The notes under the pieces: model-generated
What the model was told of the DNA's origin: nothing
Database searches by the model: none
Seen by the model: only the letters and a program-made list of their open reading frames with translations
Source of the DNA: Deltaproteobacteria bacterium
GTDB lineage: Bacteria > Myxococcota_A > Polyangia > HGW-17 > SLPX01
Length of the DNA stretch: 64,000 bases
Direction of reading: 5' to 3'
Assembly: GCA_021162935.1 (NCBI GenBank)
Contig: JAGGXR010000052.1
Span: 56,631 to 120,630, forward strand
Made by a program: the position numbers and the translations under genes
In this document: in pieces, positions 1 to 64,000 of the stretch
Position numbering within the stretch: position 1 is the first letter of the stretch
Layout: each line of letters begins with the position of its first letter

Positions 1-552
1 CAGCAAAACAGAAAACAGAACACGGCGGAACGGTGCGGTGACGAGGCCAGCCTCTTCGATGGCACGATCGATGCCCCGCAGGCCCAACAGGGTCAGCCCC
101 GTCACTGCGGGCGCGTAGACCAGGCCGAGAACCAAAACCATACCCAAAGGCGAAAACAAAACGTTGCCGTGCCAGGAACCTGCCGGCGTCCCAGGCGGCA
201 CGAGCAGATAGAACCAACCGAGAGCGGAGAAAAACGGCGGCAAAAAGAGAGGAAACAGGTGTGCAACGAGACAGACACCTCGACCCAACACGTCGGATGT
301 CGCCAGAAACAGGGCCAGGCTCACTCCGACCATGAGCGCCACGATGGTCACCGAAACGCCCAGAACCACCGTCTTGCCCAGCAGGCTCCAGACGCGCCCT
401 CCACCGATCAGAGACGACAGCATCGAGGTCCAAGCGGGCGTTCGAAGCAGACCCACGACCAGCGCCAGAAACGGCATGAGACACAACCCGACAACGACGC
501 TCACCATCAGCCCCATGACCAACGATCGTTCGGTCTTGCGCCAGCCCATCAT
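1..552 (-). CDS. ABC transporter permease (Fe3+-type, FbpB-like), N-terminal ~184 aa only; gene continues past the window edge
   Basis: The minus-strand frame is open from an ATG ATG GGC TGG start (reverse complement of 541-552) to position 1. Translation MMGWRKTERSLVMGLMVSVVVGLCLMPFLALVVGLL...VLVLGLVYAPAVTGLTL is multi-TM and typical of ABC permeases. It lies 72 bp downstream of the Fe3+ binding-protein gene on the same strand. The six-frame track omits it because no stop falls inside the window. Confidence 0.6.
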   Translation of the reverse strand, partial: MMGWRKTERSLVMGLMVSVVVGLCLMPFLALVVGLLRTPAWTSMLSSLIGGGRVWSLLGKTVVLGVSVTIVALMVGVSLALFLATSDVLGRGVCLVAHLFPLFLPPFFSALGWFYLLVPPGTPAGSWHGNVLFSPLGMVLVLGLVYAPAVTGLTLLGLRGIDRAIEEAGLVTAPFRRVLFSVLL

Positions 553-624
553 GGCACGCCTGCCCCTGATCGAATTTCCAGGAGACACCCGTTCGAACGC
601 ACATTTCTCGACGGCATCGGCACG

Positions 625-1764
625 CTACAGGCCCGACCATTTCCGCAGAAACGACTGCATGTGCTCCAACGCGTCGGCTGCCTTTTCGTAATCCACGTTC
701 GTGCGCTTCAACGATGCGGGCCAGGAAACTCCCCGTTTCGACTTCGGCACCTTCACATCGGGTCGCAAAGGCAGATAGGACCCCGTGTCAACGAGCCGAC
801 GCTCCACGTCTTTGGACACAAGACATTCGAGGAGTTTCCGTGCCAGTTTGGCGTGAGGCGCCCCCTTGATCAACACGACAGTCGATGGCATGACCACGGT
901 GCCCATGCCCTGCTGGTCTGGAAACACGACCGCCACGTTGGCACGATCACGGACCGCCTCGGCGGCGTCCTCGGTATCCGTCAGGCCGAAGGCCACCTGG
1001 CCTGCGACCACGAGCCGTTTGACTTCCCCGTTCGATCCAACGATTTTGACGCCGTTGTCCTTGATCCTGTCCATGAAGGTCCGGGTCTTGGCCTCGCCCC
1101 ATATGGAAGCGAGGGCAGCCACGTGCATGGTCGTCGTACCATACAACGGACTGGCCATGGCCACCTTGCCCTTCCATTTTGGATCGACCATGTCCAAAAT
1201 CGACGTGGGCATCTGATCCGCCGGCACCAGTGCTTTGTTGACCAACAGGATCCTGGCCCTGGCCGCAACGCCCGTCCAGGTGCCGTCGCCAGCGCGAAAC
1301 ACACCAGGCAGATCCGACGCCGCTTTGGGTCGATAAGCCACCACGAGCCCCCGCCGCACGAGCAACGCCGACCGCACCGGATCACCAGACCAGAATAGGT
1401 CCGCCTGGGGATGATTCCGCTCCGCGATGAGCCGATTGAGCACCCCGGTACTCTTGGTCTCTTCCGTGTCGTACAGGCCGCGAACCTCAATCCCTGTCTT
1501 CTTCGAGCAGTAGCGGAAAATCGGCTGGGCATCCACCTGATCGACCGAGGTGTAGACCACCACAACCTTGTGCTGGACACAGCCGCGGCACCCAACGTCC
1601 GTTACGGACAGCAAACTCAGCGCGACCATGAGGATTGACAACGAACCAAAGCGCCGCGAGATCCTGCCTCTCAAATCTCCCACGCATGACGTCCCGCCAC
1701 GTGGAAATCCTGTCCATCGTCGTGCCTGTCGATTCATGAAGCAATGCCTCCAATTCTGTTCCAT
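625..1764 (-). CDS. Fe3+ ABC transporter periplasmic substrate-binding protein (FbpA/AfuA family)
   Basis: 379-aa ORF with a signal-like segment (MVALSLLSV...) and a solute-binding family 1 fold typical of iron(III) binding proteins (…LVVAGQVAFGLTDTEDAAEA…, …GSNGEVKRLVVAG…). A permease gene follows. The true start may be an internal Met. Confidence 0.75.
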   Translation of the reverse strand: MEQNWRHCFMNRQARRWTGFPRGGTSCVGDLRGRISRRFGSLSILMVALSLLSVTDVGCRGCVQHKVVVVYTSVDQVDAQPIFRYCSKKTGIEVRGLYDTEETKSTGVLNRLIAERNHPQADLFWSGDPVRSALLVRRGLVVAYRPKAASDLPGVFRAGDGTWTGVAARARILLVNKALVPADQMPTSILDMVDPKWKGKVAMASPLYGTTTMHVAALASIWGEAKTRTFMDRIKDNGVKIVGSNGEVKRLVVAGQVAFGLTDTEDAAEAVRDRANVAVVFPDQQGMGTVVMPSTVVLIKGAPHAKLARKLLECLVSKDVERRLVDTGSYLPLRPDVKVPKSKRGVSWPASLKRTNVDYEKAADALEHMQSFLRKWSGL

Positions 1765-1904
1765 TCGGCCTGCAGCAGCTCGTGAGATACCGCCGAACTA
1801 CGGATGATAGAAGGGCCACAAACCGATATTGACCGTCTGGGCCCCGGAATACACCGACGTGTCGCCAGCGTCGATCGACGGAGACCCAGACTTGGGCCGA
1901 TTCT

Positions 1905-1990
1905 GATCGTCACCGTCAGTCCGCCGCCACCGGCGCTCGATCGTCACCGTCAGTCCGCCGCCACCGGCGCTCGATCGTCACCGTCAGTCC
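1905..1990. repeat. 34-bp tandem direct repeat, ~2.5 copies (unit gatcgtcaccgtcagtccgccgccaccggcgctc)
   Basis: Read directly: copies at 1905-1938 and 1939-1972, then a partial third copy 1973-1990 that diverges (…gtccgtgttc). It is intergenic, between the Fe-transporter operon and the antiporter gene. Confidence 0.9.
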
Positions 1991-2250
1991 GTGTTCAACA
2001 AGGCAATTTCAAGGTCGCCCTGCCGGAGGCCCGGTTTTTGTACCCCATCTCTTTTAGCAAGTTATCTATTTTGGTTCATTTTTTTTCGAAACTTCTAGGC
2101 AAGAGGCCGGCCGGCATGGAATATGGAAAACGAATCACCTCCATACGCGAATGCAGCGACACCCGCCGCTCTCGTCTGAGGCGGACGCACTGCGACGCCG
2201 GCAGGTCCTGACTGCCGCAGCCTGCTCGGCGGCCGCCGTGCGAATCATAC

Positions 2251-4167
2251 GTGGAGGGACAAGGCGCGCGAGGGTCCATGGGACTGCAGCACATCAAAAT
2301 GCAGATTCTCGAAATGGGGCTGCTCATCCTCGCGGCGTACTCAGGGGGTAAGCTCGCCCAAAAACTGAAGATTGGCGAGGTCGTGGGCCAAATCCTCGGT
2401 GGCGTGATCGTGGGCCCACACTTTCTCGAACTGATCCACAAGATCCTCGTGCATTACGACTGGCTCCAACGCTACGTGGTGTTCAGGCCAATCTATCACT
2501 TCTATGACACGCAGTTTCCCGAATACGCCCGAGTGCTGGAAGGCTATCATTTCTTCGTATTCCTGTTCCTGGGCATCATCGCCTTCTCCATCGGCGAAGA
2601 ACTCCACCGAGATCGTCTCAGACAGGTGGGAATCGCGGCCACGATGATCTGCGTCCTGCAGGCTCTCCTCACGTTTCTCCTCGGCTTTCTCGGATTTTGG
2701 CTCATCTTCAGGTTCTCGGTCATCAATGCGCTGCTCATGGGCGCCATCGGCATCGCCACAGCCCCAGCCCTCACGTTCGTCCTCATGAACAAATTGAAGG
2801 TCGAAGGACAGCTCAAAAGCATTTTGGCAAACATCGTGGTCCTCGATGACATCATCGAGGTCGTTTTCTTCTCGGTCATCCTCGGCATCGCCCTGGCGCT
2901 CCAGCGCGGAGGCAGCATCTCCTCCACGCATCTCGCCATCGAAGTCATCAAAGAACTCCTCTTCGCAGCGGGAATCGGCGCTCTCATCTTCTTGCTCCTC
3001 AAGGTCTTCATCCGAAAGAAAATGCCCACGGAAGATGAAGTCGCAGCCGAGCCCAATTTTCTCTCCATGGTCATGTCGGAACACCCGACTCCGTCGCTCG
3101 AAATCCTCGTCGTGATCACGGGCATCGTGGCCGTCGGCCTCGCCGTCGCCATCGAATTCAATCTCCCTTTCCTCATCACAGCCGTGGTCGCCGGCTTCCT
3201 GGTTTCGAATTTCCATTCCCATGCCCTGTTCGATTCCCTGAAAATCGAAAACGTGATGCCTCTGTTCAACCTGATGTTCTTTGCGATCATCGGTTCGAGC
3301 GTCCGGGTGGAAAGCCTATCGAGCGGCGTGCTCGTCTACGTCATTGGCTACTTGGTTTTCCGGACCGTTGGAAAGCTGGTGGGAAACTGGGCCGGATGTC
3401 GACTGACGGCCCAGGACCCGAAGATCACGGCCTGCCTGCCGAAACTCATGCTGCCTCAGGCCGGCATGGCGGCTGTGGAAACCATTCTCGTGGCAACGGT
3501 CCTGAAACAATCGGGCGGGATGAAGCTTTTCAATACCATCATTCCCGCCCTGGTCGTGTTCGAACTCGTGGGGGCCTGGTTGTCGGAAAAGACCCTCCTG
3601 AAATGGAAGAGCTGGACCGTTGGCGAACGCGAAGCGCTCGACGCGCCCCACGTTGCGGGAAGCGGATTCTCTCTCCACGAACTGATCGGACAACGGATCT
3701 GCAGATTGATGGCACAGACCAGGGATGATGCCATCTTTGAACTCGGAACATTTTGCGTCAGCCAACGAATCATCCCTGAGGTCGGTATTCTAACCAACCC
3801 GGTACGGGAACGGGAAAAGCTCGCATCCACGGCCATTGGTGACGGCATCGCCCTGCCCCACTTCCGAACGGGCCTGCTCAAGCGAACCGTCGTCGTATGC
3901 GGCCTATTGCAGCATCCCGTGGACTGGAATGCGCCGGACCACCAGCCGGTGGATCTGGTTTTTCTCCTCATCAGCCCGGAACAATACCCCGAAGAGCACC
4001 TGGAAGCGATCCGCGCCATCGGTCTGGCCTTGCGGAAGCCCGACTTCCGAGACGGCCTGACACAGGCCGTCGCAGACGGCACGACCGCAGCCTATCTCAA
4101 GAGTTTCACGGAAGCGAAAAAAGACGCCCCAACCGCCGACTTCACGGGGCAAACTGCTCAAACGTGA
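2251..4167 (+). CDS. Cation:proton antiporter (CPA / Na+-H+ exchanger family) fused to a C-terminal PTS EIIA type-2 (EIIA-Ntr/PtsN-like) domain
   Basis: The N-terminal ~400 aa are multi-TM with a Na_H_exchanger-like pattern (GEVVGQILGGVIVGP, …LANIVVLDDIIEVV…). The C-terminal ~150 aa carry the EIIA-2 signature around the phosphorylatable His (…STAIGDGIALPHFRTGLLKRTVVVCGLLQHPVDW…DLVFLLISPEQ…HLEAIRAIGLAL). Start is uncertain: GTG 2251, ATG 2278 or ATG 2299. Confidence 0.75.
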   Translation: MEGQGARGSMGLQHIKMQILEMGLLILAAYSGGKLAQKLKIGEVVGQILGGVIVGPHFLELIHKILVHYDWLQRYVVFRPIYHFYDTQFPEYARVLEGYHFFVFLFLGIIAFSIGEELHRDRLRQVGIAATMICVLQALLTFLLGFLGFWLIFRFSVINALLMGAIGIATAPALTFVLMNKLKVEGQLKSILANIVVLDDIIEVVFFSVILGIALALQRGGSISSTHLAIEVIKELLFAAGIGALIFLLLKVFIRKKMPTEDEVAAEPNFLSMVMSEHPTPSLEILVVITGIVAVGLAVAIEFNLPFLITAVVAGFLVSNFHSHALFDSLKIENVMPLFNLMFFAIIGSSVRVESLSSGVLVYVIGYLVFRTVGKLVGNWAGCRLTAQDPKITACLPKLMLPQAGMAAVETILVATVLKQSGGMKLFNTIIPALVVFELVGAWLSEKTLLKWKSWTVGEREALDAPHVAGSGFSLHELIGQRICRLMAQTRDDAIFELGTFCVSQRIIPEVGILTNPVREREKLASTAIGDGIALPHFRTGLLKRTVVVCGLLQHPVDWNAPDHQPVDLVFLLISPEQYPEEHLEAIRAIGLALRKPDFRDGLTQAVADGTTAAYLKSFTEAKKDAPTADFTGQTAQT

Positions 4168-4244
4168 GTAGAGGCTCGCCCGCACGAACACACCTTCAAC
4201 GATCGAGCATGGAGGCAGGGAACATGAGCGACGACGTGATCCGT

Positions 4245-5249
4245 TCAGTGCCTGACCGGCGAGCGGGGCCTCGATGCCCCTCTCGCACCGGAGCGTACGC
4301 CGGAACGCGCCGCTGACCGCGCAGCAGGCCTCGCTCCTCCTCGCGCCGTTGACCGCGCAGCAGGCATCGCTCCTCCTCGCGCCCCTGCCTGTGCCGCAGA
4401 CAGTGATCCACTCGGTGCCGTCTTCGCATCGACAGGTGACGCCATAAAATGGTCGAAGTTGGTCCTCGCATCCGACTTGGTCCACAGTCCGACTTTGCCC
4501 GGCGCCATGAAGGTCTTGTCGAACAGGTCGAGGAGCTTCTTTCCGTCCAGATAGCACTGGATGTGAGCACCGGTCATCACGGCGCGGACCTGATGCCACC
4601 CCTTGTGGGGTCGCTTCGTCCTGGCCGATCCCAACATCGTACGCACACCGCCCTTCACGTGGTAGACGCGAAAGTTGTCTTCGAGTGGATTGTAGCGCAC
4701 CACATAATAATTCTTGCCGTCCTTGGCTCGCCAGGCAACACCACCGCCCTGATCGATCCGCCCCTTGACCGTCTTGAGCTTCACGGACAGGTCCACGTCG
4801 CCCGTCACTGGGCTGGTCGAAAGCACCACGTTGTATCGGCTGTCCGGTCCAACCCCCTGCTGCGCCAACACCTTGGGCCCCGACGGAGCCGTCCGATCCG
4901 CCACCACGGCCCACTTCCCAGAGGTCACCAGGAACCCCTTGGGCAAAGCACCCAGGGCCGCCTTCTCGAAATCCCAGGTCACCGGAGCCGTCAACCCCGG
5001 CTCAGCCGCCGCTGTCCCGCCCGCCGTTGGCACCTTCTTTGGCATTCGCGGCAGATTCGGTTTCGGACTCGACATCCCGGCCGGCCGCGCCGACGTCTTC
5101 GCCTGCTTGCTCGCCCCGGACTTTTCGACCCTACTCTTGTGGCCACAGCCGGTCCCGGCAAACACCATGCCTGCCACGCTGAACAGAACCGCAACCTCCT
5201 TCATTGCACCGATCCCCACCTCTGTTGCCTGTCTGAATCGTCTCGTCAT
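4245..5249 (-). CDS. Secreted/lipoprotein with DUF1080-like (3-keto-disaccharide hydrolase / concanavalin-type jelly-roll) domain and an Ala/Arg-rich C-terminal tail
   Basis: Signal-like N-terminus MTRRFRQATEVGIGAMKEVAVLFSVAGMVFAGTGC (alternative start 5204). The central domain matches the DUF1080 pattern (…GDVDLSVKLKTVKG…GGGVAWRAKDGKNYYVVRYNP…GWHQVRAVMTGAHIQCYLDGKKLLDLFD…GKVGLWTKSDARTNFDHF). The C-terminal ~65 aa A/R/G-rich tail is encoded by a 36-bp tandem repeat. Confidence 0.5.
   Translation of the reverse strand: MTRRFRQATEVGIGAMKEVAVLFSVAGMVFAGTGCGHKSRVEKSGASKQAKTSARPAGMSSPKPNLPRMPKKVPTAGGTAAAEPGLTAPVTWDFEKAALGALPKGFLVTSGKWAVVADRTAPSGPKVLAQQGVGPDSRYNVVLSTSPVTGDVDLSVKLKTVKGRIDQGGGVAWRAKDGKNYYVVRYNPLEDNFRVYHVKGGVRTMLGSARTKRPHKGWHQVRAVMTGAHIQCYLDGKKLLDLFDKTFMAPGKVGLWTKSDARTNFDHFMASPVDAKTAPSGSLSAAQAGARGGAMPAARSTARGGARPAARSAARSGVRSGARGASRPRSPVRH
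4308..4390. repeat. 36-bp tandem repeat (~2.2 copies) inside the 3' end of the 4245-5249 gene
   Basis: cgccgctgaccgcgcagcaggcctcgctcctcctcg (4308-4343) is followed by cgccgttgaccgcgcagcaggcatcgctcctcctcg (4344-4379) and a partial third copy. On the minus strand it encodes the repeated …ARGGA(M/R)PAARS(T/A)… peptide. Confidence 0.85.
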
Positions 5250-5874
5250 GATCGTTTCTCCCTCGGCCGACTGGCCAGGCCCTCTCGTCCCTGCCGACGA
5301 GCCTTCGAAACAATGGACCACCCGATACCAACTGCGCCCCGCACGCATCGTCCCTATTTGTATGTCGGTTCGGCGGATGGTGGAAGCAGAATTTCTTCAG
5401 ACGAACGCCATGCTACTCCGTCCGGACCCGAGCAAGGACACACAACTTCTGTTTTCGAGGGATCCGAACATTCGTTCACCGACAACGGGTACCGATACTT
5501 CGCCGTGGTCACCAACATGGACGGCGACGGCACCCAGATTATCCGCTGGCATTGGGCCAAACACGGCAGCACCGAAAACGGCCACGAAGTCGCAAAAAAT
5601 CAACTTGGCGCCGCCGTGCTGCCACGAGCAGATTCTGTTTACCCGATTACCCGACAACCCGACGATTGAGGGCCAATACCGGTCTTGCGAACCATCTCTT
5701 GGTGATCTAGTCTTCGGCTCGTCTTCGACTCGGTCATTGGCATCGATCTCGGCCAAAAGACCGATAGGAAGACCTCGTCGGAAACGGACAGGCCAACGCG
5801 GCAAAAAAGCCACTGCAACGCCACGCGGACATGCAACAGCACACTCAGAAAACGCAGAAAATGGTGAACCTACA

Positions 5875-7770
5875 GTGACACGAAAAAAGAAGCGACAGTC
5901 GTCAGGCGTGAAGCACTGGCTCACGGAAACCAAGGCAGGAAACGTAACCTGGCGAATCGGAGCGGCGCTGCTGTCGGGCTCCATGTGGTTTTTGGCCTGC
6001 GCCGACTTCGACATCTGGCCTCTGGCCTGGATTGCCATGGTTCCCACCCTTTGGGCGATTCGGGGCCAGAAGGCGAAACCCGCCTTCTGGTATGCCTACC
6101 TGGCGGGCATCGTGGCCAACGCCGGAGGCTTCTATTGGATCGTCGGTTTGCTGGAGCGATTCGGCAACATGCCGACCATTGCCGCCCTGCCCATCTTCCT
6201 TCTGATGGCGGCCTACCAAGGAATCGAGTTCGGTCTCTTCGGCTGGTGGATTTCTGTGCTGGAGCGCCGCACCCATTCGGGAGCAACCTGGTTCGCCCCG
6301 GTGCTCATGGTGGCCATCGAGCTGGTGACGCCACTCATTTTCCCATGGTACCTGGCGATCACGCAGGCCTGGGTGGTCCCGGTGATCCAGGTGGCGGACC
6401 TGGCGGGCCCGTTGGGCGTGACCTTCTTGTTGCTCGTGGCCAACGGGGCGGTCTACGACCTGCTGGATGCGGCAGCGGCACACAAAAAAATCCCGTGGCG
6501 CAGAGCGTCCATTGCGGCCGGAGTGCTCGTCGCAGCCCTTGTCTATGGTCAGATTCGTCTCCACCAGGTGCGCTCGACCATGAAGCAGGCCGAACACATC
6601 AAGATCGGAGTGGTCCAAGGCAACTTCGGAATCAATCTGAAGGGACAAAAAGGCTACCTTGCAAAACAACTCCAGGTGCACCAAGCCGTGAGCCATTTTC
6701 TCAAGGAACAGGGAGCCAAGTTAATCGTCTGGCCCGAATCGTCCTACCCCTATCCCATCGATCGAAACATCACCTCGGCGTCGGAGCTTCCTCCGGCCAT
6801 CCAGTTTGCACCTGATCTGGGCATTCCGATGATCATCGGTGCCATCACTGTGAAATGGAGCAAACAGAACCGCCCAAACAAGGTGTTCAACTCAGCCTTG
6901 ATGGTCGATGCCCAGGGACGCGTCACAGGCGTCTACGACAAGATGTACCTGCTTATTTTCGGCGAGTACATCCCGTTCCACGATGAACTGAGCTTCATGA
7001 AAAAGTTCTTCGAACATCACCGCATGTCCCATTTCGACCGGGGAAAGAAAGTGACCACCTTCCCCCTCGAATACAAGGACAACAGCTACCGAATCGGGCC
7101 GTTGATCTGCTACGAGGACATCATCACGTCATTCGGCAGGGCCCTGGCGGACCACAAGCCAAACCTTTTGGTGAACATCACGAACGACGCCTGGTTCGGC
7201 AACACGTCCGAGCCGTATGAGCACCTCGCCCTGGCTGTCTATCGAAGCGTGGAGCACCGCCTCGCCCTGGTCCGCGCCGTCAACACTGGCGTGTCCACCA
7301 TCGTGCTTCCCACTGGAAAACTCGGCCAGGAAACGCCGACGACCGGATCCAAAACTCCTCCCGGCAACGCTTTGGACCCGGCCATCGCCATGGAGACAGC
7401 GGGGTTCAAGCGACTATCCAAGGGTCTCTACCAAGCCAGGTCCTGGCCCCACCCGCATGCGCTCCTGGTTACGGCCCCCCTCATGCCAGCCCACGAAACG
7501 GTCTACGCCAAGGTGGGCGACATCTTCGGATACGCCAACCTGCTGCTGACCATTTACCTGCTCGTGTTCTTCAAACGCAAGACCTGGCGTAAACTCTTCA
7601 AGCGACAGTATGTACGATCGACAAGCGGCACTGAAACGCAGGACGAGAAAAGCAGCAAACAGGGTGGAACGAAGGCGAAAGCAGCTCTGAAAACGCCACA
7701 GAAAGGGAAAAGAAAAAAACAAACCAAAGCCCCGAAGTCATCGAAGAAGACGGGGAGGCAATCTTCCTGA
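5875..7770 (+). CDS. lnt: Apolipoprotein N-acyltransferase
   Basis: N-terminal multi-TM region followed by a CN-hydrolase domain (…KIGVVQGNFG…LIVWPESSYP…GPLICYEDII…NITNDAWFG…), with topology and length matching Lnt. The track ORF (4765-7770) carries a spurious ~370-aa upstream extension that overlaps the minus-strand gene. Start is placed at GTG 5875; alternatives are GTG 5908 and ATG 5983. There is a Lys-rich C-terminal tail. Confidence 0.8.
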   Translation: MTRKKKRQSSGVKHWLTETKAGNVTWRIGAALLSGSMWFLACADFDIWPLAWIAMVPTLWAIRGQKAKPAFWYAYLAGIVANAGGFYWIVGLLERFGNMPTIAALPIFLLMAAYQGIEFGLFGWWISVLERRTHSGATWFAPVLMVAIELVTPLIFPWYLAITQAWVVPVIQVADLAGPLGVTFLLLVANGAVYDLLDAAAAHKKIPWRRASIAAGVLVAALVYGQIRLHQVRSTMKQAEHIKIGVVQGNFGINLKGQKGYLAKQLQVHQAVSHFLKEQGAKLIVWPESSYPYPIDRNITSASELPPAIQFAPDLGIPMIIGAITVKWSKQNRPNKVFNSALMVDAQGRVTGVYDKMYLLIFGEYIPFHDELSFMKKFFEHHRMSHFDRGKKVTTFPLEYKDNSYRIGPLICYEDIITSFGRALADHKPNLLVNITNDAWFGNTSEPYEHLALAVYRSVEHRLALVRAVNTGVSTIVLPTGKLGQETPTTGSKTPPGNALDPAIAMETAGFKRLSKGLYQARSWPHPHALLVTAPLMPAHETVYAKVGDIFGYANLLLTIYLLVFFKRKTWRKLFKRQYVRSTSGTETQDEKSSKQGGTKAKAALKTPQKGKRKKQTKAPKSSKKTGRQSS

Positions 7771-7884
7771 TGGGTCACTTCTCGAGGGTCGCATCCAACG
7801 AGAACGAGGCACATCCAACCCATGGAGAAAATACAACAGACAGGCCGCATGGATAAGGCGGAACAAGAGGCATAGGAGGACATC

Positions 7885-8655
7885 ATGGACATTCGAGACA
7901 AAGTCGTGGTCGTGACCGGCGGAGCCCAAGGCATCGGGTTCGCCATCGCAGAACGGTTCGCCAAGGCCGGCGCCAAGCTCGTCCTGGGAGACATCAAACA
8001 GGACGTCCTCGACGAGGCAAAGCAGAAACTGTCGGCCACCGGAGCCAAGGTGCATGCCGTGGTCTGCAACGTGTCCAAGGAAGAAGACGCCGAGCGCCTC
8101 ATGCAGGCCGCGGTGGACGAGTTCGGACGCCTGGACGTGGCCGTGCTCAACGCAGGCATCCTGCGCGACGGTCTCCTCCTCAAACTGGACAAGGAGACAG
8201 GCAAGGTCAAGCGCAAGATGAGTCTGGAACAGTGGCAGATGGTCATCGACGTGAACCTGACCGGCGTGTTCCTCACCGGCAGGGAAGCAGCCGTCCGCAT
8301 GGCTGAGTTGGGCAACGGAGGCGCCATCGTCATGATGTCGAGCATCGCCGCCGAGGGCAACTTCGGCCAGACGAACTACAGCGCCACCAAGGCGGGGGTT
8401 CGGGCCATGGCGGTCACCTGGTCTCGGGAACTGGCTCGATACGGCGTGCGCGTCGCCGCCGTCGCGCCAGGCTTCATCGGCACCCCGATGGTCAAGAAAG
8501 ACATGAAGGCAGAAGCCCTGGAGAAACTACTCAAGATGGTGCCGGCCGGACGTCTGGGAGAGCCGGACGAAGTGGCCCACACCTGCCAGTTCATCGTCGA
8601 AAACGACTTCATCACCGGCGTCACCCTCGGCGTGACGGGCGGCATGAAGCTGTAG
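7885..8655 (+). CDS. SDR-family oxidoreductase (3-oxoacyl-ACP reductase FabG-like)
   Basis: Rossmann motif [16 protein letters not shown], catalytic N…S…YSATK (…[22 protein letters not shown]…). AGGAGG Shine-Dalgarno 5 nt upstream of the ATG. Confidence 0.9.
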
Positions 8656-8751
8656 CCACCGGGCGAAAACGTCATCCACCTGTAGCCCCCCCGGGCAAAA
8701 ACGTCTTTCTGATTTTCCTCGATGAAGGGCGCGATTCGGCTCTGAGACAGC

Positions 8752-9621
8752 CTACATGGGCTCCTGAAAGGTGCCGGTCCCAGACGACGTCTGACCTTCC
8801 ATTCCAGCCGATTCGGTGACCTGACGTTTGAGATTCCTCAGCCGAATGGCCAAAATCGTCACCAAGAACCCTAGAATCAACAGCCCAACCAGGGCGGCAA
8901 TCGCCACAACCTTGAGGGTTTGGCCAGAAGACTCCACGGGAGTCGCTTCGATCTTGCTGGCTGCAGTTCCCTGCTGGACGAGGACGCTCACGTTCTTGGA
9001 ATCCAGTCCGGCCACCGATCCTGCTACCAAGGACTGAATGGCTGCAAGCGACGCGGGCGTCTTACCCGCCTCCACCTTGAGATACACCGACGCCTTGGGT
9101 TGTGGCTTGGGCGCCTCGGGGTCGGCAAGGGGCGAACGCCGCGGCACCACGAGGTGCACGCGGGCATCGAGAACCCCGTCCATCCGCTTGAGGGTCTTGG
9201 ACAACTCACCCGACATGGCATAGACCATCTTGATGTGTTCTTCGGTCGAGGTGGGCACGAGGCCCGAACCACCGAACACCTCGCCGACGCCCTTGTCCTT
9301 GGGTCTGGGAAGATTCTCGATCAGGAGCACATCAAAGGCCTTGGACGCCTGCTTCACCGGCACGGTGATGGTGAACGCCGGTTTGCGGCCTTTTTCCTTG
9401 ACCTTGGTCGCCTCGATCCCCGCCTTGCGCAGCTTGAACACGATCAGATTCGCCTGTCGCTCGTCCAGGCCATGTTGGATCTCCGTGCCGCCGCAACCGG
9501 CAAACACACCGATGCCGGCAACCATGACCCAAAACGCCAGCCCAATGGGCAGCCAACGATGGAACTTTACGGTCCCAGCAGCGAACAGGCCACGATCGGC
9601 CCCGGACTCGGCAGCAATCAT
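8752..9621 (-). CDS. sctJ: Type III secretion inner-membrane ring lipoprotein, SctJ (YscJ/EscJ/PrgK family)
   Basis: Lipoprotein signal with lipobox (…GIGVFAGC). The mature N-terminus GGTEIQHGLDERQANLIVFKLRKAGIEA… and the second domain …DVLLIENLPRPK…EEHIKMVYAMSGELSKTLKRMDGVLDARVHLVVP align by eye with EscJ/PrgK. A C-terminal TM helix is present (VVAIAALVGLLILGFLVTILAI). Length ~290 aa, so SctJ rather than FliF. The track ORF (500 aa, 8752-10254) carries a spurious upstream extension. Confidence 0.75.
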   Translation of the reverse strand: MIAAESGADRGLFAAGTVKFHRWLPIGLAFWVMVAGIGVFAGCGGTEIQHGLDERQANLIVFKLRKAGIEATKVKEKGRKPAFTITVPVKQASKAFDVLLIENLPRPKDKGVGEVFGGSGLVPTSTEEHIKMVYAMSGELSKTLKRMDGVLDARVHLVVPRRSPLADPEAPKPQPKASVYLKVEAGKTPASLAAIQSLVAGSVAGLDSKNVSVLVQQGTAASKIEATPVESSGQTLKVVAIAALVGLLILGFLVTILAIRLRNLKRQVTESAGMEGQTSSGTGTFQEPM

Positions 9622-9821
9622 CACGACCCTTCTCCTGTCTTGCGCCCTCTTGTCTTGCGCCCTCTCCTGCCACAACGCACCCAAGGCCGATTTCTTAGCG
9701 AAAGACCGCACCCCTGGCAAGGACAATAGATGAATCCAACAGATATACCGGTCGTCCGGCTGGCTACCCGCCAACCGGACGGCCGACTGCCGACACGGGT
9801 CTCCCGGCCGTCGTTCGGTCG

Positions 9822-10247
9822 CTACATCCTGGTCTGGAGCAACTGGCGCACGGCCTGATTCGCCCGGTCGATGCTCTTCGAAAACAGGTCCATCTGCTGG
9901 GTGTACCGATACACGCTTACCTGGAGAGAAATCACCTGGTTGATGTCCAACGATCCCCGCATGGCCCGCCTGATATAGTGGTCCAGCTTGCGTTCGTCCT
10001 TCATCAAGCCTTCGACCTGCCTGCGAAGCAGGCCTGGTCCCTCCGGCTTGTCTGGCTTCGTTGCTCTCTGGGCGGCCTCTGGCCCGGTCGGGCCTTGCTG
10101 GGACACGACGCGACCGAACTCGGACTGGGCGCCGCCCTGCTCCGGCCTGATGGGGCCAACGAACCCAGGGCCATCGCCCATGGGCCCTCCTATCCTTTTC
10201 TTGGCTGCCACGTTTCCTGCGCCGCCTTGCACAGCACCAATTTTCAT
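9822..10247 (-). CDS. T3SS inner-rod/needle family protein (SctI-like; SctF not excluded)
   Basis: 141 aa with a Gly/Pro-rich N-terminus and a C-terminal segment …INQVISLQVSVYRYTQQMDLFSKSIDRANQAVRQLLQTRM that resembles the conserved C-terminal helix of SctI/SctF proteins. It sits immediately upstream of sctJ, the canonical sctI-sctJ order. GGAGGTG Shine-Dalgarno 6 nt before the ATG. Confidence 0.4.
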   Translation of the reverse strand: MKIGAVQGGAGNVAAKKRIGGPMGDGPGFVGPIRPEQGGAQSEFGRVVSQQGPTGPEAAQRATKPDKPEGPGLLRRQVEGLMKDERKLDHYIRRAMRGSLDINQVISLQVSVYRYTQQMDLFSKSIDRANQAVRQLLQTRM

Positions 10248-10502
10248 GAAACACCTCCGCGTCCTTGAAGAACGACCCCAGGCAACAAACCCGCTCCAGG
10301 CCGTTCTCTTTTCAGTTCACGCCCCCGATTGTCGACACGACAACCAAGGTTGTTGCGAAAAATCTGGTGGGAGAGTGAACGCTTCGGAAAAAAACGCGTT
10401 TTCTGGAAAAAACGATGCGAGGCGTGGAAATTCGCTCAGGGCGGGAAGGCCTTTCCACATCACAAAGATTGGAACGGATCCCGCGGCTGGCCGAAGGCCA
10501 CG

Positions 10503-11189
10503 TCACGAGGTGTTGACGACCTCCTGAAGCATCTTGATGGCACGGCCGTGGAGCCTACTCGCCCAGGACCGACTCAGCCCCATCTCCTTCCCCGCCTCGG
10601 CCAACGACTTATCCTTGAAATAGGACAACTCGATGATGCTGCGCTCCGACTCGGGCAGCGACTCGACCGCACGACGGACCACGTCGAACAATTCCACGTC
10701 TTCGACCTGGTCATAAACGGATCCAACGGACGCATCGGCGCTCTGTTCCACCGTCTCGGCCGCAAAGGCCAAGACCTCCATGGTCGCCAGGTTCGCCACC
10801 CGGTCTGCAAAGTTGGACAATGCATCTTCAAGGGCTCCGCCTGGTTGTCCGCCCTGGCCCTCTGATTCCAGGTATGAATCCACCCGTTCCTCACGCTGGA
10901 CCTTGTGCACCCTGGTCCGCGCCAGCACGCCCATGGATCGCAATCCGTCAAAAATCGCCCCGCGAATCCGATAGTACGCAAACGTGGAAAATGCGATGCC
11001 GCGCCGTGGATCATAGCGTTGAGCGGCAACCACGAGTCCTTGGTTGGCCAGGGCGACGGCCTCGTCGGTCAGGTCCTGATTCAGCCGAAGCATCCTGGCC
11101 GTCTTGATCGCAATCGACTTGGCCAGGCCCATGTGGCCCTCTATCAGGCTGTTTGCTCCTGCCGGAAGTCCTGAATCGACCATCGCCAT
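10503..11189 (-). CDS. Sigma-70 family RNA polymerase sigma factor, FliA/WhiG (sigma-28) type
   Basis: Region 2 (…VVAAQRYDPRRGIAFSTFAYYRIRGAIFDGLRS…) and region 4.2 HTH (…LPESERSIIELSYFKDKSLAEAGKEMGLSRSWASRLHGRAIKMLQ) are present. Length ~228 aa from Met at 11189 (MAMVDSG…). The track ORF begins 33 codons further upstream. Confidence 0.7.
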   Translation of the reverse strand: MAMVDSGLPAGANSLIEGHMGLAKSIAIKTARMLRLNQDLTDEAVALANQGLVVAAQRYDPRRGIAFSTFAYYRIRGAIFDGLRSMGVLARTRVHKVQREERVDSYLESEGQGGQPGGALEDALSNFADRVANLATMEVLAFAAETVEQSADASVGSVYDQVEDVELFDVVRRAVESLPESERSIIELSYFKDKSLAEAGKEMGLSRSWASRLHGRAIKMLQEVVNTS

Positions 11190-11696
11190 CCCCGAAGGTC
11201 CCAAGCCAATGGCTGCACTCTGGCAGCCGGTGGTCACGCACCACAGAGAACTACAATTGCTGTTGTGACCGAAGGGTACCGTTTCCAACTGTCCTGGTCA
11301 AGTTGAGGTCCACCTCGAACTTTCGCCCGGGAATAAGCGGCTCGAATGCCAGCACATTGCCCTCAACAGGAACCCTGACGGCATGCTGATCCGCCGCTCG
11401 TGCCAAAATCTCTGTTTGCTCTGCCCTCCGCACAGAACCAACCCTGCCCATTCATGCATCGGCCAGGGCATCGAAAATCCGGTCGGATTCCCGGGCAACG
11501 GTAGATAGCGGACCGCCACGATCCGATAGGCAGCCAGAACGAGGTCGTTGCGATTCGCCTTGCGCAAGGCAGGGCCGATGACTACATTTGGCATCTCCAA
11601 ACGGAACCGCCTCACAACATGACTGGGCACGGAATAGGTCGTCCAGGCGACACAAACTCGCAGAGGCGATGAAAATTCTCACGGGATGGAGACGAG

Positions 11697-14258
11697 ATGA
11701 TGAAGACGAGACACTTCTATGACGTGGTACCGGTGCTCCCGGATCGCATTTGGAAACTTCTCGATCTGGCCAAGAACATATACTGGTCCTGGCATCCAGA
11801 CGCGTTCCGGCTCTTCGAGCGCGTGGACCGGGCTCTATTCGAGGCCACGGGCCATAACCCTGTCAAGCTCCTGGCGACGGTGTCCCAGGCCAGGGTCGAA
11901 ACACTCGCCCAGGACGCCGGATTTTGCCACCACATGGACGAGGTGGTCGCACGATTCGAGCGGTACATGGCAGGTCCGGGATGGTATGACCGGCGAGAAG
12001 ACGGCGAGGGCGCCAAGCTCCTGGTGGCCTACTTCTCGGCGGAATTCGGTCTGGCGCAGTGTCTTCCCGTCTATTCGGGCGGCCTCGGCGTGTTGTCCGG
12101 CGATCATCTCAAGGCGGCATCGGATTTGAACCTTCCCCTGGTTGGCCTTGGATTGCTCTATCGAAAAGGCTACTTCCAACAGTATGTGAACCAGGACGGC
12201 TGGCAGCAGGAACGGTACCAAAGCGTTGATATCCACAACGCGCCGGCCACGCTGATCCTGGACGGTGGGCAGCCGCTGCAGGTGGAGGTCGCGTATCCGG
12301 GAAGGACGGTCTTCGCTCAGGTGTGGCGCGTGGACGTGGGTCGGGTGAAGCTGTACCTGATGGACACGCACGTGCCGGAGAACAACGAAGAGGATCAGGA
12401 CATCGGAGACTATCTCTATGGCGGAGGCAGCGAGATGCGCCTCAAGCAGGAACTCCTCCTCGGCGTGGGCGGCATGCGGGTCATCGAGGCCCTGGCCCTC
12501 CACCCCACGGTGTTCCACATGAACGAGGGGCATTCGGCCTTCCTGGCTCTGGAACGTATCCGTCAGACCATGACGCATCAAAATCTGGACTTCCCTGCAG
12601 CTCGGGCTGCCTGCGCCAGAGGAAACGTGTTCACGACGCACACGCCGGTCCCGGCGGGCTTCGACCTCTTCCCAGCCAACCTCCTCGAACGATATCTCGG
12701 CCCCCTGACGGAACAGATGGCCATTCCGTTCGATCGCATCGTTGCCATGGGACGAGGTGAGCCGGAAGACGCCGACGAACCCTTCAACATGGCCCTGTTC
12801 GCCGCCAGAAATGCAAACTTCGTCAACGGAGTCAGCAAGCTACACGGAGAGGTCACAAAGGAACTGTTCCATCATCTCACCCCGGATACGCCGGTCCACG
12901 AAATTCCCGTCACCTCGGTGACCAACGGCGTCCACCACCGGACCTGGTGCTCTCGGGACATGACCGACCTGTTGACGCGGTACCTGGGCGAGGGATGGTT
13001 CGACGATCCCACGAACAAGGAGACGTGGCAGCATGTGGCGGCCATCCCAGACGCGGAGCTGTGGCGGGTCCACGAGCGAGGCCGAGCTAAACTGGTCACC
13101 GTGGCCCGATCCATGCTGCGCAACCAGCTTTCGGAACGGGGTGCGACCCAACGGGACCTGGCCGTTGCCGACGAAATCCTGGACCCCGAGGTCCTGACCA
13201 TCGGCTTTGCGAGACGCTTCGCCACCTACAAACGAGCGACGCTCCTGTTCAGGGACGAAAACCGACTCAGGCGACTTCTGTCGCACCCGCGTCGCCCCAT
13301 CCAAATCGTCTTCGCCGGCAAGGCTCACCCGCGGGACGAAGCGGGCAAGCGACTCATCCAAAAAATCGTGCGATTCTCCCAGGACCCCGATGTCCGCCGC
13401 CGGATCGTGTTCCTGGAGAACTACCACATCGGTCTCGCCCGGACCCTGGTCGCGGGAGTGGACGTCTGGCTGAACACGCCCAGGCGTCCCATGGAGGCAA
13501 GCGGAACGAGCGGAATGAAGGTGGTCTACAACGGCGGGCTGAACTTCAGCGTGCTCGACGGCTGGTGGTGCGAGGGATACGGCCCGGAAACAGGATGGGC
13601 CATTGGGGCTGGCGAGGACTACGACGACAACGAATACCAGGACCAGGTGGAGTCCGAGGCCCTCTATCACACCCTGGAGAACGACATCGTTCCCGCCTTC
13701 TACGACCGTGACGAAAGCGATCTTCCCCGGGGATGGGTCTCGAAGATGAAGGCATCCATGGCGCAACTCGGCCCGTTCTTCAACACCCACAGAATGGTGC
13801 GCGACTACCACGACGAGTGCTACGCACCAGCAGCCGAAGATTCCCTACGGCTCGCCCAGGACTCGTTCTTCGAGGCCAGGCAGGAAGCTCTCTGGCGAGA
13901 ACGAATCCGGTCCTCCTGGTCCGGAGTCGAAATCCTGTCGGTGGACGTCCCGACGAACCGACAGAGCCTCCCGGTCGGGTCCTCGCTGCACGTGTCGGCC
14001 CGCGTCCGTCTGTCGGACCTTGCCACTGATGACGTATCGGTGGAGGCCTACGTCGGCCCGGTGGACGAGCACCAGCGGATCGAAAAGGGAGAGGCATTCA
14101 GCCTCGATCCAGTGGAGCACTTCGACGACGGAACCGTCCGGTACGAAGGAGACGTTCCCTGCAACCATTCGGGCAGCCACGGAATGCGAATTCGCATCCG
14201 CCCGCATCGCAGCGGCGTCCGGACCCTCTTCGCCCCGGTCCATTGGGAAAAACTGTAA
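11697..14258 (+). CDS. glgP: Alpha-glucan (glycogen/maltodextrin) phosphorylase, GlgP family with DUF3417 N-terminus
   Basis: 853 aa. Carries the PLP-lysine motif …EASGTSGMK… and conserved blocks …VAYFSAEFGL…LPVYSGGLGVLSGDHLKAASDL…, …FARRFATYKR…, …IVFAGKAHP…. Confidence 0.9.
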   Translation: MMKTRHFYDVVPVLPDRIWKLLDLAKNIYWSWHPDAFRLFERVDRALFEATGHNPVKLLATVSQARVETLAQDAGFCHHMDEVVARFERYMAGPGWYDRREDGEGAKLLVAYFSAEFGLAQCLPVYSGGLGVLSGDHLKAASDLNLPLVGLGLLYRKGYFQQYVNQDGWQQERYQSVDIHNAPATLILDGGQPLQVEVAYPGRTVFAQVWRVDVGRVKLYLMDTHVPENNEEDQDIGDYLYGGGSEMRLKQELLLGVGGMRVIEALALHPTVFHMNEGHSAFLALERIRQTMTHQNLDFPAARAACARGNVFTTHTPVPAGFDLFPANLLERYLGPLTEQMAIPFDRIVAMGRGEPEDADEPFNMALFAARNANFVNGVSKLHGEVTKELFHHLTPDTPVHEIPVTSVTNGVHHRTWCSRDMTDLLTRYLGEGWFDDPTNKETWQHVAAIPDAELWRVHERGRAKLVTVARSMLRNQLSERGATQRDLAVADEILDPEVLTIGFARRFATYKRATLLFRDENRLRRLLSHPRRPIQIVFAGKAHPRDEAGKRLIQKIVRFSQDPDVRRRIVFLENYHIGLARTLVAGVDVWLNTPRRPMEASGTSGMKVVYNGGLNFSVLDGWWCEGYGPETGWAIGAGEDYDDNEYQDQVESEALYHTLENDIVPAFYDRDESDLPRGWVSKMKASMAQLGPFFNTHRMVRDYHDECYAPAAEDSLRLAQDSFFEARQEALWRERIRSSWSGVEILSVDVPTNRQSLPVGSSLHVSARVRLSDLATDDVSVEAYVGPVDEHQRIEKGEAFSLDPVEHFDDGTVRYEGDVPCNHSGSHGMRIRIRPHRSGVRTLFAPVHWEKL

Positions 14259-14605
14259 TGACAGATGCCTGCCGCCTGTCAGTGGCCTCCCGTAAGGAGG
14301 CCTCGCCGGCCAAGACAAACGGCATCTTCATGCTATGAAAAGAATGGAGCGACCTAAATTTTCCTCGGGATTCGACCATGTAAGCAACCATTCTTGCTCC
14401 AGATGGCTCTAAGACAGTAACGATGGCCATCGAATCGACGAAATGCCGAAAAAAGGCTGAATCTTGGACCGAACCTCGTACGTTCGAGGGAGGATTCGAA
14501 AACTCGATCGAAAATCGGTCTGAACGTCGAACATGCGAATAGAATTGAACCTGATCCGGCCAGACTGCGGTCCGGCCGGGCAACACACACATTGCGGAGT
14601 GTATC

Positions 14606-15145
14606 ATGGCAAAAAGTAAGGCGGCACGAAACGCCTCCAAGAAAAAAAAGAAGAAGAAACCCACGCGGTCTGCCGGAAGTGCTCGTCCAGGTGCAGGGCG
14701 AGCGGCTCCTGAGCGACAGAGCGACGGTCCGGTCCACATCAAGTCGGTGGCTCACTTCGAACAGTACCTGGAGCGCCCCGAACCTGCAGTGGTGGACTTC
14801 TGGGCGACCTGGTGTGTCCCATGCAAAATGATGGCGCCGATCTTCGAACGCGTATCCAGGCAATTCAAAGGGCAGGCCAATTTCCTCAAGGTGAACACGG
14901 AAGAACTCGGAGCCATCTCGAACAGCTTCGGCATCCGGTCCATCCCGACCATGGTCATTTTGGTGAATGGCGACGTGGTGGACAGTCACGTGGGTGTGGT
15001 TGCAGACGGCAGCCTCGTCAAGATGACCCAACGGGCCATCGACAAGGCGCAGGGAGTCGGATTCACGGACAAGCTCAAACGATTCTTTGGTAAGGGCAAG
15101 ACTGCGGATACCACCCAAGAAACGCCCGCTGAAGAAGGCGACTGA
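14606..15145 (+). CDS. trx: Thioredoxin with an N-terminal Lys-rich extension
   Basis: Active site WCVPC within …VVDFWATWCVPCKMMAPIFE…, followed by a thioredoxin fold (…FLKVNTEEL…IRSIPTMVIL…). The N-terminus MAKSKAARNASKKKKKKKPTRS is encoded by an A-rich tract. Confidence 0.85.
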   Translation: MAKSKAARNASKKKKKKKPTRSAGSARPGAGRAAPERQSDGPVHIKSVAHFEQYLERPEPAVVDFWATWCVPCKMMAPIFERVSRQFKGQANFLKVNTEELGAISNSFGIRSIPTMVILVNGDVVDSHVGVVADGSLVKMTQRAIDKAQGVGFTDKLKRFFGKGKTADTTQETPAEEGD

Positions 15146-15274
15146 ACCGCCGACGTCCCGACTTCCGACCTCCAAATTGCACCAAGCCAAAGTGCATCAT
15201 CAACACGGTCCATCGGGGTCCTACTGGACCGGCAAGCCCGCCCTTTCTCCTTGTGGAAAATGTCGGTCCGTAGC

Positions 15275-17458
15275 CTACATATCGCCGTAGAACTTCACGC
15301 GATTCCGTCCCGTTTCCTTGGCTCGATACAACGCCTGGTCTCCAAGCTCGATGATCTGCTCCTTGCGGGTCCCATGGTCGGGATACGAAGCAACGCCAAA
15401 ACTCATCGTGCAATGGAAGGGCCCCTGCTCAGAATCGAATTCGAGCTTGGCGACCTCCTCGCGGATGCGTTCAGCCAGTTGGACCGCGCCTTGACCGTCG
15501 GTTCCCTCCAGCACGAGAGTAAACTCCTCCCCGCCGTACCGAGCCACCACGTCGATGGTCCGAACCGATGTGGCGAGCACCTGGGACACGCCTTTGAGGA
15601 CCACGTCCCCGATGGGATGGCCATACGTGTCGTTGACCTTCTTGAAATGGTCGATGTCCGTGAGCACGAACGAAAGCGGCATGCCGGATCGTTTTGCACG
15701 AGCCAGCATCTCCGACATACGATCCTGGAAGGTTCGGTGGTTCATGAGCCCGGTCAAGCCGTCGGTCGTGGCCATCTCTTCGAGTTGCTTGAGCATCAGC
15801 GCATTCTGGATGGAAACCGCGACCTGGTGTCCAATCACCCGCAACATCTCGCGACGGTTCGGTGTGAAGACCCCCGGATCGCTGCAGGCGAGAACGACGG
15901 TTCCAACGGCACGATCGCCGGCAATCAAGGGCATGACGAACATGGACTGCATGCCTTTGAACCGATGCTTCTTGTTGAACACTGGCTGATTCGCCCGAAA
16001 CCGTCCGCCCACGGGCAGATAATGACGATTCTTGACCACCATGGTCACGAGCGACGAGGTCGCGTCGGTGAACGTCAGGTCAACGATGCCTTCTGGAACC
16101 TCTCCATCGACCGCTGCCACCCGATGACGCCGTTCCGCAACGTCGTACAAGGTGATGGCGCCCGCCTGAAAATCCACGATCTGCCTCGCCGCGCGAAAGG
16201 CACTCTTCATCACTTGCTCTAGCTTCCAGGCCTGATTGAGCATCTCCGACGCGTGGAAAAAGCGCTCCTGTTCGTACTTGGATCGCTCAACGCCACAAAA
16301 AAGCTGCTCGGATTGCACCGTCCGCAAGATCTGATCGGCCGCCCGATCCATCAGGGTCACGTCCATGTCGTCGAACGGGACGGGGACCCGCCTGTCCGCA
16401 CAGATGACGCCGCGTACAAATCCGCCCTCGAGAACCGGAATTCCCAGAAAGGCCCCGACCTGTTCGGGGCCACGATAGTACGGAAAGGCCGAGGCCGGCT
16501 GCCTGACCGGACAGAGATTCAAGGTTGACCTGGTCTTGAGCACTCCACCCACGAGGCCGTGACGAGATGCCGACGATCCCTCGGTGAGCATGTCGCTATC
16601 CGACACCACCTCTCGTATCTTGAGTCTCGTTCCCGAGTCATCCAGCCACAACAGGACGCAACTTTGGAGGTTCAGGCTGTTTTTCAACATCTCCAGGATA
16701 TAGAAAAGACTCTGGTGGATCGCTTCGACCGATCCGCTCCAGAGCTTTTCGAGCTGTTTGGTTCGATCGCCGTCGCTGCCGAGGGAGGCTCCAATGAGCC
16801 GAAATTCGGCTGCTTCCACGTGAAACCTTTCGATCTCTTCGTCCAACTTGGACCGAAACTTCCGCCGAAGCCGCAGCGCCTCGGTGCGCAGAAACAGGGC
16901 GCCCACCCCGGCAAACAGGACAGCAAAGACCGCGTGGATCAGCCACAGACGTGTGCCCACCGGTTCCACCGTATGGATCACCAAAGCCTCGATGCCCAAC
17001 GAAGCGGCAATCAGGATGCCGCCGACCACCATCCCGTCGGCAGCCACCACGAAACAGGCGAGCGCATACACAAGCGGATAAAGGGGGGAACGGAGCCCTC
17101 CAGCCAACTGGATCAGGGCATGGGTCGTCACCACGAAAAGCAGACCAACTTCCACGTCGCGGGCGGCCCGTACCACTCGTCCTTCCAATGGGGTCTCGCC
17201 GGACTGTGGCCCCAGTCCGCCACTCTGTTTCAGTCTGGCCACGACTCGCGCCGCCAGAACCGCACAAAGCGCCGCTGCAACGAGAAAACGCACCGAGTCG
17301 GTGCCCGGCCGAGCCAGGTCCACGAAGAAACCCTGAACCACGAGGGCTGCAAAGGCGCCTGCTGCTGCAAAGCCCCACCACGAGGCGATCGAACTGCGGA
17401 ACTGGAAGATCGCCCGTAGCGCGTGATACCGCAGTCCTTGACTTCCCACGTCCTTCAC
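15275..17458 (-). CDS. Membrane-anchored sensor diguanylate cyclase (multi-TM N-terminus, tandem GAF, GGDEF with GGEEF active site)
   Basis: Hydrophobic N-terminal ~200 aa, two GAF-like regions, and a C-terminal GGDEF domain (…LTGLMNHRTFQ…DIDHFKKVNDTYGHPIGD…RYGGEEFTLVL…ALYRAKETGRNRV). Confidence 0.85.
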   Translation of the reverse strand: MKDVGSQGLRYHALRAIFQFRSSIASWWGFAAAGAFAALVVQGFFVDLARPGTDSVRFLVAAALCAVLAARVVARLKQSGGLGPQSGETPLEGRVVRAARDVEVGLLFVVTTHALIQLAGGLRSPLYPLVYALACFVVAADGMVVGGILIAASLGIEALVIHTVEPVGTRLWLIHAVFAVLFAGVGALFLRTEALRLRRKFRSKLDEEIERFHVEAAEFRLIGASLGSDGDRTKQLEKLWSGSVEAIHQSLFYILEMLKNSLNLQSCVLLWLDDSGTRLKIREVVSDSDMLTEGSSASRHGLVGGVLKTRSTLNLCPVRQPASAFPYYRGPEQVGAFLGIPVLEGGFVRGVICADRRVPVPFDDMDVTLMDRAADQILRTVQSEQLFCGVERSKYEQERFFHASEMLNQAWKLEQVMKSAFRAARQIVDFQAGAITLYDVAERRHRVAAVDGEVPEGIVDLTFTDATSSLVTMVVKNRHYLPVGGRFRANQPVFNKKHRFKGMQSMFVMPLIAGDRAVGTVVLACSDPGVFTPNRREMLRVIGHQVAVSIQNALMLKQLEEMATTDGLTGLMNHRTFQDRMSEMLARAKRSGMPLSFVLTDIDHFKKVNDTYGHPIGDVVLKGVSQVLATSVRTIDVVARYGGEEFTLVLEGTDGQGAVQLAERIREEVAKLEFDSEQGPFHCTMSFGVASYPDHGTRKEQIIELGDQALYRAKETGRNRVKFYGDM

Positions 17459-17553
17459 AATGCCTCCTCGGCCACAAACACTGTGTGTTTCATGACGCCG
17501 ACCGAATCCGCTGCCGACATGCCCTGGCAGGACGAACGGTCAGGGCTAACCTG

Positions 17554-17871
17554 CTACCGCCACCTGCCCTGGCGCACCACGAATACGATCTCACCGTCTC
17601 GAATCAATCCAAGCTCGTCTCTGGCGACGCGACTAATGGCCGCATCGTTCGACCTCAGGTCCTCGACCTGCCTGGTCAGCACCCGAATCTCGGCTGCTTT
17701 GCGTCGATTTCTCTCTTTGATGGTACGCAATTCGCTCTTGAGCCCGAAATATTGCATCAGCCCGTGCCTGCCCACGAATTCGAAGGGAAGCCAGGAAAGT
17801 CCCATGGCCAAAACCGCAGCAAGCAGCACCTGAGCAAAGAATCGAAACAGCCCCCCCCTCTTGCGCCTCAT
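17554..17871 (-). CDS. ftsB: Septum formation initiator FtsB/DivIC family
   Basis: MRRKRGGLFRFFAQVLLAAVLAMGLSWLPFEF… (a single TM helix) then a coiled coil …LRTIKERNRRKAAEIRVLTRQVEDLRSNDAAISRVARDELGLIRDGEIVFVV, the FtsB-family C-terminal motif. Confidence 0.7.
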   Translation of the reverse strand: MRRKRGGLFRFFAQVLLAAVLAMGLSWLPFEFVGRHGLMQYFGLKSELRTIKERNRRKAAEIRVLTRQVEDLRSNDAAISRVARDELGLIRDGEIVFVVRQGRWR

Positions 17872-18419
17872 CGTGTCTGTTCCAACGTCCTCGTTCACGG
17901 CGGTCTCGTTCCTATCTCTGGTCGATGTGGTCCCTGCAGACCATCGCGGAATCGGGTCATCCGTCCAGAGCAATCGTCTGCATGCAACCATTATAGATGG
18001 GTCCTTCCTACTGTCCAAAAATCGCCCATCTTCGCGGAACCAAACAGATCTGCTCGCAGTCACCCTCGCCTTGGATCCAAGCTTCCATTCCGTCCCTGAC
18101 GAACGTCATACCGAAAGAATCACGGCTGAATTTTCCCTTGGCAAAGCCGTCTCACGGCACAAAGCGGTGAAACGTCCCCCCATCGTTTCCACTGTCTCCC
18201 CCCATCGTTTCCATTGATCGATGGCGGACCCACTGCCATCGAGTGGTCTATGGCGCTCGCACGACTCCTGTTCCCGCTTCTCCCAAGAGTCCGCACCGAT
18301 GTTCTGGAGTTTTGGTCCACACCTGCTATCATCCCACCCAGTTTGAAATGCGGCACAGCGTCTGACATAAAGGCGTCGCCAGAGCACGGAGGTATCGAGT
18401 GCGGGGACCAAAAAAGGAC

Positions 18420-18971
18420 ATGAACGCCAAATGCACAGGGTCGCTGCCGTCTGGTCTGGCCGTCTTCGCCCTCTTCGCCGCCTCGGCGATGGCAACACAG
18501 GCATGCGGAAAAAACGTGAGCTGCAACAAGCTCTTCTCACGCAACAAGGAATGCGCCGACGCATTCGAACAGTATGTTCTCGCCCGGTCCGGATCACCAG
18601 GAGCAAGGCCTGCTGCCTCGAACCCAACCAAGTCCGGGCCCCCTCGACCAGGAAACAAAGCCAAGGATAGGTCGCAACCTGGAGAACCAACCGGCAAGGC
18701 GGCTGCACCGACCCGTTCCGCCGGTCAAACGAAGTTGCCAGCAGCACAGCGCAAGGCACAGCAACGTCGAAAGACTTTTGCGGCTGCGGCAAAACAACTG
18801 CGCAGCATCTACACATCGAAGGCCTTTCTTGGCAGATGCAACGATGCCTGGTTCGGCAACCAATCCATGGACCGTCGCTTCAAGAAGGAGGCTGCCCGGT
18901 GTCTGGCGATGAAAAGCTGTGATGCCTATGTCCGCTGTATGGTCTCCATCAGGACCCCGCAACCGCACTGA
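18420..18971 (+). CDS. Hypothetical secreted Cys-rich protein
   Basis: Signal peptide MNAKCTGSLPSGLAVFALFAASAMA. Cys pairs at both ends (CGKNVSCNKLFSRNKEC… and …CNDAWFGN…CLAMKSCDAYVRC) flank a Pro/Ala/Lys-rich linker. No homolog recognised; codon usage looks coding. Confidence 0.4.
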   Translation: MNAKCTGSLPSGLAVFALFAASAMATQACGKNVSCNKLFSRNKECADAFEQYVLARSGSPGARPAASNPTKSGPPRPGNKAKDRSQPGEPTGKAAAPTRSAGQTKLPAAQRKAQQRRKTFAAAAKQLRSIYTSKAFLGRCNDAWFGNQSMDRRFKKEAARCLAMKSCDAYVRCMVSIRTPQPH

Positions 18972-19459
18972 GCCGAAGGAATCTCGTGCGCCCTGTCCAG
19001 GTGGCCATGCCATGAATCGACGGCATCCTCCTGCAGTCCAAGGTCACCCCGTCACCTCAGATCCAATTTTCCACGAAAGGAAACAGGACGAGCGTCAATG
19101 CATCGAAATGAATGGAAAGGAATGGTGAAATGCAACGGTCTAAGGGTCCGGTTCATCTGAGAGGGAGCATGAAGGTACGTGTGCCGTCGTCGCAGTGGCA
19201 CGCGCAATACAGCAGCAGTGAACTGTCCTGGCTCGTCGGTGTCGTGATGGACGCCGCATCGGAACTCCTCATTCAATTCGATGGCGCCATCGGCCCCTTC
19301 GTCAGACTCGAAGACCTCAAGTTGACCGGCGGGCTGGATGCAGGCGACTACATCATCATCGAATCCGAAATGGTCCGCTGGGGCAAGCAGGAACGCATCA
19401 TCGCCTGCACGATCCGCCGGACCATTGCCAGGCTCCCTCAGGAGACGCCGGGAGTCAGC

Positions 19460-20377
19460 ATGGTGGCCCAGGTGCTCCCGCATCCAGTGACCGTGGCGAC
19501 CTGCCGGGTTGCAGCTACGGCCCCGGACGTTGCCACTAAGGGCCAAGGCGAACCAGCACCTCTCATCATATGCGCTGCTCCCACGGGCCATGAGGTCACC
19601 AGGCAAGACCACCCCAATGTTCCAATTACGCCCGAGGAAATCGCCGCCGAGGTTGCACGTTGCGCCGTGGAAGGTGCCACCGTGGTCCATCTCCACGTGC
19701 GAAACGAACAGGGCAGTCCCACCCACGATCCAGATGTCTTCGCCAAAGCCGTGCGTCAGATTCGTCAACGCTGCGACGTGATCATCCAGGTCTCGACCGA
19801 GGGAGACTCGAACATGGACGTGGAGACACGATGTGCCGGTCTACGAGTACCTGGCGTGGACATGGGCTCGGTGGCCACGGGCACGGTCAACCAACACGAC
19901 CACATCTACTTCAACTCGCGCCCCATCATGGAACGGGTGGGACAGGTCATCCAAGAGCACAACCTTGCCGCTGCCGTAGAAGTCATGGACCTCGGCTTCA
20001 TCGAAAACGCCAAGACAATGGCCCGAAAAGGACTTCTGAAACTGCCGACCCACTTCACCTTGATCATGGGCACCAGGGGCGGCATGGGCGCACGCTCGTC
20101 CTTCTTGGATGTCGCCGTCGACCAAATTCCTCGAGGCTCGACCTGGAGCGTGGCGGGCATCGGACGGCACCAACTCCCGATGGCGGAACAGGCCCTCGCC
20201 CTCGGCGGTCATGTGCGTGTGGGTTTCGAAAACGGACTCATCGTCTCTGGAGGAACCAAAGCCCAGGGCAATGCTGCGCTCGTAGCAGCCGTGGCGGACA
20301 TGGCGCGCCAACGGAACAGAAAAATCGCAACGATCTCTGAAGCCCGCAGCATCCTGGGCCTAGAGCAAAAGCGCTGA
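19460..20377 (+). CDS. 3-keto-5-aminohexanoate cleavage enzyme family protein (BKACE / DUF849), possibly with an N-terminal extension
   Basis: …PLIICAAPTGHEVTRQDHPNVPITPEEIAAEVARCAVEGATVVHLHVR… and …GLLKLPTHFTLIMGTRGGM… match the BKACE TIM-barrel family (~306 aa from this ATG). The same frame is open upstream to 19112 (MKVRV… ~85 extra aa), so a fusion or longer isoform is possible. Confidence 0.7.
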   Translation: MVAQVLPHPVTVATCRVAATAPDVATKGQGEPAPLIICAAPTGHEVTRQDHPNVPITPEEIAAEVARCAVEGATVVHLHVRNEQGSPTHDPDVFAKAVRQIRQRCDVIIQVSTEGDSNMDVETRCAGLRVPGVDMGSVATGTVNQHDHIYFNSRPIMERVGQVIQEHNLAAAVEVMDLGFIENAKTMARKGLLKLPTHFTLIMGTRGGMGARSSFLDVAVDQIPRGSTWSVAGIGRHQLPMAEQALALGGHVRVGFENGLIVSGGTKAQGNAALVAAVADMARQRNRKIATISEARSILGLEQKR

Positions 20378-20569
20378 CCAAGAGGCCCCGAGTCTTTAAA
20401 CTTTGCTCTAAACTTTGGCAGAAATGCCGGAAAGACTGGACATGTGCCGGAAAGCCCAAAAGAAACAAAATGGATCCGCTCATCAGGCGAAAAATGGTTT
20501 TTTGTCCCAAAAAGCGCGCAAAATGGCCAAAAAAGCGCTTTTGGTGGCTTCCAACCTGTTGGTTTTGCC

Positions 20570-20598
20570 TTGACAGTGCAAAGCATGGTCCTTAGACT
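20570..20598 (+). promoter_or_regulatory. Sigma-70-type promoter for the HU gene (TTGACA - 17 nt - TAGACT)
   Basis: ttgaca (20570-20575), a 17-nt spacer, then tagact (20593-20598), ~100 nt upstream of the HU start. The RBS AAGGAGGG lies 8 nt before the ATG at 20701. Confidence 0.55.
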
Positions 20599-20700
20599 GC
20601 TCTGTGATGTAGGCCACAAGGGCTCAATCGGGCGCTGGATGCGCCTTTGCGGGACGTAGACAGCGCTGTAGTCAGTACCAACAAAAGGAGGGTAGTACTC

Positions 20701-21006
20701 ATGACGAAAGCTGACTTGATCGACCTGGTACACAAAACTCGCGGGGCCGACCTGACCAAGAAGCAGGTGACCGAAATCGTCGACGGCGTGTTCAAGGAAA
20801 TGGGCGATTACTTCGTCAAGGCACGCGTCACCAAGAACGCCACCCCGAAGCTCACGTATCCCGGCTTCGGCACCTTCACTAAGAAGAAGCGCAATCGCCG
20901 TAAGGGACGCAATCCTCAGACCGGCGCCGAGATGGTCATTCCCGCTTCGACGAGCGTGACGTTCTCCCCTGGCTCTGAAATGAAGCGCCGCCTGAACAAG
21001 AAATAG
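20701..21006 (+). CDS. hup: HU/IHF-family nucleoid-associated DNA-binding protein
   Basis: [38 protein letters not shown]…[45 protein letters not shown], with the beta-arm signature of the HU family. Confidence 0.9.
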
Positions 21007-21037
21007 GCGAACGCACCGTACTCCAACTCATTTGCAA

Positions 21038-21100
21038 GAAGCGCATCTGATTCCCGCATGGGAACTCGCGATGCGCTTTTTGCTTTTTTGGTCTTTCCCC
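21038..21100 (+). terminator. Rho-independent terminator after the HU gene
   Basis: Stem gaagcgcatc…gatgcgctt followed by tttgcttttttgg. Confidence 0.7.
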
Positions 21101-21262
21101 CCCTCGCGCAATTCCTGGTGACCGTCTTCCTGCCACGAAGCGGCCATCAATTCTGTCTGTTTCACTTGCATAAGGGCTGTTTTTCCTTCAAAACAGCCTT
21201 CTACTGTGTATGATGACAGGCTAACTTCGTGTGAAACAAACTCTATTTCCAAAAGAGCGTTC

Positions 21263-24200
21263 ATGGAACGGTACGGTCGATTCATCTACAAACATGCCTT
21301 TGGAATCGTGGTTGCATTCCTCGCGATATCCGCGGCGACCATTTGGATTGGAGTCAACCCTGGCTCCGAAGACGACGTCCTGCGTTTTCTGCCCAAATCG
21401 AACCCTCAGGTCGGATTCTTCTATGACGTGAATCAAAAATTCGGCGCCCTCCACGTCGCCATGGTCGGAATCGAAGCCAAGGATGTGTTCACGAAGGAAT
21501 TCATCACGCGCCTCGGACGAACGACCCAATACCTTCAAGACGAAGTCAAAGGTGTCCACCGGGTGCTGAGCCTGACCAGTGTGGCGGACTTCAGCCTCAT
21601 CAAGGGAAAAGAAGGGGGGCTGCAAACCGGCCAACTCATCGACACGCAACACCTCCCCAAAACGCAGGAAGGCTGGAAGGTGCTCCGTACGAGAGTCATG
21701 TCCAAGCGACACATCGTCGGCCAATTCGTCAATCGGTCGGGAACCGCCGCGGTCATCTTGTGCTTCCTGTCGCCCAAGGGCAACGTGAACAACATCGTCC
21801 AACGAGTCAAGAAGGCGGTGCGAAAAAACTTTCCCAGCTCCAAGATCTATTGGGGGGGCACGCCCTTCATATCGTCCTATATTTTCGCCGTGACGGAAAG
21901 GGACCTGCGGCGGCTGACCCCGTGGGCAGTGGCGGTCATCGTGGTCATCACACTCCTCGTCTTCCGGGACCCGGTGGGCGTGCTGCTCGCATTCGTGGCC
22001 ACCATCTTCGGCGGCCTCGTCGCCTTCTCCGCCATGAAGCTCACTGGCGAAAAACTGAACTTGGTCTTGGGGTCCATGCCGGTCATCCTATTCGCCGTGG
22101 GAAGTGCCTACGGCATTCATTATTTGGTGCGCTACTACCACCTTCGCAAGGACCACTCCACCGAGGCAGCCGTGGCAGGAGCCTTCCGCGAAGTCGGCCC
22201 GGCGATCCTGGCGGCTGGACTGACCACCATGGCCGGCTTCCTCTCCTTCCTCGCCATGGACGTGGACCCCATGCGCAAATTTGGCATCTTCACGGCCCTG
22301 GGGATCGGGGCGGCCCTGCTCGCAGCACTTGCCGTGGTGCCCGCCATCCTCGCTTTGACGGGGCGCACCAGGAAGGAAGTCGATGCGGATAGTTGGCTCA
22401 AACACGCCATGGGGTCCGGATCCGCCTGGGCACAACAACACCGATGGCTCGTGATCCTCATCCTCGTAAGCGGTGGCACCGTTGGCTTCTACTATTCCCT
22501 TCGGGTCAAGCTGGCCGTCGAGACATCGTCCTTCTTCACAAAAGGAAGTGAGCCGGACCTGGCCGACCACTTCTTTCACGACCAATTCGGCGGATCCATC
22601 TACACGCAGCTCTACATCAAGGCCGACCTAGACGACCCCACCGTGCTGCGGGAGATTCGACGCATCTCGGAGATCATCGAGAAACAGAAACTGGTGTCCA
22701 CGGTCCAAAGCGTGGCCATTCCATACAGCCTGGTCAACGAGGCCATGGTGGAGCTGCACCGCATCCCGGACCAACGCAAGCAGGTGCAGACCCTGGCCTC
22801 CTACGTGCTGTCGGATCCCTCGTCGCGGCAGCTCATGACCATGAACCGTAAGGAAGCCCTCGTGCACATCAAGGTGACCACGAGTGAGGCGGAACGGATC
22901 AACCGCTTCATCGCGACGGTTCGCCGCATTCTGAAGAAGGAAGTCGCTCCGTTCTACGTGGCAGTGAATCTGACGGCATCCACACCCGTCAAAGAGAAGC
23001 GAATTGCGGAAAAGGCGCTGGCAGCGCAGACAACAGACCATCTGTTGGCCATCTTGTTGCGATCGGGCGTGACCCTGCCGGCTGAGGCAAGGACGAACCT
23101 GGCCCGAAACCTCAATCGTGCGCTCGCACAGGGCCGCTTCCATGCGACGAAGGCCGATGTCGAGACCGTGGCCAACAAAGTGCGCCGCTATCTCCGGTCG
23201 AAGGAGTGCGTGCTCGCTCTGCCTGCCCCAGGCCCCAAAGGCGATCCGGCCAAGGCCCTGGCGGCTGCCTTGGCGAACCTTGGCCCCGCGGCCAAGGACG
23301 ATGCCAAAGACGATGCAGGCGCCAAGGCCCTGGCGGGCGTGGTGTCCAAGGAGGATGCTTTGACTCTGGTGGCCACAGCGGACCCATACTTGGCGGATGC
23401 ATGGAAACTCCAGGAAAGCAAGAGCCTGGTCCATGCGGCCCTCCAATCCGTGGGCCTGACCCGGTCACGAATCTCCAAAACCGTGCAGAAACAGATCCGC
23501 GTGGCCCTGCTCGATCTCAAAGTACGCCGGGTCGCCGTTCCTGGATCGGTGGCGACCAAGGCCGGCATCATCGGCGAAAAAATTCCCATGCACGTGGTCC
23601 TGACGGGCATGCCTGTCCTCTACCAGGGCATGTCGAAATCGGTCCAGGCAAACCAGATCAAGAGCCTGATCATCTCAGGCATCCTGGTGCTCCTCGTGAT
23701 CGGGCTCGTCTTTCGGTCGGTACGAGCTGCCCTGGTGGGCATCCTGCCCGCAGGCATGACCCTCATGATGCTCTTCGGCTTCATGGGCTTCAAAGGTCTG
23801 TATCTGGATATGAGCACCTCGATGATTGCCTCCATCGCCCTAGGGACCGGCATCGACTATGCCATCCATTATCTCGTCTGGTGGAGGCGACATGCGAGGG
23901 CATCAGCAGGGAAACCGGTTGCCGCGGCCCTCCAGGACGCTTCGGTGGGCGCATCCCATGAGGCCGGCACCGCCATCCTGGCAAACGCGTTGATGGTGGC
24001 GGCTGCTTTCCTCATGCTCACCATGGGAGACGCAGCCCCGCTCAAGACTTTTGGGGCGATGACCGCCACCGCCATGCTCGGAGCGGCCGTTGCCACGTTC
24101 CTGGCCGTACCGGCCCTGGCAGGAAGCGATCTGATCCGTCACTGGGCATGGGTGGGACTCGATCGAAAAACAATATCCGGACATGACGACCACGGAAACG

Positions 24201-24316
24201 GACGCATCGCCTCGGACGACGGGCCTGCGTCGAAAAACGAGTCAAGCAACGAACGACACCGAGACGCCGGTGCTGCAGACCGCAGCACCGATGTGACAAA
24301 GGAGACGGAGTCATGA
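21263..24316 (+). CDS. MMPL / RND-superfamily exporter (two 6-TM bundles with large periplasmic domains)
   Basis: ~1017 aa from MERYGRFIYKHAFGIVVAFLAISA…. Two sterol-sensing/MMPL-type TM bundles (…AVAVIVVITLLVF…LAFVATIFGGLVAF… and …IISGILVLLVIGLVF…MTLMMLFGFMGF…) separated by a ~300-aa soluble region. Confidence 0.8.
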   Translation: MERYGRFIYKHAFGIVVAFLAISAATIWIGVNPGSEDDVLRFLPKSNPQVGFFYDVNQKFGALHVAMVGIEAKDVFTKEFITRLGRTTQYLQDEVKGVHRVLSLTSVADFSLIKGKEGGLQTGQLIDTQHLPKTQEGWKVLRTRVMSKRHIVGQFVNRSGTAAVILCFLSPKGNVNNIVQRVKKAVRKNFPSSKIYWGGTPFISSYIFAVTERDLRRLTPWAVAVIVVITLLVFRDPVGVLLAFVATIFGGLVAFSAMKLTGEKLNLVLGSMPVILFAVGSAYGIHYLVRYYHLRKDHSTEAAVAGAFREVGPAILAAGLTTMAGFLSFLAMDVDPMRKFGIFTALGIGAALLAALAVVPAILALTGRTRKEVDADSWLKHAMGSGSAWAQQHRWLVILILVSGGTVGFYYSLRVKLAVETSSFFTKGSEPDLADHFFHDQFGGSIYTQLYIKADLDDPTVLREIRRISEIIEKQKLVSTVQSVAIPYSLVNEAMVELHRIPDQRKQVQTLASYVLSDPSSRQLMTMNRKEALVHIKVTTSEAERINRFIATVRRILKKEVAPFYVAVNLTASTPVKEKRIAEKALAAQTTDHLLAILLRSGVTLPAEARTNLARNLNRALAQGRFHATKADVETVANKVRRYLRSKECVLALPAPGPKGDPAKALAAALANLGPAAKDDAKDDAGAKALAGVVSKEDALTLVATADPYLADAWKLQESKSLVHAALQSVGLTRSRISKTVQKQIRVALLDLKVRRVAVPGSVATKAGIIGEKIPMHVVLTGMPVLYQGMSKSVQANQIKSLIISGILVLLVIGLVFRSVRAALVGILPAGMTLMMLFGFMGFKGLYLDMSTSMIASIALGTGIDYAIHYLVWWRRHARASAGKPVAAALQDASVGASHEAGTAILANALMVAAAFLMLTMGDAAPLKTFGAMTATAMLGAAVATFLAVPALAGSDLIRHWAWVGLDRKTISGHDDHGNGRIASDDGPASKNESSNERHRDAGAADRSTDVTKETES

Positions 24317-25080
24317 GAAATTCACCGTTCACCATCAAGGCCGGCCTGACCGTGGGTTTGCTGGCCATGCTGCTGGCAGCTGCTCCGGCCAAAGCGAACC
24401 CCCAGGGGGAAAAGGTCATCCGACTCGTGGAGCAGGCCTTTTTGTCCTACAAGGACCAGTTCGGCAAATACAAGTATTTGATCAAAAACCGAGGCGGCGA
24501 CAAGATCATCAAGTTCACCCTATACAACAAGGGAACGAAGCGGCTCATCAAATTCACATACCCAGGAGACGTCCGAGGCCAGATGGTACTCATGCAGAGC
24601 AAGGACGAGATGTACATCTACCTGCCCGCCTATCGCCGAGTGCGCCGGCTCGCGGGCCACGTCCGCAACCAGGGATTCATGGGTTCCGACTTAAGCCTCG
24701 ACGACATGAGCATTGGGAGCTGGTCGAAGGACTACACCACGACCCTGGTCAAGCAGGACGCAAAGTACTGGTATCTCTCCCTGAAAAAGAAGGCGGGCCG
24801 CAACCCTCCCTATCCCAGACTCAAGATGCGGGTCCTCAAGAAGATCCACGAAGCCGACAAAATTGAATACATGAGCCGGTCGGGCCGAGCCCTGCGAACC
24901 CAGACCTTGACGGGTTGGTACTGCCAGGGCAACAGCATCATGTGTGCCGCCAAGACCATTTTGATGATCGACCATCGCCGGGGCAACCACAAGACCTACC
25001 TCTACGAGGTGGAGAGCCGCTTCAACGTGGGTATCTCGAACCGCAAATTCACGATTCGCTACCTCATGCGAGGCGGCTGA
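24313..25080 (+). CDS. Outer-membrane lipoprotein-sorting (LolA-like) protein, partner of the MMPL transporter
   Basis: Signal peptide MRNSPFTIKAGLTVGLLAMLLAAAPAKA. Size and pattern (…FLSYKDQFGKYKYLIKNRGGDKIIKFTLYNKG…MVLMQSKDEMYIYLP…) match LolA-like proteins that commonly follow MMPL genes. Start overlaps the MMPL stop (ATGA). Confidence 0.6.
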   Translation: MRNSPFTIKAGLTVGLLAMLLAAAPAKANPQGEKVIRLVEQAFLSYKDQFGKYKYLIKNRGGDKIIKFTLYNKGTKRLIKFTYPGDVRGQMVLMQSKDEMYIYLPAYRRVRRLAGHVRNQGFMGSDLSLDDMSIGSWSKDYTTTLVKQDAKYWYLSLKKKAGRNPPYPRLKMRVLKKIHEADKIEYMSRSGRALRTQTLTGWYCQGNSIMCAAKTILMIDHRRGNHKTYLYEVESRFNVGISNRKFTIRYLMRGG

Positions 25081-25231
25081 TTTCGAGAATGGATGAACCA
25101 ACGACCCGGACCATGGCGGTCGAGTTCCCGATGGAATCACGAACATCGCGAAACCATCTGCCAAGGACAAGGGCGAACAAGGGTCCCATAACTCTGCCAT
25201 AATCCCCAAACCAACCAGGGAAGGTTCTGCC

Positions 25232-27037
25232 ATGAAATGCAGCACGACAATGTGGACGGCGATCCTGATCGCCTCAATGGCATGGGCGAAAACCGCACAA
25301 GCGCAGATTGAAAAGTCCTGGACCGTGTCCATTCAGTCGGACGTGCGCTACGTGGTGCAGGAAAAGTCCACCAAGGAACTGATTCCAGCCGCCGACTTCG
25401 TGAAATATCCCTATCTGGCAGGCCACAAATATCGCAAGCTCATCTTGGTGCCCACGGGATTTTCGCGAAACGAAAACATCCTACACGTCCGTCTGAGCGC
25501 CGAGACCGACAAACTCAAAGGAGTAGCCGAAGTGGACTTCGTCTGGCTCGGCTACAGCCGGGAAGCGCAGGTCCTCCAAGACCTGACCAAACGGGAAAAG
25601 CTCCTGCCGTTCCGGCTGGAATCGAACGCCCTGTATCTCGACGTGAACGGCTTCATCTTCAAAAACCTCGACCTCCGCATCGGCCAACAGGTCATCTCGT
25701 GGGGCACGGCGGACCAGTTCAACCCGACCTCCAACCTGAACCCGCTCGATCTGGAAGACCCACTCTTGTTCGGCGAACATATGGGCGTCCCGGCGATCCG
25801 CATGGACTACGCCGTCTCGGACGACTGGACGGCGACCCTGGCCTGGGTGCCAATCTTCTTTCCTGACAACCTCCCTGCCACCGCGCCCATCGGTCTGGCC
25901 TCGCCCGACCGAATCCCAGTTCTGGACCAGAAGATGCGGTGGCAGTTCGCCGTGGATCGAGGGCTGGGCGAACTCTTGGCGAACGGTCCCACCAGGGTCA
26001 CCGAGGCCAACCTGGAAAAACCGCCCATGAACATCGGCAACTCCCAGGTGGGATTCCGCATCCGGGGCAAAATCTTCGAGCAGGACATCTCGCTCTCCTA
26101 TTACTACGGTCGTAGCGGCATGCCCCAACCGTCGGTGTCACGCGCCTTCTTCAGGCAAGATGCGAACTACATCGACACCAGGGTCAACCTCATGTATCCA
26201 CGGATGCACGTCGCGGGCCTATCTATGGCCGGCCAAATCCCATGGGCCAAGGCATTGATGAAGAAGAACCCAAAGCTCAAACCCGTGGGCTGGTGGTTCG
26301 AGGCCGCTGCCTTCTTCCCCCAAAAAATCACCATGGGAATCTACCAAAACGACTTCCCTATCGTGGGCACGGGTGAATACGATTATGAAGGCGACGGCGT
26401 CCAGGGAGGCAACCGTCCGACCATCGTGGACACCACGCCATTTTTGAAGTGGACCCTTGGATTCGACTACTCCTTTTCGAACCATTGGTACGCCAATGTC
26501 CAATGGGTCCACGGCTTCCCCGACGAATTCGGTGCAGGCGGATGGCTCTCCAACCTGTGGAGCAAACAGAAGGGCATGGTTGTGGGCAAGTCGTATCTCG
26601 ACTTCGACTACAACGACGACGGCCACAACGACACGGACATCCTGAGTTGCTATGGCTCGGGCCAGCAGGGCCGATGCGTCCACGAAATCGTTCGCCCGAG
26701 ACTCGGCGACTACATCGTGGGCGGCGTGGACTTCAAGTTCAAGAATCAGTCCATGCTCATGCGCCTCTTCTTCATCTTGGACATGAGCGGCTCCTACGAA
26801 CAGTACTGGAAGGGCTCTGCCGACGGCTCCACCGGGAAGCGTGTCAGCGTCTGGCATAACCCCTTTAGTGCCAAAGGCTTTTCCGCCATCATCTACCCAC
26901 AATTTACCTGGGCCGTCGCCGAAGGCGCCGAACTCTCCATCGGCGGTTTCCTCGCTTTGGGCAAGAGCTACAGCCGATTCGGTGACCCTGCCGTGGGCAG
27001 TTCGATGGTCTGGACACGAGGCAAGTTCACGTTCTGA
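25232..27037 (+). CDS. Putative outer-membrane beta-barrel protein (DUF1302-like) in the MMPL/LolA-like cluster
   Basis: Signal peptide MKCSTTMWTAILIASMAWAKTAQA. 601 aa with alternating amphipathic segments, rich in aromatic/Gly residues. Same strand as, and immediately downstream of, the MMPL and LolA-like genes. Confidence 0.45.
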   Translation: MKCSTTMWTAILIASMAWAKTAQAQIEKSWTVSIQSDVRYVVQEKSTKELIPAADFVKYPYLAGHKYRKLILVPTGFSRNENILHVRLSAETDKLKGVAEVDFVWLGYSREAQVLQDLTKREKLLPFRLESNALYLDVNGFIFKNLDLRIGQQVISWGTADQFNPTSNLNPLDLEDPLLFGEHMGVPAIRMDYAVSDDWTATLAWVPIFFPDNLPATAPIGLASPDRIPVLDQKMRWQFAVDRGLGELLANGPTRVTEANLEKPPMNIGNSQVGFRIRGKIFEQDISLSYYYGRSGMPQPSVSRAFFRQDANYIDTRVNLMYPRMHVAGLSMAGQIPWAKALMKKNPKLKPVGWWFEAAAFFPQKITMGIYQNDFPIVGTGEYDYEGDGVQGGNRPTIVDTTPFLKWTLGFDYSFSNHWYANVQWVHGFPDEFGAGGWLSNLWSKQKGMVVGKSYLDFDYNDDGHNDTDILSCYGSGQQGRCVHEIVRPRLGDYIVGGVDFKFKNQSMLMRLFFILDMSGSYEQYWKGSADGSTGKRVSVWHNPFSAKGFSAIIYPQFTWAVAEGAELSIGGFLALGKSYSRFGDPAVGSSMVWTRGKFTF

Positions 27038-27158
27038 TCGTTCGTTTCACCAGGGCCACAGGGCCCGTCTACGCACGAGCCAGCATCCGGACAGAAGCCA
27101 CTTCGGACATCGGGCAACCTCTGGACACCAGCCCCCTTGACGGGCTACTCTCCCCTGG

Positions 27159-27812
27159 ATGGAAATCCTCTCCGGCAAGAAACGCGTGCAACTCGACGAG
27201 CCCGGCTTCGCAGAACGGCTCGCACGACACGACGGACTCTGGATCGACCTGGGCTGTGGCGACGCCAAGTTCACCTTCCGCACCGCCATCCAGCATCCGG
27301 ACATCCTGGTCCTGGGACTCGATGCCGCCCGAGAGCCTATGGTCCCCCAAGCCGTTCGTGCCAGACGTTCCCCAAAAAAAGGCGGCGCCCCGAACCTCAT
27401 CCTCGCCGCCGCCGCCGTCGAAGACCTGCCGGACATGCTCCGCCATCGCGCCGAAACCGTCTCCATCAACTTCCCGTGGGGCAGTCTGCTCCGCGCCATC
27501 GTCATGGCCGAGCAACCGATCCTGGCCTCCATCTGCCAGCTCCTCCGCCCTGCCGGCTCCCTCGACATCCTGCTCAACGACAGCCTTTACGCCCAACCCC
27601 ACGTATATGAAAAGATGAACCTGGTCCGGATCGACCAGGAGCACCTGGAAACCATCACCGCCCCAGCCCTGACCCAATCCGATCTCGACGTGCAGGCCAT
27701 CGAGACGATTCCGAACCACGACATCCCCGTCCACACCTCCTGGGGCCGACGTCTGGCCGACTCCCACCCCGACGGGAAGACATGGCATATCAGCGCCCTG
27801 CGCCAGCCCTGA
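27159..27812 (+). CDS. 16S rRNA (adenine1408-N1)-methyltransferase family protein (NpmA/KamB-like aminoglycoside-resistance methyltransferase homolog)
   Basis: Strong by-eye match to NpmA: K-x-V-x-L…(F)DRVHIDLGTGDG versus …GLWIDLGCGDAK; KKPSKGGLSNVVFVIAAAESLP versus RRSPKKGGAPNLILAAAAVEDLP; SISILFPWGTLL versus TVSINFPWGSLL. It has a class I SAM-binding fold and is ~217 aa, as NpmA/KamB. Confidence 0.65.
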   Translation: MEILSGKKRVQLDEPGFAERLARHDGLWIDLGCGDAKFTFRTAIQHPDILVLGLDAAREPMVPQAVRARRSPKKGGAPNLILAAAAVEDLPDMLRHRAETVSINFPWGSLLRAIVMAEQPILASICQLLRPAGSLDILLNDSLYAQPHVYEKMNLVRIDQEHLETITAPALTQSDLDVQAIETIPNHDIPVHTSWGRRLADSHPDGKTWHISALRQP

Positions 27813-27976
27813 AGCCAATGGCCCCATTGCGGTGCGTTCGTATCACGAAGTCTGCTCATCGCGATTGACGATCGAGTATCTGGGACTATAATCGCGAAAA
27901 CTCGGCAATGAGCGGTCGCCGCGTCGATAAGAATGCTGGCGTCCGAACCGTTCAGCCTGTCGCTTGGTAAGGGATC

Positions 27977-30025
27977 ATGGCGAAGATCGATCGCATACGG
28001 AATATTGGCATCGTGGCTCACATCGATGCGGGCAAAACCACGGTGACCGAGCGTTGTCTGTTCTACACGGGCCGTATCCACCGCATCGGAGAGGTGCATG
28101 ACGGCGAGGCCCAGATGGACTGGATGGTCCAGGAGCAGGAACGCGGCATCACGATCACGGCGGCGGCGACGACCTTTGCCTGGGCCAAGCACGACGTGCA
28201 CCTCATCGACACGCCTGGACACGTCGATTTCACCATCGAGGTGGAACGAAGCCTTCGGGTCCTGGACGGTGCGGTGGTGGTGTTCTGCGGCCGCGGCGGC
28301 GTGGAACCCCAGTCCGAAACGGTCTGGAACCAGGCGGACAAGTTCCGCGTTCCGAGAATCGCCTTCGTGAACAAGATGGACCGGGTGGGTGCGGACTTCG
28401 GACGCGTGGTCGGTGAAATCCGAGAACTGCTCGGGGCCAACCCGATACCCATCCAAATTCCCATTGGAGCGGAGGACCACTTCGAGGGCGTCGTGGACCT
28501 GCTCACCATGGAGGCATACACCTGGACGGGAAATGACGAGGATCCGCCCGAAAAAATCGATATTCCGGCTGATTTGATGGAGCCGGCCGAACAGGCTCGC
28601 GAGGCGATGATCGAAGCGCTGGCCGACCTAGACGACGCCATTGCGGTCAAGTACCTCGAAGGCGAGGACTTGACCGTTGCGGACCTGAAGGCCGCCCTTC
28701 GAAAAGTGACCCTGTCCTACACGGCTGTGCCGGTGCTCTGTGGATCGGCGCTCAAGAACAAGGGCATCCAACCCTTGCTGAACGCGGTCATCGACTACCT
28801 TCCTGCGCCATCGGACCTTCCTCCGATTCATGGCTACGATCCCGCCACCAACGAGACGATCACCAGGAAGCCCCAGGACAGCGATCCGCTCTGCGCCATG
28901 GTCTTCAAGATCGCCATGGACAAGGGCCGCAAGATGGCCTACCTGCGCATCTATTCGGGAAAGGTCACCGAAGGCATGGAGGTCTACAACCCGAGGACCG
29001 GCCACAAGAACCGCTTCTCCAGGCTGCTCAAGATGCACGCGAACCGTCGCGAGAAGCTCAAGCAGGCAGGATCAGGCGACATCGTTGCCGGAATGGGGCT
29101 CAAGGATTTCGCCACGGGCGATACCCTTTGTGAAGCCGTAGCGCCGATTCTTCTGGAACGAATCGATTCGTACGAGCCGGTCATCTCCCAGGCCATTGAG
29201 CCCAGGACCCTGAGCGAAAAAGAAAAACTCGACTTCGCCCTGGCCAAACTCGTCGAAGAAGACCCGACCTTCCAGGTGCGTGAAGACAAAGAAACCGGCC
29301 AGACCATCATCCGAGGCATGGGCGAGCTGCACCTGGACATCATCGTGGACCGGCTCCGCAAGGAGCACAGTTTGGAGGTCCGCGTGGGCAAACCCCAGGT
29401 CGTGTACCGAGAGACCATTTCGGGCCGGGCCGACGCGGAACACGTTTTCCATCGCAAGACCGACGAGGAAGAACTCTACGCCAAGGTACGCGTCGCCGCG
29501 TCTCCGGTCGGCCGCGGCGAAGACAACCGCGTGGAACTGACCGCCGAGCTGCCGGATAACTTTCCTCAGGCCTGCACCGATGCCGCCACCGAGGGCGCCA
29601 CCACCGCACTCAACGGAGGACCGCTCGGCTTTGCCGTGCGCGACGTGCAGATTGACATCACTGACATGGATCCGGGCGAAGGCACCTGCCACGAAGGAGC
29701 CTTCCACGCTGCCTGCAGCCAGGCGGTGCGCCATGCCCTCGAACAGGCGGGCCCCCTGCTCTTGGAGCCCATTATGGATGTCGAGGTCGTCACCCCAGAA
29801 GAACTCGTGGGCGAGGTGATGGGCGACCTGAATCAGCGTCGAGGCCGAATCGAAGCATCCGAGTTCCGGGGCGGCAAGCGTATGATCAGAGCCAAGGTTC
29901 CACTCAAACGCATGTTCGGCTATTCCACGGAACTGAGATCCCTGACCAAAGGACGCGCCAACTTCACCATGACATTCTGGCAGTTCGACACCCCTGAAGG
30001 CAGCTCATCACAAAGGGACATTTGA
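27977..30025 (+). CDS. fusA: Elongation factor G (paralog / EF-G2-like)
   Basis: GTPase motifs [18 protein letters not shown]. Full five-domain length (682 aa): …[27 protein letters not shown]…. Confidence 0.9.
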
Positions 30026-30132
30026 CTCGCTGAAGGCCACGGATGACGTGAAGGCGACGGTCGGCGCCTGTCCTGCGTGCCCGTGCCTGTGGGCAGCCCA
30101 CCTGGACCTGATTGCGATGGAGACCACGAGCC

Positions 30133-30165
30133 CAAAAAACGCAACAGGCCGGCATAGGCCGGCCT
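30133..30165 (-). terminator. Rho-independent terminator of tRNA-Gly (hairpin ggccggc-ata-ggccggcc plus T-run on the minus strand)
   Basis: The minus strand reads agaggccggcctatgccggcctgttgcgttttttggg, immediately 3' of the tRNA. Confidence 0.7.
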
Positions 30166-30168
30166 CTG

Positions 30169-30241
30169 AGCGGGATACGGGACTTGAACCCGCGACTTTC
30201 AGCTTGGGAAGCTGACACTCTACCAACTGAGTTAATCCCGC
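30169..30241 (-). tRNA. tRNA-Gly (anticodon CCC)
   Basis: The minus strand reads GCGGGATTAACTCAGTTGGTAGAGTGTCAGCTTCCCAAGCTGAAAGTCGCGGGTTCAAGTCCCGTATCCCGCT. It has a 7-bp acceptor stem, a D-loop AGTTGGTAGAG, an anticodon stem TCAGC/GCTGA with loop TTCCCAA (CCC), a T-arm GCGGGTTCAAGTCCCGT, and discriminator U. CCA is not encoded. Confidence 0.85.
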
Positions 30242-30279
30242 AAACGAGGTGCTCTATACATTAGGATCGCCTCGAAAGT

Positions 30280-30440
30280 CAAGCCATTGAGGCGACATCC
30301 AAAGCCCGCTGTTCCGACCCTGGATAGGCATCGCATCCTCCAACCATTTCGACATCGAGGAGGCGCGCCGTCGTCCGACCGTCTCGACTTGGAAGAGGCA
30401 TCGCATCGTCCGGCCATTTCGACCTTGAGTAGGCATCGCG
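30280..30440. repeat. Imperfect ~60-bp direct repeats (2-3 units) upstream of tRNA-Gly
   Basis: The blocks …ggataggcatcgcatcctccaaccatttcgacatcgaggaggcgcgccgtcgtccgacc… and …ggaagaggcatcgcatcgtccggccatttcgaccttgag-taggcatcgcgtcg… share the core ggcatcgcatc…ccatttcgac. Confidence 0.6.
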
Positions 30441-30494
30441 TCGTTGGTATGCAGAAATGAGGCATGTCGATACGGGAGAAGCGAGCTGGGCACC

Positions 30495-32045
30495 ATGGCG
30501 AACGGATCGATCCATTCACGAGGAACAAGGAACATATCCTGGCTTGTGGGCAGCCCTATCCGCGGCGCCGCGGCGATCACTTCCAGGCCATCGGTGCCTT
30601 TCGTGACCGCTGCATCCCTCATCGTGGTCGGGGCGTCCCTCATCGTGGTCGGGGCCGGACCAGCCCGGGCACAACCGGCGATCAGGGACGATCATTCCCC
30701 GGCAGTCCCCCAGGCCACGTCACCCAACCCATCACAGAAGGCGTGCGATCGGCATGCGCGAATTCGTCTCCGGATTCCCGAGCAGACGGCATCTTCATTT
30801 TGGACCGGTCGATACGGCTGGCTGGACAACCCCGCGCTCCTGACGAGTCACCTCATGGTGACCGGAGGATTCCTGGCCGGCAGGCGCACGGACAGCTACA
30901 AGGGCCTCAGTCTGGATGGTGCGTCCCAGGATGAAAATTCGTCGTCACCGCCGAGTCTGGGAGGCTGGGTTGCGGTGTCGGGCCCAACCGGTCGCCCGGG
31001 CCTGACGGGGCTTCGGGCGGGAATCGGATTCTGGGAAATCGGCGACCAGGACGTCGCCTACCAGGGATCCAGTGTGATCTCCCGGTTCCTGCTGTCCCGC
31101 CTGAAGCGCCGAGAACATGTCGTCACCGCGGCCCTGGCCTGGGCCGGACGGTCCTTTTCGGTGGGCATCGCGTTCCAGGCGACGCTGGCAGAGCAACAGA
31201 TGGCCTGGAAGTTGTGGGCCGGCACCGACCCGCAATGGCCCAAGGCGGACGAGACGTTCGACCTGCCCATGCACCTGGACCTTACGGACCGGTTCATTCC
31301 AGGGGCTTCGGCTGGTCTGGCTTGGCAGCCCACGAGTCGGCTGCAGTTCCAACTCGGCTTCCGCTGGAGGGGGACCGGGCATCTCCAAGGATCGGTGTCG
31401 TCGGGGCTGATTGCCGGTCGGCCGGACATCCCGATTCAGTCGGGTCGGGCGAGCACGCTGGATCCCATGCAGTTTCGTGGCCATCTGGCGGCTCTGCTCC
31501 GTTTGGGACGGGTCCGGCTGGACCTCGCCTTTGCCGTGGACAATCTGGCGCGTCGGCAGACAGTCGCCAAACTGGGATTCAAATCCGCGTCGGGCACCTT
31601 GGACTCGAATCCTTCAGGATCGGATCCTTCGGGATCGATGAGCATGGACATGCCGAATCAGGCGGTGATTCCAGATGCCGCCATGGGAGGAGGCGTTCGC
31701 ATCGGAGGGGATACCACGGCCATCGTCTCCATCCTGCCAAACCGGCTCGCTATCGATGTGGGGATTGGCGTACGGGGTCGCGTGACCGGTCAAGACGACC
31801 CGCTGGACCGAGCCCACCCCATCGTCAGAGCCGGCCTGGCCATCCTGGTGCACAAAGGTCCGGTGAGCGCGGAACTCGGATACAGCGTTGCCTACGGCCG
31901 AATCGATGCAGATGCCGCAAGCTGGACGTCGATCAACCCCACCGGCGGCCCGGACCTGGCCGGGGGACTCGCCGGTCGAACCGCCGTGACCCACGCCGCA
32001 GTCATGACCATCAACTGGGTCTTCCCTGAACATCTGGTGAGGTGA
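30495..32045 (+). CDS. Hypothetical secreted protein, probable outer-membrane beta-barrel
   Basis: Coding-like codon usage with GC-rich third positions. Signal-like N-terminus with an internal 21-bp duplication (ASLIVVG twice). Many alternating amphipathic stretches (…AALAWAGRSFSVGIAFQATLA…, …AGLAWQPTSRLQFQLGFRWRG…, …LAIDVGIGVRGRVTG…, …HAAVMTINWVF). No family recognised. Confidence 0.4.
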   Translation: MANGSIHSRGTRNISWLVGSPIRGAAAITSRPSVPFVTAASLIVVGASLIVVGAGPARAQPAIRDDHSPAVPQATSPNPSQKACDRHARIRLRIPEQTASSFWTGRYGWLDNPALLTSHLMVTGGFLAGRRTDSYKGLSLDGASQDENSSSPPSLGGWVAVSGPTGRPGLTGLRAGIGFWEIGDQDVAYQGSSVISRFLLSRLKRREHVVTAALAWAGRSFSVGIAFQATLAEQQMAWKLWAGTDPQWPKADETFDLPMHLDLTDRFIPGASAGLAWQPTSRLQFQLGFRWRGTGHLQGSVSSGLIAGRPDIPIQSGRASTLDPMQFRGHLAALLRLGRVRLDLAFAVDNLARRQTVAKLGFKSASGTLDSNPSGSDPSGSMSMDMPNQAVIPDAAMGGGVRIGGDTTAIVSILPNRLAIDVGIGVRGRVTGQDDPLDRAHPIVRAGLAILVHKGPVSAELGYSVAYGRIDADAASWTSINPTGGPDLAGGLAGRTAVTHAAVMTINWVFPEHLVR

Positions 32046-32110
32046 CTGCGCCCACAGTCGGTGACCGCGATGACGAACGCCGGGCTCGTACGAATGCCGG
32101 ACTGCGACGA

Positions 32111-33802
32111 TCATCTATGTGAGCGTGGCCTCATCCGAAGGTGGGTCCGCCCCCTGGTTCGGGCCGATCTTCGACCTCTGGTGCGGCCTCTCGTGCGGCC
32201 ACGGAGCCGTCCCCTGGTCCGTCGGGCGTTTGTCCGACTGTGGCCGGCTCGCGCCTCGCGCTTCTTCCGCTCGGCTTCCATCCGTTGCTTCCGCTTCGCC
32301 TTGGCCCGCCCAATCCGCCGATCGAGCCTCCCGAGGGCCGCTTCAATCACATCACCTGCCGGCATGACCACCGGATGGGTGACCGTCATAGAGGCCAACC
32401 GTTCCACGAGAGGCACGGTCATGCGACGGAACGCCCCCATCTCCCGAGCAGGAATACCAGGAGCCCGGATCGCCTTGAATTTGAGCGGGTCCACGTACTC
32501 GCCGTTCACCTTGATCCCGAAGTGGAGATGCGGCCCGGTTGATCTACCCGTCGAGCCCACGTACCCGATGACCTGCCTCTGACGCACCGTGACGCCCTTC
32601 TTGATCCCGCGAGCGAACCGAAGCAGGTGCATGTACACGGTCGTAATGTTGCTCTCGTGCTCGACCACGACCATATTCCCTGCCGCCCGGTTTCTGGCTG
32701 CAAAGGCCACTTCACCGTCGGCGGCCGCCCAAACTGGGGTGCCCGATGGCGCAGCAAAGTCCACGCCGAGGTGCGCTCGGTATCGGTGCAGGATCGGATG
32801 GAATCGATGCCGGTTGAACTTCGAAGTGATCTTGGTGTAACGAAGCGGGGTCTTGATGATATTGCGCCGAAGGGAACGTCCACGCTGGTCGAAATATCCC
32901 GTTCTCCCCGATGCGGTCTGGTACCAAACTGCCGTGCTCCGCTTCGTCTTCCCCTCGTACCTGGCGGCAAGGAGACGTCCGTACCGGTAGAAGGAACCGT
33001 CGAGATACTCTTTCTCCAACACGAGTTTGATGATGTCGCCCTTGTGGAGATCCGTGTAGAAGTTAAGGTCCCAGGACAGAGCGCGGATGATGAGGCCGGC
33101 GACCGTGGGCTTTTCCCCAGATTTGCGCACCGAGGCATACAACGGCCCGGTGACCGGAACCCCCACGAGCACGATGCGACGCTCGATGGGCTTCGCCGAC
33201 CGCTCGGCCACAAGCCGGTCGCCCACGCGACGGACGAGATACACCACGGCCGGAGCCGCCCGAAACTCAAACTCGAACACGTGCTTGCCGTCACCGCTGA
33301 CACGAACAGTGAAGGTCTGCCCGGGGCGAGCCCTTCTGAAATTATAAAGAGGAGCCAAGGTGCCGACGATCCGGTCGGTCAGGTGTCGGGTCAGACCAAG
33401 TCGCTTGAACGCCGTGTACAGATTGTCGCCACGCCGGATCTTGCCGGACAGGACGCGGCTGTCCATGTCCGATAGGTCGCCATCCACATGGCTCGTCCCA
33501 TGCTGTGCCCCGCCCACGAGTGCGGCGGGAACGTCCAGATCCACCGGCGACTTTCCGCGTTTACGAAACCGCGCCGCCGCCCCGGCGTGTTTCACCGACC
33601 CGACGACCGCTCTCTTACGGACCTTGACGAATGACTTCCGCCCCCAGACGAACACCCAGAGATTCACCAACACGAGCACCGAAAACACACCAACCACGAT
33701 GAGCTTGACGCGCGTATTCCGAGCCGTCTTACCACGGGTTTTCGGAATCTTCGGTAGTCTGAGTCGGCCATGCCGTCGTGCTGTTCGCCGATTGTACTTC
33801 AT
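32111..33802 (-). CDS. M23-family peptidoglycan metalloendopeptidase with N-terminal TM anchor and Arg-rich C-terminal tail
   Basis: …HLGVDFAAPSGTPVWAAADGEVAFAARNRAAGNMVVVEHESNITTVYMHLLRFARGIKKGVTVRQRQVIGYVGSTGRSTGPHLHFGIKVNGEYVDP carries the HxxxD…HxH M23 motifs. The C-terminal RGRTRGRTRGRR tail comes from a short GC-rich repeat. Confidence 0.85.
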   Translation of the reverse strand: MKYNRRTARRHGRLRLPKIPKTRGKTARNTRVKLIVVGVFSVLVLVNLWVFVWGRKSFVKVRKRAVVGSVKHAGAAARFRKRGKSPVDLDVPAALVGGAQHGTSHVDGDLSDMDSRVLSGKIRRGDNLYTAFKRLGLTRHLTDRIVGTLAPLYNFRRARPGQTFTVRVSGDGKHVFEFEFRAAPAVVYLVRRVGDRLVAERSAKPIERRIVLVGVPVTGPLYASVRKSGEKPTVAGLIIRALSWDLNFYTDLHKGDIIKLVLEKEYLDGSFYRYGRLLAARYEGKTKRSTAVWYQTASGRTGYFDQRGRSLRRNIIKTPLRYTKITSKFNRHRFHPILHRYRAHLGVDFAAPSGTPVWAAADGEVAFAARNRAAGNMVVVEHESNITTVYMHLLRFARGIKKGVTVRQRQVIGYVGSTGRSTGPHLHFGIKVNGEYVDPLKFKAIRAPGIPAREMGAFRRMTVPLVERLASMTVTHPVVMPAGDVIEAALGRLDRRIGRAKAKRKQRMEAERKKREARAGHSRTNARRTRGRLRGRTRGRTRGRRSARTRGRTHLRMRPRSHR

Positions 33803-33886
33803 GTCTCTTACGAGACTACATCATAATGGCTGAGCGTCAATTTTACGAATGGCCGCGGAAAAATCATTCGGGAAGACGCCTCTTCG

Positions 33887-36370
33887 TCACCCTGCATTCA
33901 GACTCTCGACCGCTGCCTCGACCCCTTCGATCAGGGCCTGCTTGAGCAGGGGACTGGGCAGGCGCAAAATGCCAGCCGGCAATTCCGATGCAGCCTCACT
34001 ATCCAGGCCGCCAAGCAACACCTTGGCTTCCGGGTTTCGGCTCAAGACCCCTTCGACGAAACTCCGATAGTCAGAAAGGTCCGTGCTGGCCACCACCACG
34101 TCCACGTCATCCTGCAGGGTCTCAAAAGCACTCATGGCATCCTGAGAGCTTCCGGCTCCCACGACGGCGTAGCCTTTTTCCCTCAGCCAGCCCACGGATC
34201 GCTGTCTGGCGTCCTCGTCCGCATCCGCCACCAGGACCCACTTCCGCTCCACGGTCAGGTCCTCGACTTCATCGTTGTCCACGAGGGGCATGTGCAGGGT
34301 CCTGACAACCCGTTCACCCGAATCCTCTCGAACGAATGACTCCCCTTCCGAGAAGGGCAGATACACGATGAATCGACTGCCGACTCCGATACGACTGTCC
34401 ACCTCCACCCATCCTCGATGCTGTTCCACGATCCCATACACGGTGGACAGTCCGAGCCCGGTGCCCTTGCCGGCCTCCTTGGTCGTGTAGAAGGGCTCGA
34501 AAATGTGTTTCACGTTCTCGGGGTCGATGCCCTCGCCCGAGTCCTCCACCACCAAAACGGCGAACTCACCGACCCTGGCCTGAATGACCCGGTCCGCATG
34601 ATCGTCATCCACGTCGCGACGCCCCACCACGATACGCACCGAACCGCCCCCCGGCATGGCATCCCGCGCATTCAGCACGAGATTCAAGATCACCTGTTCA
34701 ATCTGGCCGCGGTCCGCAGAGACGGACAACCCTGGTTCTTCGACGTCCACCTGCACCTGCACCTGGTCGCCCACGAGTCGCGTCATGAGGCCCATCAAGC
34801 CATCGACCACGTCGTCCAGATCCAGCTCGGACGTCGTCATGGCCTGTCGGCGGCTGAACGCTAAAAGCTGCCGCGTCAGCTTCGCCGCCCGCTCGGCATC
34901 CTCCTGAATGCCGCCGATCGCCTTTCGTACTCCGGAATCCTCGATCCGACCGGGCCGAAGCAGCAATTCACAATAGCCCAGGATCCCGGTCATCACGTTG
35001 TTGAAATCATGGGCCACACCTCCGGCCAGCCTCCCAACCACCTCGATCGTGTGGAGCCGTTGGAGATGCTGCTGCGTCTTCTTGAGGGCCTCGGCAGCCT
35101 GTTTCCTCTGGGAAATGTCCCGAGCCATCACGCAGGCCACCTGCTTTTCGCCATATTCGACCAAACTCGTGGACACGTCCACGTCCAGGAAGGACCCATC
35201 CCGTCGCCGGTATCGCCGCTCCCCCACGAAGGACGAATGAGCACGAACCGCCAGGTCCAATTCGTCCTGGTCCGCATCCGAATCGACCACCACGAAATCA
35301 TCCAAGCTCAGGTCCGACAGGTCATCACTGTCGTACCCCAGCATGCGACGCCAGGTCTGATTGGCCTCCAAAATCTGATGCGATTCCAAATCCACCAAAA
35401 AGATCCCATCGGCACTCTGGGTCACGACCGCGCGATACTTCTCCTCACTGAGTTTGAGCGCCCGCTCGGCTGCCTCCTCTTCGGTCACATCTCGCACAAT
35501 GCCGAAGGCCCCGGAAAACTCCCCGCTCTCATCCATCCAGGGAGTCGCCGTGACCTGGAGTCTGCGAACTTCTCCATTGGGGCGACAGACCGTGATCCGG
35601 TAGGTCGACCGTTCCCCGTGGCGTCTCTTTTCCGTCTCTTGCTTCAGCCGATCGAAGTCTTCCTTCTCGACGAAATCATCCAGACAACGCCCCTGCAGTT
35701 CATTCACCGACACGCCGAACATCTCGGCGGTGATCCGATTGCACAGCAACACCTTCTCATCGGGTCCCACCAGCGCGAGCCCCTCACCCTGCCGCTCGAT
35801 GAGCGCCCGATAACGCTCATCGATCTGGTCGAGCGCCTGCTCGGCCCGTTTCTGCTCGGTGATGTCCTCGACGCTGCCCTCGAAAACCATGGGCTGCCCC
35901 GACACTCCGAAAACGACACGACAGGTCTCACGTACCCACAGAATCGAGCCATCACGACGCCGCAGGCGGACCTCGTGCTCACGAATGATGCCTCTTTGAA
36001 GCAACAGCTCCTTCCAGCGTCGGCGGTCATCGACGTCCCAATAGAACTGATCGGACCGAGCGCCCACCAGGGCCTCCGCTCGATCCCAGCCCAGCATGTC
36101 CGCCAACGTCTGATTGACCCCGACGAATCGCCCATCCACCGTACTGCGATACAGCCCGATGGGCAGGTTCTGAAAGAAGTCCCGGTACATCAGCTCCGAA
36201 GGCAACCACCCACGGCGCTGCAGCCCTTCGTGGATCCGCCCCACGGAATGCTTGATCGCCGTTGCCCACTTCTTGCGAGCCCCCGTCCATGTCCCCTCTT
36301 CGGACCGCTGCGTCGAATCATACCCCCCCTTTTCCTTCGACGCCGGTTTCTTTCCGTTCTTCTCCGTCAT
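33887..36370 (-). CDS. Multi-PAS hybrid sensor histidine kinase / response regulator
   Basis: At least four PAS-like modules, an H-box …HDFNNVMTGILGYCELLL…, an HATPase_c region (…VLNLVLNARDAMP…GTGLGLSTVYGIV…), and a C-terminal REC domain (…VLVADADEDARQRSVGWLREKGYAVVGAGSSQDAMSAF…). Start is placed at ATG 36370, which has a GGAG Shine-Dalgarno; the track ORF starts at 36421. Confidence 0.85.
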   Translation of the reverse strand: MTEKNGKKPASKEKGGYDSTQRSEEGTWTGARKKWATAIKHSVGRIHEGLQRRGWLPSELMYRDFFQNLPIGLYRSTVDGRFVGVNQTLADMLGWDRAEALVGARSDQFYWDVDDRRRWKELLLQRGIIREHEVRLRRRDGSILWVRETCRVVFGVSGQPMVFEGSVEDITEQKRAEQALDQIDERYRALIERQGEGLALVGPDEKVLLCNRITAEMFGVSVNELQGRCLDDFVEKEDFDRLKQETEKRRHGERSTYRITVCRPNGEVRRLQVTATPWMDESGEFSGAFGIVRDVTEEEAAERALKLSEEKYRAVVTQSADGIFLVDLESHQILEANQTWRRMLGYDSDDLSDLSLDDFVVVDSDADQDELDLAVRAHSSFVGERRYRRRDGSFLDVDVSTSLVEYGEKQVACVMARDISQRKQAAEALKKTQQHLQRLHTIEVVGRLAGGVAHDFNNVMTGILGYCELLLRPGRIEDSGVRKAIGGIQEDAERAAKLTRQLLAFSRRQAMTTSELDLDDVVDGLMGLMTRLVGDQVQVQVDVEEPGLSVSADRGQIEQVILNLVLNARDAMPGGGSVRIVVGRRDVDDDHADRVIQARVGEFAVLVVEDSGEGIDPENVKHIFEPFYTTKEAGKGTGLGLSTVYGIVEQHRGWVEVDSRIGVGSRFIVYLPFSEGESFVREDSGERVVRTLHMPLVDNDEVEDLTVERKWVLVADADEDARQRSVGWLREKGYAVVGAGSSQDAMSAFETLQDDVDVVVASTDLSDYRSFVEGVLSRNPEAKVLLGGLDSEAASELPAGILRLPSPLLKQALIEGVEAAVESLNAG

Positions 36371-36425
36371 GTTTGCTCCAACCGATTCGGTCTCATGCGG
36401 CCCGTGCCTCACCACCACCACAAAA

Positions 36426-38126
36426 CTACGACCCAGAACGACCTTTCAGGTTCCGCAAGAGGGCCTCCACGGATGACCGATCTGCATCTGTTCGCCCCCC
36501 CAGCAAGCGCATGTAGGTTTCCAAAAAACGCTTGGATCGCTGTCGCTCACGCAGCCTCAAAGCCGCCAATCCAGCCCATTTCCATGGCTCCGGCTCATTC
36601 GGCGCACGGCGCGATGCCTTCTTCGCGGCACGAAGCGCCAAAGCTGCATTCTTGTATTGCTTGATGAGGACCGCCGCCAGGAACACGTTGCCGTAGTAGT
36701 TGTTCGGCCGCTGCTTCAGCACCGCCCTGGCCCGCTGTTCCACCGCGCCAAACCGACCTGCAATCAGCAGGGCCCTGGTCCCTTTCAAAACCTTGGGCAG
36801 TCGCCCCTTGCCCACCGCCGCACGTGGTACCGTCCTGCGAACCAAGGGAAGCAACCGGACCGGACGGGCGCCAGCCCTTGCCCTGCTGGGACGGCGAGAC
36901 TTGACCACAGAAGGCACCCATCCGGATCCGCCTCGACTCGCAGCTGCCGGCTTCCTGACACTCAGGCCCAACAGACTCGGCCGGCCTGACCGACCCCGTC
37001 CGCTCTTGCGGACGTGGACCATGGCGGGGAGCCGGGCCTCGACCTGCTTCGCACGAACGAGCAGTTTCGCCGCCTCATCGGGCTTTCCCATGCTCTTGAG
37101 CAACGAAGCTCCGATCCGCAGGGACTTCGCACTCAACCGTCCATCCAAAGCGATATGGAGATGGAAGGCCGCGTCCTCACGTCGCCCCCGGTTCCACAAA
37201 AGAGATGCCAGGTGCATTCGTCCATCGTTGAATCGCTCCACACGCCGCAAGCCGAGCTTGAGCACCATCTGTGCTCCTGCAAGGTCCCCTGCCCTCTCGA
37301 GCACCTCGCTGAGCACCAGATAAGGCAAACCGACCCGAGGCCAGGAGCCCATGGTCTTGCGGAGCATCCGTTCCGCCCGCGCGCGGTCTCCGTTGTCGAG
37401 CACAGACAGCGCTGCAGCAACCGCCTTTCTGACCACAGCCACACCCGACGGCTCCCTGGCTTTCCCGACCGAACTTCGGGGACCTGTCCGCCTCGCCTTC
37501 AGCGCCTTTTCGAGCAGAGCCAGCCGAGTCCCTGCTCTCACAACCCACTGTCTGGCCCAGGATCGTCGCTCCAAGCTCACGTATCGGGACAGAGCCTCGG
37601 CCGCCTTGGCGTCCTTGCCAAGCGCCTGGTAGGACAAACCGAGGCCAAAAAGTGGACTCGGGTCCGTGGGGGCCAACCGAAGCGCCCGACGCGCCGCAAC
37701 AATCGAAGCACCGTGCTTGCCCTGGCCACGCAGGGCCGTGGCCAGGCAGTACCAGTACCACGCCCGTTTCGGATACTTCCTAACCATCTTCGCGTAGAAA
37801 ACCTCGGCCTTGCGATGCTGGTTGAGATGAAAATAGAGAGGCCCGATTCGAACGGCAGCCCACTGGGGGTCGACCGCAGCCACCCTCTCGTAGGCCCGAA
37901 CGGCGCGAGAAAAATCCTGTTTGAGCAGGGCTGCTTTGGCTTCCTGTTTCCAATTTTGGACGGGAGGAACTTTCGCAGCAGAACGCGCACGTTCATGCTT
38001 GGGCGCATCTGCAGCCAAGGCGGACGTCGGGCCCGTCGCCATCACCCACGCCGCGACGACGAACCAAACGGCACAGGATGTCACCTGTCGATTGAACCTC
38101 ATTCTGCTCCATCCATGCACCTTCAT
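36426..38126 (-). CDS. Secreted tetratricopeptide-repeat (TPR) protein, co-operonic with the hybrid kinase
   Basis: Signal peptide (…VVAAWVMATGPTSALAADA) and multiple TPR-like helices (…AVRAYERVAAVDPQWAAV…, …WYCLATALRGQGKHGASIVAARRALRLAPTDPSPLFGLGLSYQALG…). Its stop lies 5 bp from the kinase ORF. Confidence 0.75.
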   Translation of the reverse strand: MKVHGWSRMRFNRQVTSCAVWFVVAAWVMATGPTSALAADAPKHERARSAAKVPPVQNWKQEAKAALLKQDFSRAVRAYERVAAVDPQWAAVRIGPLYFHLNQHRKAEVFYAKMVRKYPKRAWYWYCLATALRGQGKHGASIVAARRALRLAPTDPSPLFGLGLSYQALGKDAKAAEALSRYVSLERRSWARQWVVRAGTRLALLEKALKARRTGPRSSVGKAREPSGVAVVRKAVAAALSVLDNGDRARAERMLRKTMGSWPRVGLPYLVLSEVLERAGDLAGAQMVLKLGLRRVERFNDGRMHLASLLWNRGRREDAAFHLHIALDGRLSAKSLRIGASLLKSMGKPDEAAKLLVRAKQVEARLPAMVHVRKSGRGRSGRPSLLGLSVRKPAAASRGGSGWVPSVVKSRRPSRARAGARPVRLLPLVRRTVPRAAVGKGRLPKVLKGTRALLIAGRFGAVEQRARAVLKQRPNNYYGNVFLAAVLIKQYKNAALALRAAKKASRRAPNEPEPWKWAGLAALRLRERQRSKRFLETYMRLLGGRTDADRSSVEALLRNLKGRSGS

Positions 38127-38341
38127 GTCCCACGCTCTCCTGACATTCTGGGCATATCATAAATACATCGATCCGGGAACGGATTCCATGAAATGTCGCA
38201 AAGGCGACCTGCTCCGCCTGTTTTCGAAGACTTGGTTCTGAGCCCGCTTGGGGTATACTGCAGGACAAATCATCATTGCCGTCAGACCTCCTGGGACAGC
38301 ATCGGAGCACGAGACTGACGGACAACCAGCAGGAACCGACC

Positions 38342-40348
38342 ATGAACCATGGCAGATCCACGGCAGGTCGCCGGGCCCGATTGACCAACTGGCTGCTTGC
38401 CACATCGAAGCCGTGGCTCATGCGCAGCCCAGCCATCGTGCTCACCTCCGTGCTCGCTGCCTGTTGGAGCCACAAGCCGCTGTACGAAAGCACAAAAGCG
38501 CACCCGACGACGCCAGCATCCAAGGAGATGCACAAACAAATCCGTCCGGTCCAAATCGTCATGCCTTTGCCCCCCGTCACCCTCTGCGGCGTCCTACCCC
38601 GTCCGGTCCAATTCGCCCTGCCGTTGGCCCCATGGTTCCATGGCCGTCGTTCCACGATCATGGCCAAAGCCCTGGCGAATTTTCAACGACTGGGAGGAAG
38701 GCGTCTGCTGAGACCTGCGTCGCACGCGCCATCGGCCCACACGAAACCTCCCACTGCTTTGCCGACAGACAGGCGCTTCATGCAAGCCGCCGAGGTTCTG
38801 ACTTGGGTCCTGCTCAACCACGCTAGAATCGATGCCCCGCTGCCCGGAGATGCCCTTCGATCTGGTCTCTTGAAGGTGCTCGAACGCGTCGCCCTTAGGC
38901 CTCGATCGCCGGCCTCCATGACCGGCGCCATGGCGGAACTGGCCGATCGAATGGGCGACCAGGTCACAGCAACACATCTGTATCGAATCTACCTCGAAAA
39001 GACCAACGTCCCGGCCAGACCGTCCCAGAAGGGACGTCGGTCGCCGTACTCATGGCACGGAAACCGGGTCCCGCAAAAAGGCCACCTGACGAAGAGCCAA
39101 CGCAGGGCACGAGACATCGAGCAGGGTCGAACCGTCGCACGTTTGTGGCTCGCCCAGTACTTTTTGGCCCACGGTCGTACGGCCGATGCACAGGCATTAC
39201 TGAAAACGACGCAGGCCGCGCTCTCTCCAAGAACGACGCCCAGTCGCACGGACCTCATCACGAAAGTCCTCATGGCCTGGACCACCCTGTCGTCCGACCG
39301 ATTCGTCCGAGCGCTCCATCAGATGTGGCGCGTCTATCGTCTTCAGGCAAAACATCCCGGACTGCTCGACGAAAACGACCGCCTGGCGCTTCTTCAATCC
39401 ATGGTCGTGGCCTACTCGTTGTCGGCACGGGCGGATCGTGCACGTGCCTTTTTTCAGAAAACGCTGCGGTCTGCGGACCAACCTCTCCTTGGACGGCTCC
39501 TGTGGTCCCTGCTGGAACGGTATGAGCAGCGGGGGTGCTTCGACCGGGTGATCCAACTCGGAGACCTGACCAAACTCCCGCCGGCAAAAAGAATCGGAAT
39601 CAATCCAGATCATATCCTCTTGGCGCGAGCGGAGGCATTTCTCAACCTGGCCCGCTGGCCAGACGCAATCACGTCCATCGGTCGACTCACCAACAAGTCC
39701 ATGAAATCGGCGCAACGGCTCATCTGGAGTTGGGCCGTCCTCCTCCACCAGACATTCGTCGGCAGCCTCGCGTTGCCCCAGGCCAAGGCTGCCGATGACC
39801 TGTACCGTATCTACCAACAGACTTCCGGTCTCTCCCAGAAGGAGCAGGATCGAGTTCTCAAGTATCGAGCCGCACTGACGCTCTTCAGGAAACAGGTTCG
39901 GCTAGCAGCAGCGTCGCATGAACGTCAGCCGGCCCCTCGCCCCCAAGGGGCGCTGCCGAAGAGGACCGTCGAAGCAATGCTGACCGCACGGCTCCTGCAG
40001 GCCGCCCACTGCCACGCAGTTTGGAAAAGATCTCACGCGGACGGCCCCATCTCGCTCTTGGTGGAAATGGGCATCGACCCGACCGGAACGGTCATCAGGA
40101 GCCGGATCACGGAGAAGTCCGGTCCGAATCATGCCACAAGGGCCTGCAGCCCGGAGCATACGTCCCTGTGTCATTGCATCCAGCGACGCATCCTAGGATG
40201 GCGATTTCCCTCCTATCGAGCCGCAAATGGTTCCTTGATCGTACGGATCCCTCTGCATTTCTGCCGGACCAGGCGACACGACACGAATTCGGATGGCCAA
40301 GGGAATCATCTGCAAACCACATCTCTCCGTCAGGGGAGGATCCCGTGA
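38342..40348 (+). CDS. Hypothetical protein with a C-terminal AgmX/PglI-type (TonB-C-like) domain
   Basis: Long helical, TPR-like middle region. C-terminus …GPISLLVEMGIDPTGTVIRSRITEKSGPNHATRACSPEHTSLCHCIQRRILGWRFPSYRAANGSLIVRIPLHF resembles TonB-C / AgmX-PglI C-terminal domains. Start is uncertain (38276, 38342 or 38420; possible lipobox LAAC). Confidence 0.4.
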   Translation: MNHGRSTAGRRARLTNWLLATSKPWLMRSPAIVLTSVLAACWSHKPLYESTKAHPTTPASKEMHKQIRPVQIVMPLPPVTLCGVLPRPVQFALPLAPWFHGRRSTIMAKALANFQRLGGRRLLRPASHAPSAHTKPPTALPTDRRFMQAAEVLTWVLLNHARIDAPLPGDALRSGLLKVLERVALRPRSPASMTGAMAELADRMGDQVTATHLYRIYLEKTNVPARPSQKGRRSPYSWHGNRVPQKGHLTKSQRRARDIEQGRTVARLWLAQYFLAHGRTADAQALLKTTQAALSPRTTPSRTDLITKVLMAWTTLSSDRFVRALHQMWRVYRLQAKHPGLLDENDRLALLQSMVVAYSLSARADRARAFFQKTLRSADQPLLGRLLWSLLERYEQRGCFDRVIQLGDLTKLPPAKRIGINPDHILLARAEAFLNLARWPDAITSIGRLTNKSMKSAQRLIWSWAVLLHQTFVGSLALPQAKAADDLYRIYQQTSGLSQKEQDRVLKYRAALTLFRKQVRLAAASHERQPAPRPQGALPKRTVEAMLTARLLQAAHCHAVWKRSHADGPISLLVEMGIDPTGTVIRSRITEKSGPNHATRACSPEHTSLCHCIQRRILGWRFPSYRAANGSLIVRIPLHFCRTRRHDTNSDGQGNHLQTTSLRQGRIP

Positions 40349-42072
40349 TCCCACCCGAAGACAGGCGTACCGACTCCCCAGAGACTCGAGCCGAACCGAC
40401 CCGCCCGCCGATTCTTGGTTTCCGTCGGGTCCTGAGAACCTATCACGTGGGTCTCCTGGTGCTGGCAAGCTACCTGCTGACACGGTTCCTTGCTCGTTTC
40501 GCCAAACCCACCCGGGCGGTGGGAATGTGGCAAAAGGCGCACGAACGAAACGCCCGTCGCATCCACCGGGCTATCTTGGATCTCCAAGGGTTGTTCATCA
40601 AAGTCGGACAACTCATCAGCATCCTGGCCAACGTCCTACCCGAAGGATTTCGTTCGCGACTGGAAAGCCTGCAGGACCGGGTTCCCCCGCATCCCTACGA
40701 AGACGTGGAACGCCGCATCCTGGAAGAATTCGGCCAGAAGCCCGATGCCATCTTCACCGAATTCGACCGCACCCCCCTTGCCGCCGCGTCCATCGGCCAG
40801 GTGCACAAGGCACGCCTCGAAGACGGAACCCTCGTGGCCGTCAAAATTCAGTATCCGGAAATCGACCACGTGGCGCGAGGAGACCTCAAGTTCCTGCGCA
40901 GGCTCGTGGGCTGGATGGAACGGATCTTCCCGGAACATGGCTTTCCTGCCGTGTACAACGAAATTCGGGCTATGGTCCTGGCGGAACTCGACTTCCGCCA
41001 GGAAGCGGACAACCTGACACGCATCGCCAAAAACCTGACCGAAGAACCAAACGTGGCATTCCCGGTGGTCATCGAACGGCTCACCACCAAGACCGTCCTG
41101 ACCACCACGTTCCAGGACGGCTTCAAGGTCTCCGATCACCAGGCGCTCGACGAGGCCGGTATCGACCGGACCAAACTCGCCAAACAGATCATCCATGCCT
41201 ACTGCGAACAAATCTTCGTGCACGGCCTCTACCATGCGGACCCCCATCCGGGAAACCTGATCGTCCGACCCAACGACGATGGCTCCCAAACCGTCGTCTT
41301 TCTAGACTTCGGCGCCGTGGCGACCATCTCCCAAAACATGAAGGAAGGCATCGTCTCCCTCATCATGGGCGCACTCGCCCACGACTCGACGAAAGTCGCG
41401 TCCGCCCTGAAGACCATGGGGTTCATGGCCCGATCAGCCGACCCGGAAACCTATCACCGCATCATCGACTTTTTCCATCGGAAGCTGCATCAGGAAATCC
41501 GGGTGGAAAGTTTCAGTTTCAAGGACATCACGTTCAATCGGGAACGAGGTCTCGAAGACCTCGCGGATCTGAGGAGCATGGATATCACGCTCCAGGACCT
41601 CGCCCGCCAGTTTCACGTTCCCAAGGAATGGATCCTACTCGAACGCACTCTGCTGCTGCTCACGGGCCTATGCACCGAATTGGATCCGAACCTGAACCCA
41701 TCATCGGTGGTTCTGCCTTATGTGAAGCAGAGCGTTCTCGGCGAAAAAGACACCACGACCTTCATGCTCGAAGCGGCCAAGGAGGTCGTTCTGTCCCTGG
41801 CGGCCCTGCCTGGAGAACTGCGTCAGGCCATTGCAATGCTCGAACAGGGCAAGATTTCCATGCGGTTCTCGAACCTGGAACGAAACGTCCAGGACATCCA
41901 GACCCTGGGCAGACAGTTTCTCTTCGGATTTCTCGGCCTGTCCGCCGCAGCCTTCTCCCTCGCCTTCGAGGACCGGGGCATGCACGAACAGTTCGTCTGG
42001 TCCCTGTGGCTCTCGGGTGGGTTCTTCGGCATCATGCTCGTGTCCATCCTCGGCTCCTGGCGCAGACGATAG
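40345..42072 (+). CDS. ABC1/UbiB-family atypical protein kinase
   Basis: …FDRTPLAAASIGQVHKARLEDGTLVAVKIQYPEI…HADPHPGNLIV…FLDFGAV… are the conserved ABC1 kinase blocks. The GTG start overlaps the upstream stop (GTGA at 40345-40348). There are C-terminal TM helices. Confidence 0.8.
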   Translation: MIPPEDRRTDSPETRAEPTRPPILGFRRVLRTYHVGLLVLASYLLTRFLARFAKPTRAVGMWQKAHERNARRIHRAILDLQGLFIKVGQLISILANVLPEGFRSRLESLQDRVPPHPYEDVERRILEEFGQKPDAIFTEFDRTPLAAASIGQVHKARLEDGTLVAVKIQYPEIDHVARGDLKFLRRLVGWMERIFPEHGFPAVYNEIRAMVLAELDFRQEADNLTRIAKNLTEEPNVAFPVVIERLTTKTVLTTTFQDGFKVSDHQALDEAGIDRTKLAKQIIHAYCEQIFVHGLYHADPHPGNLIVRPNDDGSQTVVFLDFGAVATISQNMKEGIVSLIMGALAHDSTKVASALKTMGFMARSADPETYHRIIDFFHRKLHQEIRVESFSFKDITFNRERGLEDLADLRSMDITLQDLARQFHVPKEWILLERTLLLLTGLCTELDPNLNPSSVVLPYVKQSVLGEKDTTTFMLEAAKEVVLSLAALPGELRQAIAMLEQGKISMRFSNLERNVQDIQTLGRQFLFGFLGLSAAAFSLAFEDRGMHEQFVWSLWLSGGFFGIMLVSILGSWRRR

Positions 42073-42103
42073 CCATCGGACGAACACGCATACAGGGCCC
42101 TAT

Positions 42104-43438
42104 TCAACGACACTGAAGATGGGGGTCGAAGCGTCGGTGGCATTTAAGACAGGTCCGCCGATTCCTCTTCACGAGCATGCGGCAACGACGCGAATGGGCG
42201 AATCCAGGCCCGTGGGGGTTCCATCCATAGCCGCCCACGCCTCGACTCGCATGACACCGGATACAGGTGGACTGCCGGTGACAGCTCACACAGGAACCGA
42301 GATTTCGACGGGCATGGATGGCATGCCGGTTGTGCGCCAGACTCCGACTGGCAGCCGAAGCCCAATTCGGTGGATGGAAATGAGCACGACGTCGGAATCG
42401 GTCGGCAGGGTGATCCGAGGTCACGTGCATTCTCCGGTGGCAGTCCAAACAGAAGCGCTGCTTGGTGTGACAGGCCTGGCACCTGCCGGGATGCGCCCGG
42501 GCATCCGACCCGTGGCGCAGCACATAGTTCCCCGGATGGATGCTCAGGACCTTGCGCTGCCCGGCGTGACACTTGAGGCAGGTGCTCTGCTCGTGGCAGG
42601 ACTGACAGGTCCGCTGGCGACTGCGGGCCGCTGCCCCATGGTGGCGCCGGAAGGTCGGTCCATGCTCGAGGAGGCCCAGACTGGCACCGGGCTTGAGGGT
42701 CCCGCGAGAAAAGTGCACACGTAAATGTCGACTATCGCGGCGTTCGTGGCAGGTGGTGCATTCGCTGGCCACCCGCCGCCTACGGTGACAACTCACGCAA
42801 GTCGCCATCTTGGGAACATGCCGCCCGCCCAGGCGGGTTTGGCCGGCCACTCCCCCATGACAGGTCGTACAGGACGCCCCGCTTTGCGTCACGTGCAAGT
42901 GATGTGGGAAGCGAATATGCGATTTCGGGTATAGGGTGGGTCTAGGAAAACCATTGGCATAATAGGACTGATGACACTTGGAACAAGTCTTGTGGCTGCG
43001 ATGCCCGGCCCTGCCGAATCCTTTGGGGATCACGGCCTCGGCATGACAGGTCGTGCAGGACGCCATCGAAACGGTCATCCGACCCGCCTTCTCCTTGTGA
43101 CAGCGCGTGCAGGCGAGGTGCATCGTGCCCACATGCAGGGCATGGTTGAATCGCAGACGGATCGTCGGCCTGGGAAACACGATGGGCGACGGGACGGCCC
43201 TGCCCCGTCTCGATGACGGGCGAGCCGGCCTGCGAGCCCACCGCAAGGCAGATCGCCGATCCCGCCGCACGACCGCTGTCGAAGCACCTCGATTCGGGCT
43301 CTTGCGCCGAGCAGGCGCAGAGGCGGGACCGGACAGGGCCACCATGGACACGAACGACAGCCCAACGACGAATGTCGGCGCCAACCACCACAGCGTCCGA
43401 GACGACCTCGGTGCCATCGAGATGCTCACCACAGCCAT
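42104..43438 (-). CDS. Putative multiheme c-type cytochrome (13 CxxCH motifs), unusually Arg/His-rich
   Basis: Signal-like N-terminus MAVVSISMAPRSSRTLWWLAPTFVVGLSFVSMVALSGPASA. Thirteen heme-binding motifs: CTRCH, CTTCH, CSKCH, CTTCH, CVSCH, CTTCH, CQSCH, CLKCH, CQACH, CLDCH, CVSCH, CIRCH, CLKCH. The gene overlaps the 3' end of the upstream beta-barrel gene. Confidence 0.6.
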   Translation of the reverse strand: MAVVSISMAPRSSRTLWWLAPTFVVGLSFVSMVALSGPASAPARRKSPNRGASTAVVRRDRRSALRWARRPARPSSRRGRAVPSPIVFPRPTIRLRFNHALHVGTMHLACTRCHKEKAGRMTVSMASCTTCHAEAVIPKGFGRAGHRSHKTCSKCHQSYYANGFPRPTLYPKSHIRFPHHLHVTQSGASCTTCHGGVAGQTRLGGRHVPKMATCVSCHRRRRVASECTTCHERRDSRHLRVHFSRGTLKPGASLGLLEHGPTFRRHHGAAARSRQRTCQSCHEQSTCLKCHAGQRKVLSIHPGNYVLRHGSDARAHPGRCQACHTKQRFCLDCHRRMHVTSDHPADRFRRRAHFHPPNWASAASRSLAHNRHAIHARRNLGSCVSCHRQSTCIRCHASRGVGGYGWNPHGPGFAHSRRCRMLVKRNRRTCLKCHRRFDPHLQCR

Positions 43439-45069
43439 CCTTTCCCACAGGTTCCCGTGCTGCACCAGTTCATCTGGAACATGGCGTAGAGACGCACGTC
43501 CGCCTTGTAAAACTCGCCGAAATTGTCCTCCACGATGAATCGGACCGAAAACCTCGGATGGAACCTCCAAAGGGCACCGGTGGCCACGCCGGCGGTGACC
43601 CCGTGCAACTGCTCCGACAGGTCGTCCGCCCAATGGATCACGGTGAGTCTCCCCTGCCAACTCAATCGGGGTCCCAAAATCTGATACTGCCAGGCCATAT
43701 CCACGCCCAGGGTCCTGCCCCCGTAACCCTCTTGCCAGTACCAGTCGACCCGCCCAGACAGGCTGTGGCCCCAATACTGGACACCGAGTCCGCCGCCCGG
43801 ACTCGGCTGCACCTTCTTGCGCTCAGCCGCACTATAGCCCTGATCGTCACCACCCTGAAACAGGCGCAGAGACGCACGCGCGTAGCCGCTCCAGGATTTT
43901 GCGATGCGCAGTTCATACCACAGCCGCGCTTCGGAGAAAGGCTGCACGTTGAACACATTGAAAATGGAATTTCCATCGAAGTCCGGTTCGTGCCGTGCGT
44001 ATTCGGCCGATATGGAATGTCGGCCCAAAATCACCTTCACCCCGGCCAGCGTCCTGGCCAGCCTGTCCGTCATGACACTGTAGGCCAACCCCAGATACGG
44101 AGTCACCCGATCGTTCCACAAACGGGCCGACAGCCAACCGGTGACCCGCTCTTCGGCCGTCGCCGTCTCGTCCAACAAACCATTGGGCTGATTCCCGTCG
44201 GGCCATGTGTAGATGGGGGCCGTGGGTGCCCGGTTTCTGAGCACGGAAAAGGACCGTCGGTAGGCCACGCGTCCATTCAGATACTTCCAATCCGAAAACA
44301 GACCCACGCCGAACATCGGCTGCCACGAAGCTGGCTCCTGCACGGTATCCGTCCCGTCCAACAAATAAATGGGCGCATCGATGGGCAGCGCTCCATCCAC
44401 CCGACGGCCCCCGAACAGGTTGATCCCCACGTGGTACGGACTCTTGATGCGTACGTCGATGCCGTCATACTGATACGCGTCCATGGCGCTCCATCGAAAC
44501 TGACGGCCCAACTTGAGTTCGAGCCAGCCACCCATGAGCCCGGTCACGCCCAAGTATCCGTACAGAAGCTGGAACACCGGGCCGGCATCCAAGTCCTGGG
44601 TGAGCAGGAACGGGTCCTTGCCCGACGAGGAAAAATTTCCAAGATCCGCATCCAGCCGAAAGGCCACCGACAGGTACATCTGCGGGTGCACCTTCCGCCT
44701 GGCCACCGGGTCCTTCGGCTCGGGCAGGATGTCGTACACATAAAGTTGGAAAAAGGTCTCGACCCTGCGCCGATTGAGCAAGCGACCATCCAGATCACGA
44801 AGCTGATACCCCTGCCCAGTCAGGTCCGCAGACACGAACGCCTCGTAGGCCGACGCCGACTCAGACCAACCCATTGCCGCCACGCCTCCGGCAAGGATCA
44901 GAGCCCATCCGGGCGCACTCTGTCGCCCGAGCGCCCTGCCCGACGAAAACACATCCGACCCGCTCCTATCGATGCGTTCGGAAAACCACCGAAAGCGACG
45001 ACGAAGAGACAAAACCGCACGCAGGGCTCGTCGAACCAAGGAGGCGAACCTGTGACCGGCGCATTGCAT
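43426..45069 (-). CDS. Outer-membrane beta-barrel protein (porin-like), co-operonic with the multiheme cytochrome
   Basis: Signal peptide (…WALILAGGVAAMGWSESASA) and ~500 aa of alternating amphipathic strands rich in Tyr/Trp/Gly (…YLSVAFRLDADLG…, …FQLLYGYLGVTGLMGGWLELKLGRQFRW…, …GWLSARLWNDRVTPYLGLAYSVM…, …RFSVRFIVEDNFGEFYKADVRLYAMF…). The track ORF carries a spurious extension to 45906 that overlaps the PLD gene. Confidence 0.6.
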   Translation of the reverse strand: MQCAGHRFASLVRRALRAVLSLRRRFRWFSERIDRSGSDVFSSGRALGRQSAPGWALILAGGVAAMGWSESASAYEAFVSADLTGQGYQLRDLDGRLLNRRRVETFFQLYVYDILPEPKDPVARRKVHPQMYLSVAFRLDADLGNFSSSGKDPFLLTQDLDAGPVFQLLYGYLGVTGLMGGWLELKLGRQFRWSAMDAYQYDGIDVRIKSPYHVGINLFGGRRVDGALPIDAPIYLLDGTDTVQEPASWQPMFGVGLFSDWKYLNGRVAYRRSFSVLRNRAPTAPIYTWPDGNQPNGLLDETATAEERVTGWLSARLWNDRVTPYLGLAYSVMTDRLARTLAGVKVILGRHSISAEYARHEPDFDGNSIFNVFNVQPFSEARLWYELRIAKSWSGYARASLRLFQGGDDQGYSAAERKKVQPSPGGGLGVQYWGHSLSGRVDWYWQEGYGGRTLGVDMAWQYQILGPRLSWQGRLTVIHWADDLSEQLHGVTAGVATGALWRFHPRFSVRFIVEDNFGEFYKADVRLYAMFQMNWCSTGTCGKGWLW

Positions 45070-45234
45070 GACCGAAGTGTGAGTCAAGCGGACAGAAGCT
45101 GTCAAGCTTCGAAGGAACCGATGAAGGCGCGCAATCACGGCCTGGACAAAACACCAGTCTGCGACTACAACCCTCAAGGCCTCGCGCCAATGTGATAGGA
45201 AGCAGCAAGGCGAGCAATCGATTTTGTGAGGACC

Positions 45235-46467
45235 ATGGTCGAACGCGCAAAAACCAATCAACTTCCCGTGCGGATCCTGGAAAATGGAAGACAGGCCTTC
45301 GACCGGATCCTGGAGCATATCAATCAGGCAAAACACAGCATCGACATGCAGTGTTTCGTGTGGCGTGACGACAAAACCGGAAACCTCATGGCGCGCCGCA
45401 TCCTGGATGCGGCGGACCGCGGCGTCCAGGTGACCATCCGGAAGGACCGAGTCGGAGCGGTGTACGAGCACTTCGACCCGAACGGATACAGCTTCTTCCA
45501 CAAGCGTCTCAGACCGGTGGAGCGATTCAACGTCGAATTCCTCCTTTTTGCCTACCGTCGCGGGCGCACGGTCAAAAAGCAGTACCCGAACCCGCTGGCC
45601 CAGCGGATGGTCGACCACCCGAACATCACGCTCCACATCGACCGACAGCTCTTCGACCACTCCAAGTTCTTCATCTTCGACGATACGACCATGATCATCG
45701 GCGGCATGGGCATCGGCGATGATTTCCGCAGCAAATGGATGGACCTCATGGTCGAACTCCCGGGGGCCGAGCACATCCATCGGTTCGAATCGCACCGTAC
45801 GGACCCGAGGCCGCCCAGTGACCACCGCCCCATCGACTTCGTGGTGAATGCCGTTCTCCCCGATGGAACGAAACGATTCGATGTCTTGCGCCGACGACAG
45901 GAACAATTCGCCCGGACACGAAAGTCACTCGTCATCGAAATGGCCTACCTGGGCGACCCAAGGATGACCGATATCCTCGTGGCTCTGCTCCGGCGCGGGG
46001 TCCAGATCACTGTGCTCCTCTCGACCCATGCAAACATCCTCCACGACCAAAACATCTGGGTCCTCGACGAGCTGTATCGACGCAGCGGCGCCCCGGATCG
46101 GCTGGAGGTCTACTTGTATCCGAACATGGTCCACACGAAGCTCCTCATTTGGGATGAAACGGTGGCCCAAATCGGTTCAAGCAACCTGACCCGCCTGTCC
46201 CACCACGGCTATGAGGAGACGGACCTGTGGATCACGGACCAGGCCACGGTGAGCCGACTTTCGGCGCTGATCATAGAACACAAGAAAACCTGTGTCCAGG
46301 TCAGCTACCCGATAGCGTACAGTCCGTTCAATTGCCTGGTGGAACGCATCCTCCAATTTCGGCACAGCAACACACCGATGGATCACCGACCTTCCGAAGC
46401 TCCCCAGGCACTCGACGTGCAAGCGCCCTCGGAAACAAACCAAGAATCGCAAACACCGACTTTCTGA
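45235..46467 (+). CDS. Phospholipase D-family protein (cardiolipin synthase-like; two HKD motifs)
   Basis: HxKxxxxD motifs: …HSKFFIFDD… and …HTKLLIWDE…VAQIGSSNL…. Confidence 0.8.
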   Translation: MVERAKTNQLPVRILENGRQAFDRILEHINQAKHSIDMQCFVWRDDKTGNLMARRILDAADRGVQVTIRKDRVGAVYEHFDPNGYSFFHKRLRPVERFNVEFLLFAYRRGRTVKKQYPNPLAQRMVDHPNITLHIDRQLFDHSKFFIFDDTTMIIGGMGIGDDFRSKWMDLMVELPGAEHIHRFESHRTDPRPPSDHRPIDFVVNAVLPDGTKRFDVLRRRQEQFARTRKSLVIEMAYLGDPRMTDILVALLRRGVQITVLLSTHANILHDQNIWVLDELYRRSGAPDRLEVYLYPNMVHTKLLIWDETVAQIGSSNLTRLSHHGYEETDLWITDQATVSRLSALIIEHKKTCVQVSYPIAYSPFNCLVERILQFRHSNTPMDHRPSEAPQALDVQAPSETNQESQTPTF

Positions 46468-46674
46468 AACGATACGAAGCACACACGGGGTCTGCTACTA
46501 TCCAGCCGGAGAAAGGCGGTAGGAACCTTGCAAACAGCCATCCCATGAGATAGCCTTTCATGACGCGGCAGGAGACCTTCGTGCGACAGGTGGTATTGCG
46601 CACGGTGGCTCCCTGCTCGGGCCAGGCATGTAGCACGTCCGCCCGAGCTGCAGCATCGAACCCCAGGAGAGGTC

Positions 46675-48510
46675 ATGGACCGTGTGCTCATGTCCCGCTA
46701 TCGACTGGTCGAGGAAATCGGCCAGGGAGGCATGGCGGTGGTCTATCGAGCCGAAGACCTGACCCTGAACAGGGAAGTTGCGGTCAAGATCCTCCATTCC
46801 TACCTGTCGGACAAAGAAGAAGCCCGCCGCCGGTTCCAGCGCGAGGCCAAAGTGGTGGCCCGCCTGCGCCACGAAAACATCCTGGAAATCTTCGATTACT
46901 CGGGATTAGACTCGAACGAGAGCTTCATCGTCACTGAGTTCATCCACGGACAGACGCTCAGTAAACTCGTCGACGAAAACCCCATCACGGTACCCGAGGC
47001 TGGAGCCCTCATCGTGGCGGAGGTCTGCAAGGCGGTCGCCCACGCCCATCGACTCGGCGTCATCCATCGCGACATCAAGCCGGAAAACATCATGGTTCGA
47101 GCCGACGGGGTTTTGAAGCTCACTGATTTCGGCATCGCCCAAATCGTGGACACCCAAAAGTTGACCCTCACAGGCCAACTGCTGGGATCGCCCGCTTTCA
47201 TGGCTCCTGAAATGGTGACGGGCGCCCCGCTCGATTTTCGGACGGACGTATTCAGCTTGGGCGTGCTCCTTTATCGGCTAGCCACGGGCGTCCTGCCCTT
47301 TTCCGGAAAGAATCCCCACGAGGTCCTCAAGAAAATTGCCGATGGCGACCACCGACTACCATCGGTCCAATACCCAGCCGTGTCGGTGGACCTGGAACGC
47401 ATCATCGAACGGGCGCTCGCCACGAACCCTGATGATCGGTTCCAATCGGTCGAAGACCTGCGCCAGGCAATCGGCGCCATCCTCAATGATTTGAGCCGTG
47501 GAGATACGGCCGAGGAGGTCAAACAGCTCTGTCGAACATCGGAGGACTATCAGCAGACCATGCGCGCCCAAATCTGCGACCATCTCCTGACTGAGGCGAG
47601 ACGGAACACCAAGGCTGGCCGTCTGTCGACCGCGTTGCGCAATCTGAACCGAGTTCTCTCCCTGCAGGAGGACAACGAAGAGGTCCCCAAGCTTCTCCGA
47701 CAGGTGGAACGACGCCAGGCCTTCAGAGACGCCATGAAGTTGGTGGCCCAGGTGGCGGTCGTGCTCGGGCTGATCGGGCTCGGCGCCCTGGGCGTATGGT
47801 CCATGAGCAAAAGCACCGAGGCACAGTCGAGCGGGTCATCGTCGAATGCCCAAGCCATCGGCCGGGCCACACAAGACAGCATGGATGCAGCTGTGGCTGT
47901 GGACGGAACGAGACGAACCGAGTCTCCCGACGCAGCCCAATCACCGCCCCCCGAGGATGGTCAGGTCCGCGTGGTGCACCGCGGCCGCCCGCGTGCCGGC
48001 CGCCAGGGACACGGCGCGCATCCCAGAAACGGTCGGCATCCGCCCACGGTTCCTCAGCAGCCTCTTGGGCCGAGGCAGTTTACCTTGTTGCCGTATCCCA
48101 CCGCGGTCAAGGTGTCCGTCGATCGAGGGCCGTCTCGGGACTACGGACCCGATCTACGCCGACTGCCCCTGGCACCGGGACCTCATCGCATTCGGCTGTC
48201 GAGTCGGTACTGTTATCCAAAGACGATCACCATCACCAAGGACCAGCCTGGAGGCATCCTGCGCCCGCATCTGACGTGGCGCTGGGCCAGCCTCAAAGTC
48301 GTCACGAATGCCTCGGCCGATGTCCAAGCGGGCCCCAGCGTAGGCAGCAGCGGTCAGGCGATTCGAATTCCCATCCCCAAGGACAGCCTCGACGGGAGCA
48401 GAAAAGTACTGGTCAAGGTCAGCGCTTCCGGCTACCATACGCTCCAACGTGAAGTGACGTTGCAGGCTGGGACGCATCGCGTCCTCAAGGTTCACTTGAA
48501 TCCATTGTGA
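46675..48510 (+). CDS. Serine/threonine protein kinase (Hanks-type) with TM segment and C-terminal extracytoplasmic region
   Basis: Kinase subdomains: …YRLVEEIGQGGMAVVYRA…VAVKIL…, …HRDIKPENIMV…, …LTDFGIA…, …GSPAFMAPE…. A TM helix (…VAQVAVVLGLIGLGALGVW…) is followed by a ~250-aa C-terminal domain. Confidence 0.9.
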   Translation: MDRVLMSRYRLVEEIGQGGMAVVYRAEDLTLNREVAVKILHSYLSDKEEARRRFQREAKVVARLRHENILEIFDYSGLDSNESFIVTEFIHGQTLSKLVDENPITVPEAGALIVAEVCKAVAHAHRLGVIHRDIKPENIMVRADGVLKLTDFGIAQIVDTQKLTLTGQLLGSPAFMAPEMVTGAPLDFRTDVFSLGVLLYRLATGVLPFSGKNPHEVLKKIADGDHRLPSVQYPAVSVDLERIIERALATNPDDRFQSVEDLRQAIGAILNDLSRGDTAEEVKQLCRTSEDYQQTMRAQICDHLLTEARRNTKAGRLSTALRNLNRVLSLQEDNEEVPKLLRQVERRQAFRDAMKLVAQVAVVLGLIGLGALGVWSMSKSTEAQSSGSSSNAQAIGRATQDSMDAAVAVDGTRRTESPDAAQSPPPEDGQVRVVHRGRPRAGRQGHGAHPRNGRHPPTVPQQPLGPRQFTLLPYPTAVKVSVDRGPSRDYGPDLRRLPLAPGPHRIRLSSRYCYPKTITITKDQPGGILRPHLTWRWASLKVVTNASADVQAGPSVGSSGQAIRIPIPKDSLDGSRKVLVKVSASGYHTLQREVTLQAGTHRVLKVHLNPL

Positions 48511-48708
48511 TTCCAGCGTCCTACAGTCTGCACGTCGAACTGCGGGTTCCGCGCAAGAACAGGGTACCGTGCCATCAGGTATGCTGGCGGATATGACCTC
48601 CGGTGGACAAGAGGGTGCGACTGTGCGAGCATCCACGACCATGGGAATCCACGGTAGTGACCGCCGCAGGGAGCCCTCGGTCTTGCGGGAACCGCTCTCG
48701 ATGGGCAG

Positions 48709-49617
48709 GTGACCAAACTTACGATGGGAAGCACCCTGTTGTCATCGAACCGGCGAACCGGCTTCTTGCTCTGCGGGCTCATCCTCCTGCTCGGACGGTC
48801 CGTTGCAGCCCACCCAGACCTGGATCGCGCCAAAAATCAGTACATCGCCCAAAACTATGCCAAAGTGATCCAACTCGTACGTCCGCTCGTAGAGCCGAGG
48901 AGCGTGCTGGCCACCGAGGACGAAGAAGCCAAGGCATACGAACTCCTTGGGCTCTCCTACTGGTGGCTCAAGAAATACAAAGCGTCCGAAGCAGCCTTCT
49001 TGGTGCTCCTCAGCATGAGGCCGAGGCACCGTCTCAACCCTGCAATCCACCCGGCCAAACTCATCCGATTCTTCGCTTGGATGCGAAAGAGAATCAAACG
49101 AAAGCCCCTCAAAATCCACCGCCGACAGCTCAAGGAACTGCGGCTCTGCCGCACCAACCTCGGCAAGGCGCACCGACGGCTTGCACGCACCAGAAAGCGT
49201 TGTGTCCACAAGGTCGTGATCAAACGGCACCTCTGGCCGAATTTTTTGCCCTTCGGCATCGGCCAATTCAACAACGGTGACCGGATCAAGGGATGGATCT
49301 TTTTCTCGACCGAACTGGCGCTCCTGCTGGCCAATGCCGGTTCCTACATCATGGCCGAAACGAGTTGGGTCCGAAACGGGCCGAATGGGACCGTTCGCAA
49401 TGACGCGACATCGATCAAGCGGGCCAGAACCGTCCAAATTCTTGAAATCACGACGGGCAGCCTGTTGGCTTCACTGGCCATCGCCGGAATCATCGAGGCG
49501 CTGGTCATGTACAAAGGGACGACGATCCGAACGGAGCCGGTCGAATGGAATACCGGACGGCTCCACCTTTCGATGGAGCCGCACAACCCACTGAAACTCA
49601 CGTGGGATTTTCGCTAA
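48709..49617 (+). CDS. Hypothetical membrane protein (signal peptide, TPR-like segment, two or more TM helices)
   Basis: MTKLTMGSTLLSSNRRTGFLLCGLILLLGRSVAA signal, then …EAKAYELLGLSYWWLKKYKASEAAFLVLL…, then TM helices …WIFFSTELALLLANAGSYIMA… and …GSLLASLAIAGIIEALVMY…. Confidence 0.45.
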   Translation: MTKLTMGSTLLSSNRRTGFLLCGLILLLGRSVAAHPDLDRAKNQYIAQNYAKVIQLVRPLVEPRSVLATEDEEAKAYELLGLSYWWLKKYKASEAAFLVLLSMRPRHRLNPAIHPAKLIRFFAWMRKRIKRKPLKIHRRQLKELRLCRTNLGKAHRRLARTRKRCVHKVVIKRHLWPNFLPFGIGQFNNGDRIKGWIFFSTELALLLANAGSYIMAETSWVRNGPNGTVRNDATSIKRARTVQILEITTGSLLASLAIAGIIEALVMYKGTTIRTEPVEWNTGRLHLSMEPHNPLKLTWDFR

Positions 49618-49628
49618 GGAGGGTACGG

Positions 49629-51437
49629 ATGGCCTCGTTACGAGTCTTGGTTCCTGGTCAGACCCCAAAGGTCTATCACCTCTACAAGAAGATCACGACC
49701 TTGGGAAAAATCGACGAAAACGACATCATCCTGCCGGACCCGCTCATCGGAGACACCCACGCACACATCCATTTCGACGGCAAGCAATACAACATCGCCC
49801 CCCTGTCTCGGCAGACCCCAATCTACGTCAACGGTCGCAAACGCCGCAAGTATCGTATCAAGGAGGGCGATCGCATCCGCATCGGCGGCATCGAGATGGA
49901 GTTCTATCTCAATGACGTGCCGGTGCCCGAAGAAGAAGGCGCCCCGACCATGCTCGAGGTCAATGCCTATCAGAAAATCTTCGAGTTTTCCCAGGAACTC
50001 CTCCAGGCCTATGAACTGGACAGTCTCCTGAACAGCCTGATGGATCGGGTCATCGAAATCACGAATGCAGACAAGGGATTCCTCATCCTCATGGAAGGAG
50101 AAGACCCCATCATCAAAGTGGCCCGCAATCTGCGCAGAGAGAACATCGCCGACGCCGTCCGGCAACTTTCGGACAGCATCATCGCCAAGGTCGTCCGCAC
50201 GAAGAAGCCACTCATCATCTCGGACGCCCTGTCGAACGAAGAATTTTCCAATTCGCTGTCGGTCATGAATCTGAAACTCTCTTCGGTCATGTGCGTCCCA
50301 CTGCTGGACCGGGGGAGTCTGATGGGCATCGTCTACGTAGGCAACGACAACATCGTGGACCTGTTCGAGGAGGACAGCATCGAGGTGCTCACGATCCTGG
50401 CCGCTCAGGCGTCCCTCCTGATTCGCAATGCACTGCTCGTCAACGAGTTGCAACTCGACAACAAACTCCTGTCCGGACGGCTGGAGAAAATGGTCTTCGG
50501 CGAGATCATCGGAGCCTGCCCCGCCATGCAGGAAATCTACCGCAAGGTGGACAAAATCGCCGGGACGGACATCTCCGTCCTGATCACGGGTGAAACAGGA
50601 ACCGGCAAGGAACTCATCGCCTCCGAGATCCACCGACGATCAAACCGATCTGATGGCCCGTTCGTGACCATCAACTGCGGGGCCATCCCCGAAAATCTCC
50701 TCGAATCCGAACTGTTCGGTCACGTCAAGGGAGCCTTCACAGGTGCGGTCGCCACGAAACAGGGGCGCTTCCAGCAGGCCAACGGAGGAACCCTGTTTCT
50801 GGATGAAATCGGGGAACTCCCACTCAACCTCCAGGTCAAACTCCTCAGGGCCCTCCAGGAGCACGTGGTCACGAAAGTGGGTGAAAACCGGGCTGAGAAG
50901 GTGGATATTCGCGTCATCGCGGCGACCAATCGAGACCTGGAGGAGGAAATCGGGAAAGGCGCTTTCCGAGAGGACCTTTACTACCGACTCAACGTGGTCA
51001 ATATTTTCCTGCCACCTCTTCGGGAGCGAGGCGAGGACATCGTCCTCATTGCCAAGTATCTCCTGGAAAAATACGTGGAAGAATTGGGCAGCAAATCCCG
51101 AGGATTTTCCCCCAACGCGATCATCGCAATGAAGAAGTTTCCCTGGCCCGGCAACATCCGTCAGCTCGAAAACCACATCAAGAAGGCGGTCGTCCTCTCG
51201 GACAAAGCATTACTGTCGGCCGAAGATCTCGGACTGACCTCGGAGGTCCTGGCGGACATCCTCCCCCTGGCACAGGCCAAAGAAGAATTCGCTCGTCGGT
51301 ATATCAACGAAATCCTAGCACGGAACAATGGCAATCGAACCAAGACGGCCCGCGACCTGGGAGTGGATCCCCGAACGATCTTTCGGCACCTGGAGAAGGA
51401 AGAGCAGCTCAAACAGGAAGAAACCGATCGCTGGTAG
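49629..51437 (+). CDS. Sigma-54-dependent transcriptional activator with N-terminal FHA domain and GAF domain (FHA-GAF-AAA+-Fis HTH)
   Basis: FHA-like N-terminus (…YKKITTLGKIDENDIILPDPLIGDTHAHIHFDGKQYNIAPLSRQTPIYVNGRK…RIGGIEMEF). GAF region. Sigma-54 AAA+ core: GETGTGKE, …ESELFGH…, GAFTGA, …GGTLFLDEIGELP… C-terminal HTH (…RTKTARDLGVDPRTIFR). The start coordinate follows the ORF-track frame; the displayed text appears 1 nt short near 49621. Confidence 0.85.
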   Translation: MASLRVLVPGQTPKVYHLYKKITTLGKIDENDIILPDPLIGDTHAHIHFDGKQYNIAPLSRQTPIYVNGRKRRKYRIKEGDRIRIGGIEMEFYLNDVPVPEEEGAPTMLEVNAYQKIFEFSQELLQAYELDSLLNSLMDRVIEITNADKGFLILMEGEDPIIKVARNLRRENIADAVRQLSDSIIAKVVRTKKPLIISDALSNEEFSNSLSVMNLKLSSVMCVPLLDRGSLMGIVYVGNDNIVDLFEEDSIEVLTILAAQASLLIRNALLVNELQLDNKLLSGRLEKMVFGEIIGACPAMQEIYRKVDKIAGTDISVLITGETGTGKELIASEIHRRSNRSDGPFVTINCGAIPENLLESELFGHVKGAFTGAVATKQGRFQQANGGTLFLDEIGELPLNLQVKLLRALQEHVVTKVGENRAEKVDIRVIAATNRDLEEEIGKGAFREDLYYRLNVVNIFLPPLRERGEDIVLIAKYLLEKYVEELGSKSRGFSPNAIIAMKKFPWPGNIRQLENHIKKAVVLSDKALLSAEDLGLTSEVLADILPLAQAKEEFARRYINEILARNNGNRTKTARDLGVDPRTIFRHLEKEEQLKQEETDRW

Positions 51438-51641
51438 ACGCGAACTCGAAGAGCAGTATGGGCCGACAATGACTCGCATGATGACGAAAGCCGATGACAC
51501 CATGCAGGACGAAAACGGGCAGTGTCTTGTGAAAATATTTCAGTAGCCCAGATCACGTCGTGACACCTTTGTCATACTTGGTGGGCAACGAATGACAGAC
51601 CGGCAAGGCAAAGTCCTTGTCATTTTTCAGGAATCCTGGAC

Positions 51642-52160
51642 ATGAAACTCTGGCGCGCCTCTTGCTTGTATTTCCTGTTGGTACCCGTGTTGGGCGGGTC
51701 TTGTGTATGGCCGACGAGGTTGGATGTGGAACCGGACAGCAAGGACCACGAACCTCGGATCGTCAGGAGCCTGACGGAACCGATGTTCGAGGCCAGCCTC
51801 CCGGTTCCCGGCCAAGACGAGCCCTCACCGGAACTGGACGTGTCCCTCTGCGTCTCGGAAGTCGACTTGGAGGACATCGTCAAACTCCGGGTGTACGTGG
51901 ACTACAGCCTGTCGCATCCAACCAAGCATGTTCAGGAAATGGACATCACTCCTGACGATGCCATGACCCGCGACCCAACCATCCGCTGCGTCACGGTCCG
52001 GCAGTCCGGTATCTGCACGGACACGACCCCGCCCAATACGGTGCGAATGGTGGACCTGGTCGTCGCATCCGACTGGGACAAGGACTCGGCTCCTCCGACT
52101 TATCGGGCGGCTCTGACCGGACACAGCGACTTGGTTCGCATCGAAGTAACATGCGAATAA
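51642..52160 (+). CDS. Hypothetical secreted/lipo-protein
   Basis: Signal MKLWRASCLYFLLVPVLGGSC. 172 aa, acidic, Cys pairs. No recognised family. Confidence 0.4.
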   Translation: MKLWRASCLYFLLVPVLGGSCVWPTRLDVEPDSKDHEPRIVRSLTEPMFEASLPVPGQDEPSPELDVSLCVSEVDLEDIVKLRVYVDYSLSHPTKHVQEMDITPDDAMTRDPTIRCVTVRQSGICTDTTPPNTVRMVDLVVASDWDKDSAPPTYRAALTGHSDLVRIEVTCE

Positions 52161-52223
52161 TGCATTCGCAGATTGAAGAGTACGTACGTGACTGGATTTA
52201 TTTTCGGACGAACTGACAAAACG

Positions 52224-54008
52224 ATGCAGAACAAAGCCACAGACTCCCGAACGCTTCACGGACGGCAAACCGTTCGATGGCAGGGACCGGCGGGGATCCT
52301 CTTGGCCTGCCTGGCCACCGTCCTTGGCGGCTGCCCCGCTGGACCAACCTACCAAAGGCCGACCCCGACCTGCACGACCGCCACCGACTGTCCGAACCAC
52401 CAGGTCTGCTCCTTGGACGGATACTGCTATGAACAGATTCCTTCGGACATGAAAATCGCCGTGGAATTGGTCCCCAAGCAGACGGTCAAAGACGGGGGCG
52501 ATACCCTCGTCCAGGTCGAGTTTCCCCCGGCCACGGTCACGCCCGACACAGACGGCACCGTCACGATGGTCTACCCCGACCCGATCCAACTCACAGGATC
52601 CGTCACGGTGACAGCCACAGCCATCAAACAATTCGATTTTGTGTCCTTCGAAGCAAAGGTCACACTCTGGCGCCCATCCCGCATCCCGGGTCGGCCCAGG
52701 GTCTCCTACACGGCCACCTTGGGCTTCGATGTGGCGAATCCGACGACAAGCCCCGACCAGAACGTCTCGTTCCAGATTGCGGTCCCACCTGGAACCGGGT
52801 ACTCAGCCCGCATCAGCCCCCTGGGCTACTTCGAAGACGTGTTTCCACCGATGCTCCTAACGGGACTCTCGCTCGCCAAGGATGGCCAACTCTCGGTCAC
52901 GTTCGGACAACAAAACCAATTCCGTGAAGTAACCGGCCAGGCCGTCGATGCCATGGGACAACCCACCGCGGGCGTTCTCGCGTATCTCGTGGACGCAGAC
53001 GGCAACAGGGTCTCGACCCAAAGCGCCCCAACATCGACCAATGGACGGTTCTCCTTCACCACAACAAACAAGTCAGGCACCTTCACCTTGATCCTGGAAT
53101 CGGCGACCGAAGACACGGTGATCCCCAAACTCTCCTTCCCTGTGGAACTGCTCATGGAGGACGAATCCGAAACCGAACTGGGAATCTTCTCCTACCCCGT
53201 GCTGCGAACCCCCTGTCAGTATCGATATCGTGTGATGGGTGCATCTCCATCGGGCACCCAGGAATCCGTGGCAGGCGCCATCGCACGATTCCAGACTGAT
53301 ATCACCATGGAACAGGGCCAGGCCACCTACGAAACTATGGCCACGGCGGACACCAACGGAACCCTGACCGCAAAACTCTTTCCAGGAACGAGCACGGAAA
53401 GCATCACCTATAAGGTCACCATCCTGCCCCCTGTCGATTCTCCTTATGGGCTCTCAAGCAAGGACCTCGAAGTCTCCCAATGCAGCGGAGTGGGGCCCGA
53501 TCTCGTGCTAGAACCTCGAATCTCCATCACCGGCACCGTATACTCCGATCTGGGCGGCACCACCCCGAACGTGCAGGTCAACGCCCGTCCCAGTCTCGAT
53601 ATCTCTCCGGAACTCGCCGTTTTTCTCGACTCACAGGGATACTCCATCTCCACGACGACCTCGTCCGACGGTCAGTTCAATCTCAACCTCGACCCAGGAA
53701 CCTATGACCTGGAACTCACTCCGCCCAAGGGCGCCCATCTCCCAAAGTGGATCGTCACCAACCTGAATGTGGACAGTGGCAACGCCCCCCACTCCATGAA
53801 TGTCACCATCCCGACGCCCACGATCTTCATGGGTCGGGTGGTCACCTCGACATCCAAGCCCCTGCACGATATGTCGGTTCGCGTGTATCTCGTCAAAGAC
53901 GAATGTTCAGGCTCTCGAGACGACTGCACGGACCAGACCGCGTACCTCCTGGGCCAGTCCGACCTGGACCAAGACGGCTTCTTCCAGGTCCTCCTGCCTC
54001 GCCCCTGA
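52224..54008 (+). CDS. Large lipoprotein with repeated beta-sandwich (carboxypeptidase-regulatory / Ig-like) modules
   Basis: Lipobox …LLACLATVLGGC. Thr/Ser/Gly-rich repeated ~80-aa modules (…GTVTMVYPDPIQLTGSVTVT…, …ITGTVYSDLGG…, …GTYDLELTPPKGAHL…, …FMGRVVTSTSKPLHDMSVRVYL…). Confidence 0.5.
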   Translation: MQNKATDSRTLHGRQTVRWQGPAGILLACLATVLGGCPAGPTYQRPTPTCTTATDCPNHQVCSLDGYCYEQIPSDMKIAVELVPKQTVKDGGDTLVQVEFPPATVTPDTDGTVTMVYPDPIQLTGSVTVTATAIKQFDFVSFEAKVTLWRPSRIPGRPRVSYTATLGFDVANPTTSPDQNVSFQIAVPPGTGYSARISPLGYFEDVFPPMLLTGLSLAKDGQLSVTFGQQNQFREVTGQAVDAMGQPTAGVLAYLVDADGNRVSTQSAPTSTNGRFSFTTTNKSGTFTLILESATEDTVIPKLSFPVELLMEDESETELGIFSYPVLRTPCQYRYRVMGASPSGTQESVAGAIARFQTDITMEQGQATYETMATADTNGTLTAKLFPGTSTESITYKVTILPPVDSPYGLSSKDLEVSQCSGVGPDLVLEPRISITGTVYSDLGGTTPNVQVNARPSLDISPELAVFLDSQGYSISTTTSSDGQFNLNLDPGTYDLELTPPKGAHLPKWIVTNLNVDSGNAPHSMNVTIPTPTIFMGRVVTSTSKPLHDMSVRVYLVKDECSGSRDDCTDQTAYLLGQSDLDQDGFFQVLLPRP

Positions 54009-54115
54009 TACCAGTCCTCCGTCCGGCCCCCAGCCTAGGAGGCTGGTCAGAATAAATCTGCCATCTGGAACGCCGCTCCATCCCTCCTGGCTTTGTCCCT
54101 CCTCAGTTGCGTACT

Positions 54116-54610
54116 CTACTCCACGTATTCTTCCAGCTCGTCCGAGTCCTCGTGGCTGCGCATTTTCATCAAGCCTCTCACTTCGAGCTGCCGGATTCGC
54201 TCTCGGGTCAGATTCAGAATCTCGCCCACCTCTTCGAGTGTGACCCCGCCGCGTTCCGCAACGTCCAGCGCGCAGGTCTCCTCCAGCTCCCACACATCCA
54301 AATCCGGGAAGTTCAACTTGATCGCTCCGGATTCCTTCACATCCAAGTACAGGTGGTACTTGCAGCTCACAAAGGGACAGGGCCGCAGACCGTGCCGGCA
54401 CTCGCTCCGAGTCGTGGGCTTCTCGTACTCGAAATCCTTGAGTTCCTCCTTGCGTCGGATCTCCTCCCTGGTCAGACGCCGCAGCGCTATCGTCCTGGAA
54501 CGGGCCCTCGTCCGCTTCCGGCTGCGCGTCAATTTTCGAGTAACAGTACCCTGCTCGCTGTTGCTTTGCCTCTTCATGGCCTGACTCCCTGCTTCGTGGT
54601 GAGACATCAA
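54116..54610 (-). CDS. Sigma-70 region-4-like HTH DNA-binding protein with basic N-terminus and Cys3His motif
   Basis: …[30 protein letters not shown] is a sigma-70 region-4.2-like HTH. Upstream of it is [17 protein letters not shown] (C-x7-C-x4-C-x2-H). Start overlaps the stop of the upstream gene (ATGA). Confidence 0.55.
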
Positions 54611-55161
54611 AAAAAGCGGCGCGAGGCCCGTGCCGCATACAACTCATCCTCATCCGACGCCGCCGCTGGCCTCGTTTCCACGAGCCTCTTCTCGACCCCC
54701 TCCAACCGGCGGATCAGCTCCTTGGCGGTCTTTCGTGCGTCCCGTAATTCGCGCGAGGCACTCTTCTTCGTCCCCGAATCGAATCTGGGGCCGTTCAATT
54801 CCTTCCCAAACTCCCCAAACAGGTCCTCCAACGACCGCTCAACATCGTCGATCCGACCGCGGAACCGCATGACCCCCCTTTGAATCTCCTCGATCGTGTA
54901 GCCCTCCTCCATCAGCACCCGAATACTCCAGACCCGCTCCAAAATCCGATGCGGATAGATACCCTTGGACCCCTTGTGTCGGCCCTTCTGTCCCACCCGA
55001 CGGCTCCTGGGCAACAAGCCGAGCTGAACGTACTTTCGGAAGGTGGACTCACTGACTTTGATGCCGTGATCCTTGAAGAATCGAATGACCTGCTGCGATG
55101 TCAAACCGTCAGGATTCAGTTCGACGATCTTCTGGAAATCTCTTTGAATTGAAGGTGTCAC
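54607..55161 (-). CDS. MerR-like HTH DNA-binding protein (hypothetical regulator)
   Basis: …[32 protein letters not shown]… resembles the MerR-family N-terminal HTH. GTG start with an AGAGGTGAT Shine-Dalgarno. It is preceded by a 400-bp AT-rich leader. Confidence 0.45.
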
Positions 55162-55210
55162 GATTCATCACCTCTGCGTTGCAATCGTACAGTCTCTACC
55201 CACTGTCTGC

Positions 55211-55233
55211 ATCTGATAACCTTATTATCAGAT
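55211..55233. promoter_or_regulatory. Perfect 9-bp inverted repeat (ATCTGATAA-N5-TTATCAGAT), candidate operator in the AT-rich leader of the 55161-54116 operon
   Basis: atctgataa ccttA ttatcagat, read directly, ~50 bp upstream of the GTG start on the minus strand. It overlaps TATAAT-like sequences (gataat). Confidence 0.5.
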
Positions 55234-55571
55234 GAATCTACTCAATGTTTGTCTCGAATATATTCCACTTAGTATATTCTCCACAAGGTTTTCTTCCCCT
55301 CGTATTTCCATCAACACCTGAACAGATGTCCTGGGTCTACGACATCTTGGGGCGCTCCGTCCCTAGACGCCCAACGAAGAGTGTTCCTCCCCACCAAAAT
55401 AAAATTGCTGTCTTGCAGTGAAAAAGTTGGATCAACGGGTGCAAAGCACCTTACTTGGGGTCGAAAAGTCGGATCAAAGGCTCACAAGGATGCCCGTATC
55501 TCGGCCATATATGCGCATTTCCGGACATCCTGCAAATATTTTACGATCTGACGCGGATCAGTTTTGCTGGC

Positions 55572-56078
55572 TCAGGAGTGCTCCAAACCATCCACAGGAG
55601 CGGCGGAGGGCTCATCGTTCTGCTGTGAAATCAAGGTCTTGACGCGGTCGAGCACACCGTTCACAAACGCAGCGGAACGATCCTGGCCGTACCGTCCGGC
55701 CAAGGAAACCGCCTCATCCATCACCACTGCAACGGGAACGCCCTGCTCGTACAGCAGCTCGTAGGCCCCCATCCGAAGGATGTTCAGGTCGATGGCCGCC
55801 ATCCGGGCCGTTCTCCACTCCGAGGATGCCTCCTCGATGACTTCATCCAACTCTTCGATGTGCTCCAGAATTCCGGCCACGAGGTGCTCCGTGTAGCGGT
55901 GGTCTTCTTTGGTTTGCCGCGTCTCGGCATCCGGATCGTCCAAATCGGGAAAATGACGACGAACGAGTTCCAGCGAGGAAGGTTCGCCCGTTCCGCCCAG
56001 GTGTCCAGCGAAAAGCATCTGGAGCGCTCTCTGCCTCGCTCTCGTCCTGCTGGATACGGACGTTCCCATAGGGTTCAC
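55572..56078 (-). CDS. nusB: Transcription antitermination factor NusB
   Basis: …[15 protein letters not shown]… N-terminus matches the E. coli NusB start …RRRARECAVQALY…, and …[17 protein letters not shown]…AAFVNGVLD… follows. It comes after ribH, the conserved order. Confidence 0.85.
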
Positions 56079-56545
56079 ACGGACAACTGCGCGTAGAGGT
56101 CAACGAGTTCCATGGCCGCCATGGCGGCGTCCCATCCCTTGTTTCCGGCTTTTGTTCCTGCCCGTTCGATTGCCTGCTCGATGGTATCCGTGGTCAGGAC
56201 CCCGAAGGTAACCGGTATCTTCGAGTCGGCCGCCAGGGCGGCGACGCCCTTGGAGACCTCGGCGGATACGTACTGAAAATGAGGAGTCGCGCCCCGAATC
56301 ACCGCTCCCAAACAAACCACCGCATCGAACTTGTCGGAGGACACGGCACGACGCGCTACCGCGGGGATCTCGAAGGCGCCCGGTGTTCTGATGACGGTCA
56401 GGCCATCGTCGTCCGCGCCGGACCGACGTAGTGCGTCGAGGGCCCCTTCGAGGAGCCTCTCGGTAATGAAACTATTGAACCGAGACACGATGAGCGCAAA
56501 GCGCTTCTGCTTTGCCCCGAGCTTACCTTCAATAAACTGCGCCAT
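56075..56545 (-). CDS. ribH: 6,7-dimethyl-8-ribityllumazine synthase
   Basis: MAQFIEGKL…[20 protein letters not shown]…[11 protein letters not shown]…[18 protein letters not shown]… GGAGGAAGG Shine-Dalgarno. Overlaps the nusB start (ATGA). Confidence 0.9.
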
Positions 56546-57812
56546 TATCTTCCTTCCTCCTTGTATCCGAGGCTTTCTTCGATTCCTCACCCTGAACCGC
56601 CCCAGGGCCGTCGGATCCGACCTGGTGCTCGCCCCTTTGTCGCTTTCGATTCAGGTAGGCCAGGTTGTGTCTCGTCTCAGGCACGGGCACGGCCACCCGC
56701 TCCACCAACTCCAGGCCGTAGCCCGCCAGCCCCACCAATCGCTTTGGATTGTTCGTCATGAGTCGGATCCGCTTGACCCCAAGGTCCATGAGAATCTGGG
56801 CCCCGAGCCCGAACCCGCGAAGCGGGTTCATCCAGTCCTGCTCTGTGTGTCTGCCGTCGTCCCGATGCAGCACATGGCCATTGAATTGCTGGGCCAAACG
56901 GATCCGATGCGGCAAGATGTACAGGAGGACCCCCTTGCCCTCATCATTGATCATCTTCAAGGAACGACGGAGCAGCGTGCCGCAATCGCATCGCTGCGAA
57001 TTGAACACATCGCCGATGCAGGCCGAGTGGACCCGAACCAGGACCGACTCCTCCGGATCCCAATTTCCCAACACGAGCGCCATAAACTCGGAATTTCCCA
57101 CGACCGACCGATATACATAGGCATGGAATTCTTCGGTCAGGCCTTCGAAGCCGGGCATGTATGGGCCGTCGGCGGCCCGCTCGACGAGCGATTCCCTCTG
57201 GAGCCGATACTCGATGAGGTCGGCGATGCTCACGATAAGCACGCCATGCTCGCGGGAAAACACTTCCAGATCGGGCATCCTGGCCATGGTGCCGTCGTCC
57301 CGCATCACCTCACAGATCACCCCGGCCGGTTCGAGCCCCGCCAGTCTGGCTAGATCCACCGAACCTTCGGTTTGCCCCGTACGAACGAGCACGCCGCCCC
57401 TTTCCGCCTTCAAAGGAAAGACGTGGCCAGGGGTGACCAGGTCGTCGGATGTTGCATCCGGAGCCACGGCCGTTCGGATCGTAGTAGCGCGGTCCGCCGC
57501 ACTAATTCCGGTGCTGACGCCCCGACGCCCCTCGATGGACACGGTAAATGCCGTGCCGAAACGACTCGTGTTCCTTCCGGTCATCATGGGAAGCTGAAGC
57601 CGTTCGCATCGATCGCCGGTCATGCTCAGGCAGATGAGGCCTCTGCCGTACTTGGCCATGAAATTGATGTCCTCGGCCCGCACCTTTTCGGCGGCCATGC
57701 AGAGGTCGCCCTCGTTCTCCCGATCCTCGTCGTCCACGAGGATGACCATCTCACCTTTGGCAATGGCCTCGATCGCCTGTTCCACTTTTGCGATGGCAGA
57801 ATCCACGGGCAC
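56529..57812 (-). CDS. ribBA: Bifunctional 3,4-dihydroxy-2-butanone-4-phosphate synthase / GTP cyclohydrolase II
   Basis: The DHBP synthase half (…[15 protein letters not shown]…) is followed by the GTP cyclohydrolase II half (…[17 protein letters not shown]…). Confidence 0.9.
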
Positions 57813-57815
57813 CTC

Positions 57816-58472
57816 CTATTGGGCCCCAAAGCCGAATCGACTTAGGGTTTCTCTATCGACTCCTGAAGATGAGTCTGCTGTGCCCCGCTCCCCCACCAAT
57901 CCTTCCACGTACTTTGCAATGACGTCCGCTTCGATGTTCACCTCGCGCCCCACGTCCAGGCGTTCCAGGGTCGTGGCCTTCAAAGTGTGTGGCACGAGGC
58001 TGACGGTGAAACTGGTCGCCGTGACACCCGCCACGGTCAGGCTCACCCCATCGACGGCGACCGACCCCTTTTCCACGATGTAGCGACGCAATGAGGCAGG
58101 CACCTCGACCTCGACCAGGACCGCCGGGCCCACGCGCCGTCCCGAACGAACACGGCCCACCCCATCCACGTGCCCCTGCACGAGATGGCCGTCGATCCGG
58201 TCTCCGACCCGCAATGGTCGCTCCAGGTTCACGCGCCCACCGACGGGCAGCCTCCCGAGCACCGTGCGGGACAGGGTCTCCGAGACGACCTCCAGGCTGA
58301 CGCGCCCATGGGTGACGTCCACTGCCGTCAGGCAGACACCGTTCACGGCGAGGCTGTCTCCGACCTTCATGGTCTCTTCGGCCAGAACGGTCGAAAGGGT
58401 CAAGGTGGCGAAGTCTCCCGCCCGACTCAGGGACAAAACCTGACCCACGTCTTGGATCAACCCGGTAAACAT
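57816..58472 (-). CDS. ribE: Riboflavin synthase (alpha subunit)
   Basis: [10 protein letters not shown]… with duplicated lumazine-binding halves (…[13 protein letters not shown]… and …[12 protein letters not shown]…). Confidence 0.85.
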
Positions 58473-58644
58473 GACACGTTCCATCTCATCGAAATGGCCT
58501 CGCCCGGCACGTCGTTCAACAAAACGCCTTACCGCGACGCTCGTCCTTCACGGACGACACGAGCCCGAAACTCGCTCAGCTTGTACCATCGGTACCGCGA
58601 CCACGCAAGGCCGACAGGCCGGTCCGATTTCCCAAAGCGGTCTG

Positions 58645-59781
58645 TCACTCTGCATCGTCCCACCTGGGCACCCCTTGTATCACCACGTCTCTGCCGAAAC
58701 GACGCACTTCCACCTCGTCCAGGTCCCTTGCCTCCTGCATGTTCTCGGCCCCGAGACCGCCGATGGCGGGCTTCGCATCCTGGCCTCCAATCACGCGAGG
58801 CGCCACGGCCACGATCAAACGATCCACGAGGCGCGCGTCCCAAAAAGCACCATGGACCGAAGCCCCGCCCTCCACGAGGAGACGAAGCACGTCTTCCTCC
58901 CCCAATTTCCGGGTCAACGCATCGAGGTCCACCTTGCCGTTCCGCCCAGGCAGACGCCACACTTCCGCCCCCAAACCCTCGACTGCAGCCACCCTGCTCT
59001 GGGCAACCTCGTCGGTCGTGGCGACCACCACGCGGGGAACACCATCGTCCGATCGCCGAAACAATCGAGCATCGGCTGGCAGGTCCAACGAACCACTCAA
59101 CACGACCCGCATGGGGTCGCGTCCGCCCCGCCTGCGACAGGTCAATCTCGGATCGTCGGTCCGAACCGTACCGGCTCCCACCAGCACGGCGTCACATTGA
59201 TCTCTGAGACGATGCGCCTCGGCCAGGAATTTTGGGCCCGAGATCCAACTACTGTGACCGGTTTTGGTGGCAATGCGCCCGTCGATGGACATGGCGATCT
59301 TCGACGTCACGTGACATCGCCCCTCGGTGATCCTTCGGGCAAAGCCCTCGATCACCCTGATGCACCGGCCCTCGGCCACGCCCGAGACCACTTCGATCCC
59401 GGCGTCCCGCAGCCGACGCAGGCCCCGGCCGGAAACCTGTGGATTCGGGTCCTGAGTGCCCACAACCACGCGTCGGATCCCCGAAGCAATGATGGCTCTC
59501 GTACAAGGAGGCGTCCGCCCTTGATGGTCACAGGGTTCGAGGGTCACGAAGAGTTCGGCGTCCCTGGCCCGCTCGCCCGCTTGCCTGAGTGCCAGCACCT
59601 CGGCATGGGGCTCTCCTGCCCGATGATGATATCCACGTCCAAGAATCTCGTCGCCACGCACCACGAGGGCACCGACGGGAGGATTTGGGCTCGTCCTGCC
59701 CAGGCCACGGCGGGCGAGCCTCAACGCCTCCATCATCAGACGTTGATCCCGAAGAGCCTGTTGCGACTGCCTACCAGCCAT
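58645..59781 (-). CDS. ribD: Bifunctional diaminohydroxyphosphoribosylaminopyrimidine deaminase / 5-amino-6-(5-phosphoribosylamino)uracil reductase
   Basis: Deaminase zinc motifs HAEV…LEPCDHQGRTPPC, plus a C-terminal reductase domain (…ISGPKFLAEAHRLRDQCDAVLVGAGTV…). Start at Met 59781 (MAGRQSQ…). Confidence 0.85.
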   Translation of the reverse strand: MAGRQSQQALRDQRLMMEALRLARRGLGRTSPNPPVGALVVRGDEILGRGYHHRAGEPHAEVLALRQAGERARDAELFVTLEPCDHQGRTPPCTRAIIASGIRRVVVGTQDPNPQVSGRGLRRLRDAGIEVVSGVAEGRCIRVIEGFARRITEGRCHVTSKIAMSIDGRIATKTGHSSWISGPKFLAEAHRLRDQCDAVLVGAGTVRTDDPRLTCRRRGGRDPMRVVLSGSLDLPADARLFRRSDDGVPRVVVATTDEVAQSRVAAVEGLGAEVWRLPGRNGKVDLDALTRKLGEEDVLRLLVEGGASVHGAFWDARLVDRLIVAVAPRVIGGQDAKPAIGGLGAENMQEARDLDEVEVRRFGRDVVIQGVPRWDDAE

Positions 59782-59824
59782 GCTGCTCCTCGCATGCCCT
59801 GTCACCCGACGCGATTGGGCGAGG

Positions 59825-60298
59825 CTATGGCTGCCCCGGGCCTTCTCGCCTGGCCAGCAGAGCCTCGAGTTCGTTGACGAATTGCGTGACATCTCGAAAA
59901 GACCGATACACAGAGGCGAAGCGCACGTACGCCACCTCGTCCATGTCCCGCAAGCGCTCCATGATCCGTTCCCCGAGGAACACCGCCGTTACTTCGCGAT
60001 CGCCGGCCTCGGCAACCTCTCGGGCCACCTCGTCCACCAGTTCCTCGATCTCGGTGACGGACACGGGACGCTTCTGGAAGGCCTTCTTCAGGCCATCAAC
60101 GATCTTCTCGCGCAGAAACGGCTCCCGACGGCCATCCTTTTTGATGACCATGGGCATCTGCTCCTCGATGCGTTCATAAGTCGTGAATCGCCTGCCACAG
60201 GCCAGGCACTCGCGACGGCGACGAATGGCCGCGCCGTTCTTGCTCAGTCTGGAATCGATGACCTTGTCCTGCAGGTCACCGCATGCGGGACATTTCAT
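59825..60298 (-). CDS. nrdR: Transcriptional repressor NrdR
   Basis: MKCPACGD…[12 protein letters not shown] zinc ribbon plus an ATP-cone (…[11 protein letters not shown]…). Confidence 0.9.
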
Positions 60299-60445
60299 GG
60301 ATCGTACTCACTCTCTGTGGACGAACCTTCCGCCGCAGGCCTTCGGCCGACTCAGGGCACCTGGTCCACCGCGGGCGTTCGTCATCGTGGAAAACATTCG
60401 CCAGAGGCACCCTACGAGAAACGTAGGGGTCGCGGGAAGGGCGCG

Positions 60446-60901
60446 TCACGGAAGCGACCCGCATTCGGCCGCGGCGATCAGATCGAGCCGCCGCTGGTGA
60501 CGACCGCCCTCGAATTCGGTTTCCAGGAAGGCCGACAAGGTGGACCAGCCCAGTTCTGGCCCGACCACCCGGCCTCCCATGCACAGCACATTGGCGTCGT
60601 TGTGCCGTCTGGCCATGGTGGAACTGTAGGGTTCACTGCAGACCGTGGCTCGAATGCCCGGCACCTTGTTCGCGGCAACGGACATGCCCAGACCGGTTCC
60701 ACAGATCAGCAGGCCAAGAGCGTTCGGGTCCGCCACGATCCGCTTGGCCACTTCGAATGCATATGTGGGATAGTCCACGGAGCGTTCGGTCTCGACTCCG
60801 ACGTCTTCGACGTCCCAGCCATCTTCACGCAACCGCGCCACGAGCGCCGCTTTGAGGGCATAGCCTCCGTGGTCGCTTCCTGCAATCACCTTGCGTTTCA
60901 T
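60446..60901 (-). CDS. rpiB: Ribose-5-phosphate isomerase B
   Basis: MKRKVIAGSDHGGYALK…ICGTGLGMSVAANKVPGIRA…. Confidence 0.85.
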   Translation of the reverse strand: MKRKVIAGSDHGGYALKAALVARLREDGWDVEDVGVETERSVDYPTYAFEVAKRIVADPNALGLLICGTGLGMSVAANKVPGIRATVCSEPYSSTMARRHNDANVLCMGGRVVGPELGWSTLSAFLETEFEGGRHQRRLDLIAAAECGSLP

Positions 60902-61044
60902 GTCCGCCTCGACCAGAAACCGTCAGGTTCCGCCATGGCCCAGTCGACAGGCGTCACTGGTCTTTGCACCGACACCCGTTCGAGGAACACATTGCACCAC
61001 AGGCAGAGCCGACCGCGAATCGTTCGACTCTCCACGCAGCCACA

Positions 61045-61233
61045 TCAGCCTTCGGACTCGATTTCCTCGATGCGACGGTCGCCGTAGTAGCCGCAGGACG
61101 GACAAATCCGGTGTGGCATGTGCCACTCGTCGCAGTTGGGACAACGGACCAGGCCCGGGGCCGCAATCCTGTCGTGTTGCGCACGCCTCTTGTCGCGACG
61201 CGCCTTGGAGGTTCTTTTCTTTGGGACTGCCAT
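61045..61233 (-). CDS. rpmF: 50S ribosomal protein L32
   Basis: MAVPKKRTSKARRDKRRA…CPNC…CPSCGYY. Confidence 0.9.
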   Translation of the reverse strand: MAVPKKRTSKARRDKRRAQHDRIAAPGLVRCPNCDEWHMPHRICPSCGYYGDRRIEEIESEG

Positions 61234-61322
61234 CTTCCTACTCTCTTCTCTGTATCTGTTTCGCTCTCGATTCTACGATTTCGTTCCAAACCCGACCGAC
61301 CATCCGGCACAGGTCTTCGTTG

Positions 61323-61877
61323 CTACTGTCCACGCTCCTTGAGGGCAGCAAGGGGCGCCCATCGTGGATCCACGACAGCTTCGGTGCCATTTCGCTCATC
61401 GTCCATCTGTGCTTCCGCCTCGATCGTAATCCGGTCACCGAACCACTCGGGCCAGCAATCGGGGCGACACAAGGGCTTCAACGGAACCGCAAGCGCAAGC
61501 TGCTCCCGAATGTAGGGAGCCAGGTCCACTTCCTGATCCGAATCATAGTAACTTACTGCCATGTCTTCTGGTTCGAGTTCCACGTCACGAGCAAGAGAGC
61601 GTGCCGCGGGACGCTTGACCAAGACGAACGACACGTAGGTGTCCACGTCCACGGAAGCCGGCCCGAGGCAGCGGCTGCACTCCACGTCGAACGATCCCAC
61701 GACGCGACCATAAATCGTTACCGTCGTACCAGACAGGGCCGCCTCGACCTCGACATAGCCCTCGCTGCGACCGTTGGCCATGATGATGCCATGCAACTCC
61801 GACTCCATCCAGGCCGTGCTCAGGTCGAAACGAACGGACACGGGAGCCCGAGACATCTCGGACAGCCGTACTATCAT
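61323..61877 (-). CDS. yceD: YceD-family protein (DUF177; large-subunit rRNA accumulation protein), upstream of rpmF
   Basis: Its position immediately 5' of rpmF is conserved. Cys pairs …CSRCLG… and …CRPDC… are typical of DUF177. Confidence 0.65.
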   Translation of the reverse strand: MIVRLSEMSRAPVSVRFDLSTAWMESELHGIIMANGRSEGYVEVEAALSGTTVTIYGRVVGSFDVECSRCLGPASVDVDTYVSFVLVKRPAARSLARDVELEPEDMAVSYYDSDQEVDLAPYIREQLALAVPLKPLCRPDCWPEWFGDRITIEAEAQMDDERNGTEAVVDPRWAPLAALKERGQ

Positions 61878-62171
61878 GTTCGTCTTGCTCACGAAAAACC
61901 TATTCTTCTTCTCTCTCGTCGCCGAGCGGCCCACAAAGCCCCTCGGTCCAAGAGCGGCCATCGGGGGTGAACCGGACACCTTCCTACACAGGCGTTTGGT
62001 GTTTACCAAAAAACACTTTCCTGTCAAGCACTTGTTTCACGATTTCCAGCATACCCGACCGCCCGGGCCCGAAATGTGGGGCCCTGTCGGCAAAAAGACC
62101 ACCAACGCACCCAAATCCAAGGCCACGACCAGCACAGCAGCCTGACGCGCCGTCCGGAAGGACGCCGAAAA

Positions 62172-64000
62172 CTACCGCTTTTTGAACAGGTCTTCGAAGG
62201 GACGATTTCCAAAACCGTCGTCCCTGTTCACGCCCTGCTTTCCCGACTGTCCATGGCTGCCGCGCCCATTGCGGGCGTCTCGGTTGCTTCGGCCATCGCC
62301 GCCGCCCGGTTGCCCGCCTCCTCGGCGCCGATCCCGTCCGTCCGACCGATCCCCGCGGCGTTCAGATCTCTGACTCCCTCCCCCGTTCCTGGACCGACGC
62401 ACCTGCCCGGAAGCAGACCGCTCGCCCGATTGGTCTCCGGCCGCATGCCGATCCACCGGTTCGGCGGTCCTGGCGGTCAGGCCGATCCGATTTCGCTCCT
62501 GGTCCACGTCCAAGACCCGAACCTTGACCCGATCGCCCACCCGCACCACCTCGTGCGGGTCGCGGACGAACTGGTCGGAGAGCTGGCTGATGTGCACGAG
62601 CCCGTCCTGATGCACACCGATGTCCACGAACGCGCCGAAATTCGTCACGTTCGTGACCACCCCATCGAGGAGCATCCCGACCTCCAGGTCATTGATGGTC
62701 TGGACGTCGTCTCGAAACTGCACCGGATCGAAGCTGGCCCGAGGATCACGGCCTGGCTTGGCCAATTCCGTCATGATGTCTTTCAGAGTGGGTTCCCCGA
62801 CGTCGGGACTCATGTATGTGCGCCAGTCGATCTTCTTGACGAGCGTCTCGTTACCGACCAGTTCGTCGAGGGCCACCCCGAGGTCCGCCGCCATGCGCTC
62901 CACCAGCCCGTAGCGCTCGGGATGCACGGCCGAATGGTCCAAAGGATTCGAACTCTCGCGCACGCGCAAGAAACCCGCCGCCTGCTCATAGGCTTTCGGT
63001 CCGATGCCCTTGACCTTGAGCAGGGCTTTCCGACTCGGAAACGGTCCGTGAGCCTCACGATGGGCAACGATGTTCCTCGCGACCGAAGAGCCGACCCCGG
63101 CCACGTGCTGAAGCAGGAACGCGCTGGCCGTGCTCAGTTCCACGCCCACCCTGTTCACGCAGCTCTCGATCACCTCGCCGAGCTTCCGATCGAGCAGCTT
63201 CTGGTCCACGTCATGCTGGTACTGGCCAACGCCAATCGACTTAGGCTCAATCTTGACCAGCTCAGCCAACGGATCCTGAAGCCGCCGAGCAATGGAGATG
63301 GCGCCTCGCACCGTCACATCGAGATCCGGAAATTCCTGACGCGCCACGTCGGACGCACTATAGACCGACGCTCCCGCCTCGTTGACCGACACGGTGACTA
63401 CGGTCTTCAACCCAGCATCGGCCAGGGCCGACTTCACAAGAGCCAGCGTCTCGCGGCCGGCGGTCCCGTTTCCGACCGCCACAGCAAAAGGATCGTGCTT
63501 GCGGCAGAACGCCACGAAATCCTCGGCCGCCTTGCTCCGCGCCTCCTTCCCCCGAGACGGATAGATGGTGATGTTCGACAGGAACCGTCCGGTTCCATCC
63601 ACGGCCACGCACTTACATCCGGTCCGCAATCCTGGATCCACACCGACCACGGGACGCGCACCAAGAGGCGGCTCCAAGAGTCGATTTTCGAGATTCTTGG
63701 CAAAGACGTCCACGGCTTCGCGATCGGCCCGGATCTTGAGTTCCACGCGAACATCCGTCTGGATGCTCGGAGACAGACGCTTTGTGAAAGCCTGCTTCAC
63801 CGAGTGACGAAAACGCTCGGCCATGGGTGATTCCTCGTTCAGGCCCATCTTGTGCTCGATCCAACCGCACTGCCGCTCCTCGTCCACCTCGATGCGCGTG
63901 GCGAGCACCCCCTCGGCCTCCCCGCGACGGATCGCCAGGTAGCGATGCGAAGGAACCTTCGCCACCGGCTCGCTGTGGTCGTAGTAGTCTTCGAACTTGG
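62172..64000 (-). CDS. tex: Transcription accessory protein Tex (YqgF/HhH/S1 domains), 5'-truncated by window end
   Basis: …FEDYYDHSEP…, a YqgF-like region, HhH, and an S1 domain (…GMLLDGVVTNVTNFGAFVDIGVHQDGLVHISQL…VGDRVKVRVLDVDQERNRIGL). Arg/Gly-rich C-terminal tail. The frame is open to the window edge. Confidence 0.8.
   Translation of the reverse strand, partial: KFEDYYDHSEPVAKVPSHRYLAIRRGEAEGVLATRIEVDEERQCGWIEHKMGLNEESPMAERFRHSVKQAFTKRLSPSIQTDVRVELKIRADREAVDVFAKNLENRLLEPPLGARPVVGVDPGLRTGCKCVAVDGTGRFLSNITIYPSRGKEARSKAAEDFVAFCRKHDPFAVAVGNGTAGRETLALVKSALADAGLKTVVTVSVNEAGASVYSASDVARQEFPDLDVTVRGAISIARRLQDPLAELVKIEPKSIGVGQYQHDVDQKLLDRKLGEVIESCVNRVGVELSTASAFLLQHVAGVGSSVARNIVAHREAHGPFPSRKALLKVKGIGPKAYEQAAGFLRVRESSNPLDHSAVHPERYGLVERMAADLGVALDELVGNETLVKKIDWRTYMSPDVGEPTLKDIMTELAKPGRDPRASFDPVQFRDDVQTINDLEVGMLLDGVVTNVTNFGAFVDIGVHQDGLVHISQLSDQFVRDPHEVVRVGDRVKVRVLDVDQERNRIGLTARTAEPVDRHAAGDQSGERSASGQVRRSRNGGGSQRSERRGDRSDGRDRRRGGGQPGGGDGRSNRDARNGRGSHGQSGKQGVNRDDGFGNRPFEDLFKKR

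Follow-up and report, generated by a model that had tools for sequence, protein, structure and literature searches.

MerR-type activation takes place at promoters in which the -35 and -10 elements are typically separated by a spacer of 19-20 nt. Among effector-less MerR-like proteins, BldC of Streptomyces binds direct repeats head-to-tail, while RacA of Bacillus subtilis, a MerR-like domain joined to a long coiled coil, has many GC-rich binding sites near the origin. Neighbouring small genes can divide sigma functions between them, one gene carrying domain 4, as in the SigO-RsoA system of Bacillus subtilis. WhiB-like proteins, especially WhiB7, are small four-cysteine proteins tied to sigma domain 4 and carry a basic DNA-binding tail. 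The locus described here pairs a MerR-like protein with a protein that holds a bare sigma domain 4. It lies in a 64,000-nucleotide stretch of a deltaproteobacterial contig (JAGGXR010000052.1), hereafter the window, and its two small ORFs are on the same (minus) strand in the ORF list:

54607-55161, minus strand: ORF1, 184 residues, GTG start
ORF1 residues ~20-97: winged helix-turn-helix (HTH); residues 101-122 and 129-161: long helices; then a C-terminal tail ending RFF
54578-54606, minus strand: ORF1-ORF2 spacer of 29 nt, carrying the GGGAG Shine-Dalgarno sequence of ORF2
54116-54577, minus strand: ORF2, 153 residues from the conserved ATG at 54577
54263-54418, minus strand: Cys-rich module of ORF2, residues ~54-105 (C60, C67, C72, H75, C102)
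54158-54247, minus strand: region 4.2 HTH of ORF2, residues 111-140, with the recognition helix N122-L-T-R-E-R-I-R-Q130

The ORF list and Pfam bore out the preliminary description of two small regulator genes with MerR-like and sigma region-4 domains; Pfam searches placed MerR_1 in ORF1 and Sigma70_r4 in ORF2. Both ORFs are conserved in related genomes, with thousands of homologues and mean column identities of 57% and 52% in the two family alignments. Both genes are real and encode DNA-binding proteins in an uncharacterised conserved operon. A literature search returned papers on LexA, none on this gene family, and no binding, transcript or phenotype report for any of its members. The locus has the most AT-rich region of the window, in line with the first description: 55201-55600 is the lowest-GC block of 400 nt (0.468 versus 0.507 for the next lowest). 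The GC background is 0.60 and not the ~65% given before. The suggested foreign origin did not hold up in the compositional comparison with flanking genes. GC3 is 0.72 and 0.77 in the two genes and 0.69-0.74 in their neighbours, and this native-like composition therefore gives no sign of foreign origin for the window's copy. Synteny around the operon is also preserved within the window's clade, and the ORF1-ORF2 pair is present across the phylum Myxococcota.

A homology search with ORF1 gave 1580 homologues. ORF1 scored 23.9 bits against Pfam MerR_1, just above the cut-off of 21.6, and the model was matched by all 32 aligned family members (best E 2.6e-7). The AF2 model of ORF1 (pLDDT 83.4) has the topology H-H-beta-beta-H-H followed by long helices, and its top Foldseek match was a MerR-like N-domain at an E value of 0.27. 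Residues E38, F41-Q46, L49-R52, G57, K59, G60 and H62 are invariant in the family; the invariance of the putative recognition helix, F41-Q46, parallels that of the bases in the promoter dyad described below. The C-terminal R/K-F/Y-F sequence is kept in the clade. The C-terminal half of ORF1 matched coiled-coil families only, as did the long helices 101-122 and 129-161 seen in the monomer model, through which ORF1 probably dimerises. No effector region (metal, drug or redox) was found in ORF1 and no domain match past the coiled-coil families; the protein has no Cys at all and no conserved His in its C-terminal half. Neither BldC nor RacA scored in the NCBIfam scan.

Like MerR, CueR, SoxR and BmrR, ORF1 has an N-terminal MerR_1 winged HTH, predicted long helices and a candidate dyad site between the predicted -35 and -10 elements. 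It departs from them by lacking a C-terminal effector/metal domain, by one more helix at the N-terminus, by a larger, invariant basic wing, by a helical hairpin in place of the single coiled-coil helix, and by a predicted promoter spacer of 18 nt instead of 19-20 nt. With BldC and RacA it shares a MerR-like domain without a ligand domain, and with RacA also a putative long coiled coil and a similar length; unlike the sites of both, the candidate site of ORF1 is a lone AT-rich dyad within the promoter of ORF1 itself.

From its Arg-rich N-terminus ORF2 runs through a Cys4His module to a sigma-70 region 4.2 HTH, and a database protein (P0001) is 100% identical to it, starting at ATG 54577. ORF2 matched Sigma70_r4 with an E value of 5e-10 over profile positions 20-49 of 50 only, and 29 of 29 family members match this model. 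In a PDB profile search the HTH aligned with domain 4 structures of RpoD/SigA, including that of T. maritima (E ~1e-9). The HTH columns are invariant in the family and the recognition helix, TRERIRQ, is that of RpoD. The preceding TLEEVG and the acidic/aromatic C-terminal tail are likewise common to ORF2 and RpoD/SigA domain 4, whereas ORF2 has no regions 1-3, no detectable region 4.1, and an Arg-rich stretch and Cys4His module ahead of the HTH. The region 4.2 HTH was thus correctly described as genuine and as the only sigma part: Sigma70_r4 is the sole match, with no region 2 or 3, Sigma70_r2 was found in none of the 29 members, and NCBIfam sigma models reached only their last 30-45 positions, far under the cut-offs. 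Since it has no regions 1-3, ORF2 is no sigma factor by itself. Because it shares its reading helix with the primary sigma factor, the prediction is that ORF2 either recognises -35-like DNA or takes the position of sigma domain 4 on RNA polymerase, and a sigma-mimic role is conceivable.

The Cys motif of ORF2, first given as C-x7-C-x4-C-x2-H, has the spacing C-x6-C-x4-C-x2-H, and a fourth invariant Cys (C102), 26 residues past the His, had been overlooked. The four Cys residues are present without exception among chromosomal (88/88) and viral (80/80) copies, while the His is found in 87/88 and 76/80, respectively; the module would bind a metal or a cluster. Used alone as query, it matched 4653 cluster representatives; no Pfam or NCBIfam model covers it. 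CCCH zinc fingers follow C-x(4-15)-C-x(4-6)-C-x3-H, but the last spacing in ORF2 is x2, and zf-CCCH gave no match. The ZAS motif H-x3-C-x2-C is absent from ORF2, which has no anti-sigma Pfam match, and the anti-sigma partner-switch role entertained before finds no specific support. Neither the WhiB pattern C-x(14-22)-C-x2-C-x5-C nor the G[VI]WGG turn occurs in ORF2, and Pfam Whib did not match; ORF2 differs from WhiB-like proteins also in its spacing (C-x6-C-x4-C ... x29-C), in carrying domain 4 in the same polypeptide and in belonging to another phylum. With 29 aligned sequences as input, AF2 gave a poor model of ORF2 (pLDDT 57.5), for which Foldseek returned one meaningless match. PHROGs and PADLOC matched ORF2 through the shared region 4 only. 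The defence system MZA (MzaA) was rejected as the identity of ORF2; only the last 42 residues match, via the shared region 4. HthA/HthB of Myxococcus xanthus (MXAN_6889/6890) resemble the pair: a small regulator of development, with a novel N-terminus and an HTH at the C-terminus, is co-transcribed with a second small gene. Compared by description only, they were rejected on gene order, on the partner and on the listing of HthA in the LuxR family (PMC2129111).

The two genes are linked. ORF2 lies directly downstream in 56 of 57 independent loci found via ORF1, and ORF1 directly upstream in 56 of the 86 found via ORF2. An ATGA overlap with translational coupling had been proposed; the longest ORF does start at TTG 54610, but P0001 and all relatives start at ATG 54577. 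Because this conserved ATG lies 29 nt past the ORF1 stop and has its own Shine-Dalgarno sequence (GGGAG, 7 nt upstream), coupling by overlap is unsupported. The junctions of eight loci have gaps of 21-70 nt, each with a Shine-Dalgarno sequence and the conserved ATG, and the relatives' stop codons are TAA or TAG. The 29-nt gap and the constant adjacency suggest that ORF2 is co-transcribed with ORF1. No ORF1-ORF2 fusion was found among the long relatives, and since a large clade and phages have ORF2 but no ORF1, the two proteins need not act as a complex.

A conserved module consisting of a GTTCAG box, a T-tract, a -35 element, a dyad in an 18-nt spacer and a -10 element is present only upstream of ORF1. 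The elements in the window are as follows:

55318-55333, minus strand: box CAGGACATCTGTTCAG, local copy of CTR-N7-GTTCAG (consensus also CTG-N8-GTTCAG), centre at about -75
55281-55286, minus strand: predicted -35 TTGTGG; family consensus TTGAnn after a T- or A-tract (profile alignment of 73 loci)
55264-55276, minus strand: O1, promoter-spacer dyad TATACTAAGTGGA, a degenerate copy (two mismatches) of the family dyad TCYAYT-S-ARTRGA
55257-55262, minus strand: predicted -10 TATATT; family consensus TACATT; 18-nt spacer
55237-55249, minus strand: O2, second dyad copy AACATTGAGTAGA, degenerate, over the predicted transcription start, 27 nt from O1
55162-55250, minus strand: predicted 5'UTR of ~89 nt, with a GAGGTGA Shine-Dalgarno sequence at 55168-55174

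Transcription would proceed from this sigma-70-type promoter (-35 at 55286-55281, -10 at 55262-55257), with a predicted start at about 55250. The spacer is 18 nt by hexamer assignment and holds the conserved 13-bp dyad. In many relatives the ATG or GTG of ORF1 follows 6-16 nt past the -10 hexamer, and these mRNAs would be leaderless.

The exact dyad pattern was found in 74 of 171 loci, once in each and twice in three; its ~78 matches in ~1 Mb compare with an estimated ~0.5 expected. It falls in the promoter region upstream of ORF1 wherever ORF1 was mapped, flanked by the TTGAnn and TACATT hexamers in the 73-locus alignment. The window's O1 and O2 have two mismatches each, in one half-site. O2 is a conserved block in the clade alignment, and one relative (L091) has two exact dyad copies at the same 27-nt spacing as O1 and O2. 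A promoter/operator profile matched 38/62 and 49/61 ORF1 loci, just upstream of ORF1, and none of 30 solo-ORF2 loci or 80 viral loci. Symmetric covariation within the dyad is weak, with p = 0.016 for one pair and no significance for the other, neither corrected for phylogeny. From this placement we infer that ORF1 most likely binds the dyad O1 in the promoter spacer and, within the window's clade, may also bind the second copy, O2, over the start site. Binding at O1/O2 would make ORF1 an autoregulator of its own operon.

The GTTCAG box resembles the LexA (SOS) box of Myxococcus xanthus, experimentally defined as CTRHAMRYBYGTTCAGS (PMC9705874). CTR-N7-GTTCAG occurs within 500 nt upstream, in either orientation, in 83 of 138 ORF1 loci, preferentially spaced 35, 56 or 64 nt from the dyad, and ~85 of its 99 occurrences in 1 Mb sit upstream of ORF1. 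The box has the same asymmetric conservation, CTG on the left and TGTTCAG on the right, as the M. xanthus SOS box (PMC9705874). The window's box, CAGGACATCTGTTCAGG, upstream of the -35 element, has two mismatches to the M. xanthus SOS consensus, and 71 of 89 family boxes have one to three. The family and M. xanthus boxes agree in overall length, in the invariant CT(R) at the left end and in Y-GTTCAG as the right half, whereas the inner positions of this candidate site fit loosely and it lies at about -55 to -85, not over the core promoter, an unusual place for a repressor. A full GAAC-N4-GTTC palindrome was rejected as the family element; it holds only in the window's own clade. For comparison of SOS boxes, recA and lexA were sought in all locus DNA examined and neither was found. 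M. xanthus itself is absent among the loci found, and a homology search seeded with a 'Myxococcaceae' MAG copy gave no cultured Myxococcus orthologue and no MXAN locus-tag link. This LexA-type box suggests a second regulatory input, possibly DNA damage acting through LexA.

The best explanation, held as a whole with moderate confidence, is that the locus is a chromosomal, vertically inherited two-gene regulator operon typical of Myxococcota, autoregulated by ORF1 and possibly under SOS control. A further feature of the leader is a palindrome:

55210-55234, no strand assigned: palindrome CATCTGATAA-N5-TTATCAGATG, 10+10, genome-specific

Confined to this organism, the palindrome may act as a lineage-specific stem-loop in the 5'UTR that influences how stable the mRNA is or how well it is translated. 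Such a role would fit alongside the autoregulated operon and is possible, if on the improbable side. Consistent with it, the palindrome would form an RNA hairpin with an 11-bp stem (-13.7 kcal/mol, z = -2.98; 0/200 shuffles fold as well) located some 17 to 41 nt into the predicted transcript (about +17 to +41); it does not overlap the conserved -10 element, contrary to an earlier claim that it overlaps -10-like hexamers. Against it stand the absence of conservation or compensatory change, with no equivalent hairpin in five relatives, and a z of only -1.75 for the fold of the whole leader; the start from which its position is counted is itself predicted. Rfam searches of the whole window and a permissive scan of 54000-55700 found no RNA family in the leader.

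A second alternative takes ORF2 as a domesticated phage sigma-4 mimic that would redirect or inhibit host RNA polymerase through competition for -35 elements or the beta-flap, with ORF1 as the host's dedicated controller of a potentially toxic product. ORF2-type genes are present in at least 136 viral contigs with the same Cys4His-sigma4 architecture, some of them within clear phage modules; with this distribution, the ORF2 family taken overall is one that (pro)phages also carry. The identity of the recognition helix with that of RpoD and the restriction of ORF1 and its operator to the chromosomal paired form also fit. However, the NJ tree of chromosomal and viral ORF2 copies is poorly resolved, and ORF2-type genes stand alone, without ORF1, on chromosomes of a large clade. 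Clustering the neighbours of the viral copies revealed no recurrent partner. We consider this origin unlikely. A wider proposal, speculative at present, is that the ORF2 family makes up a class, not recognised before, of sigma domain 4 proteins that stand free of other sigma regions, universal in large parts of Myxococcota and spread by their phages. With the -35-reading helix of the primary sigma factor, such proteins would be decoys that compete with or substitute for sigma domain 4 at -35 elements or on the beta-flap, gated by the Cys4His module (zinc or a redox-sensitive Fe-S cluster) and would reprogram transcription globally, the paired form being held by its MerR-type autoregulator and induced by DNA damage via the LexA-type box.

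It is doubtful that the dyad, the GTTCAG box or both are bound by LexA or a global factor, ORF1 being a RacA-type architectural protein with targets elsewhere. The lack of a recognisable effector domain, the coiled-coil-only matches of the C-terminal half of ORF1 and the LexA-site-like box would agree with such a role. Yet in ~1 Mb of related DNA the dyad is confined to loci that encode ORF1, and the 64-kb window has no surplus of dyads at two mismatches (8 found versus 8.3 expected).

The preliminary description instead saw the palindrome and direct repeats as the operator for tight autoregulation of an acquired cassette with translationally coupled genes. The direct repeat is placed as follows:

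55412-55480, no strand assigned: direct repeat, copies at 55412-55438 and 55454-55480, 42-nt period, farther upstream than the conserved promoter, in the distal spacer

Both sequence elements are real. The palindrome is longer than the 9 bp first given, and when the 410-nt region was resampled 3000 times with a Markov model, such a repeat appeared in 10 cases only; its position just downstream of the predicted start is one where a repressor could act. The direct repeat, reported as ~18 bp, extends over 27 nt with 78% identity. Neither is conserved. The palindrome is degraded in the closest relative (L087), although ORF1 there is 91% identical, and is absent in L088-L091; of the direct repeat, all that L087 retains, in part, is the copy nearer the promoter. 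As the DNA-reading residues of ORF1 are invariant, its site is expected to be conserved, as O1 is and the palindrome is not. With no gene overlap, native composition and conserved synteny besides, we regard this model as very unlikely. Autoregulation as such is plausible, but the conserved cis-elements are O1, O2 and the GTTCAG box, and the palindrome is unsupported as operator.

That ORF1 and ORF2 form a split two-subunit sigma-like factor as SigO-RsoA do, with ORF2 supplying domain 4, is suggested by the adjacency and co-conservation of two genes, one of them a bare sigma domain 4, but is hardly credible given that the partner is a MerR-type winged helix protein with no Sigma70_r2 similarity found, not a region-2 protein, and that a large clade and phages have ORF2 by itself.

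If the autoregulated operon and the predicted activities are as outlined, Myxococcota, a phylum noted for the great size of its regulatory networks, would possess two conserved transcription factors that have so far escaped study, and a bare sigma domain 4 with a Cys4His module in phages would offer a route to study -35 recognition and beta-flap manipulation. Should they fail, the locus would be one more conserved small-regulator pair without an assigned role. The map of cis-elements (spacer dyad, start dyad, SOS-like box, leaderless versus long-leader transcripts) makes the system testable in cultured relatives such as Enhygromyxa and Haliangium. Within the operon, a consensus scan picked out one further element, inside the 3' end of ORF1:

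54620-54637, minus strand: terminator-like hairpin followed by T7

The hairpin sits shortly ahead of the ORF1 stop and could uncouple the two genes; its T-run encodes the conserved C-terminal FF of ORF1.

The main interest of the locus lies in ORF2, the second of the two minus-strand genes, whose product combines an invariant Cys4His site with a free-standing domain 4; this combination is common to the whole phylum and its phages. The preliminary description had credited ORF2 with a sigma region-4.2 helix-turn-helix and nothing else of a sigma factor; this was borne out in Pfam and NCBIfam scans, in which the Sigma70_r4 match was confined to the second half of the model. Since region 2 is absent, ORF2 is not a sigma factor. 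Comparison of the family profile with PDB aligned residues ~112-150 with domain 4 of RpoD/SigA structures, including TLEEVG and the recognition helix TRERIRQ. In established structures, the -35 element is read by residues of that helix. N-terminal to the helix-turn-helix are an Arg-rich stretch and a module formed by C60, C67, C72, H75 and C102. Every one of 88 chromosomal and 80 viral copies has the four cysteines, and the histidine is present in 87 of the 88 and 76 of the 80, respectively. The module is covered by no Pfam or NCBIfam model and does not fit the ZAS anti-sigma, WhiB-like or CCCH motifs. Used as sole query (E ≤ 1e-3), it retrieved 4653 cluster representatives, and it lay N-terminal to the helix-turn-helix in all relatives inspected (11 long and 29 aligned). 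AF2 gave a poor model for ORF2. Searches of Pfam, NCBIfam, PHROGs, PADLOC, PDB and the available literature brought up no characterised member of the family; HthA was rejected as the identity of ORF2, being listed in the LuxR family and having a different gene order.

The partner, ORF1, was matched by Pfam MerR_1 narrowly over the cut-off, as were all 32 aligned relatives, in keeping with the MerR-like assignment made earlier. A confident AF2 model (pLDDT 83.4) comprises, in order, an N-terminal helix, a MerR-like helix-turn-helix, a wing, a two-helix unit and two long helices; the second helix of the helix-turn-helix and the wing are nearly invariant in the family alignment. Searches by structure gave coiled-coil or helical-bundle proteins and winged-helix matches below significance, and nothing else. 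The two proteins are related to known kinds, MerR-like regulators and sigma-domain-4 helix-turn-helix proteins, respectively. ORF1 shares the MerR helix-turn-helix but departs from that family in its predicted promoter spacer, which is not of classic length, and in having no effector domain detectable by NCBIfam or, the 32 relatives included, by Pfam. Two alternative conserved C-terminal tails were seen (alignment A2, columns 201-230), ...RAARARAFSSGASGGAGDLL in most Polyangia-type proteins and R/K-F/Y-F in the clade of the window; each might serve as a signal for docking or degradation.

Both ORFs, whose lack of conservation in related genomes would have counted against the preliminary description, are conserved across Myxococcota. 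The number of species-level genomes with ORF2-type genes is at least 592, almost all of them labelled Myxococcota or 'Deltaproteobacteria' and spanning Polyangia, Nannocystales, Kofleriaceae, Haliangium, Bradymonadia and others. An ORF1 homologue lies immediately 5' of ORF2 in 56 of 86 loci reached via ORF2, the others being solo copies, mostly of one clade and often immediately 5' of purH; independently, ORF2 lies immediately 3' of ORF1 in 56/57 informative loci reached via ORF1. The ORF1-then-ORF2 adjacency is near-obligatory: ORF1 is practically never present without ORF2, and ORF2 can occur by itself. At least 136 IMG/VR contigs, some clearly phage, also carry ORF2-type genes, one between head-tail adaptor/neck genes and the tail sheath gene (L172) and two adjoining integrases (L174 and L189). 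Among 80 viral loci ORF1 was never found, and neighbour clustering gave no recurrent neighbour. On the prophage-like contig L174, the ORF2-like gene is followed after ~650 nt by a gene for a 125-aa protein (5159-5536), next to an integrase, with a LexA-type N-terminal domain by eye (LTVRQREVLTFIEGFIATHGYPP).

The features of ORF1 and its upstream region are as follows.

55333-55318, minus strand, CTR-N7-GTTCAG box upstream of ORF1
55286-55281, minus strand, predicted -35 element, TTGTGG
55276-55264, minus strand, dyad copy O1, TATACTAAGTGGA, two mismatches
55262-55257, minus strand, predicted -10 element, TATATT
55249-55237, minus strand, dyad copy O2, covering the predicted start (~55250), 27 nt from O1
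54607-55161, minus strand, ORF1, 184 aa, GTG start

Alignment of the closest relatives limited upstream conservation to the promoter-proximal ~170 nt. A profile of this block matched 38/62 and 49/61 ORF1 loci, each time just 5' of ORF1, and none of 30 solo-ORF2 or 80 viral loci. The consensus of 73 loci runs CTG-N8-GTTCAGT, ~31 nt, a T-tract, TTGAnn, nGAn, TCYAYT-S-ARTRGA, a, TACATT, in which TTGAnn and TACATT, 18 nt apart, are the putative -35 and -10 elements. The 13-nt degenerate palindrome was exact in 74/171 loci, single in nearly all and double in three (~78 matches versus ~0.5 expected per 1 Mb by our estimate). Wherever ORF1 was mapped, the site lay in the promoter block immediately 5' of it, and the dyad of the block is confined to loci that encode ORF1. 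Its invariant bases are symmetric among themselves; symmetric covariation at the Y/R positions is weak. In the relative L091, two exact copies stand at the 27-nt spacing of O1 and O2. The start codon of ORF1 (ATG or GTG) comes 6-16 nt past the putative -10 at many Polyangia-type loci, and such mRNAs would therefore be leaderless or nearly so; from the predicted start, the leader in the clade of the window is ~89 nt, with a Shine-Dalgarno sequence.

Further upstream, the SOS-box-like CTR-N7-GTTCAG element was present within 500 nt 5' of ORF1 in 83/138 loci, in either orientation, with a preference for spacings of 35, 56 or 64 nt to the dyad. Its conservation pattern agrees with that of the LexA box determined by experiment in M. 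xanthus, CTRHAMRYBYGTTCAGS (PMC9705874). A search of the DNA of all loci analysed for lexA or recA, whose boxes could have been compared, found neither. In a solo-ORF2 subclade, ORF-free leaders of 400-500 nt (L038 4490-4930, L051 4500-4925, L048 ~4516-5000) open with perfect or near-perfect CTGAAC-N4-GTTCAG palindromes; in L038 a 9+9 inverted repeat, TTGATGAAT / ATTCATCAA, lies just upstream.

These elements suggest operon autoregulation, in which ORF1 dimers would bind the dyad and, in the clade of the window, also O2. A dyad within the spacer is MerR-like geometry; given the 18-nt spacer and a second site at the start point, simple repression appears more fitting than activation through DNA distortion of the MerR type. 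The upstream box would be bound by LexA or a similar dimer. The RpoD-like helix of ORF2 may bind -35-like DNA, or ORF2 may replace domain 4 on RNA polymerase, with the Cys4His site acting as structural zinc or as a sensor. Because phage paralogues exist, a role in redirecting RNA polymerase is conceivable.

Both repeats pointed out in the preliminary description exist, a 10+10 nt palindrome (55210-55234) and a 27-nt direct repeat of 78% identity (55412-55480), yet neither can be upheld as a family operator. The palindrome, spanning ~+17 to +41 from the predicted start in a stretch predicted to form a stable hairpin (-13.7 kcal/mol, z = -2.98), is degraded in the closest relative, L087 (ORF1 91% identical), and missing from four more; the direct repeat falls in the non-conserved distal spacer. 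Both may be of local importance. Copy A of the repeat reads TTGATC-N18-TAAGGT on the minus strand, promoter-like by eye. The ~238 nt that separate the nusB stop from the SOS-like box (55334-55571) contain no ORF or Rfam match; a spacer length of 400-590 nt is retained in L087-L091 and the distal sequence is not.

The ORF1 GTG is preceded at 6 nt by GAGGTGA, as read from the sequence. Read at its longest, ORF2 would begin at TTG 54610, and the ATGA overlap described earlier is an artefact of choosing that reading: ATG 54577, preceded by GGGAG, is the start both of the identical database protein, P0001, and of every relative. At the eight junctions compared, the two genes are 21-70 nt apart, and several of the stops are TAA or TAG. 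The pair sits downstream of the ribE-ribBA-ribH-nusB cluster and is convergent with a gene for a secreted CarboxypepD_reg-like protein; the order nusB, long spacer, ORF1, ORF2 is retained in the window's own clade. The leader is indeed AT-rich, with the lowest GC of the window at 55201-55600 (0.468), although against a background of 0.601 rather than ~65%, and such a value is ordinary for a long intergenic region. The suggested foreign origin found no compositional backing: GC3 of ORF1 (0.72) and ORF2 (0.77) is like that of neighbouring housekeeping genes (0.69-0.74). A same-species assembly (L003, 5035-5971) has a single-base difference in the leader and its ORF1 is called at 129 aa, not 184 aa, which may reflect an assembly or strain variant. 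The final codons of ORF1 contain a terminator-like hairpin with T7 after it (54620-54637, minus strand), which is also present in L087 and could attenuate read-through into ORF2; its T-run codes for the clade-conserved C-terminal Phe-Phe.

Elsewhere in the window, the nrdR-ribD-ribE-ribBA-ribH-nusB cluster (~58300-60600) showed no FMN riboswitch even at E ≤ 1. The second-lowest GC stretch is 20401-21600 (0.51-0.55). Perfect inverted repeats of at least 10 nt with short loops lie at 6066-6090, 35796-35823, 37721-37746 and 40976-41003; counting the 55210 palindrome and the overlapping register 40976/40977, there are six, versus 0.5 expected from Markov resamples.
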